A stretch of 51,369 nt of DNA, taken from Ilumatobacteraceae bacterium (GTDB taxonomy: Bacteria; Actinomycetota; Acidimicrobiia; Acidimicrobiales; Ilumatobacteraceae). Shown here one piece after another: positions 1-51,369 of the stretch. Position 1 is the first letter of the stretch, and the number at the start of each line of letters is the position of its first letter. The stretch spans positions 1 through 51,369 of the forward strand of contig JANMQX010000093.1 in the NCBI GenBank assembly GCA_031370745.1, written 5' to 3'. Both the position numbers and the translations under genes were made by a program. Under the pieces are notes generated by a model. The model ran no database searches, was not told the DNA's origin, and was given only the letters and a program-made list of their open reading frames with translations.

Positions 1-956
1 CCGAAGGGTTCCTCGACCCGTTTGCGGATCCGTTGACTGACGTCGTAGCCGGCGTGGCGGGTGGTGCGCCCATCGATCGCCGATCGTCGTTTCGTCGTGT
101 TCTGGGCAACGTGCGGGGTGAAACCGGCGGAACGGACATCGGCAATGAAGCCTTTGGTGTCGTAGTTCTTGTCACCGGCCACGGTTCGTCGCCGTCGATG
201 CTTCGGGAGCCGCTTGAGCATCTCGGTCGCACAGTCCCGCTCGGCGTAACCGGTCGCTGTCGTGAGTTCCGCGTCAACGATCAACCCAGAGCGGTGCTCG
301 ATCAACAGGTGCCCGGCGTAGCAGAGCTGCGCCGCGGTGGTACTCGACTTGCGATACAACCGGGCCTCAGGATCCGTCGTTGAGGCGTGGGTGTCGTTCG
401 AGCGTTTCTGGCCGTGCCATTGCACTTCGGCATTGCGACCCGCCGGGCTGTCACCGGACGGGTCGTGGTCCTTGGGCTTGAAACTCTTATGTGATGCCCA
501 CGCCTCCAACAACGTCCCGTCCACACTGAAGTGATCCGACGAGATGTAGCGGCGAAGCTTGGCCTGGCGGACCACCGCAGCGAAGAACTCGTCCGCGACA
601 TCGGCATCGAGAAGACGCCGACGGTTCTTCGAGAACGTCGACGCATCAAACGATGCCGCATCGATCGGCAGGTCGAGGAACCATTTGAACAACATGTCGT
701 AGTTCAACCGTTCGCAAAACGCCCGCTCAGACCGCATCGAGTACATCGCCATCAACACCGTTGACTTCAACAACATCTCCGGCGGCACCGACGGCCGACC
801 CTCAGCGGAGTACATCGCTGCGAAGATGTCGTTGAGTTCGGCGAGCACCATGTCGACCACGACACGGATCCGACGGATCGGATGCCCTGCCGGAATCAGA
901 TCCTCCGTGCTCAACGAACTCAACAACGCCAACTGCCGATCAGGGGTTCCACGCAT
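1..956 (-). CDS. IS5-family DDE transposase (3' end lies beyond the window edge)
   Basis: Absent from the ORF track because it has no stop inside the window. Own translation from ATG (complement of 954-956) is open for 318 codons: MRGTPDRQLALLSSLSTEDLIPAGHPIRRIRVVVDMVLAELNDIFAAMYSAEGRPSVPPEMLLKSTVLMAMYSMRSERAFCERLNYDMLFKWFLDLPID...WHGQKRSNDTHASTTDPEARLYRKS...VAGDKNYDTKGF. This is an InsH/DUF772-type N-terminus plus a DDE core, typical of IS5-family elements. Confidence 0.85.
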   Translation of the reverse strand, partial: MRGTPDRQLALLSSLSTEDLIPAGHPIRRIRVVVDMVLAELNDIFAAMYSAEGRPSVPPEMLLKSTVLMAMYSMRSERAFCERLNYDMLFKWFLDLPIDAASFDASTFSKNRRRLLDADVADEFFAAVVRQAKLRRYISSDHFSVDGTLLEAWASHKSFKPKDHDPSGDSPAGRNAEVQWHGQKRSNDTHASTTDPEARLYRKSSTTAAQLCYAGHLLIEHRSGLIVDAELTTATGYAERDCATEMLKRLPKHRRRRTVAGDKNYDTKGFIADVRSAGFTPHVAQNTTKRRSAIDGRTTRHAGYDVSQRIRKRVEEPF

Positions 957-1023
957 CCCCCCATTCTTTTCGATCCAGCAGCAAAACGCGAGCACCAATC
1001 GAGGTTTTTCATCACCCTGTTAA
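1..1023 (-). mobile_element. Partial IS5-family insertion sequence (one end only)
   Basis: Transposase CDS plus about 70 nt of upstream non-coding sequence. The right boundary is only a guess, placed near TTAA at 1020-1023. The second end and any target duplication lie outside the window, so inverted repeats cannot be verified. Confidence 0.5.
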
Positions 1024-1122
1024 GGCCACCTTTCGACGGCCGAATCGACTTCAGTCGCGAATGCTCCGGCCCATCCGATCATTTCGTGGATTGATCGCCG
1101 AAAGCCGCCCCGACCCGGCTGC

Positions 1123-1446
1123 TCAGCGACCCTTGACTCGCACCTCGACAGTCTCGATCGTGGCGCCAGCGACCTCGAGCAACCGTTGCTTCAACGTGGT
1201 TTCCAAGAAGCGCAGCTGTGTGGCCCAGGCGGGGTCATCAACCTCGACGATCAACGTCGTAGCGTCGAGCTTCACCGGCTTCACATGTGCCGCCACCGCA
1301 TCGCCGACGGCCTCGGCCCAGCGCCCGAAGACACCGCTCATCTGGCTCGCCATCTGGCTCGACGACACCGCGTCGGACGAATCGTTGCGCAGCGACCGGA
1401 TCACCGAGTTGAGACTGTCGCCAATCGGCATCGGGTCACGACTCAC
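1123..1446 (-). CDS. DUF721 / DciA-like protein (conserved partner downstream of recF)
   Basis: 107 aa: MSRDPMPIGDSLNSVIRSL...VKPVKLDATTLIVEVDDPAWATQLRFLETTLKQRLLE. The pattern 'L.V.v.s.aWa.eL' is typical of DUF721. Start overlaps the recF stop by 4 nt. Position after recF is as in other actinobacteria. Confidence 0.8.
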   Translation of the reverse strand: MSRDPMPIGDSLNSVIRSLRNDSSDAVSSSQMASQMSGVFGRWAEAVGDAVAAHVKPVKLDATTLIVEVDDPAWATQLRFLETTLKQRLLEVAGATIETVEVRVKGR

Positions 1447-2522
1447 GACATCACCATGCCAGCTTCGATGTGCAAAATCGCATCGGGATGGGCAGCTTCA
1501 GGCAGCACGCCGGCTGTTGTCAACACGACCTGGCCCGGTGGAAGATTTCGAAGCAGCGCCTCGCATCGTCCGGGGTCGAGCTCGCTCAGCACATCGTCGA
1601 GCACCAGCACGGGCGCACTGCCGGCCTTGTCGGTCACCAAGCGGTGAGCCCCCAATCGCAGAGCCAGCGCCAGAGTCCGCTGCTCGCCCTGGGAAGCGTG
1701 GGTGCGCGCCGGCATGCCGTTGATGAACAACTCGAGGTCGTCGCGATGCGGGCCAACACTCGACACCGCGCGCCGTACATCATCACCACGTGCCTCGGCA
1801 AGGGCGACGCCCAGGCCACGATGTCGCCACGGGGGTTCGTAGCGCAGCTCGATGCTGGTCGGTCGGTCGGCGAGTTGTTCGTAGGCCAGTCCGACGAGAG
1901 GCGTGAGGCGGGCAACCAAGACGGCGCGAGCGTGACCGAACTGATCACCGACTTCGGCCATCTTCGAATCCCACACATCGAGCGTCATCGCCGCGTCCTC
2001 GTTGAGTCGACCGCCGACCTGTTTCAGCAACATGTTGCGTTGCTTGACGATTCGATCGAGCTCCAGTCGCAGAGCGTCGTACTTCAGGGCCAAAGCGACC
2101 AGCACATCGTCCAAGAACCGGCGCCGGCCACCCGGGCCTTCCTTCACTACCGAGAGATCGTCGGGAGAGAACACCGTGACTCGCATGATTCCAAGGAGGT
2201 CGCGAGCCCGCCCAAGTTTCTGCCGATTGACGAGCACGCGATTGCGTCCATTTCTGCTGAGCTCCAACTCGACGAGGACCTGGCGACCGTCGTCATGCAG
2301 GACCGTGGCCCGAACGACAGCAGATTCGGCGCCGACGCGTATCAAGGCGTCGAGCGGTGCCCCACGAAAGCTGTCGAGCGTGGCCAGGTAAGCCATTGCC
2401 TCTGCCAGGTTTGTCTTGCCCTGTCCATTGAGCCCGACCACCGCTGTCGTGCCCGGTTGAAAGTCGAACGCCGCGTGTGCATAGTTACGAAAATCCACCA
2501 GCTCGAGCCGCGCGACGATCAC
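1443..2522 (-). CDS. recF: DNA replication/repair protein RecF
   Basis: VIVARLELVDFRNYAHAAFDFQPGTTAVVGLNGQGKTNLAEAMAYLATLDSFRG (Walker A) plus C-terminal VLVLDDVLSELD. Track ORF runs to 2642. I place the start at GTG 2522 (V41 of the track ORF), 3 nt downstream of the dnaN stop codon (2528-2530). Confidence 0.93.
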   Translation of the reverse strand: MIVARLELVDFRNYAHAAFDFQPGTTAVVGLNGQGKTNLAEAMAYLATLDSFRGAPLDALIRVGAESAVVRATVLHDDGRQVLVELELSRNGRNRVLVNRQKLGRARDLLGIMRVTVFSPDDLSVVKEGPGGRRRFLDDVLVALALKYDALRLELDRIVKQRNMLLKQVGGRLNEDAAMTLDVWDSKMAEVGDQFGHARAVLVARLTPLVGLAYEQLADRPTSIELRYEPPWRHRGLGVALAEARGDDVRRAVSSVGPHRDDLELFINGMPARTHASQGEQRTLALALRLGAHRLVTDKAGSAPVLVLDDVLSELDPGRCEALLRNLPPGQVVLTTAGVLPEAAHPDAILHIEAGMVMS

Positions 2523-2527
2523 GTCTC

Positions 2528-3622
2528 CTACGGCACCCGCACGGGCATCAACAAGTACAGGTAGTCGCCCTTGCCAACTCCCCTGACGACTGCCGGCTTC
2601 AGCGAGTCGAGTGTGGACAGGGTGATCGAATCCGTCGAGCATGCTTCGACGCCGGACGCGAAGTACTCGGGGTTGAAGGCGACGGTCAGTTCAGTGCCCT
2701 CGTACGTTGCGTCGAGTTCTTCTGAAGCGTTGCCGACATCCTGCGTGATCGCAGTCAGCCGCAGCGTGTCACCACCCATTTGCAACCGCACCGGAGTCGC
2801 ATCTTTGGCGAGGATCTTGACGCGGCGGATGGCCTCGAGCAACGGTTCGCGTTCGACTGTCAATGTGTTTGGATGACTGAGGGGGATCAGTTGACGATAG
2901 TTGGGGAACTCGCCTTCGATGAGCCGCGTCGATAGCCGCGTGCCACCGACTTCGAACGTCGCATCGCGATCGCCCAGCCGCATGGTCAACTCTTCGCCGC
3001 CGCCAACGAGCCGTTGCAACTCGTTGAGCGCCCGGCCGGGAACGAGCACCTTTTGATCGGCACCGAGCACTTGGTGATCGGCGAGATCACGAACGGCGAG
3101 TCGATAGGAATCTGTGGCAACCATCCGCAAGCCGCCGTTCTCAGCAGTCAACAACACCCCGGTCAGGATCGGCCTCGCCTCGTCGGTGCTGGCGGCGCGA
3201 ACAACTTGCCGCAACGCTTCACCCACGGCCGCGGCAGGCAACGTCACCAACGAAGCCGACGGCGTGGCCAACTTGGGATAGTCGTCGAACGACAGAGGCC
3301 GCACACTGAACTGCGACCGTCCTGCGCTGATGTTGACCTCGTCGCCGTCGACGGCAACCTCGACCTTGCCTGCGCCCATCGAACGCACGATGTCAGCTGC
3401 CAGTCGAGCCGGCAGCACCACGCCACCATCGCCATCGCCACCAACGGTGAGCGTCAATTGGATCGTCAGATCAAGATCGGTGCCGGTGATGCTCAACTGG
3501 TCGCCGACGAGTTCGAGGCGTACGCCCGAGAGCACCGGAAGTGCCCCGGTACGACCGGTAGCAGCACGTCCTGCGGTGGAGAGCGCTTCGGCGAGAGCTT
3601 CGCGTTCGCAACGGAACTTCAC
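2528..3622 (-). CDS. dnaN: DNA polymerase III beta sliding clamp
   Basis: VKFRCEREALAEALSTAGRAATGRTGALPVLSGVRLELVGDQLSITGTDLDLTI... is a typical DnaN N-terminus. GTG at 3622 is preceded by GAGAAAGG. The track extension to 3829 would read through the AT-rich origin spacer. Confidence 0.95.
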   Translation of the reverse strand: MKFRCEREALAEALSTAGRAATGRTGALPVLSGVRLELVGDQLSITGTDLDLTIQLTLTVGGDGDGGVVLPARLAADIVRSMGAGKVEVAVDGDEVNISAGRSQFSVRPLSFDDYPKLATPSASLVTLPAAAVGEALRQVVRAASTDEARPILTGVLLTAENGGLRMVATDSYRLAVRDLADHQVLGADQKVLVPGRALNELQRLVGGGEELTMRLGDRDATFEVGGTRLSTRLIEGEFPNYRQLIPLSHPNTLTVEREPLLEAIRRVKILAKDATPVRLQMGGDTLRLTAITQDVGNASEELDATYEGTELTVAFNPEYFASGVEACSTDSITLSTLDSLKPAVVRGVGKGDYLYLLMPVRVP

Positions 3623-3845
3623 AGGGGGGCCTTTCTCACAATGAGATGTTGTATAAAGGTAATAAAGGTAATAAGGGCTGTGGACTGTGCATAAGTCGCT
3701 GATCGGCCAGCGTAGGGGTCCGAACTGCGTCCCCATGTGTATCCCCCGCCGTGCACAGGCCAGAAATGACACATTTGTGGTTCGGTGGACAGTGTTGGTG
3801 TTGTCCCCGCATTGCTGGCCGTCATCCACACGACACCCACAGCCA
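3623..3845. other. Candidate oriC (dnaA-dnaN intergenic): AT-rich unwinding element plus DnaA boxes
   Basis: AT-rich tandem TATAAAGGTAATAAAGGTAATAAGG (3652-3676), read as TAA AGG TAA TAA AGG TAA TAA (3654-3674). It is followed by GGGC (3675-3678) and TGTGGACTG (3679-3687). Further box-like 9-mers: GGTGGACAG 3784-3792, TTGTCCCCG 3801-3809, TCATCCACA 3822-3830. Confidence 0.6.
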
Positions 3846-5213
3846 CTATGCCTTCTTCAGCCGCTGCACGAGATCGGTGACTTGGTCGTAGATCTGCTTG
3901 CGTTCTTTCATCAGCCGTTGGATCTTGTCGACGGCGTGGATCACGGTGGTGTGGTCGCGGCCGCCGAACAGTCGAGCGATCGCCGGGTAACTCAGATCGG
4001 TGAGCTCGCGGAAGACGTACATCGCCATCTGTCGAGCGGTGACGAGCGGTCGCTGCCGGCTCTTGCCGCGTAGCGCCTCGACGCTGTGGCCGAGGATGAC
4101 AGCCATCTCGCTGAGCAGTTCGTCGTCGGTACGCGGCTTGACGTAGGTGTCGCTCATGAGGTCGCTGAGCAGCTGCTCGGCGAGGTGCGTGCTGATGGGC
4201 ACGTGGTTCAAGCTGGCGTACGCGGTGACGCGGATGAGAGCGCCTTCGAGTTCACGAATGTTGGTCGTGATTCGTGACGCGATCAGTTCGAGAGTCTCGG
4301 AAGGAACCGGACTGTGATCACGCTCGGCCTTGTTGCGCAAGATCGCCAGCCGGGTTTCGAGATCGGGTGGCTGAATGTCGGTGATCAAGCCCCACTTGAA
4401 CCTGCCGCGAAGCCGTTCCTCCAGCGTAGGAATGGCGTCGGGCATGCGATCGCTGGATATCACGATCTGCTTGTTTGCCCCGTGCAGCGAGTTGAAGGTG
4501 TGGAAGAACTCCTCCTGCAGACCCTCTTTGCCTTCCATTAACTGGATGTCGTTGATCAGCAGGACGTCGATGTCGCGATAGCGACGCTTGAAGTTTGCGA
4601 TCGTGTTTGTACGGATGCCGTCGACGTATTCGTTGAGGAAGGTTTCGGTGCTGACATAGCGAACGATGTCGTGTTGGTAGTGACTGTGCACGTAGTGCCC
4701 GATGGCGTGCAGCAGGTGAGTTTTGCCCAGGCCGGCATTCCCATAGATGAACAACGGGTTGTACGACCGGCCCGGTGTTTCAGCGACGCGCAGCGCGGCG
4801 GCGAGCGCAAATTGGTTCGATGCGCCTTTGACGAACGCCTCGAAGGTGTAACGCGGATTCATGCCGCCGCTCGAAGCCGGGATGGCCGAGCCGCTCCTGC
4901 CGGTATTTGCGGTCGGCTCGGTCGCTGCGTCGGGGACTTCGACGAACTCTTGCTCGGCGGCGTCGGCGACCTGCACCTCGACGACGAATTGGCGGTTCGC
5001 CGCACCGATTTCCTCCAAGGCATCGCGCACCAAGGGCAAGTAACGCGACAAGATGCGGTCGCGGGTGTGCCCGTTCGGGGCCCCGACGCGCAGCATCGAC
5101 GGATCGCTGTCGAGGGCAGTCACATCTTGGAAGGTCGAGAACCACACCGCTTCGGACACTTGGGCTCGTAGCAGTTGGGCTACGGCTGTCCACAACTGGT
5201 CATGGTCGCTCAC
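3846..5213 (-). CDS. dnaA: Chromosomal replication initiator DnaA
   Basis: Walker A GNAGLGKTHLLHAIG and C-terminal DNA-binding signature RQMAMYVFRELTDLSYPAIARLFGGRDHTTVIHAVDKI. Start placed at GTG 5213 (VSDHDQLWTAV...), 5 nt after GGGAGG. The track TTG at 5252 would overlap the DnaA boxes. Confidence 0.96.
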   Translation of the reverse strand: MSDHDQLWTAVAQLLRAQVSEAVWFSTFQDVTALDSDPSMLRVGAPNGHTRDRILSRYLPLVRDALEEIGAANRQFVVEVQVADAAEQEFVEVPDAATEPTANTGRSGSAIPASSGGMNPRYTFEAFVKGASNQFALAAALRVAETPGRSYNPLFIYGNAGLGKTHLLHAIGHYVHSHYQHDIVRYVSTETFLNEYVDGIRTNTIANFKRRYRDIDVLLINDIQLMEGKEGLQEEFFHTFNSLHGANKQIVISSDRMPDAIPTLEERLRGRFKWGLITDIQPPDLETRLAILRNKAERDHSPVPSETLELIASRITTNIRELEGALIRVTAYASLNHVPISTHLAEQLLSDLMSDTYVKPRTDDELLSEMAVILGHSVEALRGKSRQRPLVTARQMAMYVFRELTDLSYPAIARLFGGRDHTTVIHAVDKIQRLMKERKQIYDQVTDLVQRLKKA

Positions 5214-5274
5214 CTGCACCTCCCTTCCTGACTTCAATCGTTGTCCACACAATTGTCCACATCATGTGGACAAT
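5186..5274. promoter_or_regulatory. DnaA-box cluster upstream of dnaA (autoregulation and/or second origin half)
   Basis: Perfect TTGTCCACA at 5241-5249 and 5253-5261. Perfect inverted TGTGGACAA at 5266-5274. CTGTCCACA at 5186-5194, just inside the dnaA 5' end. Confidence 0.75.
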
Positions 5275-5525
5275 TCAATCCTGCGGGAGGAAGGCACGCT
5301 AGCAGGCCCAGAGAAGTCGTCTTCACGGCGCCTCGCGACCGGATGGCTGACCAGGTAGGGGCTGTCCGGGTTGTCAGACCTGTGCCGACGGTTGCGATGC
5401 GACGGTATCTCGCCCTAGCCTGAGCGTCTGGCCGGGTTAGCCGAGAAGTTGCGGCGTTCCTTTCCATATTCTCATTTGCCATCGAAAGTGCTGCTCACCG
5501 TGTGTGCGTAGCCGAGGAGGGTTGC

Positions 5526-5660
5526 GTGAAGCGCACCTACCAACCGAACAATCGTCGCCGCGCCAAGAAGCACGGCTTCCGCCATCGGATGAGCACCCGC
5601 GCCGGGCGAGCCGTGCTGAAGGCACGTCGCGCCAAGGGCCGGCACAGCCTGTCGGCTTGA
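5526..5660 (+). CDS. rpmH: 50S ribosomal protein L34
   Basis: Own translation from GTG 5526: [51 protein letters not shown] lies 5 nt upstream. The track does not list it as a separate ORF. Confidence 0.95.
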
Positions 5661-5974
5661 TCTGGCGTATCCGGGAACGCAGCGCGTTTACGCGCCTGGC
5701 CGATGAGGGCCGGCGAATCCGGGCCGGAGTCCTGTGGTGTACATACATCCCCGATCCTGTTGCAACCCCACCGAGGGTGGCCTACGCACTCGGTCGCGCC
5801 ATCGGACCAGCCGTGGTTCGCAATCGCCTGCGGCGTCGATTGAGGGCCCTGCTGACCGCGACAACGCTTCCACCCGGCTTCTATCTGATCGGCGCCCAAC
5901 CCATCGCAGCACAGCGATCCAGAGGCGAACTGGAGTTCGATCTCCGCAGGCTCGTGGCATCGGTAGGTGGCTGA
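5657..5974 (+). CDS. rnpA: Ribonuclease P protein component
   Basis: [66 protein letters not shown]. Start taken as TTG 5657, overlapping the rpmH stop (TTGA). The upstream part of track ORF 5504-5974 overlaps rpmH and looks spurious. Confidence 0.85.
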
Positions 5975-6177
5975 TTGCCCTGGTCACACAGTATCAACGG
6001 GCTTTCGCGGGTCGTCCGTCCCCATGTCGGTTCACGCCATCGTGTTCTTCGTACGCACTCGAGGCCCTCAACGTTCACGGCACCTACCGTGGAATCTGGC
6101 TGACCGTGCGCCGCTTCGTCCGTTGCCGACCATTCGGCCCGTCGGGGTACGACCCCGTGCCCGAAGGAAAGAGATAA
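5959..6177 (+). CDS. yidD: Membrane protein insertion efficiency factor YidD
   Basis: [65 protein letters not shown] is the YidD signature. Start unresolved: the only in-frame codons near the conserved N-terminus are ATC 5959, CTG 5971 and ATT 5974. The track ATG 5734 would overlap rnpA by 240 nt. Confidence 0.8.
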
Positions 6178-6181
6178 CCCC

Positions 6182-7195
6182 ATGATCGCCGGCCTTTTCG
6201 AGCCGCCCGCAGCATTGCTGGCCTGGTTCTACAGCTTGACCCATAACTACATCATCGCCATCTCGATGATCGCCCTGGTGATCATGATCATCACCGCTCC
6301 ATTGGTGTTGAAGAGCACCAAGGGAATGCTGGAGATGCAAAAGCTGCAACCAGAGATGCGCAAGCTGCAACAGGAGCACCGCGGCGACCGCCAGAAATTG
6401 AACGAAGAGATGATGAAGCTGTACCAGCAGCACAAGGTCAACCCGATGGCTTCGTGCTTTCCGCTGCTGTTGCAAATGCCGGTGTTCATCATCATGTACC
6501 GGGTGTTGCGCGGTCTCAGCCACGGCGGCGAGGTGACCGGGTTCAAACCGCAGTACGTTTCGACCAGCTCCAAGCTCTACCAGTCGCTGGTCGGTAAGCA
6601 CGAGATGCTTGCTTGGGGGCTCGACTTGGCCAAGCGTCCGTCTGAAGTGATTTCCCAGTCGTTCGGCAAGGGTCTCGTCTACGCCTTGATCGTGGTCACC
6701 CTCGGGGTGCTTTATTACGTGCAGCAGAAGATGGTCGCCGCTCGTGCGCAGGTCGCGCCGAACATGTCGGAGACGCAGGCCAAGCTCATGCAGTACCTGC
6801 CGGTCGTGTTCGCCGTGTTCTTGGTCTTCTATCTCACAGGATTGGTGATCTACTACATGGCCCAGGCCATCTTCCGGATTGGCCTGCAGTACTACATCAC
6901 CCATCGCTTCTACAAGGGTGAGCACTCTCTGGGTCGCCAGGCGCAGGCCGCCGGCGAGCGGGCCCGTGAGATCGCCAAGAAAGATGGCGGCGGGGGCGGC
7001 ATGTTCGCCCAAGCAAAGCGCCAACTGGGCGAGGCCAAGCAAGCTCCGGCCAAGCAGGCTGCGACGAAACCGCCGACAGTCAGTAAGCGTGTCACTCCCC
7101 CGAAGAACCGTCCGACGTCAGCAAATGGCACGATCCGCCCAGCCTCTACCGGCAAGTCGGTCCGGCCAAACAGCGCACGTCCCAAGAAGAAGTAA
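6182..7195 (+). CDS. yidC: Membrane protein insertase YidC (short Gram-positive type, basic C-tail)
   Basis: MIAGLFEPPAALLAWFYSL...LQPEMRKLQQEHRGDRQKLNEEMMKLYQQHKVNPMASCFPLLLQMPVFIIMYRVL is the YidC/Oxa1 core. Lys/Arg/Pro-rich tail. Confidence 0.93.
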   Translation: MIAGLFEPPAALLAWFYSLTHNYIIAISMIALVIMIITAPLVLKSTKGMLEMQKLQPEMRKLQQEHRGDRQKLNEEMMKLYQQHKVNPMASCFPLLLQMPVFIIMYRVLRGLSHGGEVTGFKPQYVSTSSKLYQSLVGKHEMLAWGLDLAKRPSEVISQSFGKGLVYALIVVTLGVLYYVQQKMVAARAQVAPNMSETQAKLMQYLPVVFAVFLVFYLTGLVIYYMAQAIFRIGLQYYITHRFYKGEHSLGRQAQAAGERAREIAKKDGGGGGMFAQAKRQLGEAKQAPAKQAATKPPTVSKRVTPPKNRPTSANGTIRPASTGKSVRPNSARPKKK

Positions 7196-7203
7196 GGACC
7201 ACC

Positions 7204-8046
7204 ATGGAATGGGTCGAGTTCACAGCACGTACGCTCGAGGAGGCCAAAGACCTGGCTCTCGATCGCTTGGGTGTGGCCGCCGACGACGCCGAGTTCGAGG
7301 TCTTGGCCGAGCCAAAGCCTGGTCTCTTCGGCAGACTACGCGGCGAGGCCAGGGTGCGCGCCAGAGTGCGGCCGGCCCAGGCTCGCCAGAAGGTGGAGCG
7401 ACGTGATCGCCGACCACGCAAGAGCGAAGGTGGAGACGCGGCGCCGAAGCCCGCCAGGCCACGCGCTCCCGCGGCGCCGAAGCCCCCCGCGAAGCCTCGC
7501 CAGGCTGCAGCGAACACCGATGTTGTTTCCGAGGAGATGCCGGTGAGGACGACCCAGAAGCCAATGAGGGAGCAACAGGACGTGAGTGCACAACAGGTCG
7601 GCGACGAGGCCCGCAAGTTCATCGATGAATTGGTCGCCGCGTTTGCGTTGACCGGCACCACCGAGCTGATCGAGGACGGTGACGATCTCGAGATCCGCGT
7701 CCATGGTGACAACCTCGGTCTGTTGGTTGGCCCGCGCGGCACGACCTTGCAAGCTGTGCAGGATCTTGCCCGCGTCGCGTCGCAGCGACGACTCGGCGAT
7801 CATGACACTCGGCTGCGCGTCGACATCGGTGGATATCGCCAGCGGCGCAAAGAAGCGCTGGATCGTTTCGCCGTGCAGATGGCCGACGAGGTCAAGCAGT
7901 CCGGTGTGGCCCGGGTCCTCGAGCCGATGTCGTCCGCCGATCGCAAGATCGTGCACGACGCCTTGAGTGAGGTAGAAGGAATTGGCACCCGCTCCGAAGG
8001 CGACGATCCGTACCGGCGTGTGGTCATCACGCCGGCCAATGACTGA
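7204..8046 (+). CDS. jag: Jag/KhpB-type RNA-binding protein (Jag_N, KH, R3H)
   Basis: MEWVEFTARTLEEAKDLALDRLGV..., central basic/Pro-rich linker, then LEIRVHGDNLGLLVGPRGTTLQAVQDLARV (KH) and SSADRKIVHDALSEVEGIGTRSEGDDPYRRVVITP (R3H). Confidence 0.9.
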   Translation: MEWVEFTARTLEEAKDLALDRLGVAADDAEFEVLAEPKPGLFGRLRGEARVRARVRPAQARQKVERRDRRPRKSEGGDAAPKPARPRAPAAPKPPAKPRQAAANTDVVSEEMPVRTTQKPMREQQDVSAQQVGDEARKFIDELVAAFALTGTTELIEDGDDLEIRVHGDNLGLLVGPRGTTLQAVQDLARVASQRRLGDHDTRLRVDIGGYRQRRKEALDRFAVQMADEVKQSGVARVLEPMSSADRKIVHDALSEVEGIGTRSEGDDPYRRVVITPAND

Positions 8047-8578
8047 CGACTCAGAGCTACTTGCCGCACTGGCGGTGATTCAGGCCCGCGGCGCGATCGG
8101 CGAGAGCTCGATGGTGAGGGCCGTGTCGCACGCCGATCGGTTTGTCGAGTTGATTCCAGCGGGTCGTCGTTCGCTGGTCGATCTTGGTTCGGGCGGGGGC
8201 TTGCCTGCACTCGTGATCGCCTGGCGGCGAGCTGATGTTGTTGTGACGATGGTCGAACGGCGGGCCTCCCGAGCCGATCTGCTTCGGCGGGCGGTTGCAT
8301 CGTTGCGGCTCGGCGAGCGCACCAGGGTCTTGAATTTGGATGTCGCACGAATGGCCAGCGATTCACCACACAGCTTCGATGTCGTCACTGCGCGCAGCTT
8401 TGGCGACGTCACGATCACCGCTCGATACGTTGGGATGCTCCTTGTTGACGGCGGCGTCGGTCTCGTCAGCGAACCTCCAACCGACCGGACCGAGGTCTGG
8501 ACCTCGGTCCTCGATGATCAGCCATCGCTCGTCGATGGGGGTATCTACCAGGGCATTCGGCGCTTGCTGAAGGTCTGA
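8039..8578 (+). CDS. rsmG: 16S rRNA (guanine527-N7)-methyltransferase RsmG
   Basis: MTDDSELLAALAVIQARGAIG...LVDLGSGGGLPALVIAW (SAM motif). ATG 8039 overlaps the jag stop by 8 nt. The track start 7982 lies inside jag. Confidence 0.9.
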   Translation: MTDDSELLAALAVIQARGAIGESSMVRAVSHADRFVELIPAGRRSLVDLGSGGGLPALVIAWRRADVVVTMVERRASRADLLRRAVASLRLGERTRVLNLDVARMASDSPHSFDVVTARSFGDVTITARYVGMLLVDGGVGLVSEPPTDRTEVWTSVLDDQPSLVDGGIYQGIRRLLKV

Positions 8579-8611
8579 CACCGCAATGGAACCAGCTTGG
8601 TTCACAGGGTT

Positions 8612-8627
8612 GGTTTCACGTGAAACA
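8612..8627. promoter_or_regulatory. parS centromere site 1
   Basis: GGTTTCACGTGAAACA matches the tGTTTCACGTGAAACa consensus at 15 of 16 positions. Located in the rsmG-parA spacer. Confidence 0.85.
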
Positions 8628-8657
8628 GTTCCGATGAGCCAGTGCGTGGTGCACGAT

Positions 8658-8673
8658 CGTTCCACGTGAAACA
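8658..8673. promoter_or_regulatory. parS centromere site 2
   Basis: CGTTCCACGTGAAACA matches the parS consensus at 14 of 16 positions, 46 bp downstream of site 1. Confidence 0.75.
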
Positions 8674-8783
8674 TCGCGCGGACCCTGGCATCCCCCATCC
8701 GCAACCGGTGCTCCGCTACGATGACACCGCGAGAAGCCCCGTCGTCCATCGACGTCGACCGCGTGAACAGGAGTTGTTCCTCG

Positions 8784-9593
8784 ATGACCGCAACCGAATC
8801 CGACGAGGGCCGACCGCTGCCCCGGGTGATCGCCATCGCCAATCAGAAGGGCGGGGTCGGCAAGACCACGACCACCATCAATCTCGGCGCGTGTCTCGCC
8901 GAGATTGGCTTCCGCACGCTGATCATCGACCTCGATCCGCAGGGCAATGCATCGACTGGCCTTGGAATCGATAATCGGGGGATCGAGACATCGATGTATC
9001 ACGTGATCATGCACGAGGTGCCACTGGAGAACTGCATCGAACCGTCGTCGGTCAAGAACCTGTTCGTCGCTCCGGCCAGCCTCGACCTTGCCGGCGCCGA
9101 GATCGAGTTGGTGCCGGCCTTCAGCCGCGAGAACCGGTTGCGCAAGGCGATCCGTGCAGTCCTCGACGACTACGACTTCGTGCTGATCGATTGTCCACCC
9201 TCGCTCGGACTGCTCACCGTCAATGGCCTCAATGCCGCCGACGAAGTGTTGGTGCCCATCCAATGCGAGTACTACGCGCTCGAAGGTCTCGGGCAGTTGT
9301 TGCGCAATGTCGACCTCGTCAAACGTAACCTCAATCCGACGCTCGAGGTCACAACCATCGTCTGCGTGATGTACGACGCCCGCACGAAACTCGCCGATCA
9401 AGTGGTCAAGGAAGTTCGCGAACACTTCGGCGACAAGGTCTGCCGAACGGTCGTGCCTCGTACCGTGCGCCTGTCGGAGGCCCCCTCCTTCGGGCAACCG
9501 ATCATCACGTTCGACTCAACGTCTCGCGGCGCCTCGGCGTATCGCAGTGTGGCAAAGGAGGTCAGTCATGGCTCGACTCGGCGGTCTCGGTAA
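8784..9593 (+). CDS. parA: Chromosome partitioning ATPase ParA/Soj
   Basis: RVIAIANQKGGVGKTTTTINLGACLAEIGFRTLIIDLDPQGNAS (deviant Walker A). Start taken at ATG 8784 with AGGAG 10 nt upstream. The track ATG 8721 is possible but has no RBS. Confidence 0.92.
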   Translation: MTATESDEGRPLPRVIAIANQKGGVGKTTTTINLGACLAEIGFRTLIIDLDPQGNASTGLGIDNRGIETSMYHVIMHEVPLENCIEPSSVKNLFVAPASLDLAGAEIELVPAFSRENRLRKAIRAVLDDYDFVLIDCPPSLGLLTVNGLNAADEVLVPIQCEYYALEGLGQLLRNVDLVKRNLNPTLEVTTIVCVMYDARTKLADQVVKEVREHFGDKVCRTVVPRTVRLSEAPSFGQPIITFDSTSRGASAYRSVAKEVSHGSTRRSR

Positions 9594-10482
9594 AGGGCTC
9601 GGGGCTCTGATCCCGTCGGATGCCGGCACGATCGAGGGTGATTCGCCCCGGCTCGTCGACCTCCCGATCGACAGCATCATCCCCAACCAGCATCAACCGC
9701 GCGTCCATTTCGACGAAGAGTCTCTCGCCGAACTGGCCGCGTCGATCCGCGAAATTGGCGTATTGCAGCCCGTGCTGGTCAGGCCGGTAGGCGATAGCGC
9801 GTACGAGCTCGTCGCCGGCGAACGCAGGTGGCGCGCCGCCCGTCGAGCCGGACTAGCGGTCATCCCGGCGATCGTTCGAAATACCGATGACCTCGGCTTG
9901 GTCGAACGAGCGCTTGTGGAGAACCTGCACCGCCAGGACCTGACGCCGCTCGAAGAGGCCGCTGCCTACCAGCAGCTCATCGAGGATTTCGAGCTTACCC
10001 ACGAACAGGTCGCCAATCGGGTCGGCAAGAGTCGCTCGGCGGTCACCAACACCCTTCGGCTGATGTCGCTGCCACCGGGCATCCAGCATCTGTTGGCCGA
10101 TGGACGGTTGACTGCCGGACACGCTCGAGCCTTGCTCGGTACCCCCGATCGCGCCCTGCAGGAGCAACTTGCCCGTCAGGCGGTAGCCGAGAACTGGTCG
10201 GTGCGGATGCTCGAAGATCTCGTCCGCGAACGGGGAGAGGCGACGTCGACCGTCACTCGGCTGCCGGTCCGTGTGCCCGACGGAGCTGGACTGACTCCAG
10301 CGACCAGATTGCGTGCCCCGGGTTTGCTGGAACTCGAGGAGTTGCTAGCCGAGCACCTCCAGACTCGCGTCGGCGTGACTATGGGCGCTAAACGTGGGCG
10401 AGTGGTGATCGATTTTGCCGACCTGGAAGATTTGGAACGGATCTACCATGCGATGACCAACCCGCCCGAGTCGATTGCCTAA
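9568..10482 (+). CDS. parB: Chromosome partitioning protein ParB/Spo0J
   Basis: MARLGGLGKGLGALIP...QPRVHFDEESLAELAASIREIGVLQPVLVRP...LVAGERRWRAARRAGL. AAGGAGG lies 6 nt upstream of ATG 9568. Confidence 0.94.
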   Translation: MARLGGLGKGLGALIPSDAGTIEGDSPRLVDLPIDSIIPNQHQPRVHFDEESLAELAASIREIGVLQPVLVRPVGDSAYELVAGERRWRAARRAGLAVIPAIVRNTDDLGLVERALVENLHRQDLTPLEEAAAYQQLIEDFELTHEQVANRVGKSRSAVTNTLRLMSLPPGIQHLLADGRLTAGHARALLGTPDRALQEQLARQAVAENWSVRMLEDLVRERGEATSTVTRLPVRVPDGAGLTPATRLRAPGLLELEELLAEHLQTRVGVTMGAKRGRVVIDFADLEDLERIYHAMTNPPESIA

Positions 10483-10561
10483 ATCGTTACACTGCGTGGT
10501 TGATTACCTACTACGAGTAGGAATTGTCATAGAAGCGTCAAGTTGAGGGTTGCACACACCT

Positions 10562-10582
10562 AGTGGACAAGGTTGTGGATAA
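10562..10582. promoter_or_regulatory. Pair of DnaA-box motifs in the parB/cwlM convergent spacer
   Basis: AGTGGACAA (10562-10570) and TGTGGATAA (10574-10582, the exact reverse complement of TTATCCACA), same orientation, 3 bp apart. The second box sits in the loop of the inverted repeat AAGGTT..AACCTT (10569-10587). Confidence 0.45.
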
Positions 10583-10586
10583 ACCT

Positions 10587-11510
10587 TCAGGTAGATCGTG
10601 AGACCCACTGCTCAACGGCCTCGACAATGGCCACCACGATGTCCGGACCAGCATCGATTGCCAAACGAACGGGTCCGACGACGCACTGCACCGCTGGCAT
10701 TCGGGTTTCGCGAAGCATTGGTAGCCGCATTCCGCGGACCTCGGGCACGAAACCTTCGAGCTGACCTAGACGTTGTGCGATCAGCTCTGCTAGTGAGCGC
10801 CCACCAGCCGATTCGAACGTCGGCACCCGATAGAACTGCACAGTGGCGGCGGGCTCGGTGTGACTTTCGAATCCCAGGTAGACATCGGCGGCAAAATGAT
10901 TCGCAGCCGTTGCCTGGGCCCCCGCATCGGGCTCGTCGAGCGACATCACCGTTGCGCCCCGAAGCCGCAATTCTCGCGAGAGTGACCTGGCCAGGGAGCT
11001 GAGACCTCCGTACTGTCCGATCACGATCCGACATTCGGCAACAGAACCGAGGCCCGCCCGCAGTCGCTCGCGTTCGCGCACAGCAGCGATACCCGGTCCG
11101 GCACCACTTTGGGAGCTCATCACTGTCAGCGTCCGTACGGTGTCGGGACCGCACATGCCATCGGTCGATGTGCCGCAGTTCGATTGGAACTCCTCCAACG
11201 CTCGTGCCGTGCTCGGACCGAGGATGCCGTCAACGCGCCCGCAGTCGAAGCCGAGCCTGCCGAGCCGCGATTGCAGCTCGGCGACATCATCGCCGCGCAT
11301 GTTGGGTGACGTCAGAAAGAGCAGTCGATCGCCGAGCTTCCAGCTGGCTTCGACCAACGCGGTCCAGGTTTGTTCGTCGCAGAGACCATCACAGCGCAGA
11401 CCGCGCCCTGTCTGAAATGCCCTGACCGCAGCTTCTGTGGCAGGGCAAAAAGTCGCCACCTCGGCGCCGGCGGCGGGTGGGAACCCGGCGGCACCGAGGC
11501 GGCGCTGCAA
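10587..11510 (-). CDS. cwlM: CwlM-like protein: two peptidoglycan-binding repeats plus amidase_3 domain
   Basis: LQRRLGAAGF...AVRAFQTGRGLRCDGLCDEQTWTAL and GDDVAELQSRLGRLGFDCGRVDGILGPSTARALEEFQ (PG_binding_1 twice), then an amidase_3-like C-terminus. Sits downstream of trxB-trxA as in mycobacteria. The true start is probably upstream of TTG 11510 (see finding). Confidence 0.8.
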   Translation of the reverse strand: MQRRLGAAGFPPAAGAEVATFCPATEAAVRAFQTGRGLRCDGLCDEQTWTALVEASWKLGDRLLFLTSPNMRGDDVAELQSRLGRLGFDCGRVDGILGPSTARALEEFQSNCGTSTDGMCGPDTVRTLTVMSSQSGAGPGIAAVRERERLRAGLGSVAECRIVIGQYGGLSSLARSLSRELRLRGATVMSLDEPDAGAQATAANHFAADVYLGFESHTEPAATVQFYRVPTFESAGGRSLAELIAQRLGQLEGFVPEVRGMRLPMLRETRMPAVQCVVGPVRLAIDAGPDIVVAIVEAVEQWVSRST

Positions 11511-11542
11511 ATCGCGTATGGCCTCGCCGCGCTGACCGGGTG

Positions 11543-11881
11543 TCAGCGGGAAGTAGGCAGAAATTCGTCGAGCTCCTGAAGCAACTGACCCTTGCCCTTG
11601 GCGCCGACGAGGCGCTTGCGAACCTCACCACCGTTGAAGATCAACAGCGTCGGGATGCTCATGACACTGAAGCGCATGGCGATCTCCGGGTTCTCGTCGA
11701 CGTTGAGCTTGGCGATGATCAGATGGTCACCCTGCTCAGCGGCAATTTCGCCAAGGATCGGCGCGATCATCTTGCATGGCCCGCACCATTCTGCCCAGAA
11801 GTCGACGATCACCGGCTTGTCGGCCGCGGCGACTGTTTCGTCGAACGTTGCAGTGGTAAGGGTGACGATGCCAGCGGTCAT
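11543..11881 (-). CDS. trxA: Thioredoxin
   Basis: MTAGIVTLTTATFDETVAAADKPVIVDFWAEWCGPCKMIAPIL with the WCGPC active site. ATG 11881 has GAAAGGA upstream. The track start 11920 adds 13 non-conserved residues. Confidence 0.94.
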   Translation of the reverse strand: MTAGIVTLTTATFDETVAAADKPVIVDFWAEWCGPCKMIAPILGEIAAEQGDHLIIAKLNVDENPEIAMRFSVMSIPTLLIFNGGEVRKRLVGAKGKGQLLQELDEFLPTSR

Positions 11882-11990
11882 GGCGGGTCCTTTCGATTGG
11901 AATCGTGATGCTATCCGCACTCAACGACGGCGCCGCGACATGCATTCCCGGGCCTGTCGTGACTGTCGGCACGACCATTGGCCCGGGATC

Positions 11991-12932
11991 TCAGTGGTTG
12001 GATTCCAGCCAGCGCTCGCAGTCGATGGCCGCCATGCAGCCGGATCCGGCTGCCGTGACCGCCTGGCGGTAGGTGTAGTCCTGCACGTCGCCGCAGGCGA
12101 ACACGCCCGCAACGTTGGTGTAGGACGTGCCCGGTCGGGTCTTGAGGTAGCCGTTGTCTTCCATGTCGAGCACACCCTTGAAAAGGTCGGTGTTTGGACG
12201 GTGCCCGATGGCCACGAACAACCCGGTGACGGGCAACGTTGTGACGTCGTTGGTCAATACGTTGCGCACGACTGCGCCTTCCAACTTCGTGTCACCAACC
12301 AGATCCTCGACGACTGAGTTCCACATGTACTCGATCTTGGGGTTCTGGAAGGCCCGCTCCTGCATGATCTTGGAGGCTCGCAGTGTGTCGCGGCGGTGGA
12401 TCAAGGTGACCTTGGAGGCGAACTTGGTGAGGAACGTGGCTTCTTCCAGTGCGCTGTCACCACCGCCGGCAACGGCAATCTCCTGATTGCGGAAGAAGAA
12501 GCCGTCGCACGTTGCACACGTCGACAAGCCGTAACCCAAAAGCCTCGACTCAGCTTCGAGACCGAGCATCAGGCTCTGTGCACCGGTCGACACGATTACC
12601 GCATCGGCGGTGAACTGTCGATCGCGAACGCTCAGCTTGAACGGGCGTTCACTGAAGTCGACAGCCGTGACCTTCTCGGTCAGGAACTCGGCACCGAACC
12701 GCATCGCCTGATCGCGAAACTTGATCATCAGCTCAGGGCCCATGATGCCCTCGGGAAAGCCGGGGAAGTTCTCGACGTCGGTGGTGAGCATCAGTTGGCC
12801 GCCCGGCTGATCGGACGTGCTCGATGGTTCGCCCTCGATGACCAGCGGTTGAAGGTTTGCCCGGGCAGCGTAGATCGCCGCGGTCAGACCTGCCGGACCG
12901 GACCCGACGATGACGACATGATGGTGGCTCAT
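11991..12932 (-). CDS. trxB: Thioredoxin-disulfide reductase
   Basis: MSHHHVVIVGSGPAGLTAAIYAARANL (FAD Rossmann), redox CATCDGFF, GGGDSALEEATFLTKF (NADPH). ATG 12932 overlaps the upstream stop (ATGA). Confidence 0.95.
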   Translation of the reverse strand: MSHHHVVIVGSGPAGLTAAIYAARANLQPLVIEGEPSSTSDQPGGQLMLTTDVENFPGFPEGIMGPELMIKFRDQAMRFGAEFLTEKVTAVDFSERPFKLSVRDRQFTADAVIVSTGAQSLMLGLEAESRLLGYGLSTCATCDGFFFRNQEIAVAGGGDSALEEATFLTKFASKVTLIHRRDTLRASKIMQERAFQNPKIEYMWNSVVEDLVGDTKLEGAVVRNVLTNDVTTLPVTGLFVAIGHRPNTDLFKGVLDMEDNGYLKTRPGTSYTNVAGVFACGDVQDYTYRQAVTAAGSGCMAAIDCERWLESNH

Positions 12933-13255
12933 GCGTCGTCGGTGTCGAACCGCTTGCGCATCATCAGCGAACCGCCGATGACAAGCAGCCCGCCGATGAT
13001 CATGTACGACGCCCAAATCGACGAATCGTGATCGGTGGCGATTGCGACCAAGCGCTCGATGAGCTTGGTACCGAGGATCAGCAACAAGGTGAGGGTGACC
13101 GGTGCGGCAATGAGTATGACGATGCCGAAGACCACGGCGCGTACTGCGACCACGGCCCGATCCGTGACGGCGGTGCGCACCTTGCCGACATAGCGATCAA
13201 TTGTGTCGGCGAGGTCTTTTGCCCAATTCGGGTCGGTGAGCGGATTACCCGGCAT
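12929..13255 (-). CDS. Small membrane protein (at least two predicted TM segments), function unknown
   Basis: 108 aa with hydrophobic stretches VVAVRAVVFGIVILIAAPVTLTLLLILG and IWASYMIIGGLLVIGGSLMM. GC-rich third codon positions. Translationally coupled to trxB. Confidence 0.6.
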   Translation of the reverse strand: MPGNPLTDPNWAKDLADTIDRYVGKVRTAVTDRAVVAVRAVVFGIVILIAAPVTLTLLLILGTKLIERLVAIATDHDSSIWASYMIIGGLLVIGGSLMMRKRFDTDDA

Positions 13256-13261
13256 GCAACC

Positions 13262-13267
13262 ATTCTA
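13262..13267 (-). promoter_or_regulatory. Candidate -10 (TAGAAT) for a leaderless transcript starting at ATG 13255
   Basis: Minus strand reads TAGAAT-ggttgc-ATG. The A of ATG is the 7th nt after the hexamer. No Shine-Dalgarno is present. Confidence 0.35.
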
Positions 13268-13301
13268 CTGCGGAGCGGTGCCGCCTCGGGTGGTCGACGG
13301 C

Positions 13302-14144
13302 TCAGGGCCCGGGATCGTTGAGCAACACCGAGCAGTCGGCGGCATCGATGGCTTGGAGAGCACCAGTGGCCGTGTTGCGGACGGCGTAGGCAGGTGTTCC
13401 GTTGACAGTGATCGGGCCACCAATCAGCACCTGAGCCGATGTGAGGCACGGGACCGGTGCGGACCCGAGAGCGTTGCCGGCCGACACTGTGGCGGTCGGC
13501 GCTCGCGGCGTCGGCGAGGCGATGCCCTCGATGCTCGCGGCGTATTCGGCCAACGCTGCTCTGGTGTCGATCTGCGGCGGTGCCGACGTTGCACTGTCAG
13601 TCGCGTCGCCCGCCGCGGTCGAGGCCGCGCGAGTGCCTGCCGCAGATGCCGCCGCGGTGCCACCTGGCGCTGCCGTGTCGGCGGACACCTTCAGTCCCGG
13701 AGCCTCGGCCGATAGCGAGATGGTGTCGGTCGCCGCAGAATCGAGCCGGCCAGCAGAGGAATTGGAGCTGTCGTTGCCACGCGCACTGTTGATTGCGGCG
13801 ATGCCGATCACGAGGGTCGCCACTGCCGCAGCGACGCTGGTGAGCGCGCGGTACGTACGTCTGCGCGACTGCAACGAGGTCACCGCGGCCGCCGGAGCAT
13901 CGGCGGCCTGGGGTGCAGCTTGGAGTATCTCGAACTCGGCGAGCGCGGCGGCGAGCGCAGCGTTTTTGGCGCTGCCGGCGACAGGCGCGATCTCTCCGAG
14001 AGCCGCGCGCACCCGAGCAAACGATTCGACGGTTGACATCACCTCGGGATCGGCTGAGGCGGTGGCGCGTGCGGCTGGATCGAGTACATCGTCGAGGTAG
14101 GCACTGGCCATCTCGTCGTTGATCGGCAGTTCTTCGTCGTTCAT
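13302..14144 (-). CDS. Anti-sigma factor (single-pass membrane, non-ZAS)
   Basis: ATGA overlap with the ECF sigma stop. N-terminal MNDEELPINDEMASAYLDDVLDP, central TM LTSVAAAVATLVIGIAAI, Ala/Ser/Thr-rich extracytoplasmic part. No HxxxCxxC motif. Confidence 0.7.
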   Translation of the reverse strand: MNDEELPINDEMASAYLDDVLDPAARATASADPEVMSTVESFARVRAALGEIAPVAGSAKNAALAAALAEFEILQAAPQAADAPAAAVTSLQSRRRTYRALTSVAAAVATLVIGIAAINSARGNDSSNSSAGRLDSAATDTISLSAEAPGLKVSADTAAPGGTAAASAAGTRAASTAAGDATDSATSAPPQIDTRAALAEYAASIEGIASPTPRAPTATVSAGNALGSAPVPCLTSAQVLIGGPITVNGTPAYAVRNTATGALQAIDAADCSVLLNDPGP

Positions 14145-14722
14145 GGTGCTCTACTTGGACGTTCGGGGTCGGTCCACTGGTTCCCGTCGGCGGGAATGCC
14201 GGTTTGGGCAGACAAGGACTTGGCCAAGGCCGCTCGGCCTCTGGCGATTCTGCTTTTCACCGTGCCAGCCGGGATTCCGAGCACCTCAGCGATCTCCGCA
14301 TAGTCGAGGTCGGCAACATCACGCAGGACGACCGGCAACCGATATTCGTCGCTGAGCGCGCGCAGTGCGGCATCGAGGGCCATGTGGTCACCGATGGCCT
14401 CGACCCGTTGGCCGCTGTCGGGATCGGCAGCTTCGCGATGGGAATGCTCGTCGTCGGTCGAAGTCGCGACCGGGCGGCGCTTGCGGCGGCGAAGCTCGTC
14501 GAGACTGGCGTTGGTAGCGATTCGGTATGCCCACGTGCCGAACGAGGAGCGCCCGTCGAAGCGGTCGAGGTTGCGCACGATCGCGATCATCGCGTCCTGC
14601 GCGGCATCGGCCGCGTCGGCCTCGTGGCCGGTGATGCGCCAGCACACGGCGTGAACGCGGTCGTAGTGACGGCGCAGCAGCTGGTCGAGTGCCCCACGGT
14701 CTCCCCCCTGGGCTGCAGTCAC
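14141..14722 (-). CDS. ECF-type RNA polymerase sigma-70 factor (SigM-like by position)
   Basis: Region 2 DAAQDAMIAIVRNLDRFDGRSSFGTWAYRIATNASLDELRRR. Region 4 VVLRDVADLDYAEIAEVLGIPAGTVKSRIARGRAAL. Confidence 0.9.
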   Translation of the reverse strand: MTAAQGGDRGALDQLLRRHYDRVHAVCWRITGHEADAADAAQDAMIAIVRNLDRFDGRSSFGTWAYRIATNASLDELRRRKRRPVATSTDDEHSHREAADPDSGQRVEAIGDHMALDAALRALSDEYRLPVVLRDVADLDYAEIAEVLGIPAGTVKSRIARGRAALAKSLSAQTGIPADGNQWTDPERPSRAP

Positions 14723-14776
14723 CAGCTCGTGGTCGGCGAGCTGTGTTGCGATGGCGGCGAGACTACAAGCCGCGGC

Positions 14777-14800
14777 GACGTTCAGGTGGCGACAAAGTTC
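14777..14800 (-). promoter_or_regulatory. Candidate ECF-type promoter (GAAC-N16-CGTC) upstream of the sigma gene
   Basis: Minus strand: GAAC (complement of 14797-14800), 16-nt spacer, CGTC (complement of 14777-14780). About 55 nt upstream of GTG 14722 and overlapping the kinase stop codon. Confidence 0.35.
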
Positions 14801-16512
14801 ATTTCAGAAATGTCGCCGCGGTAGGGGTTCTTGGTGCATTCTGCGGTCTTGGCCAGTTGCTTGAACAACACGAGCACATACCGGGTGGGTTTGCTGATTG
14901 AAACGGTCACGGGCTCCGGGTTGGCACCAACGGCTCGTTTCAGCGGTGAGCCCCAATCGGCGATTTGGGCGGGAATCGCCCCGTCACCGGCGGTGAGGAT
15001 CTGGATCTGGTACGGGGCGCTGGCAATGAAAACAGAGAATGTTCCGATCGCCGCCTTACCGAGGTCGGCGACGACACCGACGCCACCCTTGCCCCCGAGA
15101 GTCTTCGATCCGTAGCAAAGCGTCGACCACACCGTGGCCGGATTGCCGTCGATCGCGAGCGAAACGAGCGCATCGTTCTCCTGGTGATCGTCGCCTTCAG
15201 GGTCGTACGTCGTCACTTTCACGATCTTCGAAGTCGCTGCGATCGGGGCGCTCGCCGCGATGGTCGTCGGCTCCGGCACCAGCGTCGGAGGCGCAGCAAA
15301 ACCATTGTTCGACGTGTTGTCGTGAAGCGTTGCCCACAACACCCCACCGAGCACGAGCGCGGCAGTCAGTAGGCCTCCGACCAGGATCAGTGACGGGCCG
15401 CGGCGTTGCTCGAATGTTCGATTTGGTTGTTGGCGCGCCCGGGTCGTGCTCGTCGGCGTGCGGTCACCGCGATGCGCGGGACCGACCGGTCGGCCGGTTC
15501 GCGCCACCGGTCGATAGCCGCCGACTGTGTCGGGTTGCGGCCTCGTCGGCGAAGTGGTGGCAGTGACAGGGTTCTCCGAAGTTGATCGGCGAGCCGGCGC
15601 GCCAGAGGGCGGCGGCATCGCACCTGCGGTCTGGTCGTCTCGCGTGGCGATCCGGGTGAGAGCAACACGCAGTTCAGAACCGGTTGCGAAGCGATCCATC
15701 GGGCGTCGAGCAAGCAGTCGATGGATCAGCTCTGCAAGGCCGTAGGGCAATGTCGGCCGAAGGCGAGCAAGGTCGGTGGGGTCTCGGTTGAGCCGCGCCA
15801 GTGCGGTGTCGGTGTCGGTCTCGCCGAGAAACGGAACCCGTCCGGCGAGGCATTCGTAGAGGACCAGTCCGAGGGAATAGAGGTCAGCGCGGCCATCGAG
15901 CTTCTTGCCGCGGACCTGCTCCGGTGAGAGGTACTTTGCGGTGCCCATCATCACGTTGGCGCTGGTCAGATCGTCGCCGCCGGCAGTGAGACCTTTGGCT
16001 ATTCCGAAGTCGGTCAACAGCACCCGACCATCTGGAGTGATCAAGATGTTGCCCGGCTTCACGTCGCGATGCACCAGACCAGCGCGGTGGGCTGCATCGA
16101 GCGCGGCAGCGACGCATGAACCGATGTGAATTGTCAGATCAGGGCTCAGCCGGCGCTGCTCGTCGAGTAGCTGGCGCAAACTCTTGCCGTTGACGAGTTG
16201 CATGACGACGGCGAGGCGACGACTCTCCCCGCCGGTGTCTTCGATTGCGTCGTAGACCGCGACGATGTTCGGATGACTCAGTTGGGCCACTGCTATTGCT
16301 TCGCGCCGGAAGCGCTCGGCCACGACCGGGTCGGCCGCTAACGTCGGCTTCAAGAGCTTGACCGCGACCTGGCGTGTGAGCGCCAAATCGGTCGCCAACC
16401 AGACTTCCGCCATGCCGCCTTGCGCGAGGCGTCGCTCCAGCTGGTAACGCTGGGCGAGTATCGAAGCAGAGATTGGTGGAGGGCTGGCCGCCCCAGGGAT
16501 TGTTGCTGACAT
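14782..16512 (-). CDS. Ser/Thr protein kinase with one TM and a C-terminal extracytoplasmic beta-rich domain
   Basis: GGMAEVW, VAVKLLKP, HRDVKPGNILI, DFGIAKG and GTAKYLSPEQ are all intact. TM LILVGGLLTAALVLGGVLWATL (aa ~374-395). Ectodomain has ...LAIDGNPATVWSTLCYGS..., not PASTA. Confidence 0.92.
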   Translation of the reverse strand: MSATIPGAASPPPISASILAQRYQLERRLAQGGMAEVWLATDLALTRQVAVKLLKPTLAADPVVAERFRREAIAVAQLSHPNIVAVYDAIEDTGGESRRLAVVMQLVNGKSLRQLLDEQRRLSPDLTIHIGSCVAAALDAAHRAGLVHRDVKPGNILITPDGRVLLTDFGIAKGLTAGGDDLTSANVMMGTAKYLSPEQVRGKKLDGRADLYSLGLVLYECLAGRVPFLGETDTDTALARLNRDPTDLARLRPTLPYGLAELIHRLLARRPMDRFATGSELRVALTRIATRDDQTAGAMPPPSGAPARRSTSENPVTATTSPTRPQPDTVGGYRPVARTGRPVGPAHRGDRTPTSTTRARQQPNRTFEQRRGPSLILVGGLLTAALVLGGVLWATLHDNTSNNGFAAPPTLVPEPTTIAASAPIAATSKIVKVTTYDPEGDDHQENDALVSLAIDGNPATVWSTLCYGSKTLGGKGGVGVVADLGKAAIGTFSVFIASAPYQIQILTAGDGAIPAQIADWGSPLKRAVGANPEPVTVSISKPTRYVLVLFKQLAKTAECTKNPYRGDISEMNFVAT

Positions 16513-16586
16513 GTCCGCCCTCGAACGCTAGTGGCGCAGGGCTGAGGAAACCGGGCAATAGCACCGACCGCTGGTGAACGACCGCG

Positions 16587-17432
16587 TCAGGTGCGTGTGA
16601 AGAACGCTACGCCGATGGTGCCTCGTCCGGCGTGGGAACCGACGACCGGTCCGATGTCGCCGACAACGATCTCGCCGTCTACGTGAGGGCGCAGCATCTC
16701 GACGAACTGGTCGACGTCGCGGCAGTCGGCCTGCAACACGAACAGACTGTCGAGCCCGTCGACAGCTGCGACCTTCTCGACCAGGAAAGCGAGGGCCTTG
16801 CTGCGAGTGCGCTGCTTGCCACCCTGTTCGACTTTGCCGTCGCGGACCTCGATGATCGGCTTGATCGCCAACGCCGAAGCGAGGAGCGCCTTTGCACCAC
16901 CGATGCGCCCACCTTTCTTGAGGTTGTCGAGCGTGTCGAGCGCGCCCCACACATGTGTTCGCCCGGCGAGGTCGCGAGCATGCGCCGCGACCTCGTCGTG
17001 GTCTGCACCGCTGGAAGCGAGCCGGGCACATGACGCGACGATCGCACCGAGACCCAACGTGACCGATCGACTGTCGATCACCGTCACCGCAATCAGCTCT
17101 GCGACGGATCGTGCAGCGAGCTCGGCCGATTGCATCGTGGCCGACAGAGCTCCGCTCAATGAGATCGTCACCACGCTGGAGGCCCCATCGGCAGCGAGCT
17201 GCCGGTAGGTGTGCTCGAACTGTCCGGGCGCTGGCGCCGCAGTCTCGGGCAGGGTTGGCGACGCCGCGCACTTCGACCAGAACTCCTTGACGGTGAGATC
17301 CTTGCGGTCGACGTACTCGTTGCCGTCGATACGGATGGTCAACGGAACGATCTCGATCGAGAGTTCATCGGCGACCGTCTGGGGGAGGTCGCAGGCCGAG
17401 TCGGTGACGATTCGTACACGGTTTGTGCTCAC
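16587..17432 (-). CDS. DegV family fatty-acid-binding protein
   Basis: VSTNRVRIVTDSACDLPQTVADELSIEIVPLTIRIDGNEYVDRKDLTVKEFWSK...TAAPAPGQF...ISLSGALSATMQSA. GTG 17432 overlaps the upstream stop (GTGA). The track start 17504 lies inside the upstream gene. Confidence 0.88.
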   Translation of the reverse strand: MSTNRVRIVTDSACDLPQTVADELSIEIVPLTIRIDGNEYVDRKDLTVKEFWSKCAASPTLPETAAPAPGQFEHTYRQLAADGASSVVTISLSGALSATMQSAELAARSVAELIAVTVIDSRSVTLGLGAIVASCARLASSGADHDEVAAHARDLAGRTHVWGALDTLDNLKKGGRIGGAKALLASALAIKPIIEVRDGKVEQGGKQRTRSKALAFLVEKVAAVDGLDSLFVLQADCRDVDQFVEMLRPHVDGEIVVGDIGPVVGSHAGRGTIGVAFFTRT

Positions 17433-19438
17433 AAAACAGGCAGGGTAGCTGGTCGGAATTGTCGACGCTTTCGCCATGTCGAGACCATGTGTTGCAACCA
17501 CCACAGCAACACCAATCCGAACAGGGCGATGGTCAACACATTGCCGACCCCCAGCGCCTTGACGCGGAACTTCAGCGGGACGGTGTCGCCGAGGCGGACG
17601 TCGTTCGGTGTGAAGACATCGAGGGACACACCGGATGTGCCGTTCGAGCGCGCGTGAACATTGATCGGGACGTTGACCGGCACACCGGGCGGGAGCAGTA
17701 CGGGTTGAGGATCGTTGTCGAACACGAGCTTGCCCGATGGCGATGTCAACTGCACTTTGATCTGCAGTGGTACGTCGGAGTTGTTGGTGAACCGAACCCG
17801 GACGGTGCTGCTTCTTCCAGGAAGATTGACGGTGTAGGCCGGCGGCAGTTGCACGGCGTTTCGGATCTGGTCGAGCTCGCCACGAATGGTGGAGTCGAGC
17901 GCTGCAGCGTCGGTGTCTGCGAGCGCGCTCGTCGGCAGCAGATTCGCAAGGTCGCGCCAGCCCCCCGGGCGATCGCTGTCGGTGGGAAGCATCGATGCCA
18001 CGGCATCGATGTCGTTGTTGAGAGTTGCCTGTCTGAAGATCCGGTTTGCGACCGCCTGGTCATCGACCGTCGGCAATGTCACCGGCTTTTCTTCTCCGTC
18101 GATCACCAATCGGTCGGTCCGGAACGCGACGTCGTCGAGGGTTGCCGGGGTCAGTCCCCGAGTTTCGGTGATCAACGCTGTGAGAGGCCCGATCACGTTG
18201 GCTTCGGGCACACTGAGATCTGGCATCGCCAGCACAACCGCACGTTGCCGGGGGCTGTCGCCGAGAGTCGCGATGCCTTGACGCAGCGCGAGCAGATTGG
18301 CGACTGCATAGATCCGCGTCAGTTCAGGCGTTGCCAACGGATGAGCGAGAAGGTCCGAGACGATGCGATCCACGACAGCAACATCGAGGGTGGCGTTGTT
18401 GGGCAGTCGTGCCGGCACCAGCTCACCCTTGTAGTCGCTGTACTTGCTGATCGTGCCGGCGAGCGTGTCGTAGACCTGCGGTGTCGTGACCATCAACTCG
18501 GCGCCGAGGTTGTAGCGCAACACTGCACCCGCCGCGCCGATCGGTTTGTCGACGACGATTGTCGAGGGGGTGAGGGTCGAGGGCCCGAGGCCGAGACCGG
18601 CGAGCCGTCCTCGCCCATCGCGCAGCCACGAGGTGTACAGCGAGTTCTGGCCGGCGGATGCGGCCGACGAGGGATCGATCGGCCACTGCGGTTCCACTTC
18701 GACCTTGTGGGTTTGGAGGGAGGCGATCAGTCGGGCGAACAGTGTTGGGTTCAAGATCTGGAGGGCCCCGAGCACCGCCGGAGCGATGCGAACCGTTGCC
18801 GGCATCTTGCTGACGGCAAGCGCATCCAAGGTGTCAGCGAGTGAGGTCATTTCGTCAATAGTCGAAACGTTGTCGACGCTTGTGATGCCTTTGCTGTCGA
18901 GATGTACCGCGCTGTGCGTGCCGACCGCGACCGCCACTGAGAGCGGTTCGTTGTCGACGCCTCCCTCGTCGGCAGCGGGCAGCCGGTTGATGAACGTCAG
19001 CACTGTCGACAGGATCCTGCCGTCGCGCTGCAGGTCGATGGTCACTGGATAGAGGCCGGTGCGCGGGATGCTGAGGGCATCGGCTCGGACCTCCGCCGCT
19101 TCCAGCGGAATCGACAACGTGTACTGGCCGGCCTGTGGTCCGGGACAACACAGTGGCGAGATCACGACCGTGTCGTCGGGGCGAGACAACGCTCCGCTGA
19201 TGATCGGAGCGAGGTCTTCGCGCTTGTTGACTCGCTCGGCGACCGTGATGGCGAACAGGGCCGTCGACAGGTCGGTGTTCTCCAGCCTGGCGGGGATCGC
19301 GATCGTCGCGGTGAGCGAGCCGTCGGCGGCGATGTTGAAGGTCTGTGCAACCACTTGCAGGTCATTTTGCGAAGCGTCGACAGGTGCCGGGAGCAAAGCA
19401 ACGAACGATGTGCTGATGAGCGCGAATGTGGCGAGCAT
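17429..19438 (-). CDS. Large secreted/C-terminally anchored protein, DUF6049-like (position of Rv3909 homologues)
   Basis: Signal-like MLATFALISTSFVALLPAPVDA from ATG 19438. About 640 aa extracytoplasmic, then C-terminal TM LTIALFGLVLLWWL. The family assignment is from memory of the conserved sigM...cca neighbourhood, not a search. Confidence 0.65.
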   Translation of the reverse strand: MLATFALISTSFVALLPAPVDASQNDLQVVAQTFNIAADGSLTATIAIPARLENTDLSTALFAITVAERVNKREDLAPIISGALSRPDDTVVISPLCCPGPQAGQYTLSIPLEAAEVRADALSIPRTGLYPVTIDLQRDGRILSTVLTFINRLPAADEGGVDNEPLSVAVAVGTHSAVHLDSKGITSVDNVSTIDEMTSLADTLDALAVSKMPATVRIAPAVLGALQILNPTLFARLIASLQTHKVEVEPQWPIDPSSAASAGQNSLYTSWLRDGRGRLAGLGLGPSTLTPSTIVVDKPIGAAGAVLRYNLGAELMVTTPQVYDTLAGTISKYSDYKGELVPARLPNNATLDVAVVDRIVSDLLAHPLATPELTRIYAVANLLALRQGIATLGDSPRQRAVVLAMPDLSVPEANVIGPLTALITETRGLTPATLDDVAFRTDRLVIDGEEKPVTLPTVDDQAVANRIFRQATLNNDIDAVASMLPTDSDRPGGWRDLANLLPTSALADTDAAALDSTIRGELDQIRNAVQLPPAYTVNLPGRSSTVRVRFTNNSDVPLQIKVQLTSPSGKLVFDNDPQPVLLPPGVPVNVPINVHARSNGTSGVSLDVFTPNDVRLGDTVPLKFRVKALGVGNVLTIALFGLVLLWWLQHMVSTWRKRRQFRPATLPVL

Positions 19439-19452
19439 TGCCCGGCATCGAG

Positions 19453-20274
19453 TCACTCGATCCGCCGTTCGTAGACGTGCAGGCGATCGCTGAGGTCCGT
19501 GAAGCCGAGACGGTGGTACAGCGAGAGCGCGGCGTCGTTGCCGATGTGGGTGTTGACCAACGCACGCTGCACCCGCCAGCGGGCCATCCATCGCAACGAG
19601 TCAGTGACCAGGCTCACGCCGTGACCTTGATGTTGGTGCGCGGGCGACACCGCGAGTCGTTGGATGTATCCGTTACGGCCGTCACGACCAGAGATGGCGT
19701 ACGAGATCAGCTCGCCGTTCGCGCGAACCGCCCGCGCACGATGCCGAGGAGTCGCGGAGCGGACATCACCGATGCCGACGCGATCGATGCACCACCCCGC
19801 GCCGAACGCAGCCACGTCGACTCGGCTTGCGTCGTGATCGTCGTCGGTCGCCAGCCGGGTGACGCCGGAGCTCTTTGGTGATGTCGTCTTCAGTGAACTG
19901 ACGTTCTTGTTCTCGAGCAGCACGAGGCTCTGGATGGCTTCGAAGCCGAGACGTTCGAATCGCGCGCCGACCTGTGCTCCGACGGCCCCAGTGCGGACGG
20001 TGTCGTACCCAGCGGCGCGCAGCCCGTTGACCCACTCGGTGATGTCGGATGGTGTGGGTAACCGGCTCTGGTTGTACAGCACGAGATGGGCGACGTTCGG
20101 TTCGAATGCCCATGGTCGAACACGAGCGACGACACCGCCGGCGCGAAGGATCTGCGGTGCGCTGGTCAGTGGCTGCATCGCTGGCTTCACGGGTGAAACG
20201 GTAGCGCCGAGCCAGATGCTGCGGGGTAGCTGCAGGGAGGTAGCGTCCAACGGCGTGACCGTGCTGTTCGCCAC
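19453..20274 (-). CDS. GNAT family N-acetyltransferase (two-lobed)
   Basis: C-terminal lobe YIQRLAVSPAHQHQGHGVSLVTDSLRWM...ALSLYHRLGF (acetyl-CoA motif A). Start ambiguous: GTG 20274 (track) overlaps the divergent deacetylase start. ATG 20178 (MQPLTSAPQILRAGG) avoids this. Confidence 0.8.
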   Translation of the reverse strand: MANSTVTPLDATSLQLPRSIWLGATVSPVKPAMQPLTSAPQILRAGGVVARVRPWAFEPNVAHLVLYNQSRLPTPSDITEWVNGLRAAGYDTVRTGAVGAQVGARFERLGFEAIQSLVLLENKNVSSLKTTSPKSSGVTRLATDDDHDASRVDVAAFGAGWCIDRVGIGDVRSATPRHRARAVRANGELISYAISGRDGRNGYIQRLAVSPAHQHQGHGVSLVTDSLRWMARWRVQRALVNTHIGNDAALSLYHRLGFTDLSDRLHVYERRIE

Positions 20275-21292
20275 TCATCCGGTGTACCTCGAACATCTTG
20301 CCGGGCCTCGCCATCCCGAGCGCCCAGAGCGACTTGATGCCGTACTCCAAGGCGTTCGGCAAGCCGACCTGGGCGACGCGATTGCCGTGCTCGAACCGAA
20401 GCCCGCTGCGCGAACCGACCTGGAACGAGTCCATCCGGCCTGGTATCTCGAGCGGATCGAGGCGATCTGTGCGCGCGGCGGGGGTCGGCTCGATTCCGAC
20501 ACATATGCGAGCCCAGCCAGTTTCGAGGCAGCGAGCTTGGCCGCGGGAGCCGGCCTGACTGCAATCGAAGCGTTGCGCGCCGGCGAGGGCGACGCCGCGT
20601 TCTGTGCCGTTCGCCCTCCCGGCCACCATGCCACCGCCATCGAGTCGATGGGGTTCTGCATGATCTCGAATGTCGCGGTCGCGGCCGCGTCGTTGGCCGA
20701 TCAAGGCGAGCGAGTCATGATCTTCGACTATGACGCCCACCACGGCAACGGTACCCAGGCCGTGTTCTACGACGACCCGCGGGTGTTGTTCGTCAGCTGT
20801 CACCAGTGGCCGCTGTACCCGGGTACCGGGCCCGTCGAAGAGACCGGTGCAGGTGCAGGCGCGGGCATGACCCTCAACATCCCGCTGCCGGCAGGTACCA
20901 CAGGCGACATGTACCTCCGTGCATTCGACGAGATCGTGGCCCCGGTCGCACAGCGGTTTGCACCGACGTGGGTCGTCGTCTCTGCAGGGTTCGACGCCCA
21001 CCGCGACGATCCGTTGACCGACATGGGCTTGACTGCCGGTGACTATGGCCCGCTGACCGCCCGCGTGCTTTCGCTGGTGCCGGCCGGCCGTCGGATTGTG
21101 ATGCTCGAAGGAGGCTACGACCTCGATGCCTTGACCAACTGCTCGTCGGAGGTGATGCGCCAACTCGCCGGTGTGTCGAACGGCGGGTCATCGCGGGCAG
21201 CCGGAGATGTCGAGCGTCAGACCTCGGCCGGTCCGGGCTCCAATGCCGTCGATGCCGTAGCACGCCATTGGCAGCAGCAGGGCTGGTTGTGA
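20255..21292 (+). CDS. Histone-deacetylase-family (AcuC/arginase-fold) deacetylase
   Basis: VTVLFATHPVYLEHLAGPRHPERPERL...RPPGHHA...FDYDAHHGNGTQAVFYDDPRVLFVSCHQWPLYPGTG...SAGFDAH. Start taken at GTG 20255. The upstream part of the track ORF (from 19859) is antisense to the GNAT gene. Confidence 0.9.
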   Translation: MTVLFATHPVYLEHLAGPRHPERPERLDAVLQGVRQADLGDAIAVLEPKPAARTDLERVHPAWYLERIEAICARGGGRLDSDTYASPASFEAASLAAGAGLTAIEALRAGEGDAAFCAVRPPGHHATAIESMGFCMISNVAVAAASLADQGERVMIFDYDAHHGNGTQAVFYDDPRVLFVSCHQWPLYPGTGPVEETGAGAGAGMTLNIPLPAGTTGDMYLRAFDEIVAPVAQRFAPTWVVVSAGFDAHRDDPLTDMGLTAGDYGPLTARVLSLVPAGRRIVMLEGGYDLDALTNCSSEVMRQLAGVSNGGSSRAAGDVERQTSAGPGSNAVDAVARHWQQQGWL

Positions 21293-22698
21293 TCCCGGAT
21301 CGGTTTCGGCCGGTCCTCGACGAACTTTCCCCGCTGACAGAGCGGTTCGCGGCTGCGGGTCATCGTCTGTACCTGGTTGGTGGCACCGTCCGCGATCTGC
21401 TGATTGCCGACGATCACGACGATCGCGACTTCGACGCGACCACGCCGGCTCGTCCGCCAGAGATCAAGGCGTGCCTCGCCGGTTGGGCCGACGCGATCTG
21501 GACCCAGGGTGAGAGGTTCGGCACGATCGGCGCCAAGAAGGACGGCCGCACCTACGAGATCACGACGCATCGCGCCGAGGCCTACAACGACGACTCGCGC
21601 AAACCTCATGTGCAGTTCGCCGACGACATCGAGACCGACCTGTCGCGTCGTGATTTCACGATCAACGCGATGGCACTCGAGCTGACCTCGCCGACGCCGA
21701 CTCTCGTCGATCCGTTCGGCGGCGCCGCAGATCTGGCAACGCGGACGTTGAAGACGCCGCTCTCACCGGAGGTGTCGTTCAGCGACGATCCGTTGCGCAT
21801 GCTTCGCGCAGCGCGCTTCATCGCCCGCTACCACTTGCAACCGGTCGATCAACTGACCGCAGCAGTGAGTGCGATGCACACTCGGCTGGAAATCGTTTCG
21901 GCTGAGCGGATTCGTGACGAGCTCGACAAGCTGATCACGGTGCCCCACCCGAGCGCCGGATTGTGGTTCGTGATCGAGACCGGGCTCGCCGACGAGTTCT
22001 TGCCGGAGCTTCCGGCGATGCGGCTCGAGCAGGATCCGATCCATCGTCACAAAGATGTGCTGACGCACACGTTGGCGGTGGTCGAAAACGTTCGCCCCGA
22101 CATGCACGCTGACTTCGACTTTCGGCGCACACGCCTGGCAGCGTTGTTTCACGACGTCGGCAAGCCACAGACGCGCGGGTACCAACAGGGCAAGGGCGTC
22201 ACCTTCCATCATCACGACGCTGTCGGGGCGCGCATGACACGCAAGCGCCTCACCGCGCTGCGCTACTCGCACGATGATGTCGAGTCGATCACCGAACTGG
22301 TCGCGCTGCACCTCCGGTTCCACACCTACCAGATGGGATGGACCGACAGCGCTGTGCGGCGCTACGTGCGCGACGCCGATGGGTTGCTCGCCGAGCTCAA
22401 CGTGCTGACACGATGCGACTGCACCACGCGCAACGAGCGCAAGGCGGCCGTGCTGGCGAAACGAATGGACGAACTGGAAGCACGCATCAGTGAGCTCGCG
22501 GAGCGCGAGGAGCTGGCCTCCATCCGGCCAGAGCTGGATGGACGCCAGGTCATGGAGCACCTCAGAATCGGCCCAGGTCCTCTGGTCGGCACAGCGTTGG
22601 CATTCCTTTTGGAGATTCGCCTCGACGAGGGCATGCTCGGTGACGACGAGATTCGTCGCAGGCTCGATCAGTGGCGGCTTCACTACGAAGGGTGCTGA
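21289..22698 (+). CDS. cca: CCA-adding tRNA nucleotidyltransferase (PcnA-type, HD domain)
   Basis: RLYLVGGTVRDLLI...DRDFDATT...ERFGTIG...EITTHRAE, plus HD domain HRHKDVLTHTLAV...LFHDVGKP. GTG 21289 overlaps the deacetylase stop (GTGA). Confidence 0.92.
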   Translation: MIPDRFRPVLDELSPLTERFAAAGHRLYLVGGTVRDLLIADDHDDRDFDATTPARPPEIKACLAGWADAIWTQGERFGTIGAKKDGRTYEITTHRAEAYNDDSRKPHVQFADDIETDLSRRDFTINAMALELTSPTPTLVDPFGGAADLATRTLKTPLSPEVSFSDDPLRMLRAARFIARYHLQPVDQLTAAVSAMHTRLEIVSAERIRDELDKLITVPHPSAGLWFVIETGLADEFLPELPAMRLEQDPIHRHKDVLTHTLAVVENVRPDMHADFDFRRTRLAALFHDVGKPQTRGYQQGKGVTFHHHDAVGARMTRKRLTALRYSHDDVESITELVALHLRFHTYQMGWTDSAVRRYVRDADGLLAELNVLTRCDCTTRNERKAAVLAKRMDELEARISELAEREELASIRPELDGRQVMEHLRIGPGPLVGTALAFLLEIRLDEGMLGDDEIRRRLDQWRLHYEGC

Positions 22699-22742
22699 TA
22701 CTATCGGGCCACGGAAGCGATCAGCACGTAGTGACGACAGCC

Positions 22743-25700
22743 ATGGACAACAGGGACGAACCGAGTCGACGACTTGACAGATGGGTTGTGCCGTCGCGCG
22801 CTACGGCGGTTCGGTACGGTCTCGTCGGCCTCGCGCTGATCCTCACGACGACGTTCGTGGAGATCGCCGTCCACGGTTTGGATGTCGAATCCTGGGGATC
22901 GATTTCGGGCAGCGCATTGCTACTGGTGCCTGCGTGGGCAGGCATGACGAACCTGGCCAGATATCGATCGGATGGCAGACGGGAGTGGCTGTACCTCGCG
23001 GTCGGTTCATTCGGTTGGGCCTTCGGACAATTGCTGTGGCTCGCCCAGATCACGTTGAACGGCTCGACGACATGGCCGTCGTTCTCCGACGTCGGCTACA
23101 TCGCGTGGCCGATCGCGGCGATCGGTGCGGTGGTGATCCACACCCGGCCGTTCGAGCGCTCGACGCGCGTCGTGTTCATGGTCGATGCGATGGTGCTGGC
23201 CGTTGCCCTCAGCTTCGTCGCGTGGGAACTGATCATTCGTACAGGGGTGGGAGATCCGGCGCGATTCTCCTTGCCGGCTCAGCTGGCGATGCTGATCTAC
23301 CCGCTCACCGACATCGCACTCGCCTCGATGCTCGGCCTGTTGCTGCTGATCGGCCGCTCGCCGGCGCGCGTGGGTCTGTTTGCTGGCGCGGTGTTGTTGA
23401 CCGTCGCCGATATCGCATATTCGGCATCAGTCGGAACGACGACCAACACGTCGTCGTTCGCCATTTCATGGCCGTGTTGGGTGCTCGCGTTCGCCGTGAT
23501 CGCAGTGACCGCCGGGCTGCCGAGTGGGGGAGTCGTGCGCTACAGCCGCCCGACGCTGTCCCGCCTCCTCGTCGTTCACGTGCCAGTGATGGCAGGCGTG
23601 TGGCTGGCGGCGTGGCGGTACATGTTGCACGAAAGCGCGGCGACCACGGTCACGATCGTGATTGGTGCGCTCGCCGGGCTGCTGATCATCATCGAGCAGT
23701 TGGCTACGTGGAACCACTCGACCGCCTTGTCGGATCGGCTCAGCGACAACATCACGAATCTTCGGCACACCGAGGCCGAACTCCGAGCACTGCTCGACGA
23801 CCTTCCTGATTCGGTGATCGAGCTCGATGGGCAAGGACGCATTGTCGAGGCCAACAAGCTGGTACTCGAGATCACAGGCCGCTCGCATTCCGAGGTGTTG
23901 AACAAGTCATTCGCCTCGTTGGTCAAGCCCGCAGATCGAGCCCTGTTGCTCGAGGTGTGGGAGAGGCTGCGGTCCGGATTGCCGGTCAACAGCCCTGTGT
24001 TCCCGTTCGATCACCCCGACGGTCGCGAGATCCTGCTCGAAGCCGATGTCCATGTGCCGATGCGTGATCCAGAACGCGTCGTCGTGACGCTGCGCGACAT
24101 CACCAGCCGCCTGCGCGAGGCGCACGACCTCGACCTGGCGCAAGCGCGATTCCGTGCGGCCTTCCACGGCGCCCCCACCGGGATGGCGTTGTCGAGCGCC
24201 ATCAACGGGACGCTGATCGATGTCAACGAATCACTGGCAACGATGCTCGGCTATACCCGTACCGATCTCGTCGGTCGGGGCATGCAGTCGATCACCCACC
24301 CCGACGATTGGCAGCGTGGTCCGACTCACATCGCCGGCATCGCGGCCGACTCGTACCACATGGAACAGAGATACATCCGCAACGACCAGAGCGTGATGTG
24401 GGCCCGCGCCTGGGTGTCGGTGATGGACGACGGCGACGGGCACAGCTTGGCCATCACTCACATCGAAGACATCACCGAGCAACGCCACAGCGCCGAGCGG
24501 CTCGAGTGGGCAGCCACACACGATGAGTTGACACGTCTGCCCAACAGGTTCCGCTTCCTCGACCAGCTCGCTCGGTTCCTGGAAACCAGCGAACCGGGCG
24601 CCGTCGCGGTGATGTTCATCGATCTCGACAACTTCAAGGTCATCAACGACAGTCTCGGACATGGCGTCGGTGACGAACTGCTGCGCGGCATGAGCGAACG
24701 CCTGCGCGCGGTCGTGCGCGACCGCGACATGCTGAGCCGGTTCGGTGGCGACGAGTTCATCGTCATGCTGTGCGACATCGGCGCCACCGTGTCGCCCGTC
24801 GAGATCGCCGAGCGTCTGCGCGCGGAAATCGCCCTGCCGCTGGTCGTCGACGGTGCAGAACTGTACGTGACAGCCAGCATCGGCATCGCCGTGGCGGACC
24901 GCCCTGGGGTCTCGACAACAGAGCTGCTGCGCGACGCAGATGCCGCGATGTATCGCGCCAAGGCTCGCGGCCGCGACTGTGTCGAGGTGTTCTCACCGGG
25001 CACACACGACGCCACCGTGCTGACGCTGCGCACCACCAACGAATTGCGCAGAGGTTTGGAACGCGGCGAGATCGTGCCGTACTACCAGCCCATCGTGCAG
25101 CTCGATTCCGGCCACCTCGTCGGCTTCGAGGTCCTGGCCCGTTGGCGACACCCTGATCGCGGCCTGCTGGGGCCTGATCAGTTCCTGCCGATGGCCGAAG
25201 AGACCGGGTTGATCGGCGAGGTCGGCGCGGCTGTGCTTCGCTCGTCGCTGTCGCAACTCGGTCAATGGCGAATCCGCCTGCCTCGCTTTGCCGATCTCAC
25301 CGTCTCGGTCAATGTCAGCGGACGTCAGCTGATGAGTTCGGTCTTCCATGGCATGGTTGCCGAGGCGCTGGCCGAGAGCGGCCTCACCGCTGACGCGCTG
25401 TGGCTGGAGATCACCGAATCGGCATTGATGAGCGACGTCAAAGCTGCCACGGTGGCGCTACGCGAGTTGCGCAACCTCGGCCTGCACCTCGCTGTCGACG
25501 ATTTCGGCACGGGCTACTCGTCGCTGACCTACCTGAAGCGGTTCCCTGTCGAGGCCATCAAGGTCGACCGGTCATTCGTCAGCGGCCTTGGTATAGATCC
25601 CGAAGACACAACGATCGTCGAGGCAGTCGTCAAGCTCGGCCATTCGCTCGGTTTGCTTGTCGTTGCCGAAGGGGTGGAGACGCCATTGCAGCTGGCGCGG

Positions 25701-25793
25701 CTGCGCGAGATCTGTTGCGACCACGGTCAGGGATACGTCTTTGGGCGGCCTCGACCCGCCGAGCTGGTGGAGTCGGAATACGCGCTCGCCTGA
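22743..25793 (+). CDS. Polytopic-membrane PAS-PAS-GGDEF-EAL protein
   Basis: About 330-aa N-terminal multi-TM region and two PAS-like segments. GGDEF has RDRD-MLSRF-GGDEF (I-site plus active site). EAL has EVLARW, VNVSGRQL, LEITES, DDFGTGYSSL, KVDRSF, EGVET and QGYVF. ATG 22743 chosen. Confidence 0.93.
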   Translation: MDNRDEPSRRLDRWVVPSRATAVRYGLVGLALILTTTFVEIAVHGLDVESWGSISGSALLLVPAWAGMTNLARYRSDGRREWLYLAVGSFGWAFGQLLWLAQITLNGSTTWPSFSDVGYIAWPIAAIGAVVIHTRPFERSTRVVFMVDAMVLAVALSFVAWELIIRTGVGDPARFSLPAQLAMLIYPLTDIALASMLGLLLLIGRSPARVGLFAGAVLLTVADIAYSASVGTTTNTSSFAISWPCWVLAFAVIAVTAGLPSGGVVRYSRPTLSRLLVVHVPVMAGVWLAAWRYMLHESAATTVTIVIGALAGLLIIIEQLATWNHSTALSDRLSDNITNLRHTEAELRALLDDLPDSVIELDGQGRIVEANKLVLEITGRSHSEVLNKSFASLVKPADRALLLEVWERLRSGLPVNSPVFPFDHPDGREILLEADVHVPMRDPERVVVTLRDITSRLREAHDLDLAQARFRAAFHGAPTGMALSSAINGTLIDVNESLATMLGYTRTDLVGRGMQSITHPDDWQRGPTHIAGIAADSYHMEQRYIRNDQSVMWARAWVSVMDDGDGHSLAITHIEDITEQRHSAERLEWAATHDELTRLPNRFRFLDQLARFLETSEPGAVAVMFIDLDNFKVINDSLGHGVGDELLRGMSERLRAVVRDRDMLSRFGGDEFIVMLCDIGATVSPVEIAERLRAEIALPLVVDGAELYVTASIGIAVADRPGVSTTELLRDADAAMYRAKARGRDCVEVFSPGTHDATVLTLRTTNELRRGLERGEIVPYYQPIVQLDSGHLVGFEVLARWRHPDRGLLGPDQFLPMAEETGLIGEVGAAVLRSSLSQLGQWRIRLPRFADLTVSVNVSGRQLMSSVFHGMVAEALAESGLTADALWLEITESALMSDVKAATVALRELRNLGLHLAVDDFGTGYSSLTYLKRFPVEAIKVDRSFVSGLGIDPEDTTIVEAVVKLGHSLGLLVVAEGVETPLQLARLREICCDHGQGYVFGRPRPAELVESEYALA

Positions 25794-25802
25794 CGTGCTC
25801 GG

Positions 25803-26387
25803 CTAGTTGCCCTGCTTACGGGCCCGTAGTACGAGCACCGACGGGGCGATCGCGTCGCGCACGTGGCGGGTGTTCAACTCGTAGACGGCGTCGAAGTGGA
25901 AGTTGGTGCGCTCGAAGGCCATGTACAACTCGCCGAACGTGACGCCGTCGGAACCGTATGGTCGGCGTGCCGTTGGGTCGCCACCGTCGAACATCGCCGC
26001 GACCGGGTGGTGCATGGCCGCGACGAACGGGCCGCCGGACTTGAGGACCCGATGCACCTGGCGCAGTAGACGCGGCAGATCGTCGATGCTGGCAAGGGAA
26101 TGCGAGGCGATGACGAGGTCAATCGAGCCGCTGATGGCCAAGCCGAGATCGGCCAGCTCGCCGCGGTGGCATTCGACCTTCACCTCGGCGGCTTCGGCTG
26201 CGGCACGCACCCGGGCGATCTTGTCGGCGGATGGGTCGATTGCTATGGCCTTGGCCCCGGCAGCGGCCATCGTGATGGCGTTCGAGGTCGAGGCGATGCC
26301 CAATTCGAGAACCCGCTTGCCGAGGATGTCACCGCACAGCCGGAGCTCGCTGTCGTCGGCGACGTTGTCGCCGTACCAGATGCTCAT
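25803..26387 (-). CDS. Class I SAM-dependent methyltransferase
   Basis: MSIWYGDNVADDSELRLCGDILGKRVLELGIASTSNAITMAAAGAKAIAIDPS (motif I)...VLKSGGPFV. The track extension to 26528 is Arg-rich and overlaps the divergent gene. Confidence 0.85.
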   Translation of the reverse strand: MSIWYGDNVADDSELRLCGDILGKRVLELGIASTSNAITMAAAGAKAIAIDPSADKIARVRAAAEAAEVKVECHRGELADLGLAISGSIDLVIASHSLASIDDLPRLLRQVHRVLKSGGPFVAAMHHPVAAMFDGGDPTARRPYGSDGVTFGELYMAFERTNFHFDAVYELNTRHVRDAIAPSVLVLRARKQGN

Positions 26388-26451
26388 AACCAACAGTGTG
26401 CCCGGTGACGTTGCGGCGTTGGCGGATGCGCAACTCGCTAGCCTTGCGGGA

Positions 26452-26850
26452 ATGGCTTTTGGGATCGACGCGTTGCGCGGGTCACGCGCAGTCGTTGACC
26501 ACCGTTTGGCGCGCCGGCACCTGATCAATGAGTTCCATCGGGGCCGGCTCCGTCAGGACCAAGTGTGCGATGCCCATCCCGAACTGCTGCGCGCGGCGGG
26601 CAATGTGGGCACCCCTGCATCGATGCCCTGCCCGATCTGCCGCGAAGAAAAGCTCTTCCTCGTCACTTACGTGTTCGGGTCGCGACTGCCTTCTCATGGG
26701 CGATGCGTGTCGACTGCGGCAGAGTTGGCAAAGCTCAACTCTCGCACCGATGCCTTGACCGCGTACGTCGTCGAAGCATGCACCGGGTGCCGTTGGCACC
26801 ACCTGCTGCGCGTGCTGCCGATCGGCGGCGGTGTCGCTAGAACGGGCTGA
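26452..26850 (+). CDS. DUF5318-like small protein with CxxC...CxxC
   Basis: MAFGIDALRGSRAVVDHRLARRHLINEFHRGRLRQDQVCDAHPELLRAAGNVGTPASMPCPICREEKLFLVTYVFG...ACTGCRWHHLL. TAGCCT lies 7 nt upstream of ATG (possible leaderless -10). The family name is from memory. Confidence 0.7.
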   Translation: MAFGIDALRGSRAVVDHRLARRHLINEFHRGRLRQDQVCDAHPELLRAAGNVGTPASMPCPICREEKLFLVTYVFGSRLPSHGRCVSTAAELAKLNSRTDALTAYVVEACTGCRWHHLLRVLPIGGGVARTG

Positions 26851-27409
26851 GTCCCATTCGGTTGCGAATCGAGATCGCCTCGCCGACATGGGCATGCCCG
26901 TGGCCGATGACCGGCCATTGAACGAGCCACGACACCGGCTTGTCGGTCCACATGCGATGCAACCAATCGACCTCGTCGACGGCGAGGTCTGCCTTGTCGA
27001 CCAGCCGGCGACTGGTGTCGGGGACGGTGTCGAGCGCTAACATGTCGACGTCGTCGAGCCAGGTGCGCGTCGCTGTGAAGACTGCGTCGACATACGCGAG
27101 CAGCGAGTCGAGCGGCAATGAGCCGCTGACCGAAGGATCCTCGCGCTCGGCGAGACCGGCCGATGGGCGGGCGTCGTCGAGACCGAGGGCGACGCAGTGG
27201 GCGCCGAACAATGGCGGGTGATTGCGGATGGCGGTCGTCACGGCGAGGTCCTGATGACGAGCGACATGTAGCAACAGGTGGGCGATCGACGACCCTCCGC
27301 TGTCGGCGTGTTCGACCCAGCGTTGCTTGGGAACCACGCTCAGTACGGCGTCGCCGAGCTTGCCGCGTAGGCTGTCGAGGTCGTTGACAATCCAGGTATG
27401 CACGTTCAC
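26837..27409 (-). CDS. DinB/MDMPI_N-like four-helix-bundle protein
   Basis: 190 aa with SSIAHLLLHVARHQDLAV and C-terminal VIGHGHAHVGEAISIRN (His-rich metal-site pattern). Overlaps the DUF5318 3' end by 14 nt, convergent. Confidence 0.5.
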   Translation of the reverse strand: MNVHTWIVNDLDSLRGKLGDAVLSVVPKQRWVEHADSGGSSIAHLLLHVARHQDLAVTTAIRNHPPLFGAHCVALGLDDARPSAGLAEREDPSVSGSLPLDSLLAYVDAVFTATRTWLDDVDMLALDTVPDTSRRLVDKADLAVDEVDWLHRMWTDKPVSWLVQWPVIGHGHAHVGEAISIRNRMGLSPF

Positions 27410-27752
27410 GGGGTGAACGTAGTCCTAAAGTGTCACATACCGGACGCAAACCGTCCGGTGGAGAAACAACTCACGGCGGCCCATCCGTGGACGAGCCGAC
27501 GTGTACAAAACCACCAGCTGGCCCTCCCGGTGTCGGCGAGTGTGGCGCCACGCCCACCAGTTCACCCGTCCCGAGCTGGTGGGCGAGGTCGCCAACAGCG
27601 GTTCTGTAGGTCGCCCGCCCCGTGTAACACCCCTCTGTCATGCTGGCGAGCGTGGACATCGGCTTTCACCGCTACACTCGCCAAGTCATATTGGCCCTGC
27701 CCCATTCCGGGGCCCCGGGTGTTCCCCGGGTCCGAAGGGAGGTTGCACACGC

Positions 27753-28085
27753 ATGACGCGTGCTTACGAACTCATGGTCATCATCGATGGTGACGTAGAA
27801 GACACCGCCGCCCAGGAGCGGGTGAAGTCGATCACCGACTCCATCACCAAAGCTGGCGGCACGATTCATGGCAAGCCCGACTGGTGGGGTCGCCGGCAGT
27901 ACGCCTACCCGATCAACAAGAAGGAATACGGCTACTACGTCGTGTACCAACTGGTTGCGCCCGGTGGCGCCCTCGACGAGCTTGAGCGCTCGTTCCGCAT
28001 CGCTGACGACATCGTCCGCCACAAGCTCATCCGTCTTCCGGATACCGAGGCAGCTCGCCGCGGTCTGTCGGAGCCAGCGGCCTGA
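27753..28085 (+). CDS. rpsF: 30S ribosomal protein S6
   Basis: MTRAYELMVIIDGDVEDTAAQERVKSITDSITKAGGTIHGKPDWWGRRQYAYPINKKEYGYYVVYQL. GAAGGGAGG lies upstream of ATG 27753. Confidence 0.95.
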   Translation: MTRAYELMVIIDGDVEDTAAQERVKSITDSITKAGGTIHGKPDWWGRRQYAYPINKKEYGYYVVYQLVAPGGALDELERSFRIADDIVRHKLIRLPDTEAARRGLSEPAA

Positions 28086-28115
28086 GTCGCCGCTCGTCAA
28101 GTCAAGGAGGCCGTC

Positions 28116-28574
28116 ATGGCCGATAGCACTGTCACCATCGTAGGAAACCTCACCCGCGATCCCGAGCTGCGATTCACCGCCGGCGGCAAGGGCGTCGCCA
28201 GCTTCGGCGTCGCCGTCGGCCGCCGATACCAGGTCAACGGCGAGTGGCAGGAGAAGACGTCGTTCTTCAACGTCACCGCGTGGGACCAACTCGGTGAGAA
28301 CGCGGCAGCGTCGCTGACCAAGGGTGCTCGCATCATCGTGACCGGTCGCCTCGAGCAGCGTGAATATGAAACCAAGGAAGGCGAGAAGCGCAACGTCGTC
28401 GAGATCATCGCCGACGAGCTCGGGCCATCGCTTCGCTGGGCCCGAGCCGAGGTCGAGCGCACGCAGCGCACCGGTCCCGATGGCACTCCCGCTGCTAGCA
28501 ACCGACCGACCGCAGGTGCCTCGGCTGGTGGCCGCCCCACTGATCCTGTGTACGGCGACGAAGAGCCGTTCTGA
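28116..28574 (+). CDS. ssb: Single-stranded DNA-binding protein
   Basis: MADSTVTIVGNLTRDPELRFTAGGKGVASFGVAV...FFNVTAWDQLGENAAASLTKGARIIVTGRLEQREYE and acidic tip DEEPF. Confidence 0.96.
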   Translation: MADSTVTIVGNLTRDPELRFTAGGKGVASFGVAVGRRYQVNGEWQEKTSFFNVTAWDQLGENAAASLTKGARIIVTGRLEQREYETKEGEKRNVVEIIADELGPSLRWARAEVERTQRTGPDGTPAASNRPTAGASAGGRPTDPVYGDEEPF

Positions 28575-28607
28575 CCCCGTGACGATTGATCCGAGAAAGC
28601 ACCAGAA

Positions 28608-29075
28608 ATGACCAGTAAGAAGAATCGCGCCAGAGCGCCAAAAGAAGTCAACAAGAAGTTCAAGAAGAAGACGAGTGTGCTCGTCACCGACAAGGTCGAC
28701 TTCGTCGACTACAAAGACGTCAACTTGTTGAACCGTTTCGTCAGCGATCGTTCCAAGATCCGCAACCGTCGGGTCACCGGCAACACGGTCCAGCAACAAC
28801 GCGACATCGCCAACGCCGTGAAGAACGCGCGTGAGATGGCTCTGCTGCCATACACCAAGCGCGTTTCTCAGACGCGCGCTGGTCGTCCGCCGCGCGATCG
28901 CGACGAAGACGGAGGCGGTCGTGGTGGTCGCGAAGGTCGCGAAGGTCGCGAAGACGGAGGCGGTCGTGGTGGTCGTGACTCGTTCAAGACCGACACCGCT
29001 GTACCTGCGTTGGCTCCCCAGGTCGACGCTGCCGACGCGGACGTCGACACCGCCGACGAGACAGCAGAGGCGTGA
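28608..29075 (+). CDS. rpsR: 30S ribosomal protein S18 with a ~67-aa RGG-rich/acidic C-terminal extension
   Basis: Core [54 protein letters not shown] ends near aa 83. It is followed by ...[37 protein letters not shown]...[16 protein letters not shown]. Confidence 0.93.
28905..28975 (+). repeat. 26-bp direct repeat flanking a short CGCGAAGGT tandem, inside the rpsR tail
   Basis: GAAGACGGAGGCGGTCGTGGTGGTCG occurs at 28905-28930 and again at 28950-28975. Two tandem copies of CGCGAAGGT (28930-28947), plus a partial third, link them. Confidence 0.9.
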
Positions 29076-29080
29076 GCGTC

Positions 29081-29524
29081 ATGAGGATCATTCTCCGTTC
29101 CGACCGCAAAGGTCTCGGCAAACGTGGCGACATCGTCGAGGTGTCGGATGGTCACGCTCGCAACTTCTTGCTGCCAAAGGGTCACGCCCTGAAGGCATCC
29201 GACGGTGCAGTCGCCCAGGCAGCCTCGATGCGTCGCTCGCGCGACCTGCGCGACGCCCATGATCGTGAAGGCGCTCAGACGATCGCCTCGGCACTGGTGC
29301 CGAAGATCATCACCATCCCTGCCAAGGCAGGCCCCGAAGGCAAGCTCTTCGGCTCCGTCACCGTGGCCGATGTCGCCCAGGCCGTGGAAGAGCAGACCAA
29401 GGTCGTCATCGACCGCAAGAACCTGCACATGGAACCAATCAAGTCACTCGGTACTCATACGGTGACTGCCAAGCTGCACAACGACGTCGAGTTCCCGATC
29501 ACGGTCGAAGTCGTCAGCAAGTAA
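29081..29524 (+). CDS. rplI: 50S ribosomal protein L9
   Basis: MRIILRSDRKGLGKRGDIVEVSDGHARNFLLPKGHALKAS. ATG 29081 is 10 nt after AGAGG. The track GTG 29072 overlaps the rpsR stop with no spacing for an RBS. Confidence 0.93.
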   Translation: MRIILRSDRKGLGKRGDIVEVSDGHARNFLLPKGHALKASDGAVAQAASMRRSRDLRDAHDREGAQTIASALVPKIITIPAKAGPEGKLFGSVTVADVAQAVEEQTKVVIDRKNLHMEPIKSLGTHTVTAKLHNDVEFPITVEVVSK

Positions 29525-29566
29525 GACCTCGGTTCCATCGCGAACCGCCAAATTCTCTCCACAGGG

Positions 29567-29643
29567 TTGTCCACAACGGCCAGTGGCTTCGCACCGGTCG
29601 TCTCCGGGGCTGTGCTGTGACGCGTTCGGCGTGGTTGTCCACA
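29567..29643 (+). promoter_or_regulatory. Two perfect DnaA boxes upstream of dnaB
   Basis: GGTTGTCCACA occurs twice, same orientation. The 9-mers TTGTCCACA are at 29567-29575 and 29635-29643. A weaker CTCTCCACA is at 29555-29563. Confidence 0.6.
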
Positions 29644-29654
29644 TCCGCGCACAG

Positions 29655-29697
29655 CAACCTCACAGGTTGTTGCCGTGCCAACTCACAAGTTGTTGCC
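29655..29697 (+). promoter_or_regulatory. Tandem operator-like direct repeat, each copy containing a short palindrome
   Basis: CAACCTCACAGGTTGTTGCC (29655-29674) and CAACTCACAAGTTGTTGCC (29679-29697). Inner palindromes are CAACCT-CAC-AGGTTG and CAACT-CACA-AGTTG. The element ends 41 nt before the dnaB ATG. Confidence 0.45.
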
Positions 29698-29737
29698 CTT
29701 ACGCCCCACAGGCCTGATCGTGCAAGGTAGGTGACTC

Positions 29738-31111
29738 ATGACTGACTTCAATCGCGATTCGGGCCGCGAACGTAACTCGCGCCGGTCCGATAATCGCGTC
29801 CCTCCCCACAACCTCAACGCCGAAGAAAGTTTGCTGGGCGCATTGCTGCTGTCGCGCGAGGTCGTCGACCAGATCAGCGAACTCCATGTGCTCGTCGAGC
29901 ACTTCTACAAGCCGAGTCATCAGCACATCTATGCCGCAATTCGCGGTTTGGTGTTCGGCGGTCAACCAGTCGACGCAGTGACGGTTGCCGACGAGTTGCG
30001 TCGCAACGGTTTGCTCGACGAGATCGGCGGACCACAGACCCTGCTCGAGTTGCAGAATGCCACGCCGGCCATTTCCAACGCCTCGCGCTACGCCAAGATC
30101 GTCCAAGACACAGCGTTGTTGCGCAAGCTGATCGGGGTTGCAAGCGACATCGCCGAGATCGCTTATCTCGAACCCGACGACGTCACCAAGGCACTCGACG
30201 AAGCCGAGACCAAGGTCTTCGAGATCGCCGAAGATCGTATCACCGACACCACGCGATCGCTCAGCGATCTCCTGCCGTTGGCGATGGACAAGCTGCAAGA
30301 GACGTTCGAGCGCGGTGACATCATCACCGGTACCGCGACCGGGTTCCACGATCTCGACGAGATCCTGTCGGGGTTACAGCCATCGACGCTCAACATCATT
30401 GGTGCCCGTCCGGCAATGGGCAAGACGAGTCTCGGTTTGGGTATTGCTGCCTACGTGGCCCAGACTGCGCGTTGGCCGGTGCTGATCTTCTCGCTCGAGA
30501 TGGGGCACACCGAACTGACGCAACGCATCCTGTCGAGCGAGGCCGAGGTCGACTCGCAGAAGCTACGTACCGGTCGATTGGTCGAAGCCGACTGGACCAA
30601 GATCGGCAAGGCGATCAATCGCCTCGACGTACCGCTGTACCTCGACGACAACCCGCGGGTGACCGTGATGGAGATCCGGGCGAAGGCCCGCCGCATGAAG
30701 GCCCGCCAGGGCGGGCTGGCCTTGATCGTGATCGACTACTTACAGCTGATGAGCGGCGGTAGTTCCGCCGAGAACCGTCAACTCGAAGTCAGTGAGATCA
30801 GCCGTGGTCTGAAGATCTTGGCCCGCGAGCTCGAGGTGCCGATCATCGCCCTCAGCCAGCTCAGCCGTAACCTCGAGACCCGCGGCGACAAGCGCCCGAT
30901 GCTGTCCGACCTACGCGAATCGGGCTCGCTCGAACAGGACGCCGACGTCGTGATGTTCCTCTATCGCGACGAGGTCTACAACAAGGAGTCGGCAGACAAG
31001 GCGATGGCTGAGGTGATCATTGCCAAGCACCGTTCCGGCCCGACCGGCACCGTGAGATTGGTGTTCAGGGGTCAGTTCACCAAGTTCGGCAACGCTGCTC
31101 GCGGAGTGTGA
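29738..31111 (+). CDS. dnaB: Replicative DNA helicase DnaB (no intein)
   Basis: PPHNLNAEESLLGALLLSREVVDQI..., Walker A GARPAMGKTSLGL, IVIDYLQLM, SQLSRNLE, DADVVMFLYRDEVY. Confidence 0.96.
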   Translation: MTDFNRDSGRERNSRRSDNRVPPHNLNAEESLLGALLLSREVVDQISELHVLVEHFYKPSHQHIYAAIRGLVFGGQPVDAVTVADELRRNGLLDEIGGPQTLLELQNATPAISNASRYAKIVQDTALLRKLIGVASDIAEIAYLEPDDVTKALDEAETKVFEIAEDRITDTTRSLSDLLPLAMDKLQETFERGDIITGTATGFHDLDEILSGLQPSTLNIIGARPAMGKTSLGLGIAAYVAQTARWPVLIFSLEMGHTELTQRILSSEAEVDSQKLRTGRLVEADWTKIGKAINRLDVPLYLDDNPRVTVMEIRAKARRMKARQGGLALIVIDYLQLMSGGSSAENRQLEVSEISRGLKILARELEVPIIALSQLSRNLETRGDKRPMLSDLRESGSLEQDADVVMFLYRDEVYNKESADKAMAEVIIAKHRSGPTGTVRLVFRGQFTKFGNAARGV

Positions 31112-31119
31112 CGACCCGT

Positions 31120-31432
31120 TCAGGCCACCGGCACCAGTGGCTTCCACATCGTCAGCTTCGGGCCGTGTCCGTCGTGGGCGGGCGCGGGATCGAGCAGCGC
31201 CTGCATGGCACGGTCTCGTTCGACATCGGTGAACGGGCGGGTGGTGTGGCAGGCCCTCGTCGCGACTGACGGCCAGATTCGTGGCGTAGAAGAAGTGCTT
31301 GCTCTAGCCGCCGTGCTCTCCTGGGTTCGGCGCGGCGACCACCTTGACGAGTTCGAAACCCATCACCTCGGTGTAGAAGCGGTGGGTGGCAGCGGTGTCG
31401 CGGGTGGCCAGGGCCACGTGGTGAAACGCCAT
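31120..31432 (-). pseudogene. Decayed VOC/glyoxalase-family gene (in-frame TAG, frameshift, internal deletion)
   Basis: MAFHHVALATRDTAATHRFYTEVMGFELVKVVAAPNPGEHGG then TAG (31304-31306) then SKHFFYATN... in the same frame. A C-terminal tail ...RAMQALLDPAPAHDGHGPKLTMWKPLVPVA* is in another frame. Total span is far shorter than a two-module VOC protein. Confidence 0.65.
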
Positions 31433-31490
31433 CGAGGAATTGTCGCGCCAACGAGTAGGAGTGTCACCACCAGGCCGCCAGACTTGCGGT

Positions 31491-31691
31491 GTGTTCCTCG
31501 GCGACAACCTTCTGGCCTATCTGGTCCTGGCATTGGGAGGTGCGCTGTTCGCCGGCAACCTGATGGCGCTGGTGAAGCCGCCGCCGCAGAAGGAAGGCGA
31601 TCTCGCGAAGGCACCGATCGGCAGAAGTGTCCTGATGGGGCTGATCGGGTTCGTCGCTGCCGTGTGGTCGCTGGCCTCACTGCTGAGTTAG
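31491..31691 (+). CDS. Small two-TM membrane protein (hypothetical)
   Basis: VFLGDNLLAYLVLALGGALFAGNLMALVKPPPQKEGDLAKAPIGRSVLMGLIGFVAAVWSLASLLS. GTG 31491 chosen. The track TTG 31440 is also possible. No recognisable family. Confidence 0.45.
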   Translation: MFLGDNLLAYLVLALGGALFAGNLMALVKPPPQKEGDLAKAPIGRSVLMGLIGFVAAVWSLASLLS

Positions 31692-32797
31692 CAAACCACG
31701 CGGTCGCCCGTCACCTCGGCAAGAGTGGCTAGGAAGCGGTCGTTCTCTTCCGGCGTCGAGATCGTGACCCGTATCCCTTCGTTCGGGAAGGGTCTGGTGA
31801 CGACACCGCGCTGCTCCATCCCGAGGTAGATCGCGTCGGTTTGTTCGCCGGTGGGGAGGTACACGAAGTTGGCTTGGGCGTCGGGCAGGTTCCACCCCTT
31901 CGCACTGAGCTCAGCGACCACCCGGGTTCGCTCGCTGAGTATGTTGGCAACCCGCTCACCGATCTCGTCCGCGGCGTCGATTGCGGCGATGGCAGCCGCC
32001 TGAGCGAGCGCACTGACCGCGAAGGGGAACAGCGTCTTGTCGATCGAGGCGACGACGTCGGGATCGGCGATCGCGTACCCGGCGCGAATTCCGGCCATCC
32101 CGTGTGCCTTGGAGAACGTGCGCGTGACAACCACATTGGCAAAGCGGGGGACGAGGTCGCGCACAGGATCGCCCAGCGATGGATCGAGGAACTCGCGGTA
32201 AGCCTCATCGACGACCACGATCGTCTCCGGTGGGATGCCCTCGAGCAGGGTGGCCAGATCCGCGGTCGATACAGCAGTGCCGGTTGGGTTGTTCGGCGTT
32301 GCCAACAGCACCAACTTGGTCCGATCGGTCACGGCGGCAGCGACTGCCGCAAGGTCGAAGGCGTGATCTCCGTTCAACTCAGTCGTCACAGCGACGCCGG
32401 CCATGAGTTGCGTATAGACGGGGTAGACCTCGAACGAGCGCCATGGATACACGACCTCGTCACCCGGATCGACGTATGTCAGGAACAGTTGCTGCAGCAA
32501 CCCGACAGAACCAGCACCAACAGTGATGTGCTCGACACCGACATCGAGCCACGTCGACAGCCGCTCGCGAACCGCGGTAGCGCGATGGTCGGCATAGCGA
32601 TTTGCGCCTCTGGCGGCGGCCGTGACCGCATCGACGATCGCTTGGATCGGCGGCAGTGGGTTCTCGTTCGACGCCAACTTGATGGCGTTGGTGATGCCGT
32701 GTTCCGCCTCGGCTTGGGCTGCTGCCTTGCCGGGACGGTAGGCGGGCATGGTTTCGACCGCAGGACGCGGCCTGCCGGCGTTATGCAGTGCAGTCAT
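31688..32797 (-). CDS. Class II PLP aminotransferase (histidinol-phosphate/aromatic aminotransferase type)
   Basis: ETMPAYRPGK...IKLASNENPLPP...RYAD...LATPNNPTGT...VVVDEAYREF...RTFSKAHGMAGIRAGYAI (PLP lysine in SK). Confidence 0.9.
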   Translation of the reverse strand: MTALHNAGRPRPAVETMPAYRPGKAAAQAEAEHGITNAIKLASNENPLPPIQAIVDAVTAAARGANRYADHRATAVRERLSTWLDVGVEHITVGAGSVGLLQQLFLTYVDPGDEVVYPWRSFEVYPVYTQLMAGVAVTTELNGDHAFDLAAVAAAVTDRTKLVLLATPNNPTGTAVSTADLATLLEGIPPETIVVVDEAYREFLDPSLGDPVRDLVPRFANVVVTRTFSKAHGMAGIRAGYAIADPDVVASIDKTLFPFAVSALAQAAAIAAIDAADEIGERVANILSERTRVVAELSAKGWNLPDAQANFVYLPTGEQTDAIYLGMEQRGVVTRPFPNEGIRVTISTPEENDRFLATLAEVTGDRVVC

Positions 32798-32819
32798 TGA
32801 TGCTCCGGTGGGCGAGTGG

Positions 32820-33521
32820 TTACATCAACGTAGCGCCGGGCACCCGTTCCGGTTGGAGCGAAACTGCCATCGGCCCGAGCAACGGTTGAGCGGCGAGCGT
32901 CACTCGGTTGCGTCCGCCGTCCTTCGACTTGAACAGTGCTTCATCGGCTCGCACCATCGTCTGGGCGACGTGCCCGCCTTTGCCGAGGGCAACGCCTATC
33001 GAAACCGTCATCGGTTGGTCGACCGGTGATGGAATCTCCGAGACGGCGAAGCGGATCCGTTCAGCGACCTGTCCGGCTTCGGTCGTGTTGGTATCGGCCA
33101 GTAGTACGCAGAACTCCTCACCGCCGTAGCGGTAGACGACATCGCCGGCGCGCACCTCGCGGCGCATCACGTTCGCGACGTCGCGCAGCGCCGTGTCGCC
33201 CGCATCGTGGCCGTGTTCGTCGTTGATGCGCTTGAAGTGATCGACGTCGACCATGATCACGGCGACCGGCGTGTCGCCGTTGCCCGCCTTGGTGGCGAGG
33301 TCGCGATCGAGCCGACGGCGGTTGCCGACGCCGGTCAGGCCATCGCACATTGCCAACTGGGCAAAGTGGCGGTTGCGGTGACTACGGATCGCCGCAAAGA
33401 TCCCAAGGCCCGCTCCGGTTGCGGCAAGGATGCCGATGGCAACGAGCGCAATCAGGGTCGTTCGATTCGTGCCGGTCGACGCCGCAGCGCTCGCCAGGAT
33501 GCTGGTGCCAAACTTCATCAA
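32820..33521 (-). CDS. Membrane-anchored diguanylate cyclase (TM plus GGDEF only)
   Basis: One TM (LIALVAIGILAATGAGLGIFAAI) then DGLTGVGNRRRLD...VIMVDVDHFKRINDEHGHDAGDTALRDV...RAGD-VVYRY-GGEEF (I-site plus active GGEEF). Confidence 0.92.
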   Translation of the reverse strand: MMKFGTSILASAAASTGTNRTTLIALVAIGILAATGAGLGIFAAIRSHRNRHFAQLAMCDGLTGVGNRRRLDRDLATKAGNGDTPVAVIMVDVDHFKRINDEHGHDAGDTALRDVANVMRREVRAGDVVYRYGGEEFCVLLADTNTTEAGQVAERIRFAVSEIPSPVDQPMTVSIGVALGKGGHVAQTMVRADEALFKSKDGGRNRVTLAAQPLLGPMAVSLQPERVPGATLM

Positions 33522-33597
33522 CGTTGTATCGGCTCGATGGTGCCCGAAGTTGAACGCTGATCAGTGATCCATTCGACCCATATGCAATGCTCGAGAC

Positions 33598-33996
33598 ATG
33601 GTCGCAGGTATCGAGCGATGGGGTTCTGGTGGGCCGTGGGAAGGTGTCGTCGGCTACAGCCGGGTGGCGCGCAGCGGCGACTACGTGCATGTGGCCGGCA
33701 CGACGGCGACTGTCGACGGTCAGGTGGTGGGCAAGGGCGACGCCGGTGAACAGACCCGCGTAGCTCTGCGGATCGTCGGGGAATCGCTCGCCAAAGCCGG
33801 CGCGACCTTCGATCAGGTCGTTCGGACGAGGATCTTCGTGCGCGACATCGCCAACTGGCAAGCGGTCGGCACGGCGCACGGTGAGGTGTTCGCCGACATA
33901 CGACCGGTGTCGACGATGGTGGAGGTATCGGGCTTGATCGACCCTGATCATCTCGTCGAGATCGAAGTCGAGGCATACAGCCCGCTTGCTGGGTGA
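33598..33996 (+). CDS. RidA/YjgF-family protein
   Basis: 132 aa: ...YVHVAGTTATVDGQVVGKGDAGEQTRVALRIVGESLAKAGATFDQVVRTRIFVRDIANWQAVGTAHGEVFADIRPVSTMVEVSGLIDPDHLVEIEVEAY. Confidence 0.85.
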   Translation: MVAGIERWGSGGPWEGVVGYSRVARSGDYVHVAGTTATVDGQVVGKGDAGEQTRVALRIVGESLAKAGATFDQVVRTRIFVRDIANWQAVGTAHGEVFADIRPVSTMVEVSGLIDPDHLVEIEVEAYSPLAG

Positions 33997-34014
33997 TGAT
34001 GCGAGAATTCGCGG

Positions 34015-34773
34015 GTGACTGATCCCGACGATCACGATGACGAGCGCAGCAGTTTGCGCGATGACCTCGAACGCATGATGGCGTTCCCCGGCAAACTGAT
34101 TCCCGCATCGGTCATCGTTCCCGCCTGGCGACGGTTGACAGACGGCGAATCGATCTGGCCGGCGCGTGGGGCAGTCGTCGCTGCGACGATCCTCCAAGTG
34201 GCGCTCCCTAACCGATACGAGATCCCACCGACGTGGCTGTTGCCGACATTTGGGATCCTCCTTGGAATTGGTTTATCGGTAGCGCAACCTCGTCGCATCA
34301 CGCGCCACACCCCGCAGCTTCGACTTGTGAGCATCTTGTTGATTGCGGTGATCACGCTGGCCAATGCCGGATCCGCGGCGCGGTTGATAACAGCGCTGCT
34401 CCAAGGCCGTGCCCACGAGAGCGCCACTACGTTGTTGTTGACCGGCGGTGCAATCTGGCTGACCAACGTGATCGTGTTCGGCATGTGGTACTGGGATCTC
34501 GATCGTGGTGGCCCAGCAGCCCGCGCCCAGGCAATGAAGACGTTTCCCGACTTCCTGTTTCCCCAGATGACTTCGCCGGAGCTGTCGCCAACGGACTGGC
34601 AGCCACTGTTCTTCGACTATCTCTACCTGTCGTTCACCAACGCTGCTGCGTTCAGCCCCACGGACACCCTGCCGTTGGCACGGTGGGCGAAGATGGCGAT
34701 GATGCTGCAGTCGATCGTGTCACTCGGAACGGTCGTGCTGGTCGTGGCCCGTGCCGTAAACATCTTGAAATGA
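34015..34773 (+). CDS. DUF1345-like integral membrane protein
   Basis: Several TM segments and the C-terminal motif FFDYLYLSFTNAAAFSPTDTLPLARWAKMAMMLQSIVSLGTVVLVVARAVNIL, which resembles DUF1345. Assignment from memory. Confidence 0.6.
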   Translation: MTDPDDHDDERSSLRDDLERMMAFPGKLIPASVIVPAWRRLTDGESIWPARGAVVAATILQVALPNRYEIPPTWLLPTFGILLGIGLSVAQPRRITRHTPQLRLVSILLIAVITLANAGSAARLITALLQGRAHESATTLLLTGGAIWLTNVIVFGMWYWDLDRGGPAARAQAMKTFPDFLFPQMTSPELSPTDWQPLFFDYLYLSFTNAAAFSPTDTLPLARWAKMAMMLQSIVSLGTVVLVVARAVNILK

Positions 34774-34790
34774 CCGCCTGGCTCCAGCGA

Positions 34791-35225
34791 TCAAGGCCCC
34801 TCGACCGTTTCGACATCGACCTCGTCGCCAGGCGCGTCACCGCTCGCTTCAGTTGCCGCGGGTGTGGTGGACTCCGCAGATCGAGCGGCCCACGCCGGGC
34901 GCTTGCCGGTCTCGAGCTCGAGAAGCTCGGCCTTTGCTTCGCGCCAAGCGACGTCGGCTGCGGCGGCTCCCTTGCCGGTTCGGGTTGCTTCCTTGACGAG
35001 CTCGACGGCGCGTTGATGGGCACCTCGAGCTCGTTGTAAGCGCGCAGCTTGTTCGGCCGCTGCGACCTTCAGTCGTTCGGTTTCTGCCTTGCGATCAATC
35101 GCATCCTGCGTTGCTTTGCGGTCGGCGGCTTCTGAGTCACGAAGGCTTTCGGCAAACCGCTCGGCATCGGTGAGCGGGCGTGGTGGCGGGGCCTTGGGAC
35201 GGCGACGACTCGGCATCGGCGTCAT
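34791..35225 (-). CDS. Hypothetical charged/coiled-coil protein
   Basis: 144 aa with a basic Pro-rich N-terminus (RRRPKAPPPRP), a long helical Ala/Glu/Arg/Lys segment and an acidic tail. No recognisable domain. Confidence 0.5.
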   Translation of the reverse strand: MTPMPSRRRPKAPPPRPLTDAERFAESLRDSEAADRKATQDAIDRKAETERLKVAAAEQAARLQRARGAHQRAVELVKEATRTGKGAAAADVAWREAKAELLELETGKRPAWAARSAESTTPAATEASGDAPGDEVDVETVEGP

Positions 35226-35285
35226 TGTGGTCGGAGATCACCCCGATCTCAACACGTGAAACCTGATTCAGGCCAGGCGATGTTG

Positions 35286-35543
35286 TTATCGCAGTATCAG
35301 CACGATGATGACGATGAGGAGGACGAGGCCGATCAGGCCACCGCTGATGAAGATACCGGATGCGAGCAACATGCAGTCGGAGTACCCATCCGGGTGACAT
35401 GGCAAACGGGCATTTCCGGTGGCGGGAGCATCGTCGACACGTTTGGTCGCGGCCCCTGCCGGGTAATCCGGGGGTCCCCGCCGGCCGTCGATCTTTGCAA
35501 CGACGACCGGAAGACCGAGCAGAAAGTAGATGACCATGGACAA
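35286..35543 (-). CDS. Possible small membrane protein (hydrophobic N- and C-termini)
   Basis: MSMVIYFLLGLPVVVA...CHPDGYSDC...GIFISGGLIGLVLLIVIIVLILR. GC-rich third positions. The start overlaps the divergent CsbD start by 14 nt. The opposite-strand acidic ORF (35256-35624) looks like its mirror image. Confidence 0.35.
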   Translation of the reverse strand: MSMVIYFLLGLPVVVAKIDGRRGPPDYPAGAATKRVDDAPATGNARLPCHPDGYSDCMLLASGIFISGGLIGLVLLIVIIVLILR

Positions 35544-35727
35544 CGATCTCGATCAAGCGAAAGGCCGGATCAAGCAGGCGGTCGGCGATCTCACTGGCAA
35601 CAAGGACCTCAAGAAGCAAGGTAAGGTCGACGAGACCGCTGGCAAGGCGAAGGACGTCATCGAAGATACGAAGAACAAGGCCGAGGGCTTCGTCGATCGG
35701 GCCCGCGACAAGGTCAACAAGAGCTGA
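35530..35727 (+). CDS. CsbD-family stress-response protein
   Basis: MTMDNDLDQAKGRIKQAVGDLTGNKDLKKQGKVDETAGKAKDVIEDTKNKAEGFVDRARDKV is the typical CsbD repeat pattern. Confidence 0.88.
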   Translation: MTMDNDLDQAKGRIKQAVGDLTGNKDLKKQGKVDETAGKAKDVIEDTKNKAEGFVDRARDKVNKS

Positions 35728-35758
35728 CCCTCAGGCGCCCGGCCGGTAGTCTCCAACT

Positions 35759-36622
35759 ATGAGCGAGCTCCGCAACGCGACGGAGCCGATGGTGGAGGGA
35801 CCGGCCGAGGCGCCGCCTGTGTATCTCGACGCTCGCCGAGAACTGGCTGAGCGCTATTTGTTTGGCAACGGTCTGGAGATTGGTCCACTGCACCAACCGT
35901 TGCCGATGTCGCCAGCTGTCACGGTGTTGTACGTCGACCGTTTGAAGGTTGCCGACCTGCGCCGCGAGTATCCGGAGTTGGCTGAGTGGAACTTGGTTGA
36001 GGCCGACGTTCTCGACGATGGCGAGTTGCTCTCCACGATCGAACCGGCGTCGCAGGATTTCATCGTTGCCAACCACTTTCTCGAGCACTGCGAGAATCCC
36101 ATCGGCACGATCGAGAATCATCTCGGCAAACTTCGGCCCGGTGGGATCTTGTTCTACGCAGTTCCCGACAAGCGCTACACGTTCGACTATTCGCGCGACG
36201 TGACACCTCTCGAGCACATGATCGTTGACTACGAGCAGGGCCCGGAGGCATCGCGGAGCGCGCACTTCGACGACTGGGCTCGGTTTGTCGAGTTCAAGGA
36301 GAACGAAACGGCGCAGGAGACGATCGCTCGAGCTCGCGAGCTCGAACGTGCCGGGCACTCGATCCACATGCATGTGTGGACTCAGGGGGAGTTCCTTCAG
36401 CTGGTTCTCGCTGCCCGCCAGCGATTCGACGACGCATTCGAGATCGAGGCTGCGGTCCGCCAGCAGATCGAGTTCGTTGTGGTGCTACGCAAGCGCGGCC
36501 CGTTACCCGCCCCTCACGTCGCGGTTGCGGCTGCGGAAATATCCCCGACCGAGATGTCGACTGCAGCCAGCGTCAAACACAGAGTCCGCTCTGTTCTGCG
36601 GCGCATTCGCCGCACCGGTTGA
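35759..36622 (+). CDS. Class I SAM-dependent methyltransferase with C-terminal extension
   Basis: GNGLEIGPLHQPL...FIVANHFLEHCENPIGTIENHLGKLRPGGILFYAVPDKRY. TAGTCT (35747-35752) lies 6 nt before ATG (leaderless-type -10). Visibly more T/A-ending codons than neighbouring genes. Confidence 0.8.
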   Translation: MSELRNATEPMVEGPAEAPPVYLDARRELAERYLFGNGLEIGPLHQPLPMSPAVTVLYVDRLKVADLRREYPELAEWNLVEADVLDDGELLSTIEPASQDFIVANHFLEHCENPIGTIENHLGKLRPGGILFYAVPDKRYTFDYSRDVTPLEHMIVDYEQGPEASRSAHFDDWARFVEFKENETAQETIARARELERAGHSIHMHVWTQGEFLQLVLAARQRFDDAFEIEAAVRQQIEFVVVLRKRGPLPAPHVAVAAAEISPTEMSTAASVKHRVRSVLRRIRRTG

Positions 36623-36772
36623 TATTGGCTCGCGGTTGGCCGTGGCCGATGACCCGCCGAGGGAAGATGATCACAACAGCGCTGTGACAATTGCTGAAAC
36701 ACAACACGAAGCGAGAGGCGTCGTACGGCTACAGTCACGCATCGTTGTTGACCCGAGCCACCGCAAACGATC

Positions 36773-37801
36773 ATGCTGAGAGCTGCCCTGCGCGACCTCC
36801 AATGGCGTTGGAAACGATTCGTCATCGCGATGGTCGGCGTCGCCCTGGTGTTCGCGATGGGTCTGATCATGACCGGTCTGTCGACGTCGTTCTCGACCGA
36901 AGTCGATCGGACGCTTGCCTCCATCGGCGCCGAGCGGTGGGCGGTTGCGTCGGATGCCTCCGGGCCGTTCAACTCCTTCAGCCCGATTCCGACCGCCGAG
37001 GCAGCAAACATCGGCGGATCGTCGGTCATGGTGCTCCGCGAGACGATTCAGGACGGGCCGACGGTTCGCGACATCATCGTGATGGGAGTGGAGCCGGGTG
37101 CTCTCGGCTCTCCGCACGCGTCGCGCGGTCAAGACCTGACCAGCTCCGGCCAAGTCGTGGTCGATCGCAGCCTTCCCGGTGCTTCGATCGGCGACACGAT
37201 CTCCTTCGGTGGTCAACACTTCGGGATCGTCGGGACGATTTCTGGGCAGAGTCTGTTTGCCGGCATCCCGCTGGTGTACATCCCGCTGGTGGACGTCCAA
37301 ACCATGGCCGTGGCGGGCCAGCCGCTTGCCACAGCGATGTTGTTTGCAAAGATCCCCACGTTCGTACCTGCTGAGTTGAAGGTGATGTCGAACCAGGATG
37401 TCAAAGACGACGTGTTGCGGCCGTTGAAGGCCGCTCGATCGTCGATCAGCTTCGTACGTCTGCTTTTGTGGCTGGTCGCGGCGATCGTCGTCGGATCCGT
37501 GCTGTACCTTCAGGCGCTCGAACGCAGTCGTGACTTCGCGGTCTTCAAGGCAACAGGTACATCGACAGCGGCGATCGGAGTCGGTCTTGCCGTACAGGCC
37601 GTGATGCTGTCGTTGGCCGCAGCAGTTTTGGCTGCAATACTCGCCACGGTTCTGGCACCGCTGTTCCCACTCAACGTCGAGATTCCGGCGAGTGGCTATC
37701 TGTTGTTGCCCGTGGTCACCGTCGTTGTCGGCCTCCTCGCCTGCTCGATTGCGCTTCGACGCACGGCACGTATTGACCCGGCTACCGCGTTCGGGGGATG
37801 A
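36773..37801 (+). CDS. FtsX/MacB-type ABC transporter permease
   Basis: MLRAALRDLQWRWKRFVIAMVGVALVFAMGLIM (TM1), about 200-aa periplasmic loop, then three C-terminal TMs ending ...IALRRTARIDPATAFGG. Confidence 0.85.
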   Translation: MLRAALRDLQWRWKRFVIAMVGVALVFAMGLIMTGLSTSFSTEVDRTLASIGAERWAVASDASGPFNSFSPIPTAEAANIGGSSVMVLRETIQDGPTVRDIIVMGVEPGALGSPHASRGQDLTSSGQVVVDRSLPGASIGDTISFGGQHFGIVGTISGQSLFAGIPLVYIPLVDVQTMAVAGQPLATAMLFAKIPTFVPAELKVMSNQDVKDDVLRPLKAARSSISFVRLLLWLVAAIVVGSVLYLQALERSRDFAVFKATGTSTAAIGVGLAVQAVMLSLAAAVLAAILATVLAPLFPLNVEIPASGYLLLPVVTVVVGLLACSIALRRTARIDPATAFGG

Positions 37802-37802
37802 G

Positions 37803-38792
37803 ATGACAGGAGCGGCGGCCGGGCTCGTCATCGAAAATCTGACGGTCGAGTTCACGAAAGGTGACTACACGGTTCGGCCGCTCGACGATTTCAGTTGCAA
37901 CGTGCATGCGGGCTCGTTGGCCCTCCTCCTCGGTCCTTCCGGTTGTGGCAAGACCACGTTGTTGTCGTGCCTGGGCGGCATCTTGAAACCGACCGCCGGC
38001 AAGATCTCGTATGGCGGCACCGAGGTCACCGCACTCACCGGTAAGGCGCTCACCTCGTACCGACAACGCGGGGTCGGTGTCGTGTTTCAAGCCTTCAACC
38101 TGGTTCCCAGTCTGAGCGCTGTCGAGAACGTCTCGGTGCCGATGCGCTCGGCTGGCGTCGGCCGACGCGAGGCGCGTGACAAGGCGGTGGCCTTGCTCGA
38201 GAGCGTCGGGTTGGGAGATCGCCTGACCCATCGCCCCAACGGCCTCAGTGGGGGGCAGCAGCAACGTGTCGCGATCGCTCGCGCGCTGGCCCTCGATCCT
38301 TCGCTGCTGCTGGCAGATGAGCCCACGGCGCACTTGGACTACATCCAGGTCGAGGGGATTCTTCGGCTCATCCGTGGCCTCACCGACGGCGGTCGCGTTG
38401 TCGTCGTTGCCACTCACGACGAACGACTGCTCGCGCTTGCGGATCAGATCATCGAGATGCGCCCGAACTTTATGCCCGACGTGGAGAACTCCCGCACCAT
38501 CCATCTCGATGCCGGGAAGAACCTGTTCGAACAGGGTGATCAAAGCGATCTGATCTATGTGGTGGACACCGGTGAACTGGAGGTGTTGCGCGAATCGCCC
38601 GAGGGTGAGGTGCGGCTCAGCATCATCCAGCCTGGCGAATACGTCGGTGAAATGGGTCCGCTGTTCGGTCTCGATCGTTCGGCGACCGTCCGCGCCCGTT
38701 TGGACTCGACGCTGACCGGTTACAGCGTCAAGGCCTTCAGGAACCTTGTCGGCGACGACAAAATTCCGTCAATCATCCGAGGTCGTCGCTGA
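37803..38792 (+). CDS. ABC transporter ATP-binding protein fused to a C-terminal cyclic-nucleotide-binding domain
   Basis: Walker A GPSGCGKTTLL, signature LSGGQQQRVAIARAL, Walker B LLLADEPTAHLD. Then a CAP_ED-like domain (nt 38487-38789): LFEQGDQSDLIYVVDTGELEVL...GEYVGEMGPLFGLDRSATVRA. ATG 37803 is 2 nt after the permease stop. Confidence 0.9.
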   Translation: MTGAAAGLVIENLTVEFTKGDYTVRPLDDFSCNVHAGSLALLLGPSGCGKTTLLSCLGGILKPTAGKISYGGTEVTALTGKALTSYRQRGVGVVFQAFNLVPSLSAVENVSVPMRSAGVGRREARDKAVALLESVGLGDRLTHRPNGLSGGQQQRVAIARALALDPSLLLADEPTAHLDYIQVEGILRLIRGLTDGGRVVVVATHDERLLALADQIIEMRPNFMPDVENSRTIHLDAGKNLFEQGDQSDLIYVVDTGELEVLRESPEGEVRLSIIQPGEYVGEMGPLFGLDRSATVRARLDSTLTGYSVKAFRNLVGDDKIPSIIRGRR

Positions 38793-39309
38793 CGCGACGT
38801 CGGCTGCTATTTCTGGATCTTCAACACGACCCGGAGATCGGCGGTCGATGAGACAGGTCGGACCCGGATGGTGAACAGCGCACCCACGACAGCGGTGCTC
38901 GGGACCTGCAGGTTGTAGATGTACCCAGGAGAGTTGGGCCGCATGACGCCCGTCGTATCGTTCGTTGGATCGCCAAGCCACAGGCCGCGCCGCGCCTGCC
39001 ATCGTCGCCGTCGAGCCAGCACGTGATGGCATCGCCTCCGAAGTAGATCACTTCGCCGCCAAAGCGATCCACGTCGTCGATGACCGCGTGGAAAACCCGG
39101 TTCAGATGCGCGGTCAGCTCCTCAGCGCCCCGTTGTGGACCCAACTCGTTGGCCAGGGCCTCTGTCAGCGGCGTGAAGCCGGAGACGTCGGCGAACAGGG
39201 CAGTGCCCCACACCCGGTCGGTGAGCTCGCGACCTTCACCGATCGCCCGCCGCCGGTCACCTGCGAGATAGGCCTCGGAACGGTCGATGTAGGTGTCGCT
39301 CATAGCCAT
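38769..39309 (-). pseudogene. Remnant of a class III adenylate/guanylate cyclase gene (N-terminal ~175 codons, frameshifted, truncated)
   Basis: From ATG 39309 (GGGAGG 10 nt upstream): MAMSDTYIDRSEAYLAGDRRRAIGEGRELTDRVWGTALFADVSGFTPLTEALANELGPQRGAEELTAHLNRVFHAVIDDVDRFGGEVIYFGGDAITCWLDGDDG. Recognisable continuation appears only in other frames (..GVMRPNSPGYIYNLQV.., ..GRVEDPEIAADV..). It ends against the ABC gene. Confidence 0.55.
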
Positions 39310-39424
39310 CGACGTGCTACCTCCCGAGTGATGCGCTTCGACCCTACTCGGCCACAAAACACGGCCACAGGTCGAAGCCGGTCAGCGAGCAAGGGTGCAT
39401 GCCTTCGACGAGGCTCGCTCGGTG

Positions 39425-40996
39425 CTATTTGAAGTCGGCGAGGATTTCTCCAGCGGCCCGGTAGCCGGTTTCGACGGCCCCATTGAGATATCCCTGGAAG
39501 TCGACGGAGGTGTGTTCACCAGCGAAGAGGCAGTTGCCGCTGCGCTCTCGCTCGGCGCCCGCGAATCCCGTGTACTGGCCCACCTTCCAATACGAGTAGG
39601 ACCCGTTGGTGAATGGGTTCGCCGTCCAAAAGTCGATGGTCGCCCGTCCGTTGAACCGAGACGAAATGCCGGGCAACAGCGGTTCGATCTGTGATGTGAA
39701 CTGTTGCGCGCGCGACGTCGGCGTGCCGGTTCCGAACGTCGCTCCGATCGCGCCGCCGGTGTAGTCGACGAGAATTCCGGCCGTACCTGGCTGGGCTCGA
39801 CTGACCTCCCACGTCGCCTGGTAGCCCGTATCTGCATAGGTGTCACCGTTGACGCCCAAGTCTCGCCAGACCCGGTCGGTGAACTGCACGTTCAGTTTCG
39901 AGTTGGTCCCCATACCCAGCTCTCGGATTGCGCGCAGCTTGACCGGCGAGAAGCCGGCCTTGGAGATGTCAAGCGTGCGCAACACAGCGAACGGCAGGGC
40001 CAACACCACCTTGTCGGCTCGCGATGTGACGCTCTTGCCCTTGGAACTCATGGTGATGTCGTACGCGCCATCGGTTCGGCGTGTCAACGCTGTGAGCGCG
40101 GAGCCGAAGGTGATCTGCCCGGCGAGCAGCGAGCTGAGTCCGGCGACGATCTGATCGTTGCCGCCCCGCACGTGATACTTCTCGTTCGAGGGCCCGAATA
40201 TCCGCAGTTGACCTTGTCCCGAGAATCCGAGCAGATACAGCAGATTCAGCGAACTCTGAACCGAGCATTCGGCGCCATATTCGATGTTGTACGCCACATC
40301 CAGAAGCTGTCCGAGCCTCGAGGTGATTCCGCCGGGAACGCTTTCGTTGATCCAATCGATGATCGACATCTGATCGAGCTGTCGACCGCGTTCTGTGGAG
40401 AGGGTGTACAGGGTCGGGTAGCTGGCCGCCTGCACGTCACTCTTGATCTTCTGCCAAATGCCCTTCAGGTCAGAGGTTGCCTGGGTGTAGGTGTATGGAC
40501 CATTGTCGAACCAGAACCTCGGCTCAGTTCCGTTCTGCTCAGCGGAGAGAAGGTTGTCGAGTGGCAAGCCGAGCGACTGCGCGAGCTGACGCACCGCTGT
40601 GTGTCCCTGGTCGATCAACTCGCCGCCATGTTCTGCGACCTGGCCTTCGGCGAAGTAGTCGTTGATCGACCAGCATCGGCCTCCGAGACGATCTGGCGAT
40701 GCTTCGTGGACCTCGGCCACGTAGCCGGCCTTGCGTAACTGGTACGCGCAGCTCAACCCGGCCAGACCGCCGCCGACGATCACGATGCGTGGACCGGCGG
40801 CCGCCGCGACGGGCGCAGCATCACCGATGTGCCAAGCCGCGGCAGCCGCACCCGCGGCTGCCGCACCGGCAAGAAATCGTCGCCTCGACGTGCCGTCCGG
40901 CGGGCATGTTTCGAGGTGTCGTTCGACGCCGACATCATCTGCGGCGACCTCGGACGCCGCTCGCTGCAGCATCGTCAGTAGTGGGGTGTGCGCCAT
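39425..40996 (-). CDS. Tat-signal flavin-dependent amine oxidase (L-amino-acid/monoamine oxidase family)
   Basis: Twin-arginine SRRRFLAGAAAAGAAAAAW, FAD Rossmann RIVIVGGGLAGLSCAYQLRKAGYVAEVHEASPDRLGGRC, C-terminal LFAGEHTS. ATG 40996 has AGGAG 5 nt upstream, 11 nt after the protease stop. Confidence 0.88.
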   Translation of the reverse strand: MAHTPLLTMLQRAASEVAADDVGVERHLETCPPDGTSRRRFLAGAAAAGAAAAAWHIGDAAPVAAAAGPRIVIVGGGLAGLSCAYQLRKAGYVAEVHEASPDRLGGRCWSINDYFAEGQVAEHGGELIDQGHTAVRQLAQSLGLPLDNLLSAEQNGTEPRFWFDNGPYTYTQATSDLKGIWQKIKSDVQAASYPTLYTLSTERGRQLDQMSIIDWINESVPGGITSRLGQLLDVAYNIEYGAECSVQSSLNLLYLLGFSGQGQLRIFGPSNEKYHVRGGNDQIVAGLSSLLAGQITFGSALTALTRRTDGAYDITMSSKGKSVTSRADKVVLALPFAVLRTLDISKAGFSPVKLRAIRELGMGTNSKLNVQFTDRVWRDLGVNGDTYADTGYQATWEVSRAQPGTAGILVDYTGGAIGATFGTGTPTSRAQQFTSQIEPLLPGISSRFNGRATIDFWTANPFTNGSYSYWKVGQYTGFAGAERERSGNCLFAGEHTSVDFQGYLNGAVETGYRAAGEILADFK

Positions 40997-41007
40997 GATG
41001 TCTCCTG

Positions 41008-41760
41008 TCAGGGAAGTGTCACGTATCCGCTGAGGAACGTGCGCGCCGAGCTTGTATCCAATCGATATACGACGTTGGTAGACCGGCATACTGCGTCGCC
41101 GGTGATCGTCGTGGCCGCGATGGTGGTGCTGTTACCGAGGAAGTTGGGCCCGCCCGAGTCGCCGTAGCAGGTGCCCCCGTCTCCGAGTGTCGCGTTCATC
41201 GAGATCCGCAACCAAGCCGGGTTGATGGAGTTGAGAGTTCCGACTGTTGTCATCCGCACGTCGTTGTATACATAGGTTTTTCCACCCGGACCGCTGGTGA
41301 CCAGGTAGGCCCCATATCCAACGGGGGTGAACGTCTGGCTGGATGACAGCTGCGACAATGTGTTCTGTTTGGGCAGCAACGCCGGTGTAATGCCCTTCAC
41401 CGCATGATCGAGCACCACGACGGCGATGTCGTGTGGGTCGCTCTGGGACTGCGAATACAGCGGATCGGCTCTGAACGTGCCGGAATACACCACGTCGCCC
41501 GCCTTGTAGGCAGTGTCGAAGGTGACTCGGACGCGTTCTGCCTCATTCCCGCAATGAGCAGCAGTGAGGAAAATTGTCGGAGAGATCAACGTGCCCGAGC
41601 AATAGAGCCAGGTTCCATCCGAATACTGGACCGTGTTGACCAATCCTCCGACGTTCGGGTGACCCTCGCCATCGGCAACTCCGTTCGTGATCGCGATGGC
41701 GGGCGCGGCGACCATCAGAACACTGACAACGGCGACCGCTGTCCACCGGATTCGTTTCAA
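41008..41760 (-). CDS. Secreted trypsin-like S1 serine peptidase
   Basis: Signal MKRIRWTAVAVVSVLMVAAPAIA then ITNG. Catalytic triad motifs are LTAAHC, DIAVVVL and GDSGGP. TTG 41760 has a perfect AGGAGG 7 nt upstream. Confidence 0.92.
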   Translation of the reverse strand: MKRIRWTAVAVVSVLMVAAPAIAITNGVADGEGHPNVGGLVNTVQYSDGTWLYCSGTLISPTIFLTAAHCGNEAERVRVTFDTAYKAGDVVYSGTFRADPLYSQSQSDPHDIAVVVLDHAVKGITPALLPKQNTLSQLSSSQTFTPVGYGAYLVTSGPGGKTYVYNDVRMTTVGTLNSINPAWLRISMNATLGDGGTCYGDSGGPNFLGNSTTIAATTITGDAVCRSTNVVYRLDTSSARTFLSGYVTLP

Positions 41761-41883
41761 TTCGTGACCTCCTGAGATCGACGCAAGGAAGCTAACACCG
41801 TTCGCTGCGGACGGAAGCCGAAGCGTAGGGCGTCGAAAACGGTGAGATCGTCTTCCAACGTCCGGTGCGAGGTGCCGGGCGAT

Positions 41884-44349
41884 TCAGAGGTCACCGGAGC
41901 GTTGCAACGCAACAAGCGCTCCCCAGCCTGGCAGCAGTGGGATCCAGAACGTCGCCAGGCGAAACAGGATGACGGCGGCGACTGCGGTGCTGCTGGTCAT
42001 TCCCGCTGAGGTCAATCCCGCGATCAGCGTCGCTTCCACGGCTCCGATCCCACCGGGGGTGGGAGCGACCGACGACACCACTGAGCCAACGAGGTAGACG
42101 AGAGCGACCGACGTGAACGCCGGGCCCGCTCCGAACGCGGACACGGCAACTTCCAACGCGAGGATGTACCCCAACGTGATGGCCAGCGAGCCGCCGAACA
42201 GTTCGATCATCTTGCCAGGCTGGTGAGCGATCTCGCTGACGTTGGCCAGCGAGCGCTTCGTTGCCGGCCACACGCGAGTAGTGAGCAATGCGCGGCTCCA
42301 TGGGACAGCCACACCGGTCGCTGCAACCAGCGCTACACCGGCGGCGATCAATCCGATCGTGCCCCACGAGGGCAGGTCGAAGGTCTTCAGCCCTGAGGAG
42401 CCGGCGAGGGCGATGAACAGGCCCGTCAAGGTGAGATGAACGATCACGCCGGCGATCGTGTCGACGCCCACGGCTGCGACAGCCGTCGTCGTGTCGATGC
42501 CGCGCTTCTGGAGGAATCGGGCGGTCAATGCCAGCCCGCCGCCGGGCGCGGCGACACCCACGAACGAGGTCGCCATCTGCACGCCGATGTTCGGGCCCAG
42601 TGGGAGATGCTCGGGCAGAGAGCCGGCGAGGGCCACGGCAGCGCCAACGTAGGTGAGGGCCGACAGAGCGAGGGCTGCGGCCGCCCACGACCAGTTGGCC
42701 CGCTGAAGCTCGCCCCATAGCGAGCCGAGGCCGAGGAATTGGGGAATGAGCGCCCACGCCGCCAGCGCCACCACAGCGATTGAGACAACCGTGCCCGTCG
42801 TGATCCTCTCCAGTTCGGCGATCGGGACGTTCTCGGCACCTGTCACGCGTTGGACCTCGGTGCGAAGGTCGTCGAGACACCCGGCAGCCTTGACGGCGGC
42901 TCGTGTCCTGTGAGTCAGCGCAAGCGGCTGCAAGCGGGGTAGGGCTGCTGCGACCGCAGCGGTGCCGACGCCGGCAACAGCGGATTCCACAGCGCGTTGA
43001 ACGCCGAGCGGCGCGGCTGTTGCTGCGAGCACCTCGGCAACATCGGTCGAGAGGGCAGAGCCGACGACGCCCAAGGAGGCTGAGGCGAAGCCGACGAGCA
43101 CGACGGCGCCTTCGTCGTCGACCCACAGGGCGTCGGCGTTGAGGCGGCGATGCACGGTGTGGCTCTGTTGGAGGGCGTTCACAATCGCCCAGACCGATTC
43201 CAAGAGTTGAGGCGTACGACGCGACGGATCGAGCTCGCTCAACGACTGCCGTGCATGAGCGTCGAACGCCATCATCATCGCGTTCGGGGGGAACTCGGCG
43301 ACCACCGCTAGGCGGGCAGTGGGAACACCGTCGGAGTGGGCTTTCAACGCGCAGAGGGCCTCGTGTTCGACCGCCGAACGAAGCGATCGGAACAGTCTGT
43401 CCTGGCCGACATCGCGGAATCGCGCCGCTCGGTACGTCTGCAAGGGGAGCAGCGCCGTCCACAGATCGCGATTGATGACCTTCACGATCAGCTGCTGGCC
43501 ATCGTCCATGTACACCTTGAATCCCGCGAAGCCGTGAAACCCTCCGAATCGTTCGACCGAGCAGACCCTGTAGCCCAGACGCTCGAGGATCTCGCCCACC
43601 GCCACGGCGCGCGGGCTTGTGTTGGGGGCTCCGCAGATCAGCTGCACAAGCGATGACGCGGCCGCTGCCATCGCAATGGCGGTCACGATCGTGGGCGGGT
43701 CCGCGAGACTGACGCCGAGCCGCGCAATGATCCCTAGGACAAGGACGACGCGACCGACCCGTCGCCAGCGTTCGGGCCAACGACCTCGGTCGACGAACAT
43801 CCAAGCGGCGATCACTCCCACGTCCAAAGTCGTCGGGAACGCGGCACCAATGCCGTATCCACTGAGGCCGTTGGCGCCCAGGCCCGAACCGGGCTGGGCG
43901 CTGTGCCGTGATGGCAGCAGAGGCAGCGCCGAGGTGCCGACAAGCTTCGACATCGTGATCAGGCCAGCGATGCAGACGACTGCGGCGAGCACCATTCGGC
44001 CGACCCGGACGAAGTGGCGGAGGACGAGTTGGCCGATGAACCCGAGAATCGCCGCAACGAGAAAGCCGAGTTGACAGATGCTGACGATGCCCGAAACAAG
44101 CCACCGCGGAGCTGAGCCGAGGAAGTCGCCGAAGTTGGTCGAAAACTGACTGACGTGGGCGCTTCGCAGCACAGCGTACGTGAAGCCGAGGACCACAAGC
44201 GACGCGACAAGTCTGATCGCGGTGACCGATGACCTCACATACGCCGGCTCAGCGGGCTCAGTCACCAAGAACGCTGGTCGCGCGGATGAGATGTCAAGCA
44301 TGGCGGATGAATTCTCGAGAAGGGATGCCTGATCGTAATCCGCGCCCAC
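41884..44349 (-). CDS. Polytopic membrane protein: N-terminal TMs, kinase-like (pseudokinase) module, C-terminal flippase-like (UPF0104/LPG_synthase_TM-type) domain
   Basis: 821 aa. Kinase-like aa ~255-430 (nt 43060-43587) has LIVKVINRD, EHEALCAL, HRRLNADAL (no catalytic Asp) and VGFASA in place of DFG. C-terminal ~300 aa are Gly/Ala-rich TMs ending ...PTPGGIGAVEATLIAGL...ILFRLATFWIPLLPGW, typical of the flippase-like family. Confidence 0.8.
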   Translation of the reverse strand: MGADYDQASLLENSSAMLDISSARPAFLVTEPAEPAYVRSSVTAIRLVASLVVLGFTYAVLRSAHVSQFSTNFGDFLGSAPRWLVSGIVSICQLGFLVAAILGFIGQLVLRHFVRVGRMVLAAVVCIAGLITMSKLVGTSALPLLPSRHSAQPGSGLGANGLSGYGIGAAFPTTLDVGVIAAWMFVDRGRWPERWRRVGRVVLVLGIIARLGVSLADPPTIVTAIAMAAAASSLVQLICGAPNTSPRAVAVGEILERLGYRVCSVERFGGFHGFAGFKVYMDDGQQLIVKVINRDLWTALLPLQTYRAARFRDVGQDRLFRSLRSAVEHEALCALKAHSDGVPTARLAVVAEFPPNAMMMAFDAHARQSLSELDPSRRTPQLLESVWAIVNALQQSHTVHRRLNADALWVDDEGAVVLVGFASASLGVVGSALSTDVAEVLAATAAPLGVQRAVESAVAGVGTAAVAAALPRLQPLALTHRTRAAVKAAGCLDDLRTEVQRVTGAENVPIAELERITTGTVVSIAVVALAAWALIPQFLGLGSLWGELQRANWSWAAAALALSALTYVGAAVALAGSLPEHLPLGPNIGVQMATSFVGVAAPGGGLALTARFLQKRGIDTTTAVAAVGVDTIAGVIVHLTLTGLFIALAGSSGLKTFDLPSWGTIGLIAAGVALVAATGVAVPWSRALLTTRVWPATKRSLANVSEIAHQPGKMIELFGGSLAITLGYILALEVAVSAFGAGPAFTSVALVYLVGSVVSSVAPTPGGIGAVEATLIAGLTSAGMTSSTAVAAVILFRLATFWIPLLPGWGALVALQRSGDL

Positions 44350-44530
44350 CGCGGCGCCCGGAGATTGGCGATACGACTGTGATCGACCTATTCGTCGCCA
44401 TCACGACCGCGCCGCCCTGCATAGACGAAGCGTCGCTTCGGTGGGCGGGTCGTTGGTCTGCCTCAGGTTCATGCCCACTTGGTCGAAGAATTCCTTGAGA
44501 CTGGCGTGACGACCACGATGAGAGGGTGGA

Positions 44531-47452
44531 ATGAGCAGGCTTCGGCACGGTGGGTCAGGAGATGAGGTCGCGTCCGCATCGGTGGCGAGGACGGACCTGT
44601 CTCCCATCGGTCTGGTCGGCCTGCCCTTGTCCGGACAGATCACGTCGTGGAATCGAGCGCCGACGCGGCGCCGACGAGCGAGCGGCATCGGGGCGGTCGA
44701 ATGTTTGTCGGTCGACGGACACCAGATCGGTTCTCGTCATCCACGGCTGACCAGTCTGCTGATCGATGCAGCCGATCGCCGTGAGATCACTGTGACGTTC
44801 CAGCCGGTCGTCGAGCTGACCACCGGTCGGATCATCGAGTTCGAAGCCCTCGCTCGTTGGAACTCGAGCGAGATCAGCGATGCCGATCCGACAACGTTCA
44901 TCGAGGCCGCGGAGGATGCCGGCCTCATCCACGAACTCGGACACATCGTGCTCGGGCGAAGCCTCGACATCGTGCTGACCGAACGCCTGGCCGGGCGGTG
45001 GGGCGACGGGCGAGTGTCGGTCAAGCTCTCCGCAGTGCAGTTGACGCATCCAGACCTGCCGAGCCGCGTCCTCGAAGCGCTCTGCACGCGTTCGCTCCCA
45101 GGCAATGTGCTGCAGCTGGAGCTGACAGAGACACGTCTGCTCCCGGGCATAGCGTCTGCGGCCGCACGTCTGGCCGGACTTCGGACACAGGGAGTTCGCA
45201 TCGCCATCGACGACTTCGGAACCGGCTGCGCCAACATGTCGTACCTCTGCGACCTGCCCGTCGATGCGATCAAGGTCGACGGGCGGTTCATCGCAGAAAT
45301 GTGCACCTCCCGCGCCGACGCAGCCGTGATCCGCTCGATCGTTTCACTGGCCAGTGAGCTGCACCTCGACGTGATCGCTGAGGGCGTCGAGACCGCGGAG
45401 CAGCACCTGGCTCTGATTCGCCTGGGGTGCGTTGCAGCGCAGGGACTCCTGTACTCGGGGTATCGGGAGTCGTCTGATCTCTACCAGACCGTCGTCCTCC
45501 CTCATCGGCCGCCGACTGCCGGGGTGCCGTATCCGGCCGACGAAGCCACGAGAGTCGCCGCGCTGCACAGCGCCGACGTTCTCGACACGCCGGCGGAGGA
45601 GGTGTACGACTCGATCGTTCGGGCAGCGGCCGATCTCTGCGGTACGCCGATCTCGCTCATCAGCCTGATCGACGAGGACAGGCAGTGGTTCAAAGCCAAG
45701 GTCGGCCTCGAAGCCGAGCAGACCTCTCGAGATGTGGCGTTCTGCGCGCATGCGATCTGTTCCGACGAGCTCATGGAGGTCGGTGACGCGCAGGAGGACG
45801 ATCGGTTTTCCTCGAATCCATTGGTGGTCGACGATCCCAAGGTGCGGTTCTATGCGGGAGCCCCGCTTCGCGCTGCTGCCGGCTACAGCTATGGCACGCT
45901 CTGTGTGATCGACACGGTCCCTCGGTTGCTCACCTCACAGCAACGCGATGGCTTGTCTCGGTTGGCTCGCCAAGCGACAGTGCTACTCGAGCTTCGTCAG
46001 TCGATGAATGAACTGAGTCACGCGTACAGTGAGCTCGAGTTCGCCCATCGCCAGCGAGATGCCATTGAGGCAAAGTTGCGACGCCAGGCGCACTACGACG
46101 CGTTGACCGATCTCCCCAACCGGGCCCTGTTGATGGAACGGATCGAGGCAGCGCTGAGCGACAGCGCGGAGACCGGACGGCCTCTGGCCATGCTGATCTG
46201 CGACCTGGACGACTTCAAGCTCGTCAACGACGGGCTCGGCCACCCGGCCGGCGACCAACTCCTGGTGGAGGTCGCCCGTCGTCTTCGCAGCTGCGTCCGC
46301 GAAACCGACACAGTCGCACGATTCGGTGGAGACGAGTTCGTCGTTCTTGTCAACAATGCCGACCAACACACCATCGTCATGCTCGCCAACCGCATCCTCG
46401 ACCAGATGGCTGCCCCGATCTCGATCGGCGGTCGAGACGACATCAGATCATCCATCTCGATCGGTGTCGCCAGCCAGACGCCTGGAGTCGGCGGCGACGA
46501 CCTGCTCAGCAACGCCGATACCGCCATGTACCAGGCCAAGGCATTGGGCGGAGGACGGATGTGCCAGTACGACGCAACGTTGCGGGCCGACGTCTTCGAC
46601 CGGTTGACCATCGCTGCGGAACTGCGAGCCGCCGTGGTGAAAAATGAACTCTTCTGCCTCCACCAGCCCGAGATCGACCTGCTGACGGGTGAACTTTTCG
46701 GCTTGGAGTCATTGGCCCGATGGGACCACCCATCTCGAGGGATCATGCTGCCCGATCACTTCGTACCGATCCTCGAGTCGGCCAACGGAATCGGCGCGCT
46801 GTTCGAGCGGGTGCTGCAGCTCACGCTGGCGGCGCAATCCCGATGGGCCGCCGAGTTGGGCTGCTGGCCATCGGTTGCAATCAACCTGTCGGCCCGACAA
46901 CTCGACGACTCGAACCTGGCGAACACGGTTCGTGACGCACTGGCCCAGTTCTCGGCGCCGGCGGATTCGCTGTGGCTGGAGGTGACCGAGAGCGCCCTGA
47001 CTTCGACCTCATCGTTCGACACGCTCAACGAGATCCACCGGATTGGCGTCCACCTCGCCATCGACGACTTCGGAGTCGGATGGTCATCGATCGCGCGTCT
47101 GTCGTTGTTTCCCTGGGACCTGCTGAAGATCGATCGCAGCTTCATTGCACCGCTCGGCCAGGCCGACAATGCTCAGCACGTCGTCCAGGGGATCATTTCG
47201 CTGGCGCATTCACTCGGTATGCGTACGGTGGCAGAGGGGGTCGAGACCGTCGAGCAACTACGTCGTCTTCGCGACCTCGGATGTGACATCGTCCAGGGCT
47301 ACTTCATCGACTGGCCGTTGCATGCGACCGACGTGTTGCCACGGATGAGGCTGCTCAAACGAGGCGACCGGTCAACCGACGCGATCGGCTGGGACGCGTC
47401 GGCGATGTCCGCGATTCAAGGAGCCCGCAAAACATCCAATAACGCTTCTTGA
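44531..47452 (+). CDS. EAL-GAF-GGDEF-EAL multidomain c-di-GMP turnover protein
   Basis: EAL1: EFEALARW, ELTE, DDFGTGCANMSYL, KVDGRF, EGVETAEQ. GAF: DSIVRAAADLCGTPISLISLIDEDRQWFKAKVG...FYAGAPL. GGDEF: RETD-TVARF-GGDEF. EAL2: LESLARW, INLSARQL, LEVTES, DDFGVGWSSI, KIDRSF, EGVET, QGYF. Start uncertain: ATG 44531 or TTG 44705. Confidence 0.9.
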   Translation: MSRLRHGGSGDEVASASVARTDLSPIGLVGLPLSGQITSWNRAPTRRRRASGIGAVECLSVDGHQIGSRHPRLTSLLIDAADRREITVTFQPVVELTTGRIIEFEALARWNSSEISDADPTTFIEAAEDAGLIHELGHIVLGRSLDIVLTERLAGRWGDGRVSVKLSAVQLTHPDLPSRVLEALCTRSLPGNVLQLELTETRLLPGIASAAARLAGLRTQGVRIAIDDFGTGCANMSYLCDLPVDAIKVDGRFIAEMCTSRADAAVIRSIVSLASELHLDVIAEGVETAEQHLALIRLGCVAAQGLLYSGYRESSDLYQTVVLPHRPPTAGVPYPADEATRVAALHSADVLDTPAEEVYDSIVRAAADLCGTPISLISLIDEDRQWFKAKVGLEAEQTSRDVAFCAHAICSDELMEVGDAQEDDRFSSNPLVVDDPKVRFYAGAPLRAAAGYSYGTLCVIDTVPRLLTSQQRDGLSRLARQATVLLELRQSMNELSHAYSELEFAHRQRDAIEAKLRRQAHYDALTDLPNRALLMERIEAALSDSAETGRPLAMLICDLDDFKLVNDGLGHPAGDQLLVEVARRLRSCVRETDTVARFGGDEFVVLVNNADQHTIVMLANRILDQMAAPISIGGRDDIRSSISIGVASQTPGVGGDDLLSNADTAMYQAKALGGGRMCQYDATLRADVFDRLTIAAELRAAVVKNELFCLHQPEIDLLTGELFGLESLARWDHPSRGIMLPDHFVPILESANGIGALFERVLQLTLAAQSRWAAELGCWPSVAINLSARQLDDSNLANTVRDALAQFSAPADSLWLEVTESALTSTSSFDTLNEIHRIGVHLAIDDFGVGWSSIARLSLFPWDLLKIDRSFIAPLGQADNAQHVVQGIISLAHSLGMRTVAEGVETVEQLRRLRDLGCDIVQGYFIDWPLHATDVLPRMRLLKRGDRSTDAIGWDASAMSAIQGARKTSNNAS

Positions 47453-49320
47453 GAGTGAACGCCGACCAGCCGATACACGTGCGCGAGATGGTTTCGTACC
47501 GTCGAGCGACTGATGTAGAGCGCGGCAGAGATCGAGGCCACGCGTTGACCCCGAAGAAGTCGTTCCACGATGTCACGCTGCCGTGCCGTGAGGTCGAGCC
47601 CATCGAACGTTGTGCTAAGGCTGCGATCGGGCCTGGATGCGACCGTCATCTCGACGTCCGCGGCATCGACTTCGGATCCGATGCGCCTGATGTGGCGTTC
47701 GAGTTTGGCGATCTTGTCGACCATCGACCGCGTGCCGATACTCGCTGACAACACGAAGGCAAAAGTGTTGCGCTCGACGACGGGAGACTCGGTGCTCGAA
47801 GGTCCGACAGGCCGCCGTTTGATCGTGAACAGTTGACATTGGCACAGCACCCAGCCCAGCTCGGAATGGGGGAGTCGAACCGCGCCGGCCGCGCTGCCGT
47901 TGCGCCTGAGCGATTCCAGCATCGCGTCGACGATGTCGACGTCGTCAGGGTGACCTGCCAGCCTGAGGGAAACGCTGAGCGCACCGCTCAGTTCGGTCTC
48001 CATGGACGAGATGGCAGTGGAGACACTCGTGACCGCACCGTTCAGATCGATCGCTCCTGCGACGAGAGCCGTTGCGAACGGATCGTCGGACCCTCGCCCT
48101 GCCGTGGCTTCGATGTCGGCGGGGACCGTCAGGACGACCGCCAACGCACCGGACGAGACGAGCAGCCGACGTACGGAGGTCAGCACCGCAAGGGGTCCAT
48201 CTGCAGTCATCAGGGTTCGTTGAGCGCGGTACGAATCGGTCGCACCCGAACACAACGCCATCAGGGCCTTGTCGGTCTTGCGCAGATCGATGGGATCGGA
48301 AAGGGCTCGAGCGTGCAGCGGGCCCGGCTCCAGCGTCGCCAGTCCGAACAACGCTCGTGCGGCCTCGTTCGCAGATTGGAGATCTCCGTCCGGAAGGCTG
48401 TACACCACGAGCGGCGGGTGCAGCGCTTCGTTCTCGGCTGTCGCATCTTTGTCGGACGTGGTGCCGCAGGAAAGCGTCTGGCACCCCTCCTGAGACAGCG
48501 GCGCTGGTTCCCCGCCGAAGTCATACAACAATGAGTCGAGCGTTGAGAATTGATCACTCGAGACCACATCGACATCAATATTCGAACGAATTTCGGAGGG
48601 TCCCACGAGATACGTCGCCTCCAAGGCTTCCGAAATCTGCCCGCGCAGGAACTCACCACCCTGAGCGTCGGCGACTCCGGCGAACAGCATCAACTGATTC
48701 GTCGACGGACGGATTATCACATCGTCGGCGCGAGTGAGGCGGAGCACTCGGGCAACCGCGTGCACAACGAGGTCATCGCGGGTTCGGCGCCCATGACGCG
48801 ACTCGATCTCGGCCAGATCGGACAAGGTGATCGTCACGACAGCCAATGAACCGTTGTGAGACTGGGCGTCAGCAAGCATGCGCGCCAAACCCGGCACGGC
48901 CGCCGGTGTGGTCGCCAACAAGGTCACGGGGTCGTTCCCGTGGTCGAGTGCGCGCACGCGTCCAATGGCAAGTCGTGCGGTGATGTTCGTGTGCGTCAGC
49001 ACTGCTCCCGACATGAGCTCACCGAGCGACGTCGCCTCCAACGCAAACCACTCGTCTTCCGTCGACGAATGACACGGGTACTCGAACTCGAACCGCGGTC
49101 GATCACCAAGCAGGACGTCACGAATTCCCGCAGCAACGACGGCGGCGTCACAACGCTCGCAGACATCCAGGTAGTTGACTCCGCAGCCGACCGCCGAGTC
49201 GGCACACTCACGAGCACTGGCCGCTGCTCGCCATGCCGCATTGGTGAGGATGATCGTCCCGTCACGATCGACCACCACGATCATGTCGAGACTCTGATCG
49301 AGAACAGCCACCGCAGCCAT
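47416..49320 (-). CDS. PAS / degenerate-GGDEF / PAS-PAS / LuxR-HTH transcriptional regulator
   Basis: N-terminal PAS (IVVVDRDGTIILTNAAW...GVNYLDVCE...EWFALEAT), GGDEF-fold with STNQL in place of GGDEF, C-terminal LTARQRDIVERLLRGQRVASISAALYISRSTVRNHLAHVYRLVGV. Overlaps the upstream gene's 3' end by 37 nt, convergent. Confidence 0.85.
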   Translation of the reverse strand: MAAVAVLDQSLDMIVVVDRDGTIILTNAAWRAAASARECADSAVGCGVNYLDVCERCDAAVVAAGIRDVLLGDRPRFEFEYPCHSSTEDEWFALEATSLGELMSGAVLTHTNITARLAIGRVRALDHGNDPVTLLATTPAAVPGLARMLADAQSHNGSLAVVTITLSDLAEIESRHGRRTRDDLVVHAVARVLRLTRADDVIIRPSTNQLMLFAGVADAQGGEFLRGQISEALEATYLVGPSEIRSNIDVDVVSSDQFSTLDSLLYDFGGEPAPLSQEGCQTLSCGTTSDKDATAENEALHPPLVVYSLPDGDLQSANEAARALFGLATLEPGPLHARALSDPIDLRKTDKALMALCSGATDSYRAQRTLMTADGPLAVLTSVRRLLVSSGALAVVLTVPADIEATAGRGSDDPFATALVAGAIDLNGAVTSVSTAISSMETELSGALSVSLRLAGHPDDVDIVDAMLESLRRNGSAAGAVRLPHSELGWVLCQCQLFTIKRRPVGPSSTESPVVERNTFAFVLSASIGTRSMVDKIAKLERHIRRIGSEVDAADVEMTVASRPDRSLSTTFDGLDLTARQRDIVERLLRGQRVASISAALYISRSTVRNHLAHVYRLVGVHSQEALLDVLRAP

Positions 49321-49508
49321 GCGAGCGTCGCCCTGATCAGTAACGGCACCCGCGAGCTCAACGATCCATTAACCCTATCCAGGCGACTGAGCATCCCCCC
49401 GTTGGCCGACAGCTCGTAGTGGACCAGTCGATGTCCTTCACCGGCTCGTTCGGCGCCGGATCGCATCTCCGACCACCAACGAATCGCCGAACATCGTGCC
49501 GGGACGCG

Positions 49509-50474
49509 TCACTTGATGAGGCCGATGACCTCGCGGACTGCGTTCGCGACGAGTTCGGTATCGGCTTCGTCCATCCAGTGGGGCGCATTGACGACTCGCC
49601 ATGTTCCTGGCGACCAACTCTCGACCCAAGCTTTGCGCGTCGCGTCGTCGGCCTCCAGGCCGCGATCCGAGGCGTCCTTCGCCGCGAGGTATAGCAAGGG
49701 AACGGCGGGCTCTCGATCGCGGCGATCATGGATCCATTCTGCGAGACGACAGTTGTCCAGCTTTTCCAGGGAGTCAAACGCGTCGGCCTGGCGATTGGCC
49801 TCGAGGCAGGGCCCCTGAAAGTTCTCCCGCTTGTCGATGTCGTAGTCCACGCCGGTCGAGGAGTCGAGCAGCACGACGCCGACGACCCTCTCCGGGTGCG
49901 CCACCGCGTAAGCCGAGGCGACCAGTCCGCCGAATGACGCTCCGAGTAGCAAGAATGGACCGTGCTCGTCGAGCGCGGCGAGCAGGCCGTCGACATCGGC
50001 CATTACGTCCTCAGGGCTTTGTGTGCCATCGACTGTCTCGCTGCGACCGGTGTTGCGCCGTTCGTAGGAGCACACTCGAAACCCGGGCCCGAGGGCGTTC
50101 TCGATGCCGGGCGCGATCGCGACACCGCGCTTCGCTCGATCAGGTGCCCAGCCTGTGAAGTACACGATGGTGGGGGAACCCTCGCCGGCGCAGCGGGCAT
50201 TAATGCCGTGGCCGCGCACATCGACCAGACCTTCAACGGTGCCACCTGGTTTGACGGGTAGGGAGATCAACGGCTCCTTCGACGACACGGAGGCTGTCTC
50301 CGAGGACGGCGCCGTCGCATCCGTGGGATTTGTGGTCGCCGCCGTCGTCGTTACGAGGGACACCGTAGGGGTCGTTGCCTCGACGGCTTTCGACGGCGGG
50401 TCGGAGTCGCCGCCGCAGCCCGCCGTGACCAGCAGGCCAACCAACGCTGCGCCCATCATGATCCGGTTCCTCAT
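49509..50474 (-). CDS. Alpha/beta-hydrolase lipoprotein
   Basis: MRNRIMMGAALVGLLVTAGCGG (lipobox LVTAGC), Thr/Ser/Ala-rich linker, nucleophile elbow LLLGASFGGLV. The upstream 275 codons of the 596-aa track ORF are Arg/Pro-rich and antisense to the ArsR gene. Confidence 0.85.
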   Translation of the reverse strand: MRNRIMMGAALVGLLVTAGCGGDSDPPSKAVEATTPTVSLVTTTAATTNPTDATAPSSETASVSSKEPLISLPVKPGGTVEGLVDVRGHGINARCAGEGSPTIVYFTGWAPDRAKRGVAIAPGIENALGPGFRVCSYERRNTGRSETVDGTQSPEDVMADVDGLLAALDEHGPFLLLGASFGGLVASAYAVAHPERVVGVVLLDSSTGVDYDIDKRENFQGPCLEANRQADAFDSLEKLDNCRLAEWIHDRRDREPAVPLLYLAAKDASDRGLEADDATRKAWVESWSPGTWRVVNAPHWMDEADTELVANAVREVIGLIK

Positions 50475-50629
50475 CGCCCCCCGATCTGCCGGCAGGAACC
50501 TTAGTGCCCGCTCCGACACGGCCAGCGGCTTGTCGTGGCAGAGAAATCGGCGCCATTCCCGGCACTTCAGCGCAGTCCGCACAGCAACGGAACGGAACCA
50601 CCTCTCGGTCAGCGGCCTCCTCCCCGGGC

Positions 50630-50657
50630 TTGACGTATGCCGATATCGGAATATGAT
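50630..50657 (+). promoter_or_regulatory. Candidate promoter (TTGACG-16-TATGAT) with embedded 10-bp palindrome, driving a leaderless arsR-family mRNA
   Basis: TTGACG 50630-50635 and TATGAT 50652-50657. The perfect palindrome CCGATATCGG 50640-50649 lies in the spacer. ATG 50664 begins 7 nt after the -10 hexamer. Confidence 0.5.
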
Positions 50658-50663
50658 TGCGAC

Positions 50664-51005
50664 ATGGCACGAGCAGCGACGACGTCGGACGTCTTCAACG
50701 CGATCGCCGAGCAGCAACGCCGGGAGATCCTGGTGCTGCTGCGGGCGGGCGAGGGGCCGGTGACCGAGTTGGCCCAGGAGCTGGGAATGACCCAGACGGG
50801 GGCGTCCAAACACCTGCGGGTGCTCCGCGAGGTCGGACTGGTGCGGGACCGCAGGGCAGGCAAGCAACGCCTGTACGGCCTTGACGCCCGCGGGCTGCGA
50901 CCGGTTCACGAGTGGACCAGCGGCTTTGAGTGGTTCTGGAACGAGAGCTTCGACAGGCTGGACGAGTACGTACAGGACCTCAAGCAGGCAAGGCAGGAGG
51001 AGTAG
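50664..51005 (+). CDS. ArsR/SmtB-family transcriptional regulator
   Basis: MARAATTSDVFNAIAEQQRREILVLLRAGEGPVTELAQELGMTQTGASKHLRVLREVGLVRDRRAGKQRLYGL (winged HTH). The track ATG 50637 lies inside the predicted promoter. Confidence 0.88.
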   Translation: MARAATTSDVFNAIAEQQRREILVLLRAGEGPVTELAQELGMTQTGASKHLRVLREVGLVRDRRAGKQRLYGLDARGLRPVHEWTSGFEWFWNESFDRLDEYVQDLKQARQEE

Positions 51006-51008
51006 CTG

Positions 51009-51369
51009 ATGAGCGCGACGGGACCAGGAGCGCAGGCGCAGTCCGCGACGGCTGACCGCGAGATCGTGATCTCCCGGGTCATCAGTGCTGCTCGAGCGCT
51101 GGTGTTCGAGGCGTTCACCGAGGTGCGGCACCTGTCGCGTTGGTGGGGACCGGAGGGCTTCACCACCACCACGCGGGCGTTCGAGTTCCGCGTCGGCGGG
51201 GAGTGGGACTTCGTGATGCACGGACCCGACGGGACGGACTACCAGGAGTGGATCTCCTGGACCGAGATCGCCCCGCCGGAGCGGATCGCGCTGGTGCACG
51301 GTGAGTCCCGCGGCGACCCGAACGCCTTCGAGTCGGTTTTGACGTTCGCGCCCGACGGCGCGGCGACCC
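51009..51369 (+). CDS. SRPBCC/AHSA1-like protein (5' part; runs off the window)
   Basis: Not in the track because it has no stop. Own translation from ATG 51009: MSATGPGAQAQSATADREIVISRVISAARALVFEAFTEVRHLSRWWGPEGFTTTTRAFEFRVGGEWDFVMHGPDGTDYQEWISWTEIAPPERI. This is the usual partner of ArsR regulators. Confidence 0.85.
   Translation, partial: MSATGPGAQAQSATADREIVISRVISAARALVFEAFTEVRHLSRWWGPEGFTTTTRAFEFRVGGEWDFVMHGPDGTDYQEWISWTEIAPPERIALVHGESRGDPNAFESVLTFAPDGAAT

What the first reader, a model, noticed from the sequence alone, without database searches (positions are those of the whole stretch)
41884..44349. Flippase-like membrane domain fused to a pseudokinase module
The 821-aa protein has N-terminal TMs, a cytoplasmic protein-kinase-like module and a C-terminal UPF0104/MprF-flippase-like polytopic domain. 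The kinase-like module keeps a beta3-type Lys (LIVKVI) and an HR. motif but reads HRRLNADAL, so the catalytic Asp is replaced (nt 43144-43152), and VGFASA replaces DFG. The logic parallels the mycobacterial MurJ(MviN)-pseudokinase fusion, where a lipid flippase is regulated through a phospho-dependent pseudokinase scaffold. Here a different flippase fold carries the module, and murJ is missing from its usual place in this window. This may be a regulated lipid or lipid-linked-precursor translocase of unknown substrate.
Basis: partly seen in the sequence, partly recalled or inferred. Interest (0 to 1): 0.68.

Follow-up and report, generated by a model that had tools for sequence, protein, structure and literature searches.

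The report
Dead phosphatase–dead kinase–lipid flippase fusion
This gene encodes a membrane protein that joins a lipid-flippase-like domain to two enzyme-derived domains, a lipid phosphatase and a small kinase, that have both lost their catalytic residues; it is a degenerate member of a large, uncharacterised actinobacterial family whose other members keep those enzymes intact.

Summary
A real 805–821-aa gene lies on the minus strand at 41884–44349. Its C-terminal domain is a PF03706/UPF0104 (PplT, MprF-flippase-like) domain. Its middle domain has a protein-kinase fold that keeps the β3 Lys but reads HRR for HRD, Ala for the catalytic Asn and VGF for DFG.

- **The N-terminal TMs are a degenerate PAP2 lipid-phosphatase domain.** Both catalytic His residues are gone.
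- **The protein belongs to a large family.** It has about 2,000 clusters at 50% identity, in Acidimicrobiia, Geodermatophilaceae and Thermoleophilia. The family consensus is canonical (AHRDLRLxN…DFG), some members keep full PAP2 motifs, and catalytic residues were lost at least 12 times.
- **The kinase is a small Bud32/RIO-like type with no activation loop.** It is not a Hanks-type module like that of MviN.

A kinase–PplT fusion in Actinobacteria is already catalogued in a 2022 preprint. The gene neighbourhood of orthologues is not conserved, and no FHA-domain gene or kinase gene lies next to it. The MurJ–pseudokinase parallel is therefore only an analogy.

Most likely this is a PplT-type lipid translocator carrying two non-catalytic, still strongly conserved ligand-binding or regulatory domains. 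The substrate is unknown. I class it as a new variant of a known kind, of moderate interest.

The parts
41884..44349 (-). Whole ORF: 821 aa from GTG at 44349, stop codon included. The probable real start is the ATG at 44301, giving 805 aa.
   Evidence: ORF list and translation. The database copy P0001 is 805 aa, and most homologues align from M17. Coordinates checked.
43627..44235 (-). N-terminal six-helix PAP2-derived membrane domain, catalytically degenerate (residues 23-225 in 805-aa numbering).
   Evidence: hhalign of the target clade's N-terminus against 15 stand-alone PAP2 proteins (seven checked with Pfam and PF01569-positive, the rest assigned by BLASTP): probability 97.7%, E 2e-12. 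With the family-wide N-terminus: 99.7%, E 1.4e-26. Homologues P0216 and P0224 hit Pfam PAP2 above its cut-off at the same position. The Foldseek top hit of the domain model is B. subtilis PAP2 PgpB 5jki, probability 0.91, TM 0.49/0.54, although E is only 0.5.
43828..43839 (-). FPTT, in the place of the PAP2 C2 motif PSGH. The catalytic His column holds Asp.
   Evidence: Family alignment against members that keep FPSGH. Coordinates.
43690..43725 (-). ARLGVSLADPPT, in the place of the PAP2 C3 motif (S/A)R-x5-H-x3-D. Arg is kept, His is replaced by Ala and Asp by Thr.
42832..43584 (-). Cytoplasmic protein-kinase-fold domain, Bud32/RIO-like and catalytically degenerate, i.e. a pseudokinase (residues 240-490).
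   Evidence: AF2 and Foldseek, profile against PDB sequences, family Pfam hits to Pkinase/APH/Kdo/RIO1.
43480..43482 (-). Retained beta3 Lys (LIVKVI). It is paired with a retained alphaC Glu in VEHEAL.
   Evidence: Invariant in the 26 clade members. K in 56 of 75 family representatives and E314 in 73 of 75.
43144..43152 (-). HRR, in the place of HRD. The catalytic Asp is replaced by Arg. The downstream loop reads LNADAL, so the catalytic Asn is replaced by Ala.
   Evidence: Register fixed by the PDB kinase alignments and by the family consensus AHRDLRLxN. Coordinates.
43078..43095 (-). VGFASA, in the place of xDFGxx. The metal-binding Asp is replaced by Gly.
   Evidence: This column holds G/E/D/A/Q within the clade.
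42907..42945 (-). Family-specific invariant motif ALPRLQPLALTxR at the end of the kinase C-lobe. Its role is unknown; it could be an interface with the membrane domains.
   Evidence: R456, Q458, P459, L460, A461, T466 and R467 are invariant in the clade. The family consensus also reads LQPLALSxxTR.
41926..42789 (-). C-terminal PplT / LPG_synthase_TM (UPF0104, MprF-flippase-like) polytopic domain, including the hallmark APTPGGIGAVEA motif.
   Evidence: Pfam PF03706, E 1.2e-35. TIGR00374. Foldseek hit to MprF 9j8s_A. It is the most conserved domain, with 66% mean pairwise identity.

Best explanation
SHOWN: The gene encodes a three-domain inner-membrane protein.
1. A six-helix PAP2-type lipid-phosphatase domain that has lost both catalytic histidines.
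2. A cytoplasmic, compact Bud32/RIO-like kinase-fold domain. It keeps the ATP-anchoring Lys-Glu pair and the structural His (of HRD) and alphaF Asp, but has lost the catalytic Asp, the catalytic Asn and the DFG Asp.
3. An intact PplT/UPF0104 domain, the fold that translocates lipid in MprF.

It belongs to a large family with the architecture PAP2 - kinase - PplT. The ancestral state of that family had canonical kinase motifs, and some members still have a complete PAP2 active site. This clade is a doubly 'dead' offshoot.

INFERRED: The protein acts through its PplT domain as a translocator or scramblase for a phosphate-bearing membrane lipid, either a phospholipid or a polyprenyl-phosphate-type lipid. 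The two ex-enzyme domains no longer perform chemistry but persist as binding or regulatory modules. The pseudokinase would act as a cytoplasmic nucleotide- or partner-binding switch attached directly to the first PplT helix. The PAP2 remnant would act as an outer-leaflet head-group-binding or purely structural partner. Any phosphatase or kinase chemistry that is needed would be supplied in trans, for example by canonical paralogues, which also occur in Ilumatobacteraceae.
For: Domain identities:
- PplT.
- Kinase fold.
- PAP2.

Loss of catalytic residues, set against a canonical family background:
- Among 75 representatives the HRD Asp is present in 47, the catalytic Asn in 49, the DFG Asp in 56 and the beta3 Lys in 56. 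All four are present in 33.
- Both PAP2 His residues are present in 8. The target reads K-R-A-G at the four kinase positions and has no PAP2 His.
- An NJ tree with Fitch parsimony gives an intact ancestor and at least 12-13 independent losses.

The dead kinase domain is still under strong constraint. Mean pairwise identity in the clade is 61%, against 66% for PplT and 46% for the PAP2 remnant, and 39 columns are invariant.

The PAP2-PplT link recurs:
- 15 of 80 canonical loci have a stand-alone PAP2 gene next door.
- E. coli PplT (YbhN) interacts with PgpB, a PAP2 enzyme, in two-hybrid assays (preprint 10.1101/2022.03.11.483950).

A canonical paralogue clade (Pfam PF00069 plus PF03706) exists in Ilumatobacteraceae, including the cultured Ilumatobacter nonamiensis.
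Against: - No experiment exists for any member of this family. Lipid translocation by stand-alone PplT proteins is itself only inferred from MprF.
- The substrate is unknown.
- Nucleotide binding by the pseudokinase was not tested.
- Co-occurrence of the dead clade and canonical paralogues in one genome was not shown. The contig-length matching found no shared contig.
- The PAP2 remnant is the least conserved part and may be only a structural anchor.
- Structural support for PAP2 is weak on its own (Foldseek E 0.5). The case rests mainly on the profile-profile comparison and the family alignment.
- The relative domain arrangement in the AF2 model is uncertain (pTM 0.49).
Confidence: 0.6

Rival explanations
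1. The protein is an MviN-like device in which a Ser/Thr kinase phosphorylates the pseudokinase, which then recruits an FHA-domain regulator to control the attached flippase. It might even stand in for the lipid II flippase MurJ, which is absent from its usual origin-proximal slot.
For: The flippase-like plus pseudokinase architecture is real. The mviN-syntenic slot in the window holds no MurJ. An active membrane STPK is encoded at 14782-16512.
Against: - The kinase module is Bud32/RIO-like, has no activation loop, and derives from a catalytically canonical family. It is unrelated to the ActPs3/MviN type (PMC12599244).
- Domain order is reversed relative to MviN.
- Four orthologue neighbourhoods differ from one another and from the window, and none contains an FHA-domain or STPK gene.
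- The PplT fold is unrelated to the MOP/MurJ fold.
- The gene is not near cell-wall genes.
- The family is confined to some Actinomycetota and occurs in several copies per genome (L018 and L050 come from one MAG). That pattern is atypical for an essential lipid II flippase.
- Whether murJ lies elsewhere in this genome cannot be seen from a 51-kb contig.
Confidence: 0.08
2. The kinase-like domain is still an enzyme that uses a non-canonical mechanism, for example ATPase, AMPylation or phosphotransfer with relocated residues. Precedents are WNK, CASK, SelO and Bud32 itself. It would act on a lipid head group or on the protein itself.
For: The beta3 Lys and alphaC Glu are invariant in the clade, as are His384 and Asp420. 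The domain is as conserved as the transporter domain. An acidic residue (D/E) follows at HRRLNxD in 23 of 26 clade members (read).
Against: Three of the five core catalytic residues are lost at once. The DFG-Asp column varies within the clade (G/E/D/A/Q) and the HRD-Asp column alternates between R and H. That pattern fits relaxed catalytic constraint rather than a new fixed active site. The acidic residue aligns with the ordinary Glu of HRDLKPEN, so it is not a relocated catalytic residue.
Confidence: 0.12
3. The protein is a membrane-lipid sensor rather than a transporter. The PplT and PAP2-like membrane domains would bind a lipid and pass the signal to a cytoplasmic partner through the pseudokinase. 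That partner might feed into the c-di-GMP enzymes encoded nearby.
For: The PplT preprint raises 'membrane-linked signal transduction' as a possibility for the kinase fusions. A GGDEF-EAL gene lies directly next to the gene in the window (44531-47452, divergent) and in the orthologue locus L084 (convergent).
Against: GGDEF/EAL genes are very abundant here, with three in this window alone. They are not adjacent in L081, L082 or L085. The PplT domain is the most conserved part and keeps the family hallmark motif.
Confidence: 0.15
4. The N-terminal and middle parts are decaying relics with no function, so the protein is effectively a stand-alone PplT with dead baggage.
For: Catalytic residues of both enzyme domains are lost. 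The PAP2 remnant is the least conserved part.
Against: The full-length architecture is kept across more than 100 orthologues down to 49% identity. The kinase-like domain has 61% mean identity and 39 invariant columns. The AF2 models are confident for both domains.
Confidence: 0.04

Closest known systems
Protein kinase - PplT fusions of Actinobacteria (catalogued in the PplT preprint, bioRxiv 10.1101/2022.03.11.483950)
   Same: Same order of kinase-like domain then PplT/LPG_synthase_TM domain, in the same phylum. The target is homologous to such proteins over its whole length, at about 30-35% identity.
   Different: The preprint lists the architecture only. It gives no function, does not mention the N-terminal PAP2 domain, and does not mention catalytic degeneration. 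The target has lost the kinase D/N/D residues and the PAP2 histidines.
MprF flippase domain / YbhN (UPF0104, PF03706)
   Same: The C-terminal domain matches the whole Pfam model (2-302 of 302) and the MprF structure 9j8s_A.
   Different: There is no aminoacyl-PG synthase domain: NF033480 scores 61 bits against a cut-off of 600 and covers only the flippase part. Two further domains lie upstream.
M. tuberculosis MviN (MurJ fused to an ActPs3 pseudokinase, regulated by PknB and FhaA)
   Same: Both are polytopic lipid-translocator-type domains covalently joined to a catalytically dead kinase-fold domain in an actinobacterium.
   Different: - The transporter fold differs (MOP versus PplT).
- Domain order is opposite.
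- The kinase class differs: MviN is Hanks-type with its ATP pocket filled by aromatic residues (PMC12599244), whereas this one is Bud32/RIO-like with Lys-Glu kept.
- No FHA link is seen.
- The gene is not in the syntenic mviN slot.
Membrane PAP2 lipid phosphatases (PgpB, BcrC, LpxE)
   Same: The N-terminal six-helix domain is homologous (hhalign E 2e-12 to 1e-26). Its best structural match is B. subtilis PgpB 5jki.
   Different: The C1 Lys and Arg and the His residues of C2 and C3 are all replaced, and no Pfam PAP2 hit is found on the target itself.
Bud32/PRPK and RIO atypical kinases
   Same: They are the best structural matches of the middle domain (7szc_C TM 0.63; RIO2 4gyi and 6zxg_z). They share small size, an insertion between beta3 and alphaC, and the lack of an activation loop. 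JGI names some homologues 'Bud32'.
   Different: This domain is membrane-tethered between two polytopic domains and its catalytic residues are lost. It has no link to KEOPS or ribosome biogenesis.

Membership tests
PplT / LPG_synthase_TM (PF03706, UPF0104) | Match to the family HMM above the curated cut-off, over the full model | tested here: met
   123.8 bits against a cut-off of 33.4, model positions 2-302 of 302, residues 521-808. TIGR00374 scores 47.7 against 43.2.
PplT / LPG_synthase_TM (PF03706, UPF0104) | MprF-flippase-like fold | tested here: met
   Foldseek hit to P. aeruginosa MprF 9j8s_A: E 6.5e-4, 322 columns, 18% identity.
PplT / LPG_synthase_TM (PF03706, UPF0104) | Lipid translocation activity | not testable with these tools
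   Needs reconstitution or genetics.
Bifunctional MprF (aminoacyl-PG synthase plus flippase) | C-terminal aminoacyl-phosphatidylglycerol synthase domain, and the equivalog HMM above its cut-off | tested here: not met
   NF033480 scores 61 bits against a cut-off of 600 and aligns only to model positions 8-295, the flippase part. The protein ends with the PplT domain.
Protein-kinase-like superfamily | Bilobal kinase fold | tested here: met
   Almost all of the top 50 Foldseek hits are kinases (probability 1.00; PRPK TM 0.63, PknB, RIO2, COQ8A, CDKs). About 50 PDB kinases align in one register with the sequence profile. The homologous family hits Pfam Pkinase in 20 of 20 cases. Pfam finds no hit on the target itself.
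Active protein kinase | beta3 Lys and alphaC Glu | tested here: met
   K274 and E312/E314 (805-aa numbering) are invariant in the clade.
Active protein kinase | Catalytic Asp (HRD), catalytic-loop Asn and metal-binding Asp (DFG) | tested here: not met
   R386, A391 and G404 lie at columns where the family consensus has D, N and D.
Pseudokinase (operational definition: kinase fold lacking at least one of the VAIK Lys, HRD Asp or DFG Asp) | Kinase fold with loss of the HRD Asp and the DFG Asp | tested here: met
   Actual absence of catalytic activity is not testable here.
PAP2 lipid phosphatase (PF01569) | Homology to the PAP2 six-helix domain | tested here: met
   hhalign probability 97.7% with E 2e-12 for the clade, and 99.7% with E 1.4e-26 for the family, against PAP2 proteins (seven Pfam-confirmed). 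Homologues P0216 and P0224 pass the Pfam cut-off at the same position. 5jki is the top Foldseek hit, but with E 0.5. There is no direct Pfam hit on the target.
PAP2 lipid phosphatase (PF01569) | Catalytic motifs C1 KxxxxxxRP, C2 PSGH and C3 SRxxxxxHxxxD | tested here: not met
   The target reads S..Q.P / T-L-D / R..A..T at the K,R,P / S,G,H / R,H,D columns. Both His residues are lost.
MviN-type flippase-pseudokinase (MurJ plus ActPs3, FhaA-regulated) | MurJ/MOP transporter domain | tested here: not met
   The only transporter-type domain is PF03706, and no MurJ hit is found.
MviN-type flippase-pseudokinase (MurJ plus ActPs3, FhaA-regulated) | Hanks-type pseudokinase C-terminal to the transporter, in the origin-proximal syntenic position | tested here: not met
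   The kinase-like domain lies N-terminal to the transporter and is Bud32/RIO-like. The syntenic slot at 14782-17504 holds an STPK and DegV. The gene lies about 25 kb away, and its orthologues sit in unrelated contexts.
MviN-type flippase-pseudokinase (MurJ plus ActPs3, FhaA-regulated) | Phospho-threonine-dependent binding of an FHA-domain protein | not testable with these tools
   No FHA-domain gene appears in the five neighbourhoods inspected. Phosphorylation cannot be assessed.

The most novel reading that the evidence does not exclude
The ~800-aa PAP2 - kinase - PplT family may be a self-contained lipid-phosphate cycling machine. An outer-leaflet phosphatase, a translocator and a cytoplasmic small-molecule (lipid) kinase would sit on one polypeptide, for instance to recycle polyprenyl (undecaprenyl/decaprenyl) phosphate or to remodel a phospholipid head group. 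The doubly dead clade found here would then be a non-catalytic paralogue that partners with, or regulates, the active versions, much as pseudokinase-kinase pairs do. If so, the fused enzymes would point to the long-sought substrate class of PplT/UPF0104 translocators.
Probability: 0.15. Interest if true: 0.8.

Novelty: new variant of a known kind. Interest (0 to 1): 0.5.

Why it matters
Bacterial phospholipid and carrier-lipid flippases are still poorly defined. The widespread PplT/UPF0104 domain has only one demonstrated role, inside MprF. A large family in which PplT is fused to a lipid-phosphate phosphatase and a small kinase points to a phosphate-bearing lipid as cargo, and adjacent stand-alone PAP2 genes recur in that family. 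Culturable hosts such as Geodermatophilus, Blastococcus, Modestobacter and Ilumatobacter make this testable.

The family is also a clear natural case of repeated, independent conversion of enzymes into pseudoenzymes. The kinase lost its catalytic residues at least 12 times, and the PAP2 domain has lost them in most lineages. This gene is the extreme case, with both enzymes dead and both still conserved. For this particular gene the pay-off is modest until a function is known for any family member.

Tried and rejected
- **Pfam on the isolated middle and N-terminal regions** at E<=10 found nothing. Remote methods were needed.
I re-ran it with 20 canonical members. That scan therefore samples only HRD/DFG-bearing relatives and says nothing about the distribution of the dead clade.
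- **Conserved gene neighbours.** All-against-all clustering of ORFs in 80 related loci found only stand-alone PAP2 genes as recurrent neighbours, apart from antisense-ORF artefacts. For the target's own orthologues, the four contexts examined share nothing.
- **Co-occurrence of dead and canonical paralogues.** I matched contig lengths between the two hit lists and found no shared large contig. The result is inconclusive, not negative.
- **Stand-alone PAP2 gene in the window.** tblastn gave a best E of 0.11, so there is none.
- **Regulatory RNA, promoter and terminator scans** around the gene found nothing.
- **Known bacterial pseudokinase families** (ActPs1-3, GLW, CP1, DYD, DLHK; PMC12599244). 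None fits, because this one keeps the beta3 Lys, lacks the large insertions, and is linked to PplT.
- **Short-chain dehydrogenase hits** in the PDB profile search (E 0.12-0.2, profile positions 397-510) were judged to be chance.
- **The D/E in HRRLNxD as a relocated catalytic residue.** Rejected, because it aligns with the ordinary Glu of HRDLKPEN.
Full report
**1. What is at the coordinates**

The interval 41884-44349 is an open reading frame on the minus strand, 821 codons from a GTG. The copy of this protein in the protein database is 805 aa and starts at the ATG at 44301. Most homologues align from that Met. The gene is real: 221 proteins match at E<=1e-5. The best 120 are full-length (about 800 aa) proteins from Ilumatobacteraceae and Acidimicrobiales metagenome-assembled genomes, at 49-87% identity.

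The window itself is the chromosomal origin region of an acidimicrobial actinobacterium. It carries recF, dnaN, dnaA, yidC, jag, parA, parB, trxB, an ECF sigma factor, a DUF6049 (Rv3909-like) gene, a pcnA-like gene and dnaB.

**2. The three domains**

*C-terminal domain.* Pfam PF03706 LPG_synthase_TM covers residues 521-808 over the entire model, with E 1.2e-35 and 123.8 bits against a cut-off of 33.4. TIGR00374 'flippase-like domain' also passes its cut-off. The bifunctional-MprF equivalog scores only 61 bits against 600 and matches only its flippase part. The AlphaFold2 model built from 26 homologues (mean pLDDT 77) matches P. aeruginosa MprF 9j8s_A. This is the domain that a 2022 preprint named PplT.

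*Middle domain.* Pfam finds nothing here, even at E<=10. Three independent lines show a protein-kinase fold.
- A profile of the 26 homologues hits about 50 PDB protein kinases at E 0.014-0.4. All hits fall on the same stretch and in the same register: '...tvHRRLnadallvddeGevvvveFaaaslG' against 'iVHRDLKPENLLLDehlnvkIaDFGls'.
- Foldseek with the model returns almost only kinases among its top 50 hits, at probability 1.00. The best is human PRPK/Bud32 7szc_C, with TM-score 0.63 normalised on the target. PknB, RIO2, COQ8A and CDKs also appear.
- A profile of the middle domain alone finds 2,056 cluster representatives (50%-identity clusters) at E<=1e-3, most about 800 aa with the domain at the same position. 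Twenty of 20 of the canonical relatives tested hit Pfam Pkinase, 18 hit APH and 12 hit Kdo.

The domain is compact. Only about 16 residues separate the DFG position from the invariant alphaF Asp (D420). It therefore has no activation loop or APE motif, like Bud32, RIO and the small-molecule kinases.

- In the family alignment, several relatives carry complete PAP2 motifs at the corresponding positions: K-x6-RP, FPSGH and (A/G)R-x5-H-x3-D. P0216 and P0224 pass the Pfam PAP2 cut-off there, with the architecture PAP2 - Pkinase - LPG_synthase_TM.
- Profile-profile comparison of the target clade's N-terminus with 15 stand-alone PAP2 proteins (seven of them confirmed with Pfam, the rest assigned by BLASTP) gives probability 97.7% and E 2e-12. 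With the family-wide N-terminus it gives 99.7% and E 1.4e-26.
- A separate AF2 model of the domain (pLDDT 82, pTM 0.80) has B. subtilis PAP2 PgpB 5jki as its top Foldseek hit (probability 0.91, TM 0.49/0.54). PgpB 5jwy, LpxE and G6PC1 appear further down. The E-value is only 0.5, so this is supporting evidence and not decisive.

**3. Both enzyme domains are catalytically degenerate here, but not in the family**

The table gives counts among 75 full-length representatives.

| Kinase position | Canonical residue present | Target residue |
|---|---|---|
| beta3 Lys | 56 of 75 | K |
| HRD Asp | 47 of 75 | R |
| Catalytic Asn | 49 of 75 | A |
| DFG Asp | 56 of 75 | G |

- All four residues are present in 33 representatives, and the consensus is 'AHRDLRLxN ... 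IDFGFAELAA'.
- Coordinates on the window are K at 43480-43482, HRR at 43144-43152 and VGFASA at 43078-43095.
- Both PAP2 catalytic histidines are present in only 8 of 75. The target has FPTT for PSGH and ARLGVSLADPPT for the C3 motif.
- A neighbour-joining tree with Fitch parsimony places an intact kinase at the root and needs 12-13 independent losses. The PAP2-intact members group together near the midpoint root.
- The loss is not decay. Within the target clade the kinase-like domain is nearly as conserved as the transporter domain, with mean pairwise identity 0.61 against 0.66 and 39 invariant columns. The PAP2 remnant is looser, at 0.46.
- Retained residues include the Lys-Glu pair, the structural His of HRD (75 of 75), the alphaF Asp (74 of 75) and a family-specific 'LQPLALxxxTR' motif.

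**4. Context**

- Orthologue neighbourhoods at 65-79% identity differ from each other and from the window. None has an FHA-domain protein or a Ser/Thr kinase next to the gene.
- In the window the gene is followed by a trypsin-like protease and an amine oxidase, and faces a GAF-GGDEF-EAL gene. Only the GGDEF-EAL adjacency recurs, once, in L084.
- For the canonical relatives, the only recurrent neighbour in 80 loci is a stand-alone PAP2 gene, present in 15 loci.
- The canonical clade occurs in Acidimicrobiia (including Ilumatobacteraceae and the cultured Ilumatobacter nonamiensis), Geodermatophilaceae and Thermoleophilia. There are 489 confirmed loci among the GTDB species representatives, and one MAG carries two copies.
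- I could not show that the dead clade and canonical copies coexist in one genome.

**5. The MurJ argument**

The window is syntenic with the M. tuberculosis origin region. I take the M. tuberculosis gene order (Rv3909, mviN, sigM, trxB, cwlM, parB, parA) from established knowledge. Where M. tuberculosis has mviN, this window has a DegV gene (16587-17504) and a 576-aa active Ser/Thr kinase with a TM helix and an extracellular domain (14782-16512; HRDVKPGN, DFG). Every ORF of 400 aa or more is either assigned to a non-MurJ Pfam family or overlaps such a gene.

It does not bear on the PplT gene, for four reasons:
- The gene lies 25 kb away.
- Its orthologues are at unrelated loci.
- The transporter fold is different.
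- The rest of the genome is unseen.

**6. Comparison with what is known**

- The preprint on PplT proteins states that protein-kinase domains fused N-terminally to PplT occur in several Actinobacteria and are among the most prevalent PplT architectures. It also reports that E. coli PplT interacts with PgpA, PgpB and PgpC. It mentions neither a PAP2 domain nor catalytic degeneration.
- A 2025 review of bacterial pseudokinase families (ActPs1-3, GLW, CP1, DYD, DLHK) contains no family linked to a flippase-like or PAP2 domain, and none fits this motif pattern.
- Full-text searches found nothing else on this architecture.

The protein is thus a member of PF03706, a homologue of PAP2 and of the kinase superfamily that fails the catalytic criteria of both. 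It resembles MviN only as an analogy.

**7. Mechanism**

*Shown.* The protein is tripartite and its topology is consistent with the domain functions. The PAP2 motif-bearing loops face outward, as in other membrane PAP2 enzymes. The kinase-like domain lies after the sixth helix, in the cytoplasm, and is followed directly by the PplT helices. The enzymes are dead but conserved, and the transporter is intact.

*Inferred.* The protein most likely works through PplT as a translocator of a phosphate-bearing lipid, with the pseudokinase as a nucleotide- or partner-binding regulatory module and the PAP2 remnant as a head-group-binding or structural module. Chemistry would be supplied in trans if needed. 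I put about 0.6 on this overall, with more than 0.9 on the anatomy and about 0.4 on the transport-plus-regulation mechanism.

*Rivals.* They are a lipid sensor (0.15), a non-canonical enzyme (0.12), MviN-like phospho/FHA control or MurJ replacement (0.08), and functionless relics (0.04).

*Most novel reading not excluded.* The family as a whole may be a one-polypeptide lipid-phosphate cycle (phosphatase outside, flippase, kinase inside), with this clade as its non-catalytic partner (probability about 0.15).

**8. Verdict**

This is a new variant (doubly degenerate) of a catalogued but uncharacterised architecture. Interest is moderate (0.5). The family-level finding of PAP2 - kinase - PplT with repeated pseudo-enzymisation is more interesting than this single gene.

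Noticed in passing
window 14782-17504 (-): M. tuberculosis has mviN (MurJ plus pseudokinase) between the Rv3909-like gene and sigM. At that position this window has a DegV-family gene (16587-17504) and a 576-aa apparently active Ser/Thr kinase (VAVK, HRDVKPGN, DFG, SPE). The kinase has a Pro/Thr-rich linker, one TM helix and an extracellular domain of about 170 aa. There is no MurJ domain here.
   Followed up: partly
related loci L004, L008, L012, L014, L029, L048-L052, L057, L063, L065, L070, L071: A stand-alone PAP2 phosphatase gene lies directly next to the canonical kinase-PplT gene in 15 of 80 loci (seven confirmed with Pfam, the rest assigned by BLASTP). In these loci the fused N-terminal PAP2 domain of the kinase-PplT protein lacks the PSGH motif wherever it was examined. 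This suggests the phosphatase function was moved to a separate gene.
   Followed up: partly
proteins P0122 (1978 aa), P0125 (1923 aa), P0141 (1586 aa), P0170 (1557 aa): These giant relatives contain two kinase-like stretches plus repeated PAP2 and PplT domains. For example, P0141 reads PplT - PAP2 - kinase - PAP2 - kinase - ... They look like tandem fusions of the whole unit.
   Followed up: partly
window 43390-43470 (-), residues about 278-306 in 805-aa numbering: An Arg-rich insertion between beta3 and alphaC (…YRAARFRDVGQDRLFRSLR…) has several invariant residues (Y290, R294, R296, F304, R308) but very low pLDDT. It is conserved family-wide and could be a membrane- or phosphate-binding segment.
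   Followed up: no
window 22671-25793 (+), 44531-47452 (+), 47416-49320 (-): Three c-di-GMP-type genes lie in 51 kb: PAS-PAS-GGDEF-EAL (1040 aa), a 973-aa protein with GAF-GGDEF-EAL plus a second N-terminal EAL-like stretch, and a PAS - weak GGDEF - LuxR-HTH protein (634 aa). The second lies divergently next to the gene under study.
   Followed up: no
window 37692-38792 (+): An ABC-transporter ATPase is fused to a C-terminal cyclic-nucleotide-binding domain (366 aa).
   Followed up: no
window 41008-41760 (-): A trypsin-like serine protease gene lies 124 nt downstream of the gene on the same strand. It is not found next to the four orthologues examined.
   Followed up: partly
window 19859-21292 (+): A histone-deacetylase-family protein has an N-terminal extension of about 150 aa that no Pfam family matches. 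Its end overlaps the start of the pcnA-like gene (21268-22698).
   Followed up: no
locus L085/L086 13881-14753: In one orthologue context, a BacA undecaprenyl-diphosphatase gene lies 3.5 kb downstream of the dead PAP2-kinase-PplT gene. This is a single case and may be coincidence.
   Followed up: no

Follow-up and report, generated by a model that had tools for sequence, protein, structure and literature searches.

A LuxR-type regulator with a degenerate GGDEF domain as a putative c-di-GMP-sensing transcription factor in Ilumatobacteraceae

The window, i.e. the whole 51,369-nucleotide stretch of DNA analysed here, contains the gene of a LuxR-type regulator in which a degenerate GGDEF domain, judging from alignments and a structural model, keeps its fold but cannot make c-di-GMP. 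We tentatively propose that this regulator was built by fusion, may sense c-di-GMP through the I-site of its dead GGDEF domain and is paired with the enzyme encoded next to it, a reading that draws on sequence, model and analogy and to which we give somewhat less than an even chance. A role as direct c-di-GMP receptor is plausible, if putative, for a protein that combines two known ideas, namely degenerate-GGDEF receptors and c-di-GMP-responsive regulators.

Domain architecture of the regulator

The gene and the parts of its product are as follows:

47416..49320, minus strand: whole gene of the LuxR-type regulator, a 634-aa ORF (orthologs, Pfam domains, AF2 model)
48976..49302, minus strand: N-terminal PAS_4 domain, aa 7-115 (Pfam PAS_4; model pLDDT 80-93)
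48523..48939, minus strand: degenerate, C-terminally truncated GGDEF-fold domain, aa 128-266 (Pfam, profile, AF2/Foldseek, alignments)
48421..48522, minus strand: acidic, predicted-disordered linker joining both protein halves, aa ~267-300 (pLDDT 24-38)
48121..48414, minus strand: second PAS-like module, aa ~303-400 (model secondary structure; Pfam matches in relatives)
47740..48072, minus strand: third PAS module, PAS_3 type, aa ~417-527 (PAS-like sheet and helices, pLDDT 63-88)
47662..47733, minus strand: long helix between the last PAS and the HTH, aa 530-553 (DSSP helix on the model)
47437..47592, minus strand: LuxR/GerE HTH DNA-binding domain, aa 577-628 (Pfam GerE; model pLDDT 83-92)

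This order (PAS_4, degenerate GGDEF, disordered linker, PAS, PAS, long helix, LuxR/GerE HTH) agrees with the first-pass annotation, which had described a 634-aa ORF with a PAS, a GGDEF-like segment, two PAS-like segments and a LuxR/GerE HTH. Both terminal domains score above their Pfam cutoffs (PAS_4, 31.2 against 23.1 bits; GerE, 37.9 against 23.5 bits). Because about 25 full-length orthologs (49-73% identity) keep the same domain structure, a mis-called ORF at 47416-49320 was discarded as an explanation. An NCBIfam search with the 634-aa protein returned no equivalog family, only sub-threshold matches to LuxR-type response regulators and GGDEF.

The PAS_4 domain contains the motif GVNYLDVCE and belongs to a subfamily that shows 40-48% identity across phyla; used alone as a query, it had zero matches in a PDB sequence search, which therefore offers no clue to the PAS ligand. 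The linker varies in length and is unconserved across the ortholog alignment. For the two central modules, neither of which was matched in a Pfam search of the 634-aa protein, PAS identity comes from the secondary structure of the model and from Foldseek matches to the multi-PAS regulator PpsR, and relatives P0035 and P0052 have above-cutoff PAS/PAS_3 matches over the same modules, so that both PAS-like segments seen at first pass are supported. The second module is modelled with low confidence (pLDDT 35-60), and its equivalents match PAS_4/PAS in P0035 (aa 310-405) and PAS_9 in P0007 (aa 322-396); equivalents of the third match PAS_3 in P0035 (40.9 bits), P0052, P0066, P0032 and P0007. Further downstream, the long helix carries the conserved motif LERHIRRIGSEV and is probably a dimerisation or signalling helix. 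The four-helix GerE HTH at the C-terminus places the protein among the LuxR/GerE (FixJ/NarL-type) regulators and matches GerE in the PDB (1fse, E 4e-9) as well as NarL and ChrA.

A GGDEF fold that has lost its active site

Three short motifs within the GGDEF-fold domain bear on its function:

48775..48795, minus strand: HGRRTRD, aa 176-182, replacing the canonical GHxxGD loop (translation, ortholog alignment)
48721..48732, minus strand: RADD, aa 197-200, RxxD inhibitory-site (I-site) motif (translation, paralog alignment)
48691..48705, minus strand: STNQL, aa 206-210, at the position of the GG[DE]EF catalytic motif (translation, alignments)

In the 634-aa protein, Pfam GGDEF (PF00990) matches aa 130-223 with 20.1 bits (E 5.7e-4), which lies below the gathering cutoff of 23.8 bits and spans only profile positions 4-97 of 161. 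The match recurs at E <= 0.01 in 23 of 24 orthologs (best E 7.4e-9), some of which pass the cutoff, and a profile of the ortholog family aligns over 150 residues with the solved GGDEF domain 3icl (E 1.1e-7), whose RDGD/GGDKF stands opposite RADD/STNQL. In the AF2 model, aa 128-266 (pLDDT 75-93) form the five-stranded sheet and helices of the GGDEF/nucleotidyl-cyclase fold, and Foldseek superposes them on the isolated GGDEF domains 4urg, 4urs, 4yme and 7a7e with TM scores of 0.69-0.79 (rmsd 2.1-2.8 Å). The GGDEF-fold segment placed earlier at aa ~130-233 is thus real as a fold, with its end at about aa 266 instead of 233. It is truncated, lacking the canonical last helix and strand; the final ADxxMYxAK helix is absent.

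That STNQL in place of GG[DE]EF marks a dead active site was borne out when the domain was aligned, without gaps, to 15 active paralogs as well as to the neighbour enzyme's own GGDEF domain. In the 634-aa protein, T and S stand in for both metal-binding Asp of active cyclases and ES for ND. The FK substrate-binding residues have been lost along with the GGDEF motif and the C-terminal phosphate-binding helix, which leaves D182, the equivalent of PleD D344, as the sole active-site ligand. With this combined loss, the domain cannot make c-di-GMP.

Partial retention of the I-site

RADD aligns with RxxD in all 15 active paralogs, and the spacer that separates it from STNQL, VIIRP, is exactly five residues long, i.e. 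the canonical I-site spacing, as had been read from the translation. The accompanying claim of a retained I-site holds for this RxxD spacing but not throughout the site: R197 is kept in 21 of 25 orthologs, with G or S in P0006, L004, P0011 and P0021, and the third I-site position, equivalent to PleD R390 and PelD R402, is Q228 in the 634-aa protein. D200 is kept in 25/25 orthologs and position 228 is R or K in 21/25. Ranked by entropy among the 139 columns of the domain, R197 comes 55th and position 228 comes 88th. The I-site Arg is essential in the characterised receptors PelD, PopA and PleD, and its absence from some orthologs, like Q228 in the 634-aa protein, speaks against a receptor role.

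Out of 34 positions that are near-invariant in the active paralogs, the regulator family keeps about 10; all three I-site positions are among these ancestral residues, and every catalytic position has been replaced, a selective retention that favours the receptor reading. RxxD is also present in five of six outgroup sequences, from subfamilies about 30% identical to the regulator family and with unrelated sequences at the GGDEF position (P0086, RSSD/GRDEF; P0052, RSDD/GANVC; P0066, RAGD/GERVF; P0035, RSGD/GPGAF; P0037, RTGD/RPAVL), and P0039 has lost the I-site Arg. The third I-site residue is R in P0039, P0052, P0066 and P0086, E in P0035 and V in P0037. RxxD already occurred in all active ancestors, so that close relatives may have kept it partly through inertia. 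A BldD-type RXD-X8-RXXD motif around RADD was considered and discarded, as 13 residues instead of 8 separate R181-D-D183 from R197.

Association with a c-di-GMP enzyme

The regulator gene converges with that of a c-di-GMP enzyme:

44531..47452, plus strand: convergent partner, a 973-aa EAL-GAF-GGDEF-EAL protein (Pfam domains, sequence)

The partner has an intact GGDEF motif and an I-site of sequence RETD, and its gene overlaps the 3' end of the regulator gene by 37 nt, in line with the convergent overlap noted at first pass. Among 12 family loci, a GAF-GGDEF-EAL gene directly adjoins the regulator in 10, seven of them with a tail-to-tail layout; tblastn detected partner orthologs of 66-73% identity in this layout in L002, L004, L085 and L086, and L088 and L090 have the partner gene in the same arrangement. 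In L001, L003 and L005 the adjacency is kept despite different gene orientations and paralogous partners, which argues for selection and not for frozen synteny. No c-di-GMP gene was found nearby in the other two loci, L084 and L089, a point against the receptor reading. In addition, the ortholog P0021 carries an N-terminally fused EAL domain with all catalytic motifs intact (E 1.9e-67), the only one in the family; Pfam gave no EAL match in the 634-aa protein. The putative c-di-GMP link of the regulator is strengthened by this partner adjacency, the EAL fusion and the RxxD motifs of the outgroups.

The DNA upstream of both genes was searched for inverted repeats. None was seen upstream of the regulator (49300-49520), and the region upstream of the enzyme (44340-44560) contains a single palindrome at 44483-44498, which is short and imperfect and was not called a LuxR box. 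A promoter/terminator scan of 47200-49600, of a kind uninformative in a high-GC actinobacterium, returned zero sites.

Proposed modular origin and mechanism

The family is rare and comprises about 30 clusters, all from Ilumatobacteraceae/Acidimicrobiia metagenomes. A second homolog search seeded with P0052, P0066 and P0086 gave one extra relative (P0179) and then ordinary GGDEF-EAL proteins. Each half of the regulator has relatives of its own. From aa ~305 to 634 it is homologous end to end to stand-alone PAS-LuxR regulators of ~350 aa from Actinomycetota (P0032, P0034), a class to which PimM-type PAS-LuxR regulators belong. P0032 is 28% identical to aa 350-633 (E 2e-16) and, like many ~350-aa proteins, matches the PAS-PAS-LuxR half only; dozens of ~350-aa representatives match only profile positions 308-647. 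Unlike the regulator, these stand-alone proteins lack the N-terminal PAS_4 and the dead GGDEF. Conversely, PAS_4-GGDEF cyclases of Acidimicrobiia/Actinomycetes (L008, L010) match the N-terminal half only, with ~30% identity over aa 16-265 in a gap-free alignment that includes RxxD, and differ from the regulator in having an intact GGDEF motif, metal/GTP ligands and the C-terminal helix and in lacking an HTH. This PAS_4-GGDEF module type is common in Acidimicrobiia and other Actinomycetes.

We infer a cytoplasmic one-component transcription regulator that would have originated when a PAS_4-GGDEF cyclase module was fused to a stand-alone PAS-PAS-LuxR regulator through the disordered linker. Its dead GGDEF domain would bind c-di-GMP at the inherited I-site R197-x-x-D200, together with R/K228 in most orthologs. 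If PleD, WspR and PelD are a guide, c-di-GMP would bind there as an intercalated dimer that locks the domain against a second domain or subunit, and this locking would alter the dimerisation of the PAS-PAS-helix-HTH half on DNA. The adjacent bifunctional (EAL-)GAF-GGDEF-EAL enzyme, with which the regulator presumably pairs, would determine how much c-di-GMP is present locally, or its gene would be a transcriptional target of the regulator, or both, and the three PAS domains would feed in further signals.

If binding is true, this would be the shortest possible route from an I-site to gene expression, with the feedback-inhibition site of an enzyme recycled by domain fusion into the ligand site of a transcription factor. 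It would also provide a first handle on c-di-GMP signalling in the Ilumatobacteraceae/Acidimicrobiia, Actinomycetota that are abundant in water and soil but have seen hardly any genetic work. The conserved pair of regulator and bifunctional enzyme makes a compact test case of local c-di-GMP signalling. What limits the impact is the rarity of the family, the largely uncultured state of its hosts and a concept that joins two well-known ideas.

Possible alternative roles of the GGDEF domain

It is also conceivable, though rather unlikely, that the dead GGDEF domain is a structural, dimerisation or docking module that binds no nucleotide and leaves the sensing of signals to the PAS domains and the GAF domain of the partner. 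In the docking version, it would pair with the GGDEF domain of the neighbour enzyme, which would control the regulator by protein-protein contact, much as E. coli DgcM/PdeR act on MlrA or GcbC docks on LapD. Trigger-enzyme and DGC-TF complexes are established and provide precedent (PMC3715855; PMC12421958; PMC12564702, section 5.2). The incomplete conservation of the I-site Arg and the missing third I-site residue of the 634-aa protein fit such a role, as does the separate, Arg-rich surface that the invariant residues make up and that is a potential interface; conserved adjacency to one orthologous enzyme suits a dedicated partner at least as well as a diffusible signal. Yet, a pure scaffold leaves unexplained why RxxD is retained across motif-divergent subfamilies and why all three I-site positions have survived where so few ancestral residues have, and the EAL domain fused to P0021 suggests that the nucleotide itself is relevant.

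H176, G177, R178, R179, R181 and D182 are invariant in 25/25 orthologs, as are R204 (equivalent to PleD R366) and N208 (within STNQL), and HGRxxRD recurs in the outgroups P0035 and P0037. Three arginines stand where the canonical GHxxGD loop has H, x and G, next to D182, whose PleD equivalent D344 contacts guanine. The invariant polar residues (H176, R178, R179, R181, D182, R204, N208) lie on the face that once held the active site, suggesting that the main constrained surface is not the I-site. The remodelled active site might accordingly be read as a new pocket that needs no metal and binds a phosphorylated ligand, be it GTP, pGpG, another nucleotide or c-di-GMP in a product-like pose. It would then be the real sensor, with RxxD secondary or vestigial. 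GTP sensing by a degenerate GGDEF domain does have precedent in RbdA and in Caulobacter PdeA, and RbdA with bound GTP (5xgd) is the second-ranked Foldseek match to the regulator model. We nevertheless regard this reading as improbable: the domain lacks the guanine-binding Asn (PleD N335) and both metal ligands as well as the P-loop-like FK and the C-terminal K/R helix, which makes canonical GTP binding impossible, and an interface or internal salt bridges that fill an empty pocket would account for the Arg cluster just as well. In its specific form, with HGRRxRD, R204, N208 and D182 as a metal-independent nucleotide pocket, i.e. a non-I-site sensor that is directly wired to a LuxR HTH and dedicated to a single GGDEF-EAL partner, it has but a slim chance; if true, it would be a previously unknown way to convert a GGDEF domain into a sensor.

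Least probable of all is an ordinary PAS-LuxR regulator without any c-di-GMP link, its GGDEF domain vestigial from the fusion and its neighbour present by synteny alone: the family is narrow and essentially confined to one bacterial family, so that synteny and motif retention could reflect recent ancestry, and two loci lack the partner, but few parts of the protein are as well conserved or as confidently folded as the GGDEF domain, which bears an invariant signature specific to the family. Purifying selection therefore acts on it, and it is no vestige; the adjacency that persists across orientations and paralogous partners and the EAL domain of P0021 likewise speak against such a reading.

Comparison with known systems

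The preferred reading, c-di-GMP sensing through the I-site, likens the regulator to PelD, PopA, SgmT, Listeria PssE and Bacillus YdaK, which share a dead GGDEF fold with RxxD five residues upstream. The outputs of these receptors range from polysaccharide synthesis to the localisation and degradation of proteins and to a histidine kinase, and to our knowledge none of the five is fused to a DNA-binding domain. In these receptors, RxxD is where c-di-GMP binds (PMC12564702 for PopA and RxxD; PMC3509222 for SgmT). Unlike the PelD/PopA type, the regulator is C-terminally truncated, has the invariant HGRRxRD loop and lacks the I-site Arg in 16% of its orthologs.

Like E. coli PdeL (YahA), the regulator unites a LuxR-type HTH and a domain of the c-di-GMP turnover type in one polypeptide. 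According to section 5.2 of PMC12564702, PdeL is a 'trigger' phosphodiesterase with LuxR-HTH and EAL domains, in which the nucleotide directly tunes a transcription factor. PdeL, however, has an active EAL domain and an N-terminal HTH, whereas the regulator lacks an EAL domain, combines its dead GGDEF with three PAS domains and carries the HTH at its C-terminus.

Control of transcription by c-di-GMP has been achieved by many unrelated folds, as in VpsT, FleQ, BldD, Clp, MrkH and PdeL. No degenerate GGDEF sensor fused directly to a DNA-binding domain was among the characterised cases found in the literature, and an exact-term search for a characterised GGDEF-HTH fusion had zero hits; the claim that the architecture is novel thus stands as far as it can be checked. 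VpsT is a c-di-GMP-dependent LuxR-family regulator that binds its ligand via a W[F/L/M][T/S]R motif in a REC domain. The regulator differs from VpsT in that neither a REC domain (Response_reg; Pfam/NCBIfam) nor W[FLM][TS]R (sequence) was found in the 634-aa protein. What it shares with the VpsT/CsgD type is the C-terminal LuxR/GerE HTH, which matches the VpsT structure 3kln at E 0.003, and several orthologs carry the JGI label 'CsgD family'.

The EAL-fused ortholog P0021 is itself one of the few that lack the I-site Arg.

Domain architecture and family

The regulator gene contains the following elements, with the two motifs and the GGDEF-like segment placed by translating their coordinates.

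Elements of the regulator
47416..49320, (-): regulator gene, a single long ORF of 634 aa
48976-49302, (-), aa 7-115: PAS_4 domain (Pfam 31.2 bits, above cutoff)
48523-48939, (-), aa 128-266: entire GGDEF-like segment
48721-48732, (-), aa 197-200: RADD (RxxD)
48691-48705, (-), aa 206-210: STNQL at the GGDEF position
aa ~267-300 and beyond, (-): acidic, unconserved, disordered linker (model pLDDT 24-38)
aa ~303-400, (-): second PAS-like sheet (model, low confidence)
aa ~417-527, (-): third PAS-like sheet (model, moderate confidence)
aa 530-553, (-): long helix (model)
aa 577-628, (-): GerE HTH (Pfam 37.9 bits, above cutoff; confident in the AlphaFold2 model)

The N-terminal PAS and LuxR/GerE HTH of the first-pass annotation thus both exceed their Pfam cutoffs, and RADD does lie exactly five residues (VIIRP) ahead of STNQL, a spacing identical to that in the intact GGDEF domain of the neighbouring enzyme (RETD-TVARF-GGDEF). 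The central region of the window protein has no Pfam match. In the homolog P0035, the equivalent region contains PAS_4/PAS at aa 310-405 and PAS_3 at aa 450-529, both above cutoff, and Pfam places PAS_3 or PAS_9 at equivalent positions in P0007, P0052, P0066 and P0032; moreover, Foldseek aligned the multi-PAS repressor PpsR with the regulator model over about 560 columns. Because of these matches in relatives and the PpsR alignment, the earlier reading of two further PAS-like segments is correct.

The N-terminal PAS_4 domain (aa 7-115) is a member of a strongly conserved PAS subfamily (relatives in loci L019-L083) that shares 40-48% identity across Planctomycetes, Verrucomicrobia, Burkholderiales, Chloroflexi and haloarchaea and is marked by the motif G[VAI]NY[LF][DE][VLI]C[ED], a conserved Cys-His (C83-H84), W91 and H110. 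A sequence search returned no solved structure for it; its conserved Cys and His may point to a function involving a metal, haem or redox chemistry.

A homology search recovered about 25 full-length orthologs (49-73% identity), all of them metagenome- or MAG-derived and, where named, assigned to Ilumatobacter, Ilumatobacteraceae or Acidimicrobiales. Over its N-terminal half (aa 16-265), the protein shares ~30% identity with many PAS_4-GGDEF cyclases from Acidimicrobiia and other Actinomycetes, which keep the RxxD and GGDEF motifs intact. The C-terminal half (aa 350-633) matches the 360-aa PAS-LuxR protein P0032 (28% identity, E 2e-16), and when 1.84 billion representatives were searched exhaustively with a profile, dozens of proteins of ~350 aa matched profile positions 308-647 alone. 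By this comparison, the regulator is a fusion of two modules, each also found separately. The same search found the complete architecture in a handful of 50%-identity clusters (P0004, P0021, P0022, P0035 and P0039), with three relatives, P0052, P0066 and P0086, lacking the first PAS; among 185,579 species-representative genomes, two contain full-length orthologs (loci L004 and L005). The architecture is real but rare. A split version of it is seen in the outgroup subfamily of P0052 (L087 2480-4688), where the first PAS has a 127-aa gene of its own, directly upstream of the one encoding GGDEF-like / PAS / PAS / LuxR.

A GGDEF fold without catalysis

Judged from the window protein by itself, the GGDEF assignment would be marginal: Pfam GGDEF matches aa 130-223 with 20.1 bits (E 5.7e-4), below the 23.8-bit cutoff and over the first 60% of the profile only. 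The same family was matched at E <= 0.01 in 23 of 24 orthologs (best 7.4e-9). A family profile matched the solved GGDEF domain 3icl over 150 residues (E 1.1e-7), aligning its RDGD and GGDKF opposite RADD and STNQL, as well as TpbB/YfiN and further cyclases. In an AlphaFold2 model built from the family alignment, aa 128-266 reach pLDDT 75-93, and Foldseek superposed the isolated GGDEF domains 4urg, 4urs, 4yme and 7a7e on them (TM 0.69-0.79, rmsd 2.1-2.8 A); the highest-ranked match overall was RbdA, a PAS-GGDEF-EAL protein. On the basis of homologs, ortholog Pfam matches, the 3icl match and the structural model, aa 128-266 is a GGDEF fold, a longer segment than the aa ~130-233 first proposed.

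The 25 orthologs, 15 active paralogs and the GGDEF domain of the neighbour align almost without gaps, which makes the residue mapping secure. In the family, the two metal-binding Asp are replaced by T and S, FK by L and a variable residue, the guanine-contacting ND by ES, GHxxGD by GRRxRD, and GGDEF by [SA][TSM]N[QEVIRG]L. The domain stops at a conserved SDQFSTLDSLL, and the final ADxxMYxAK helix with its phosphate-binding Lys/Arg is absent. With metal, substrate and motif residues lost and this helix missing, diguanylate cyclase catalysis can be excluded from the sequences, in keeping with the dead active site noted at first pass.

The I-site and the invariant surface

Among the active paralogs, 34 positions hardly vary, and the family retains about ten of them. 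These include the three I-site positions (R197 in 21/25, D200 in 25/25, position 228 as R in 17/25 and K in 4/25), D130 (19/25), D182 (PleD D344), R191, R204 (PleD R366), two hydrophobic core residues and one Gly. By our own rough, post-hoc calculation, the chance of all three I-site positions falling in a random retained set is about 2% (120 of 5984 combinations). More telling than this count is the comparison with outgroup subfamilies.

Motifs at the RxxD and GGDEF positions in outgroup proteins
P0086: RSSD; GRDEF
P0052: RSDD; GANVC
P0066: RAGD; GERVF
P0035: RSGD; GPGAF
P0037: RTGD; RPAVL
P0039: SSRD, Arg lost; NENQI

In other respects the GGDEF domain of P0086 is close to canonical (Pfam 101 bits), and P0052, P0066 and P0086 also have the third I-site Arg. 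The active-site motif thus appears to have drifted freely while RxxD mostly held, which is the pattern of known degenerate-GGDEF receptors.

The I-site claimed as kept is nevertheless only partly so: RxxD stands at the right spacing with D200 universal, but R197 is lost in 4/25 orthologs (G in P0006 and in the L004 ortholog, S in P0011 and P0021), so that the motif reads GADD in the L004 ortholog and STSD in P0011. At position 228 the window protein itself carries Gln, and P0035 and P0037 have E or V. Among the 139 domain columns, R197 ranks 55th and position 228 88th in conservation. Invariant in all 25 orthologs are H176, G177, R178, R179, R181, D182, R191, D200, R204 and N208, and P0035 and P0037 share the HGRxxRD pattern. 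Mapped on PleD, whose structure we take as the guide, these residues surround the former active site and not the I-site, so that the most strongly constrained surface would differ from the one first named.

Genomic context

Family loci and their c-di-GMP genes
44531..47452, (+), window: convergent partner enzyme gene, 973 aa, EAL-GAF-GGDEF-EAL
L002, L004, L085, L086: tail-to-tail partner, ortholog at 66-73% identity
L088, L090: same tail-to-tail layout
L001, L005: paralogous GAF-GGDEF-EAL gene downstream, same strand
L003: paralogous gene divergent upstream, with an intact EAL fused to the regulator (P0021)
L084, L089 (one subclade, P0018/P0019): no c-di-GMP gene next to the regulator; riboflavin or NAD biosynthesis genes in its place

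The convergent neighbour was described correctly: its gene shares 37 nt with the 3' end of the regulator gene, and its RETD, GGDEF and both EAL signatures are intact. Counting the window, a c-di-GMP enzyme gene adjoins 10 of 12 family loci, and since the pairing outlasts changes of orientation and of partner paralog, this argues for selection and not frozen synteny.

The window enzyme is ~200 aa shorter N-terminally than its orthologs (1167-1202 aa), whose extra stretch is a PAS-GGDEF module; with the upstream gene just ~180 bp away, the shorter N-terminus is genuine and does not stem from a frameshift. In the P0018/P0019 subclade, the adjoining riboflavin biosynthesis and flavin reductase genes (L084) and nadA/B/C (L089) may be a clue that the PAS domains respond to a flavin- or NAD-related signal. 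P0021 (L003 8001-10760) carries an N-terminal EAL with all catalytic motifs ahead of the PAS / dead-GGDEF / PAS / PAS / LuxR body and is one of the four orthologs lacking R197 (SRDD). This single case of EAL gain with Arg loss fits EAL and I-site as alternative c-di-GMP sensors, and P0021 could be a PdeL-like trigger variant.

Possible mechanism and known systems

Our preferred reading, held tentatively and at somewhat less than even probability, is a one-component regulator whose dead GGDEF domain was kept as a sensor and which would work in concert with the bifunctional enzyme encoded next to it. The most probable ligand would be c-di-GMP at the inherited I-site, its binding probably cross-linking domains or subunits and thereby altering the geometry of the HTH dimer; the nucleotide binding, this allosteric route and the regulatory targets are what we infer, beside the observed fold, lost catalysis, motif positions, modular origin and conserved gene pair. 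In PleD, WspR and PelD, c-di-GMP binding cross-links domains or subunits. The sequence features noted at first pass hold, and the proposal of a c-di-GMP-responsive transcription factor is partly supported: it gains from the architecture, the lost catalysis and the conserved enzyme pairing and is weakened by an I-site that is not strictly conserved.

The invariant surface may serve as an interface, fill the emptied pocket from within or form a new ligand site. The main rival reading, rather unlikely, is a docking or dimerisation domain that binds no nucleotide and perhaps touches the partner enzyme in a trigger-enzyme-like manner; that the remodelled pocket is the true ligand site seems improbable. 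A regulator without any c-di-GMP link, set against the conserved pairing, is the least probable.

The c-di-GMP-sensing regulator would share its sensor principle with the degenerate-GGDEF I-site receptors PelD, PopA, SgmT and others, none of which, unlike the regulator, is joined to a DNA-binding domain. VpsT is likewise a LuxR regulator and binds c-di-GMP, but senses it via a REC domain; Pfam and NCBIfam searches found no REC domain in the regulator, and the VpsT motif does not occur in its 634-aa sequence. PdeL, also a c-di-GMP-domain/LuxR fusion, differs in that its LuxR HTH is joined to an active EAL domain (PMC12564702). Among the c-di-GMP effectors catalogued in two recent reviews there is no GGDEF-HTH receptor, and no GGDEF-HTH fusion was found in the literature covered, an absence that is not proof with most subscription journals outside that coverage. 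The regulator is a combination of known themes in a rare family of a poorly studied lineage.

Other genes in the window

37692-38792, (+): ABC-transporter ATPase with a C-terminal cNMP_binding (cyclic-nucleotide-binding) domain
41884-44349, (-): 821-aa membrane protein
49509-51299, (-): over-extended mechanical ORF of 596 aa
50637-51005, (+): ArsR-family HTH gene

The first product would be a predicted cyclic-nucleotide-gated transporter component. In the membrane protein, LPG_synthase_TM matches the C-terminal ~300 aa only, and the N-terminal ~500 aa match no Pfam family. The 596-aa ORF encodes a lipoprotein-type alpha/beta hydrolase in its C-terminal ~300 aa only, with a start near MRNRIMMGAALVGLLVTAGC; the ArsR-family gene lies on the opposite strand within the spurious extension, and an ArsR/AHSA1 pair is also found near the ortholog in L001.
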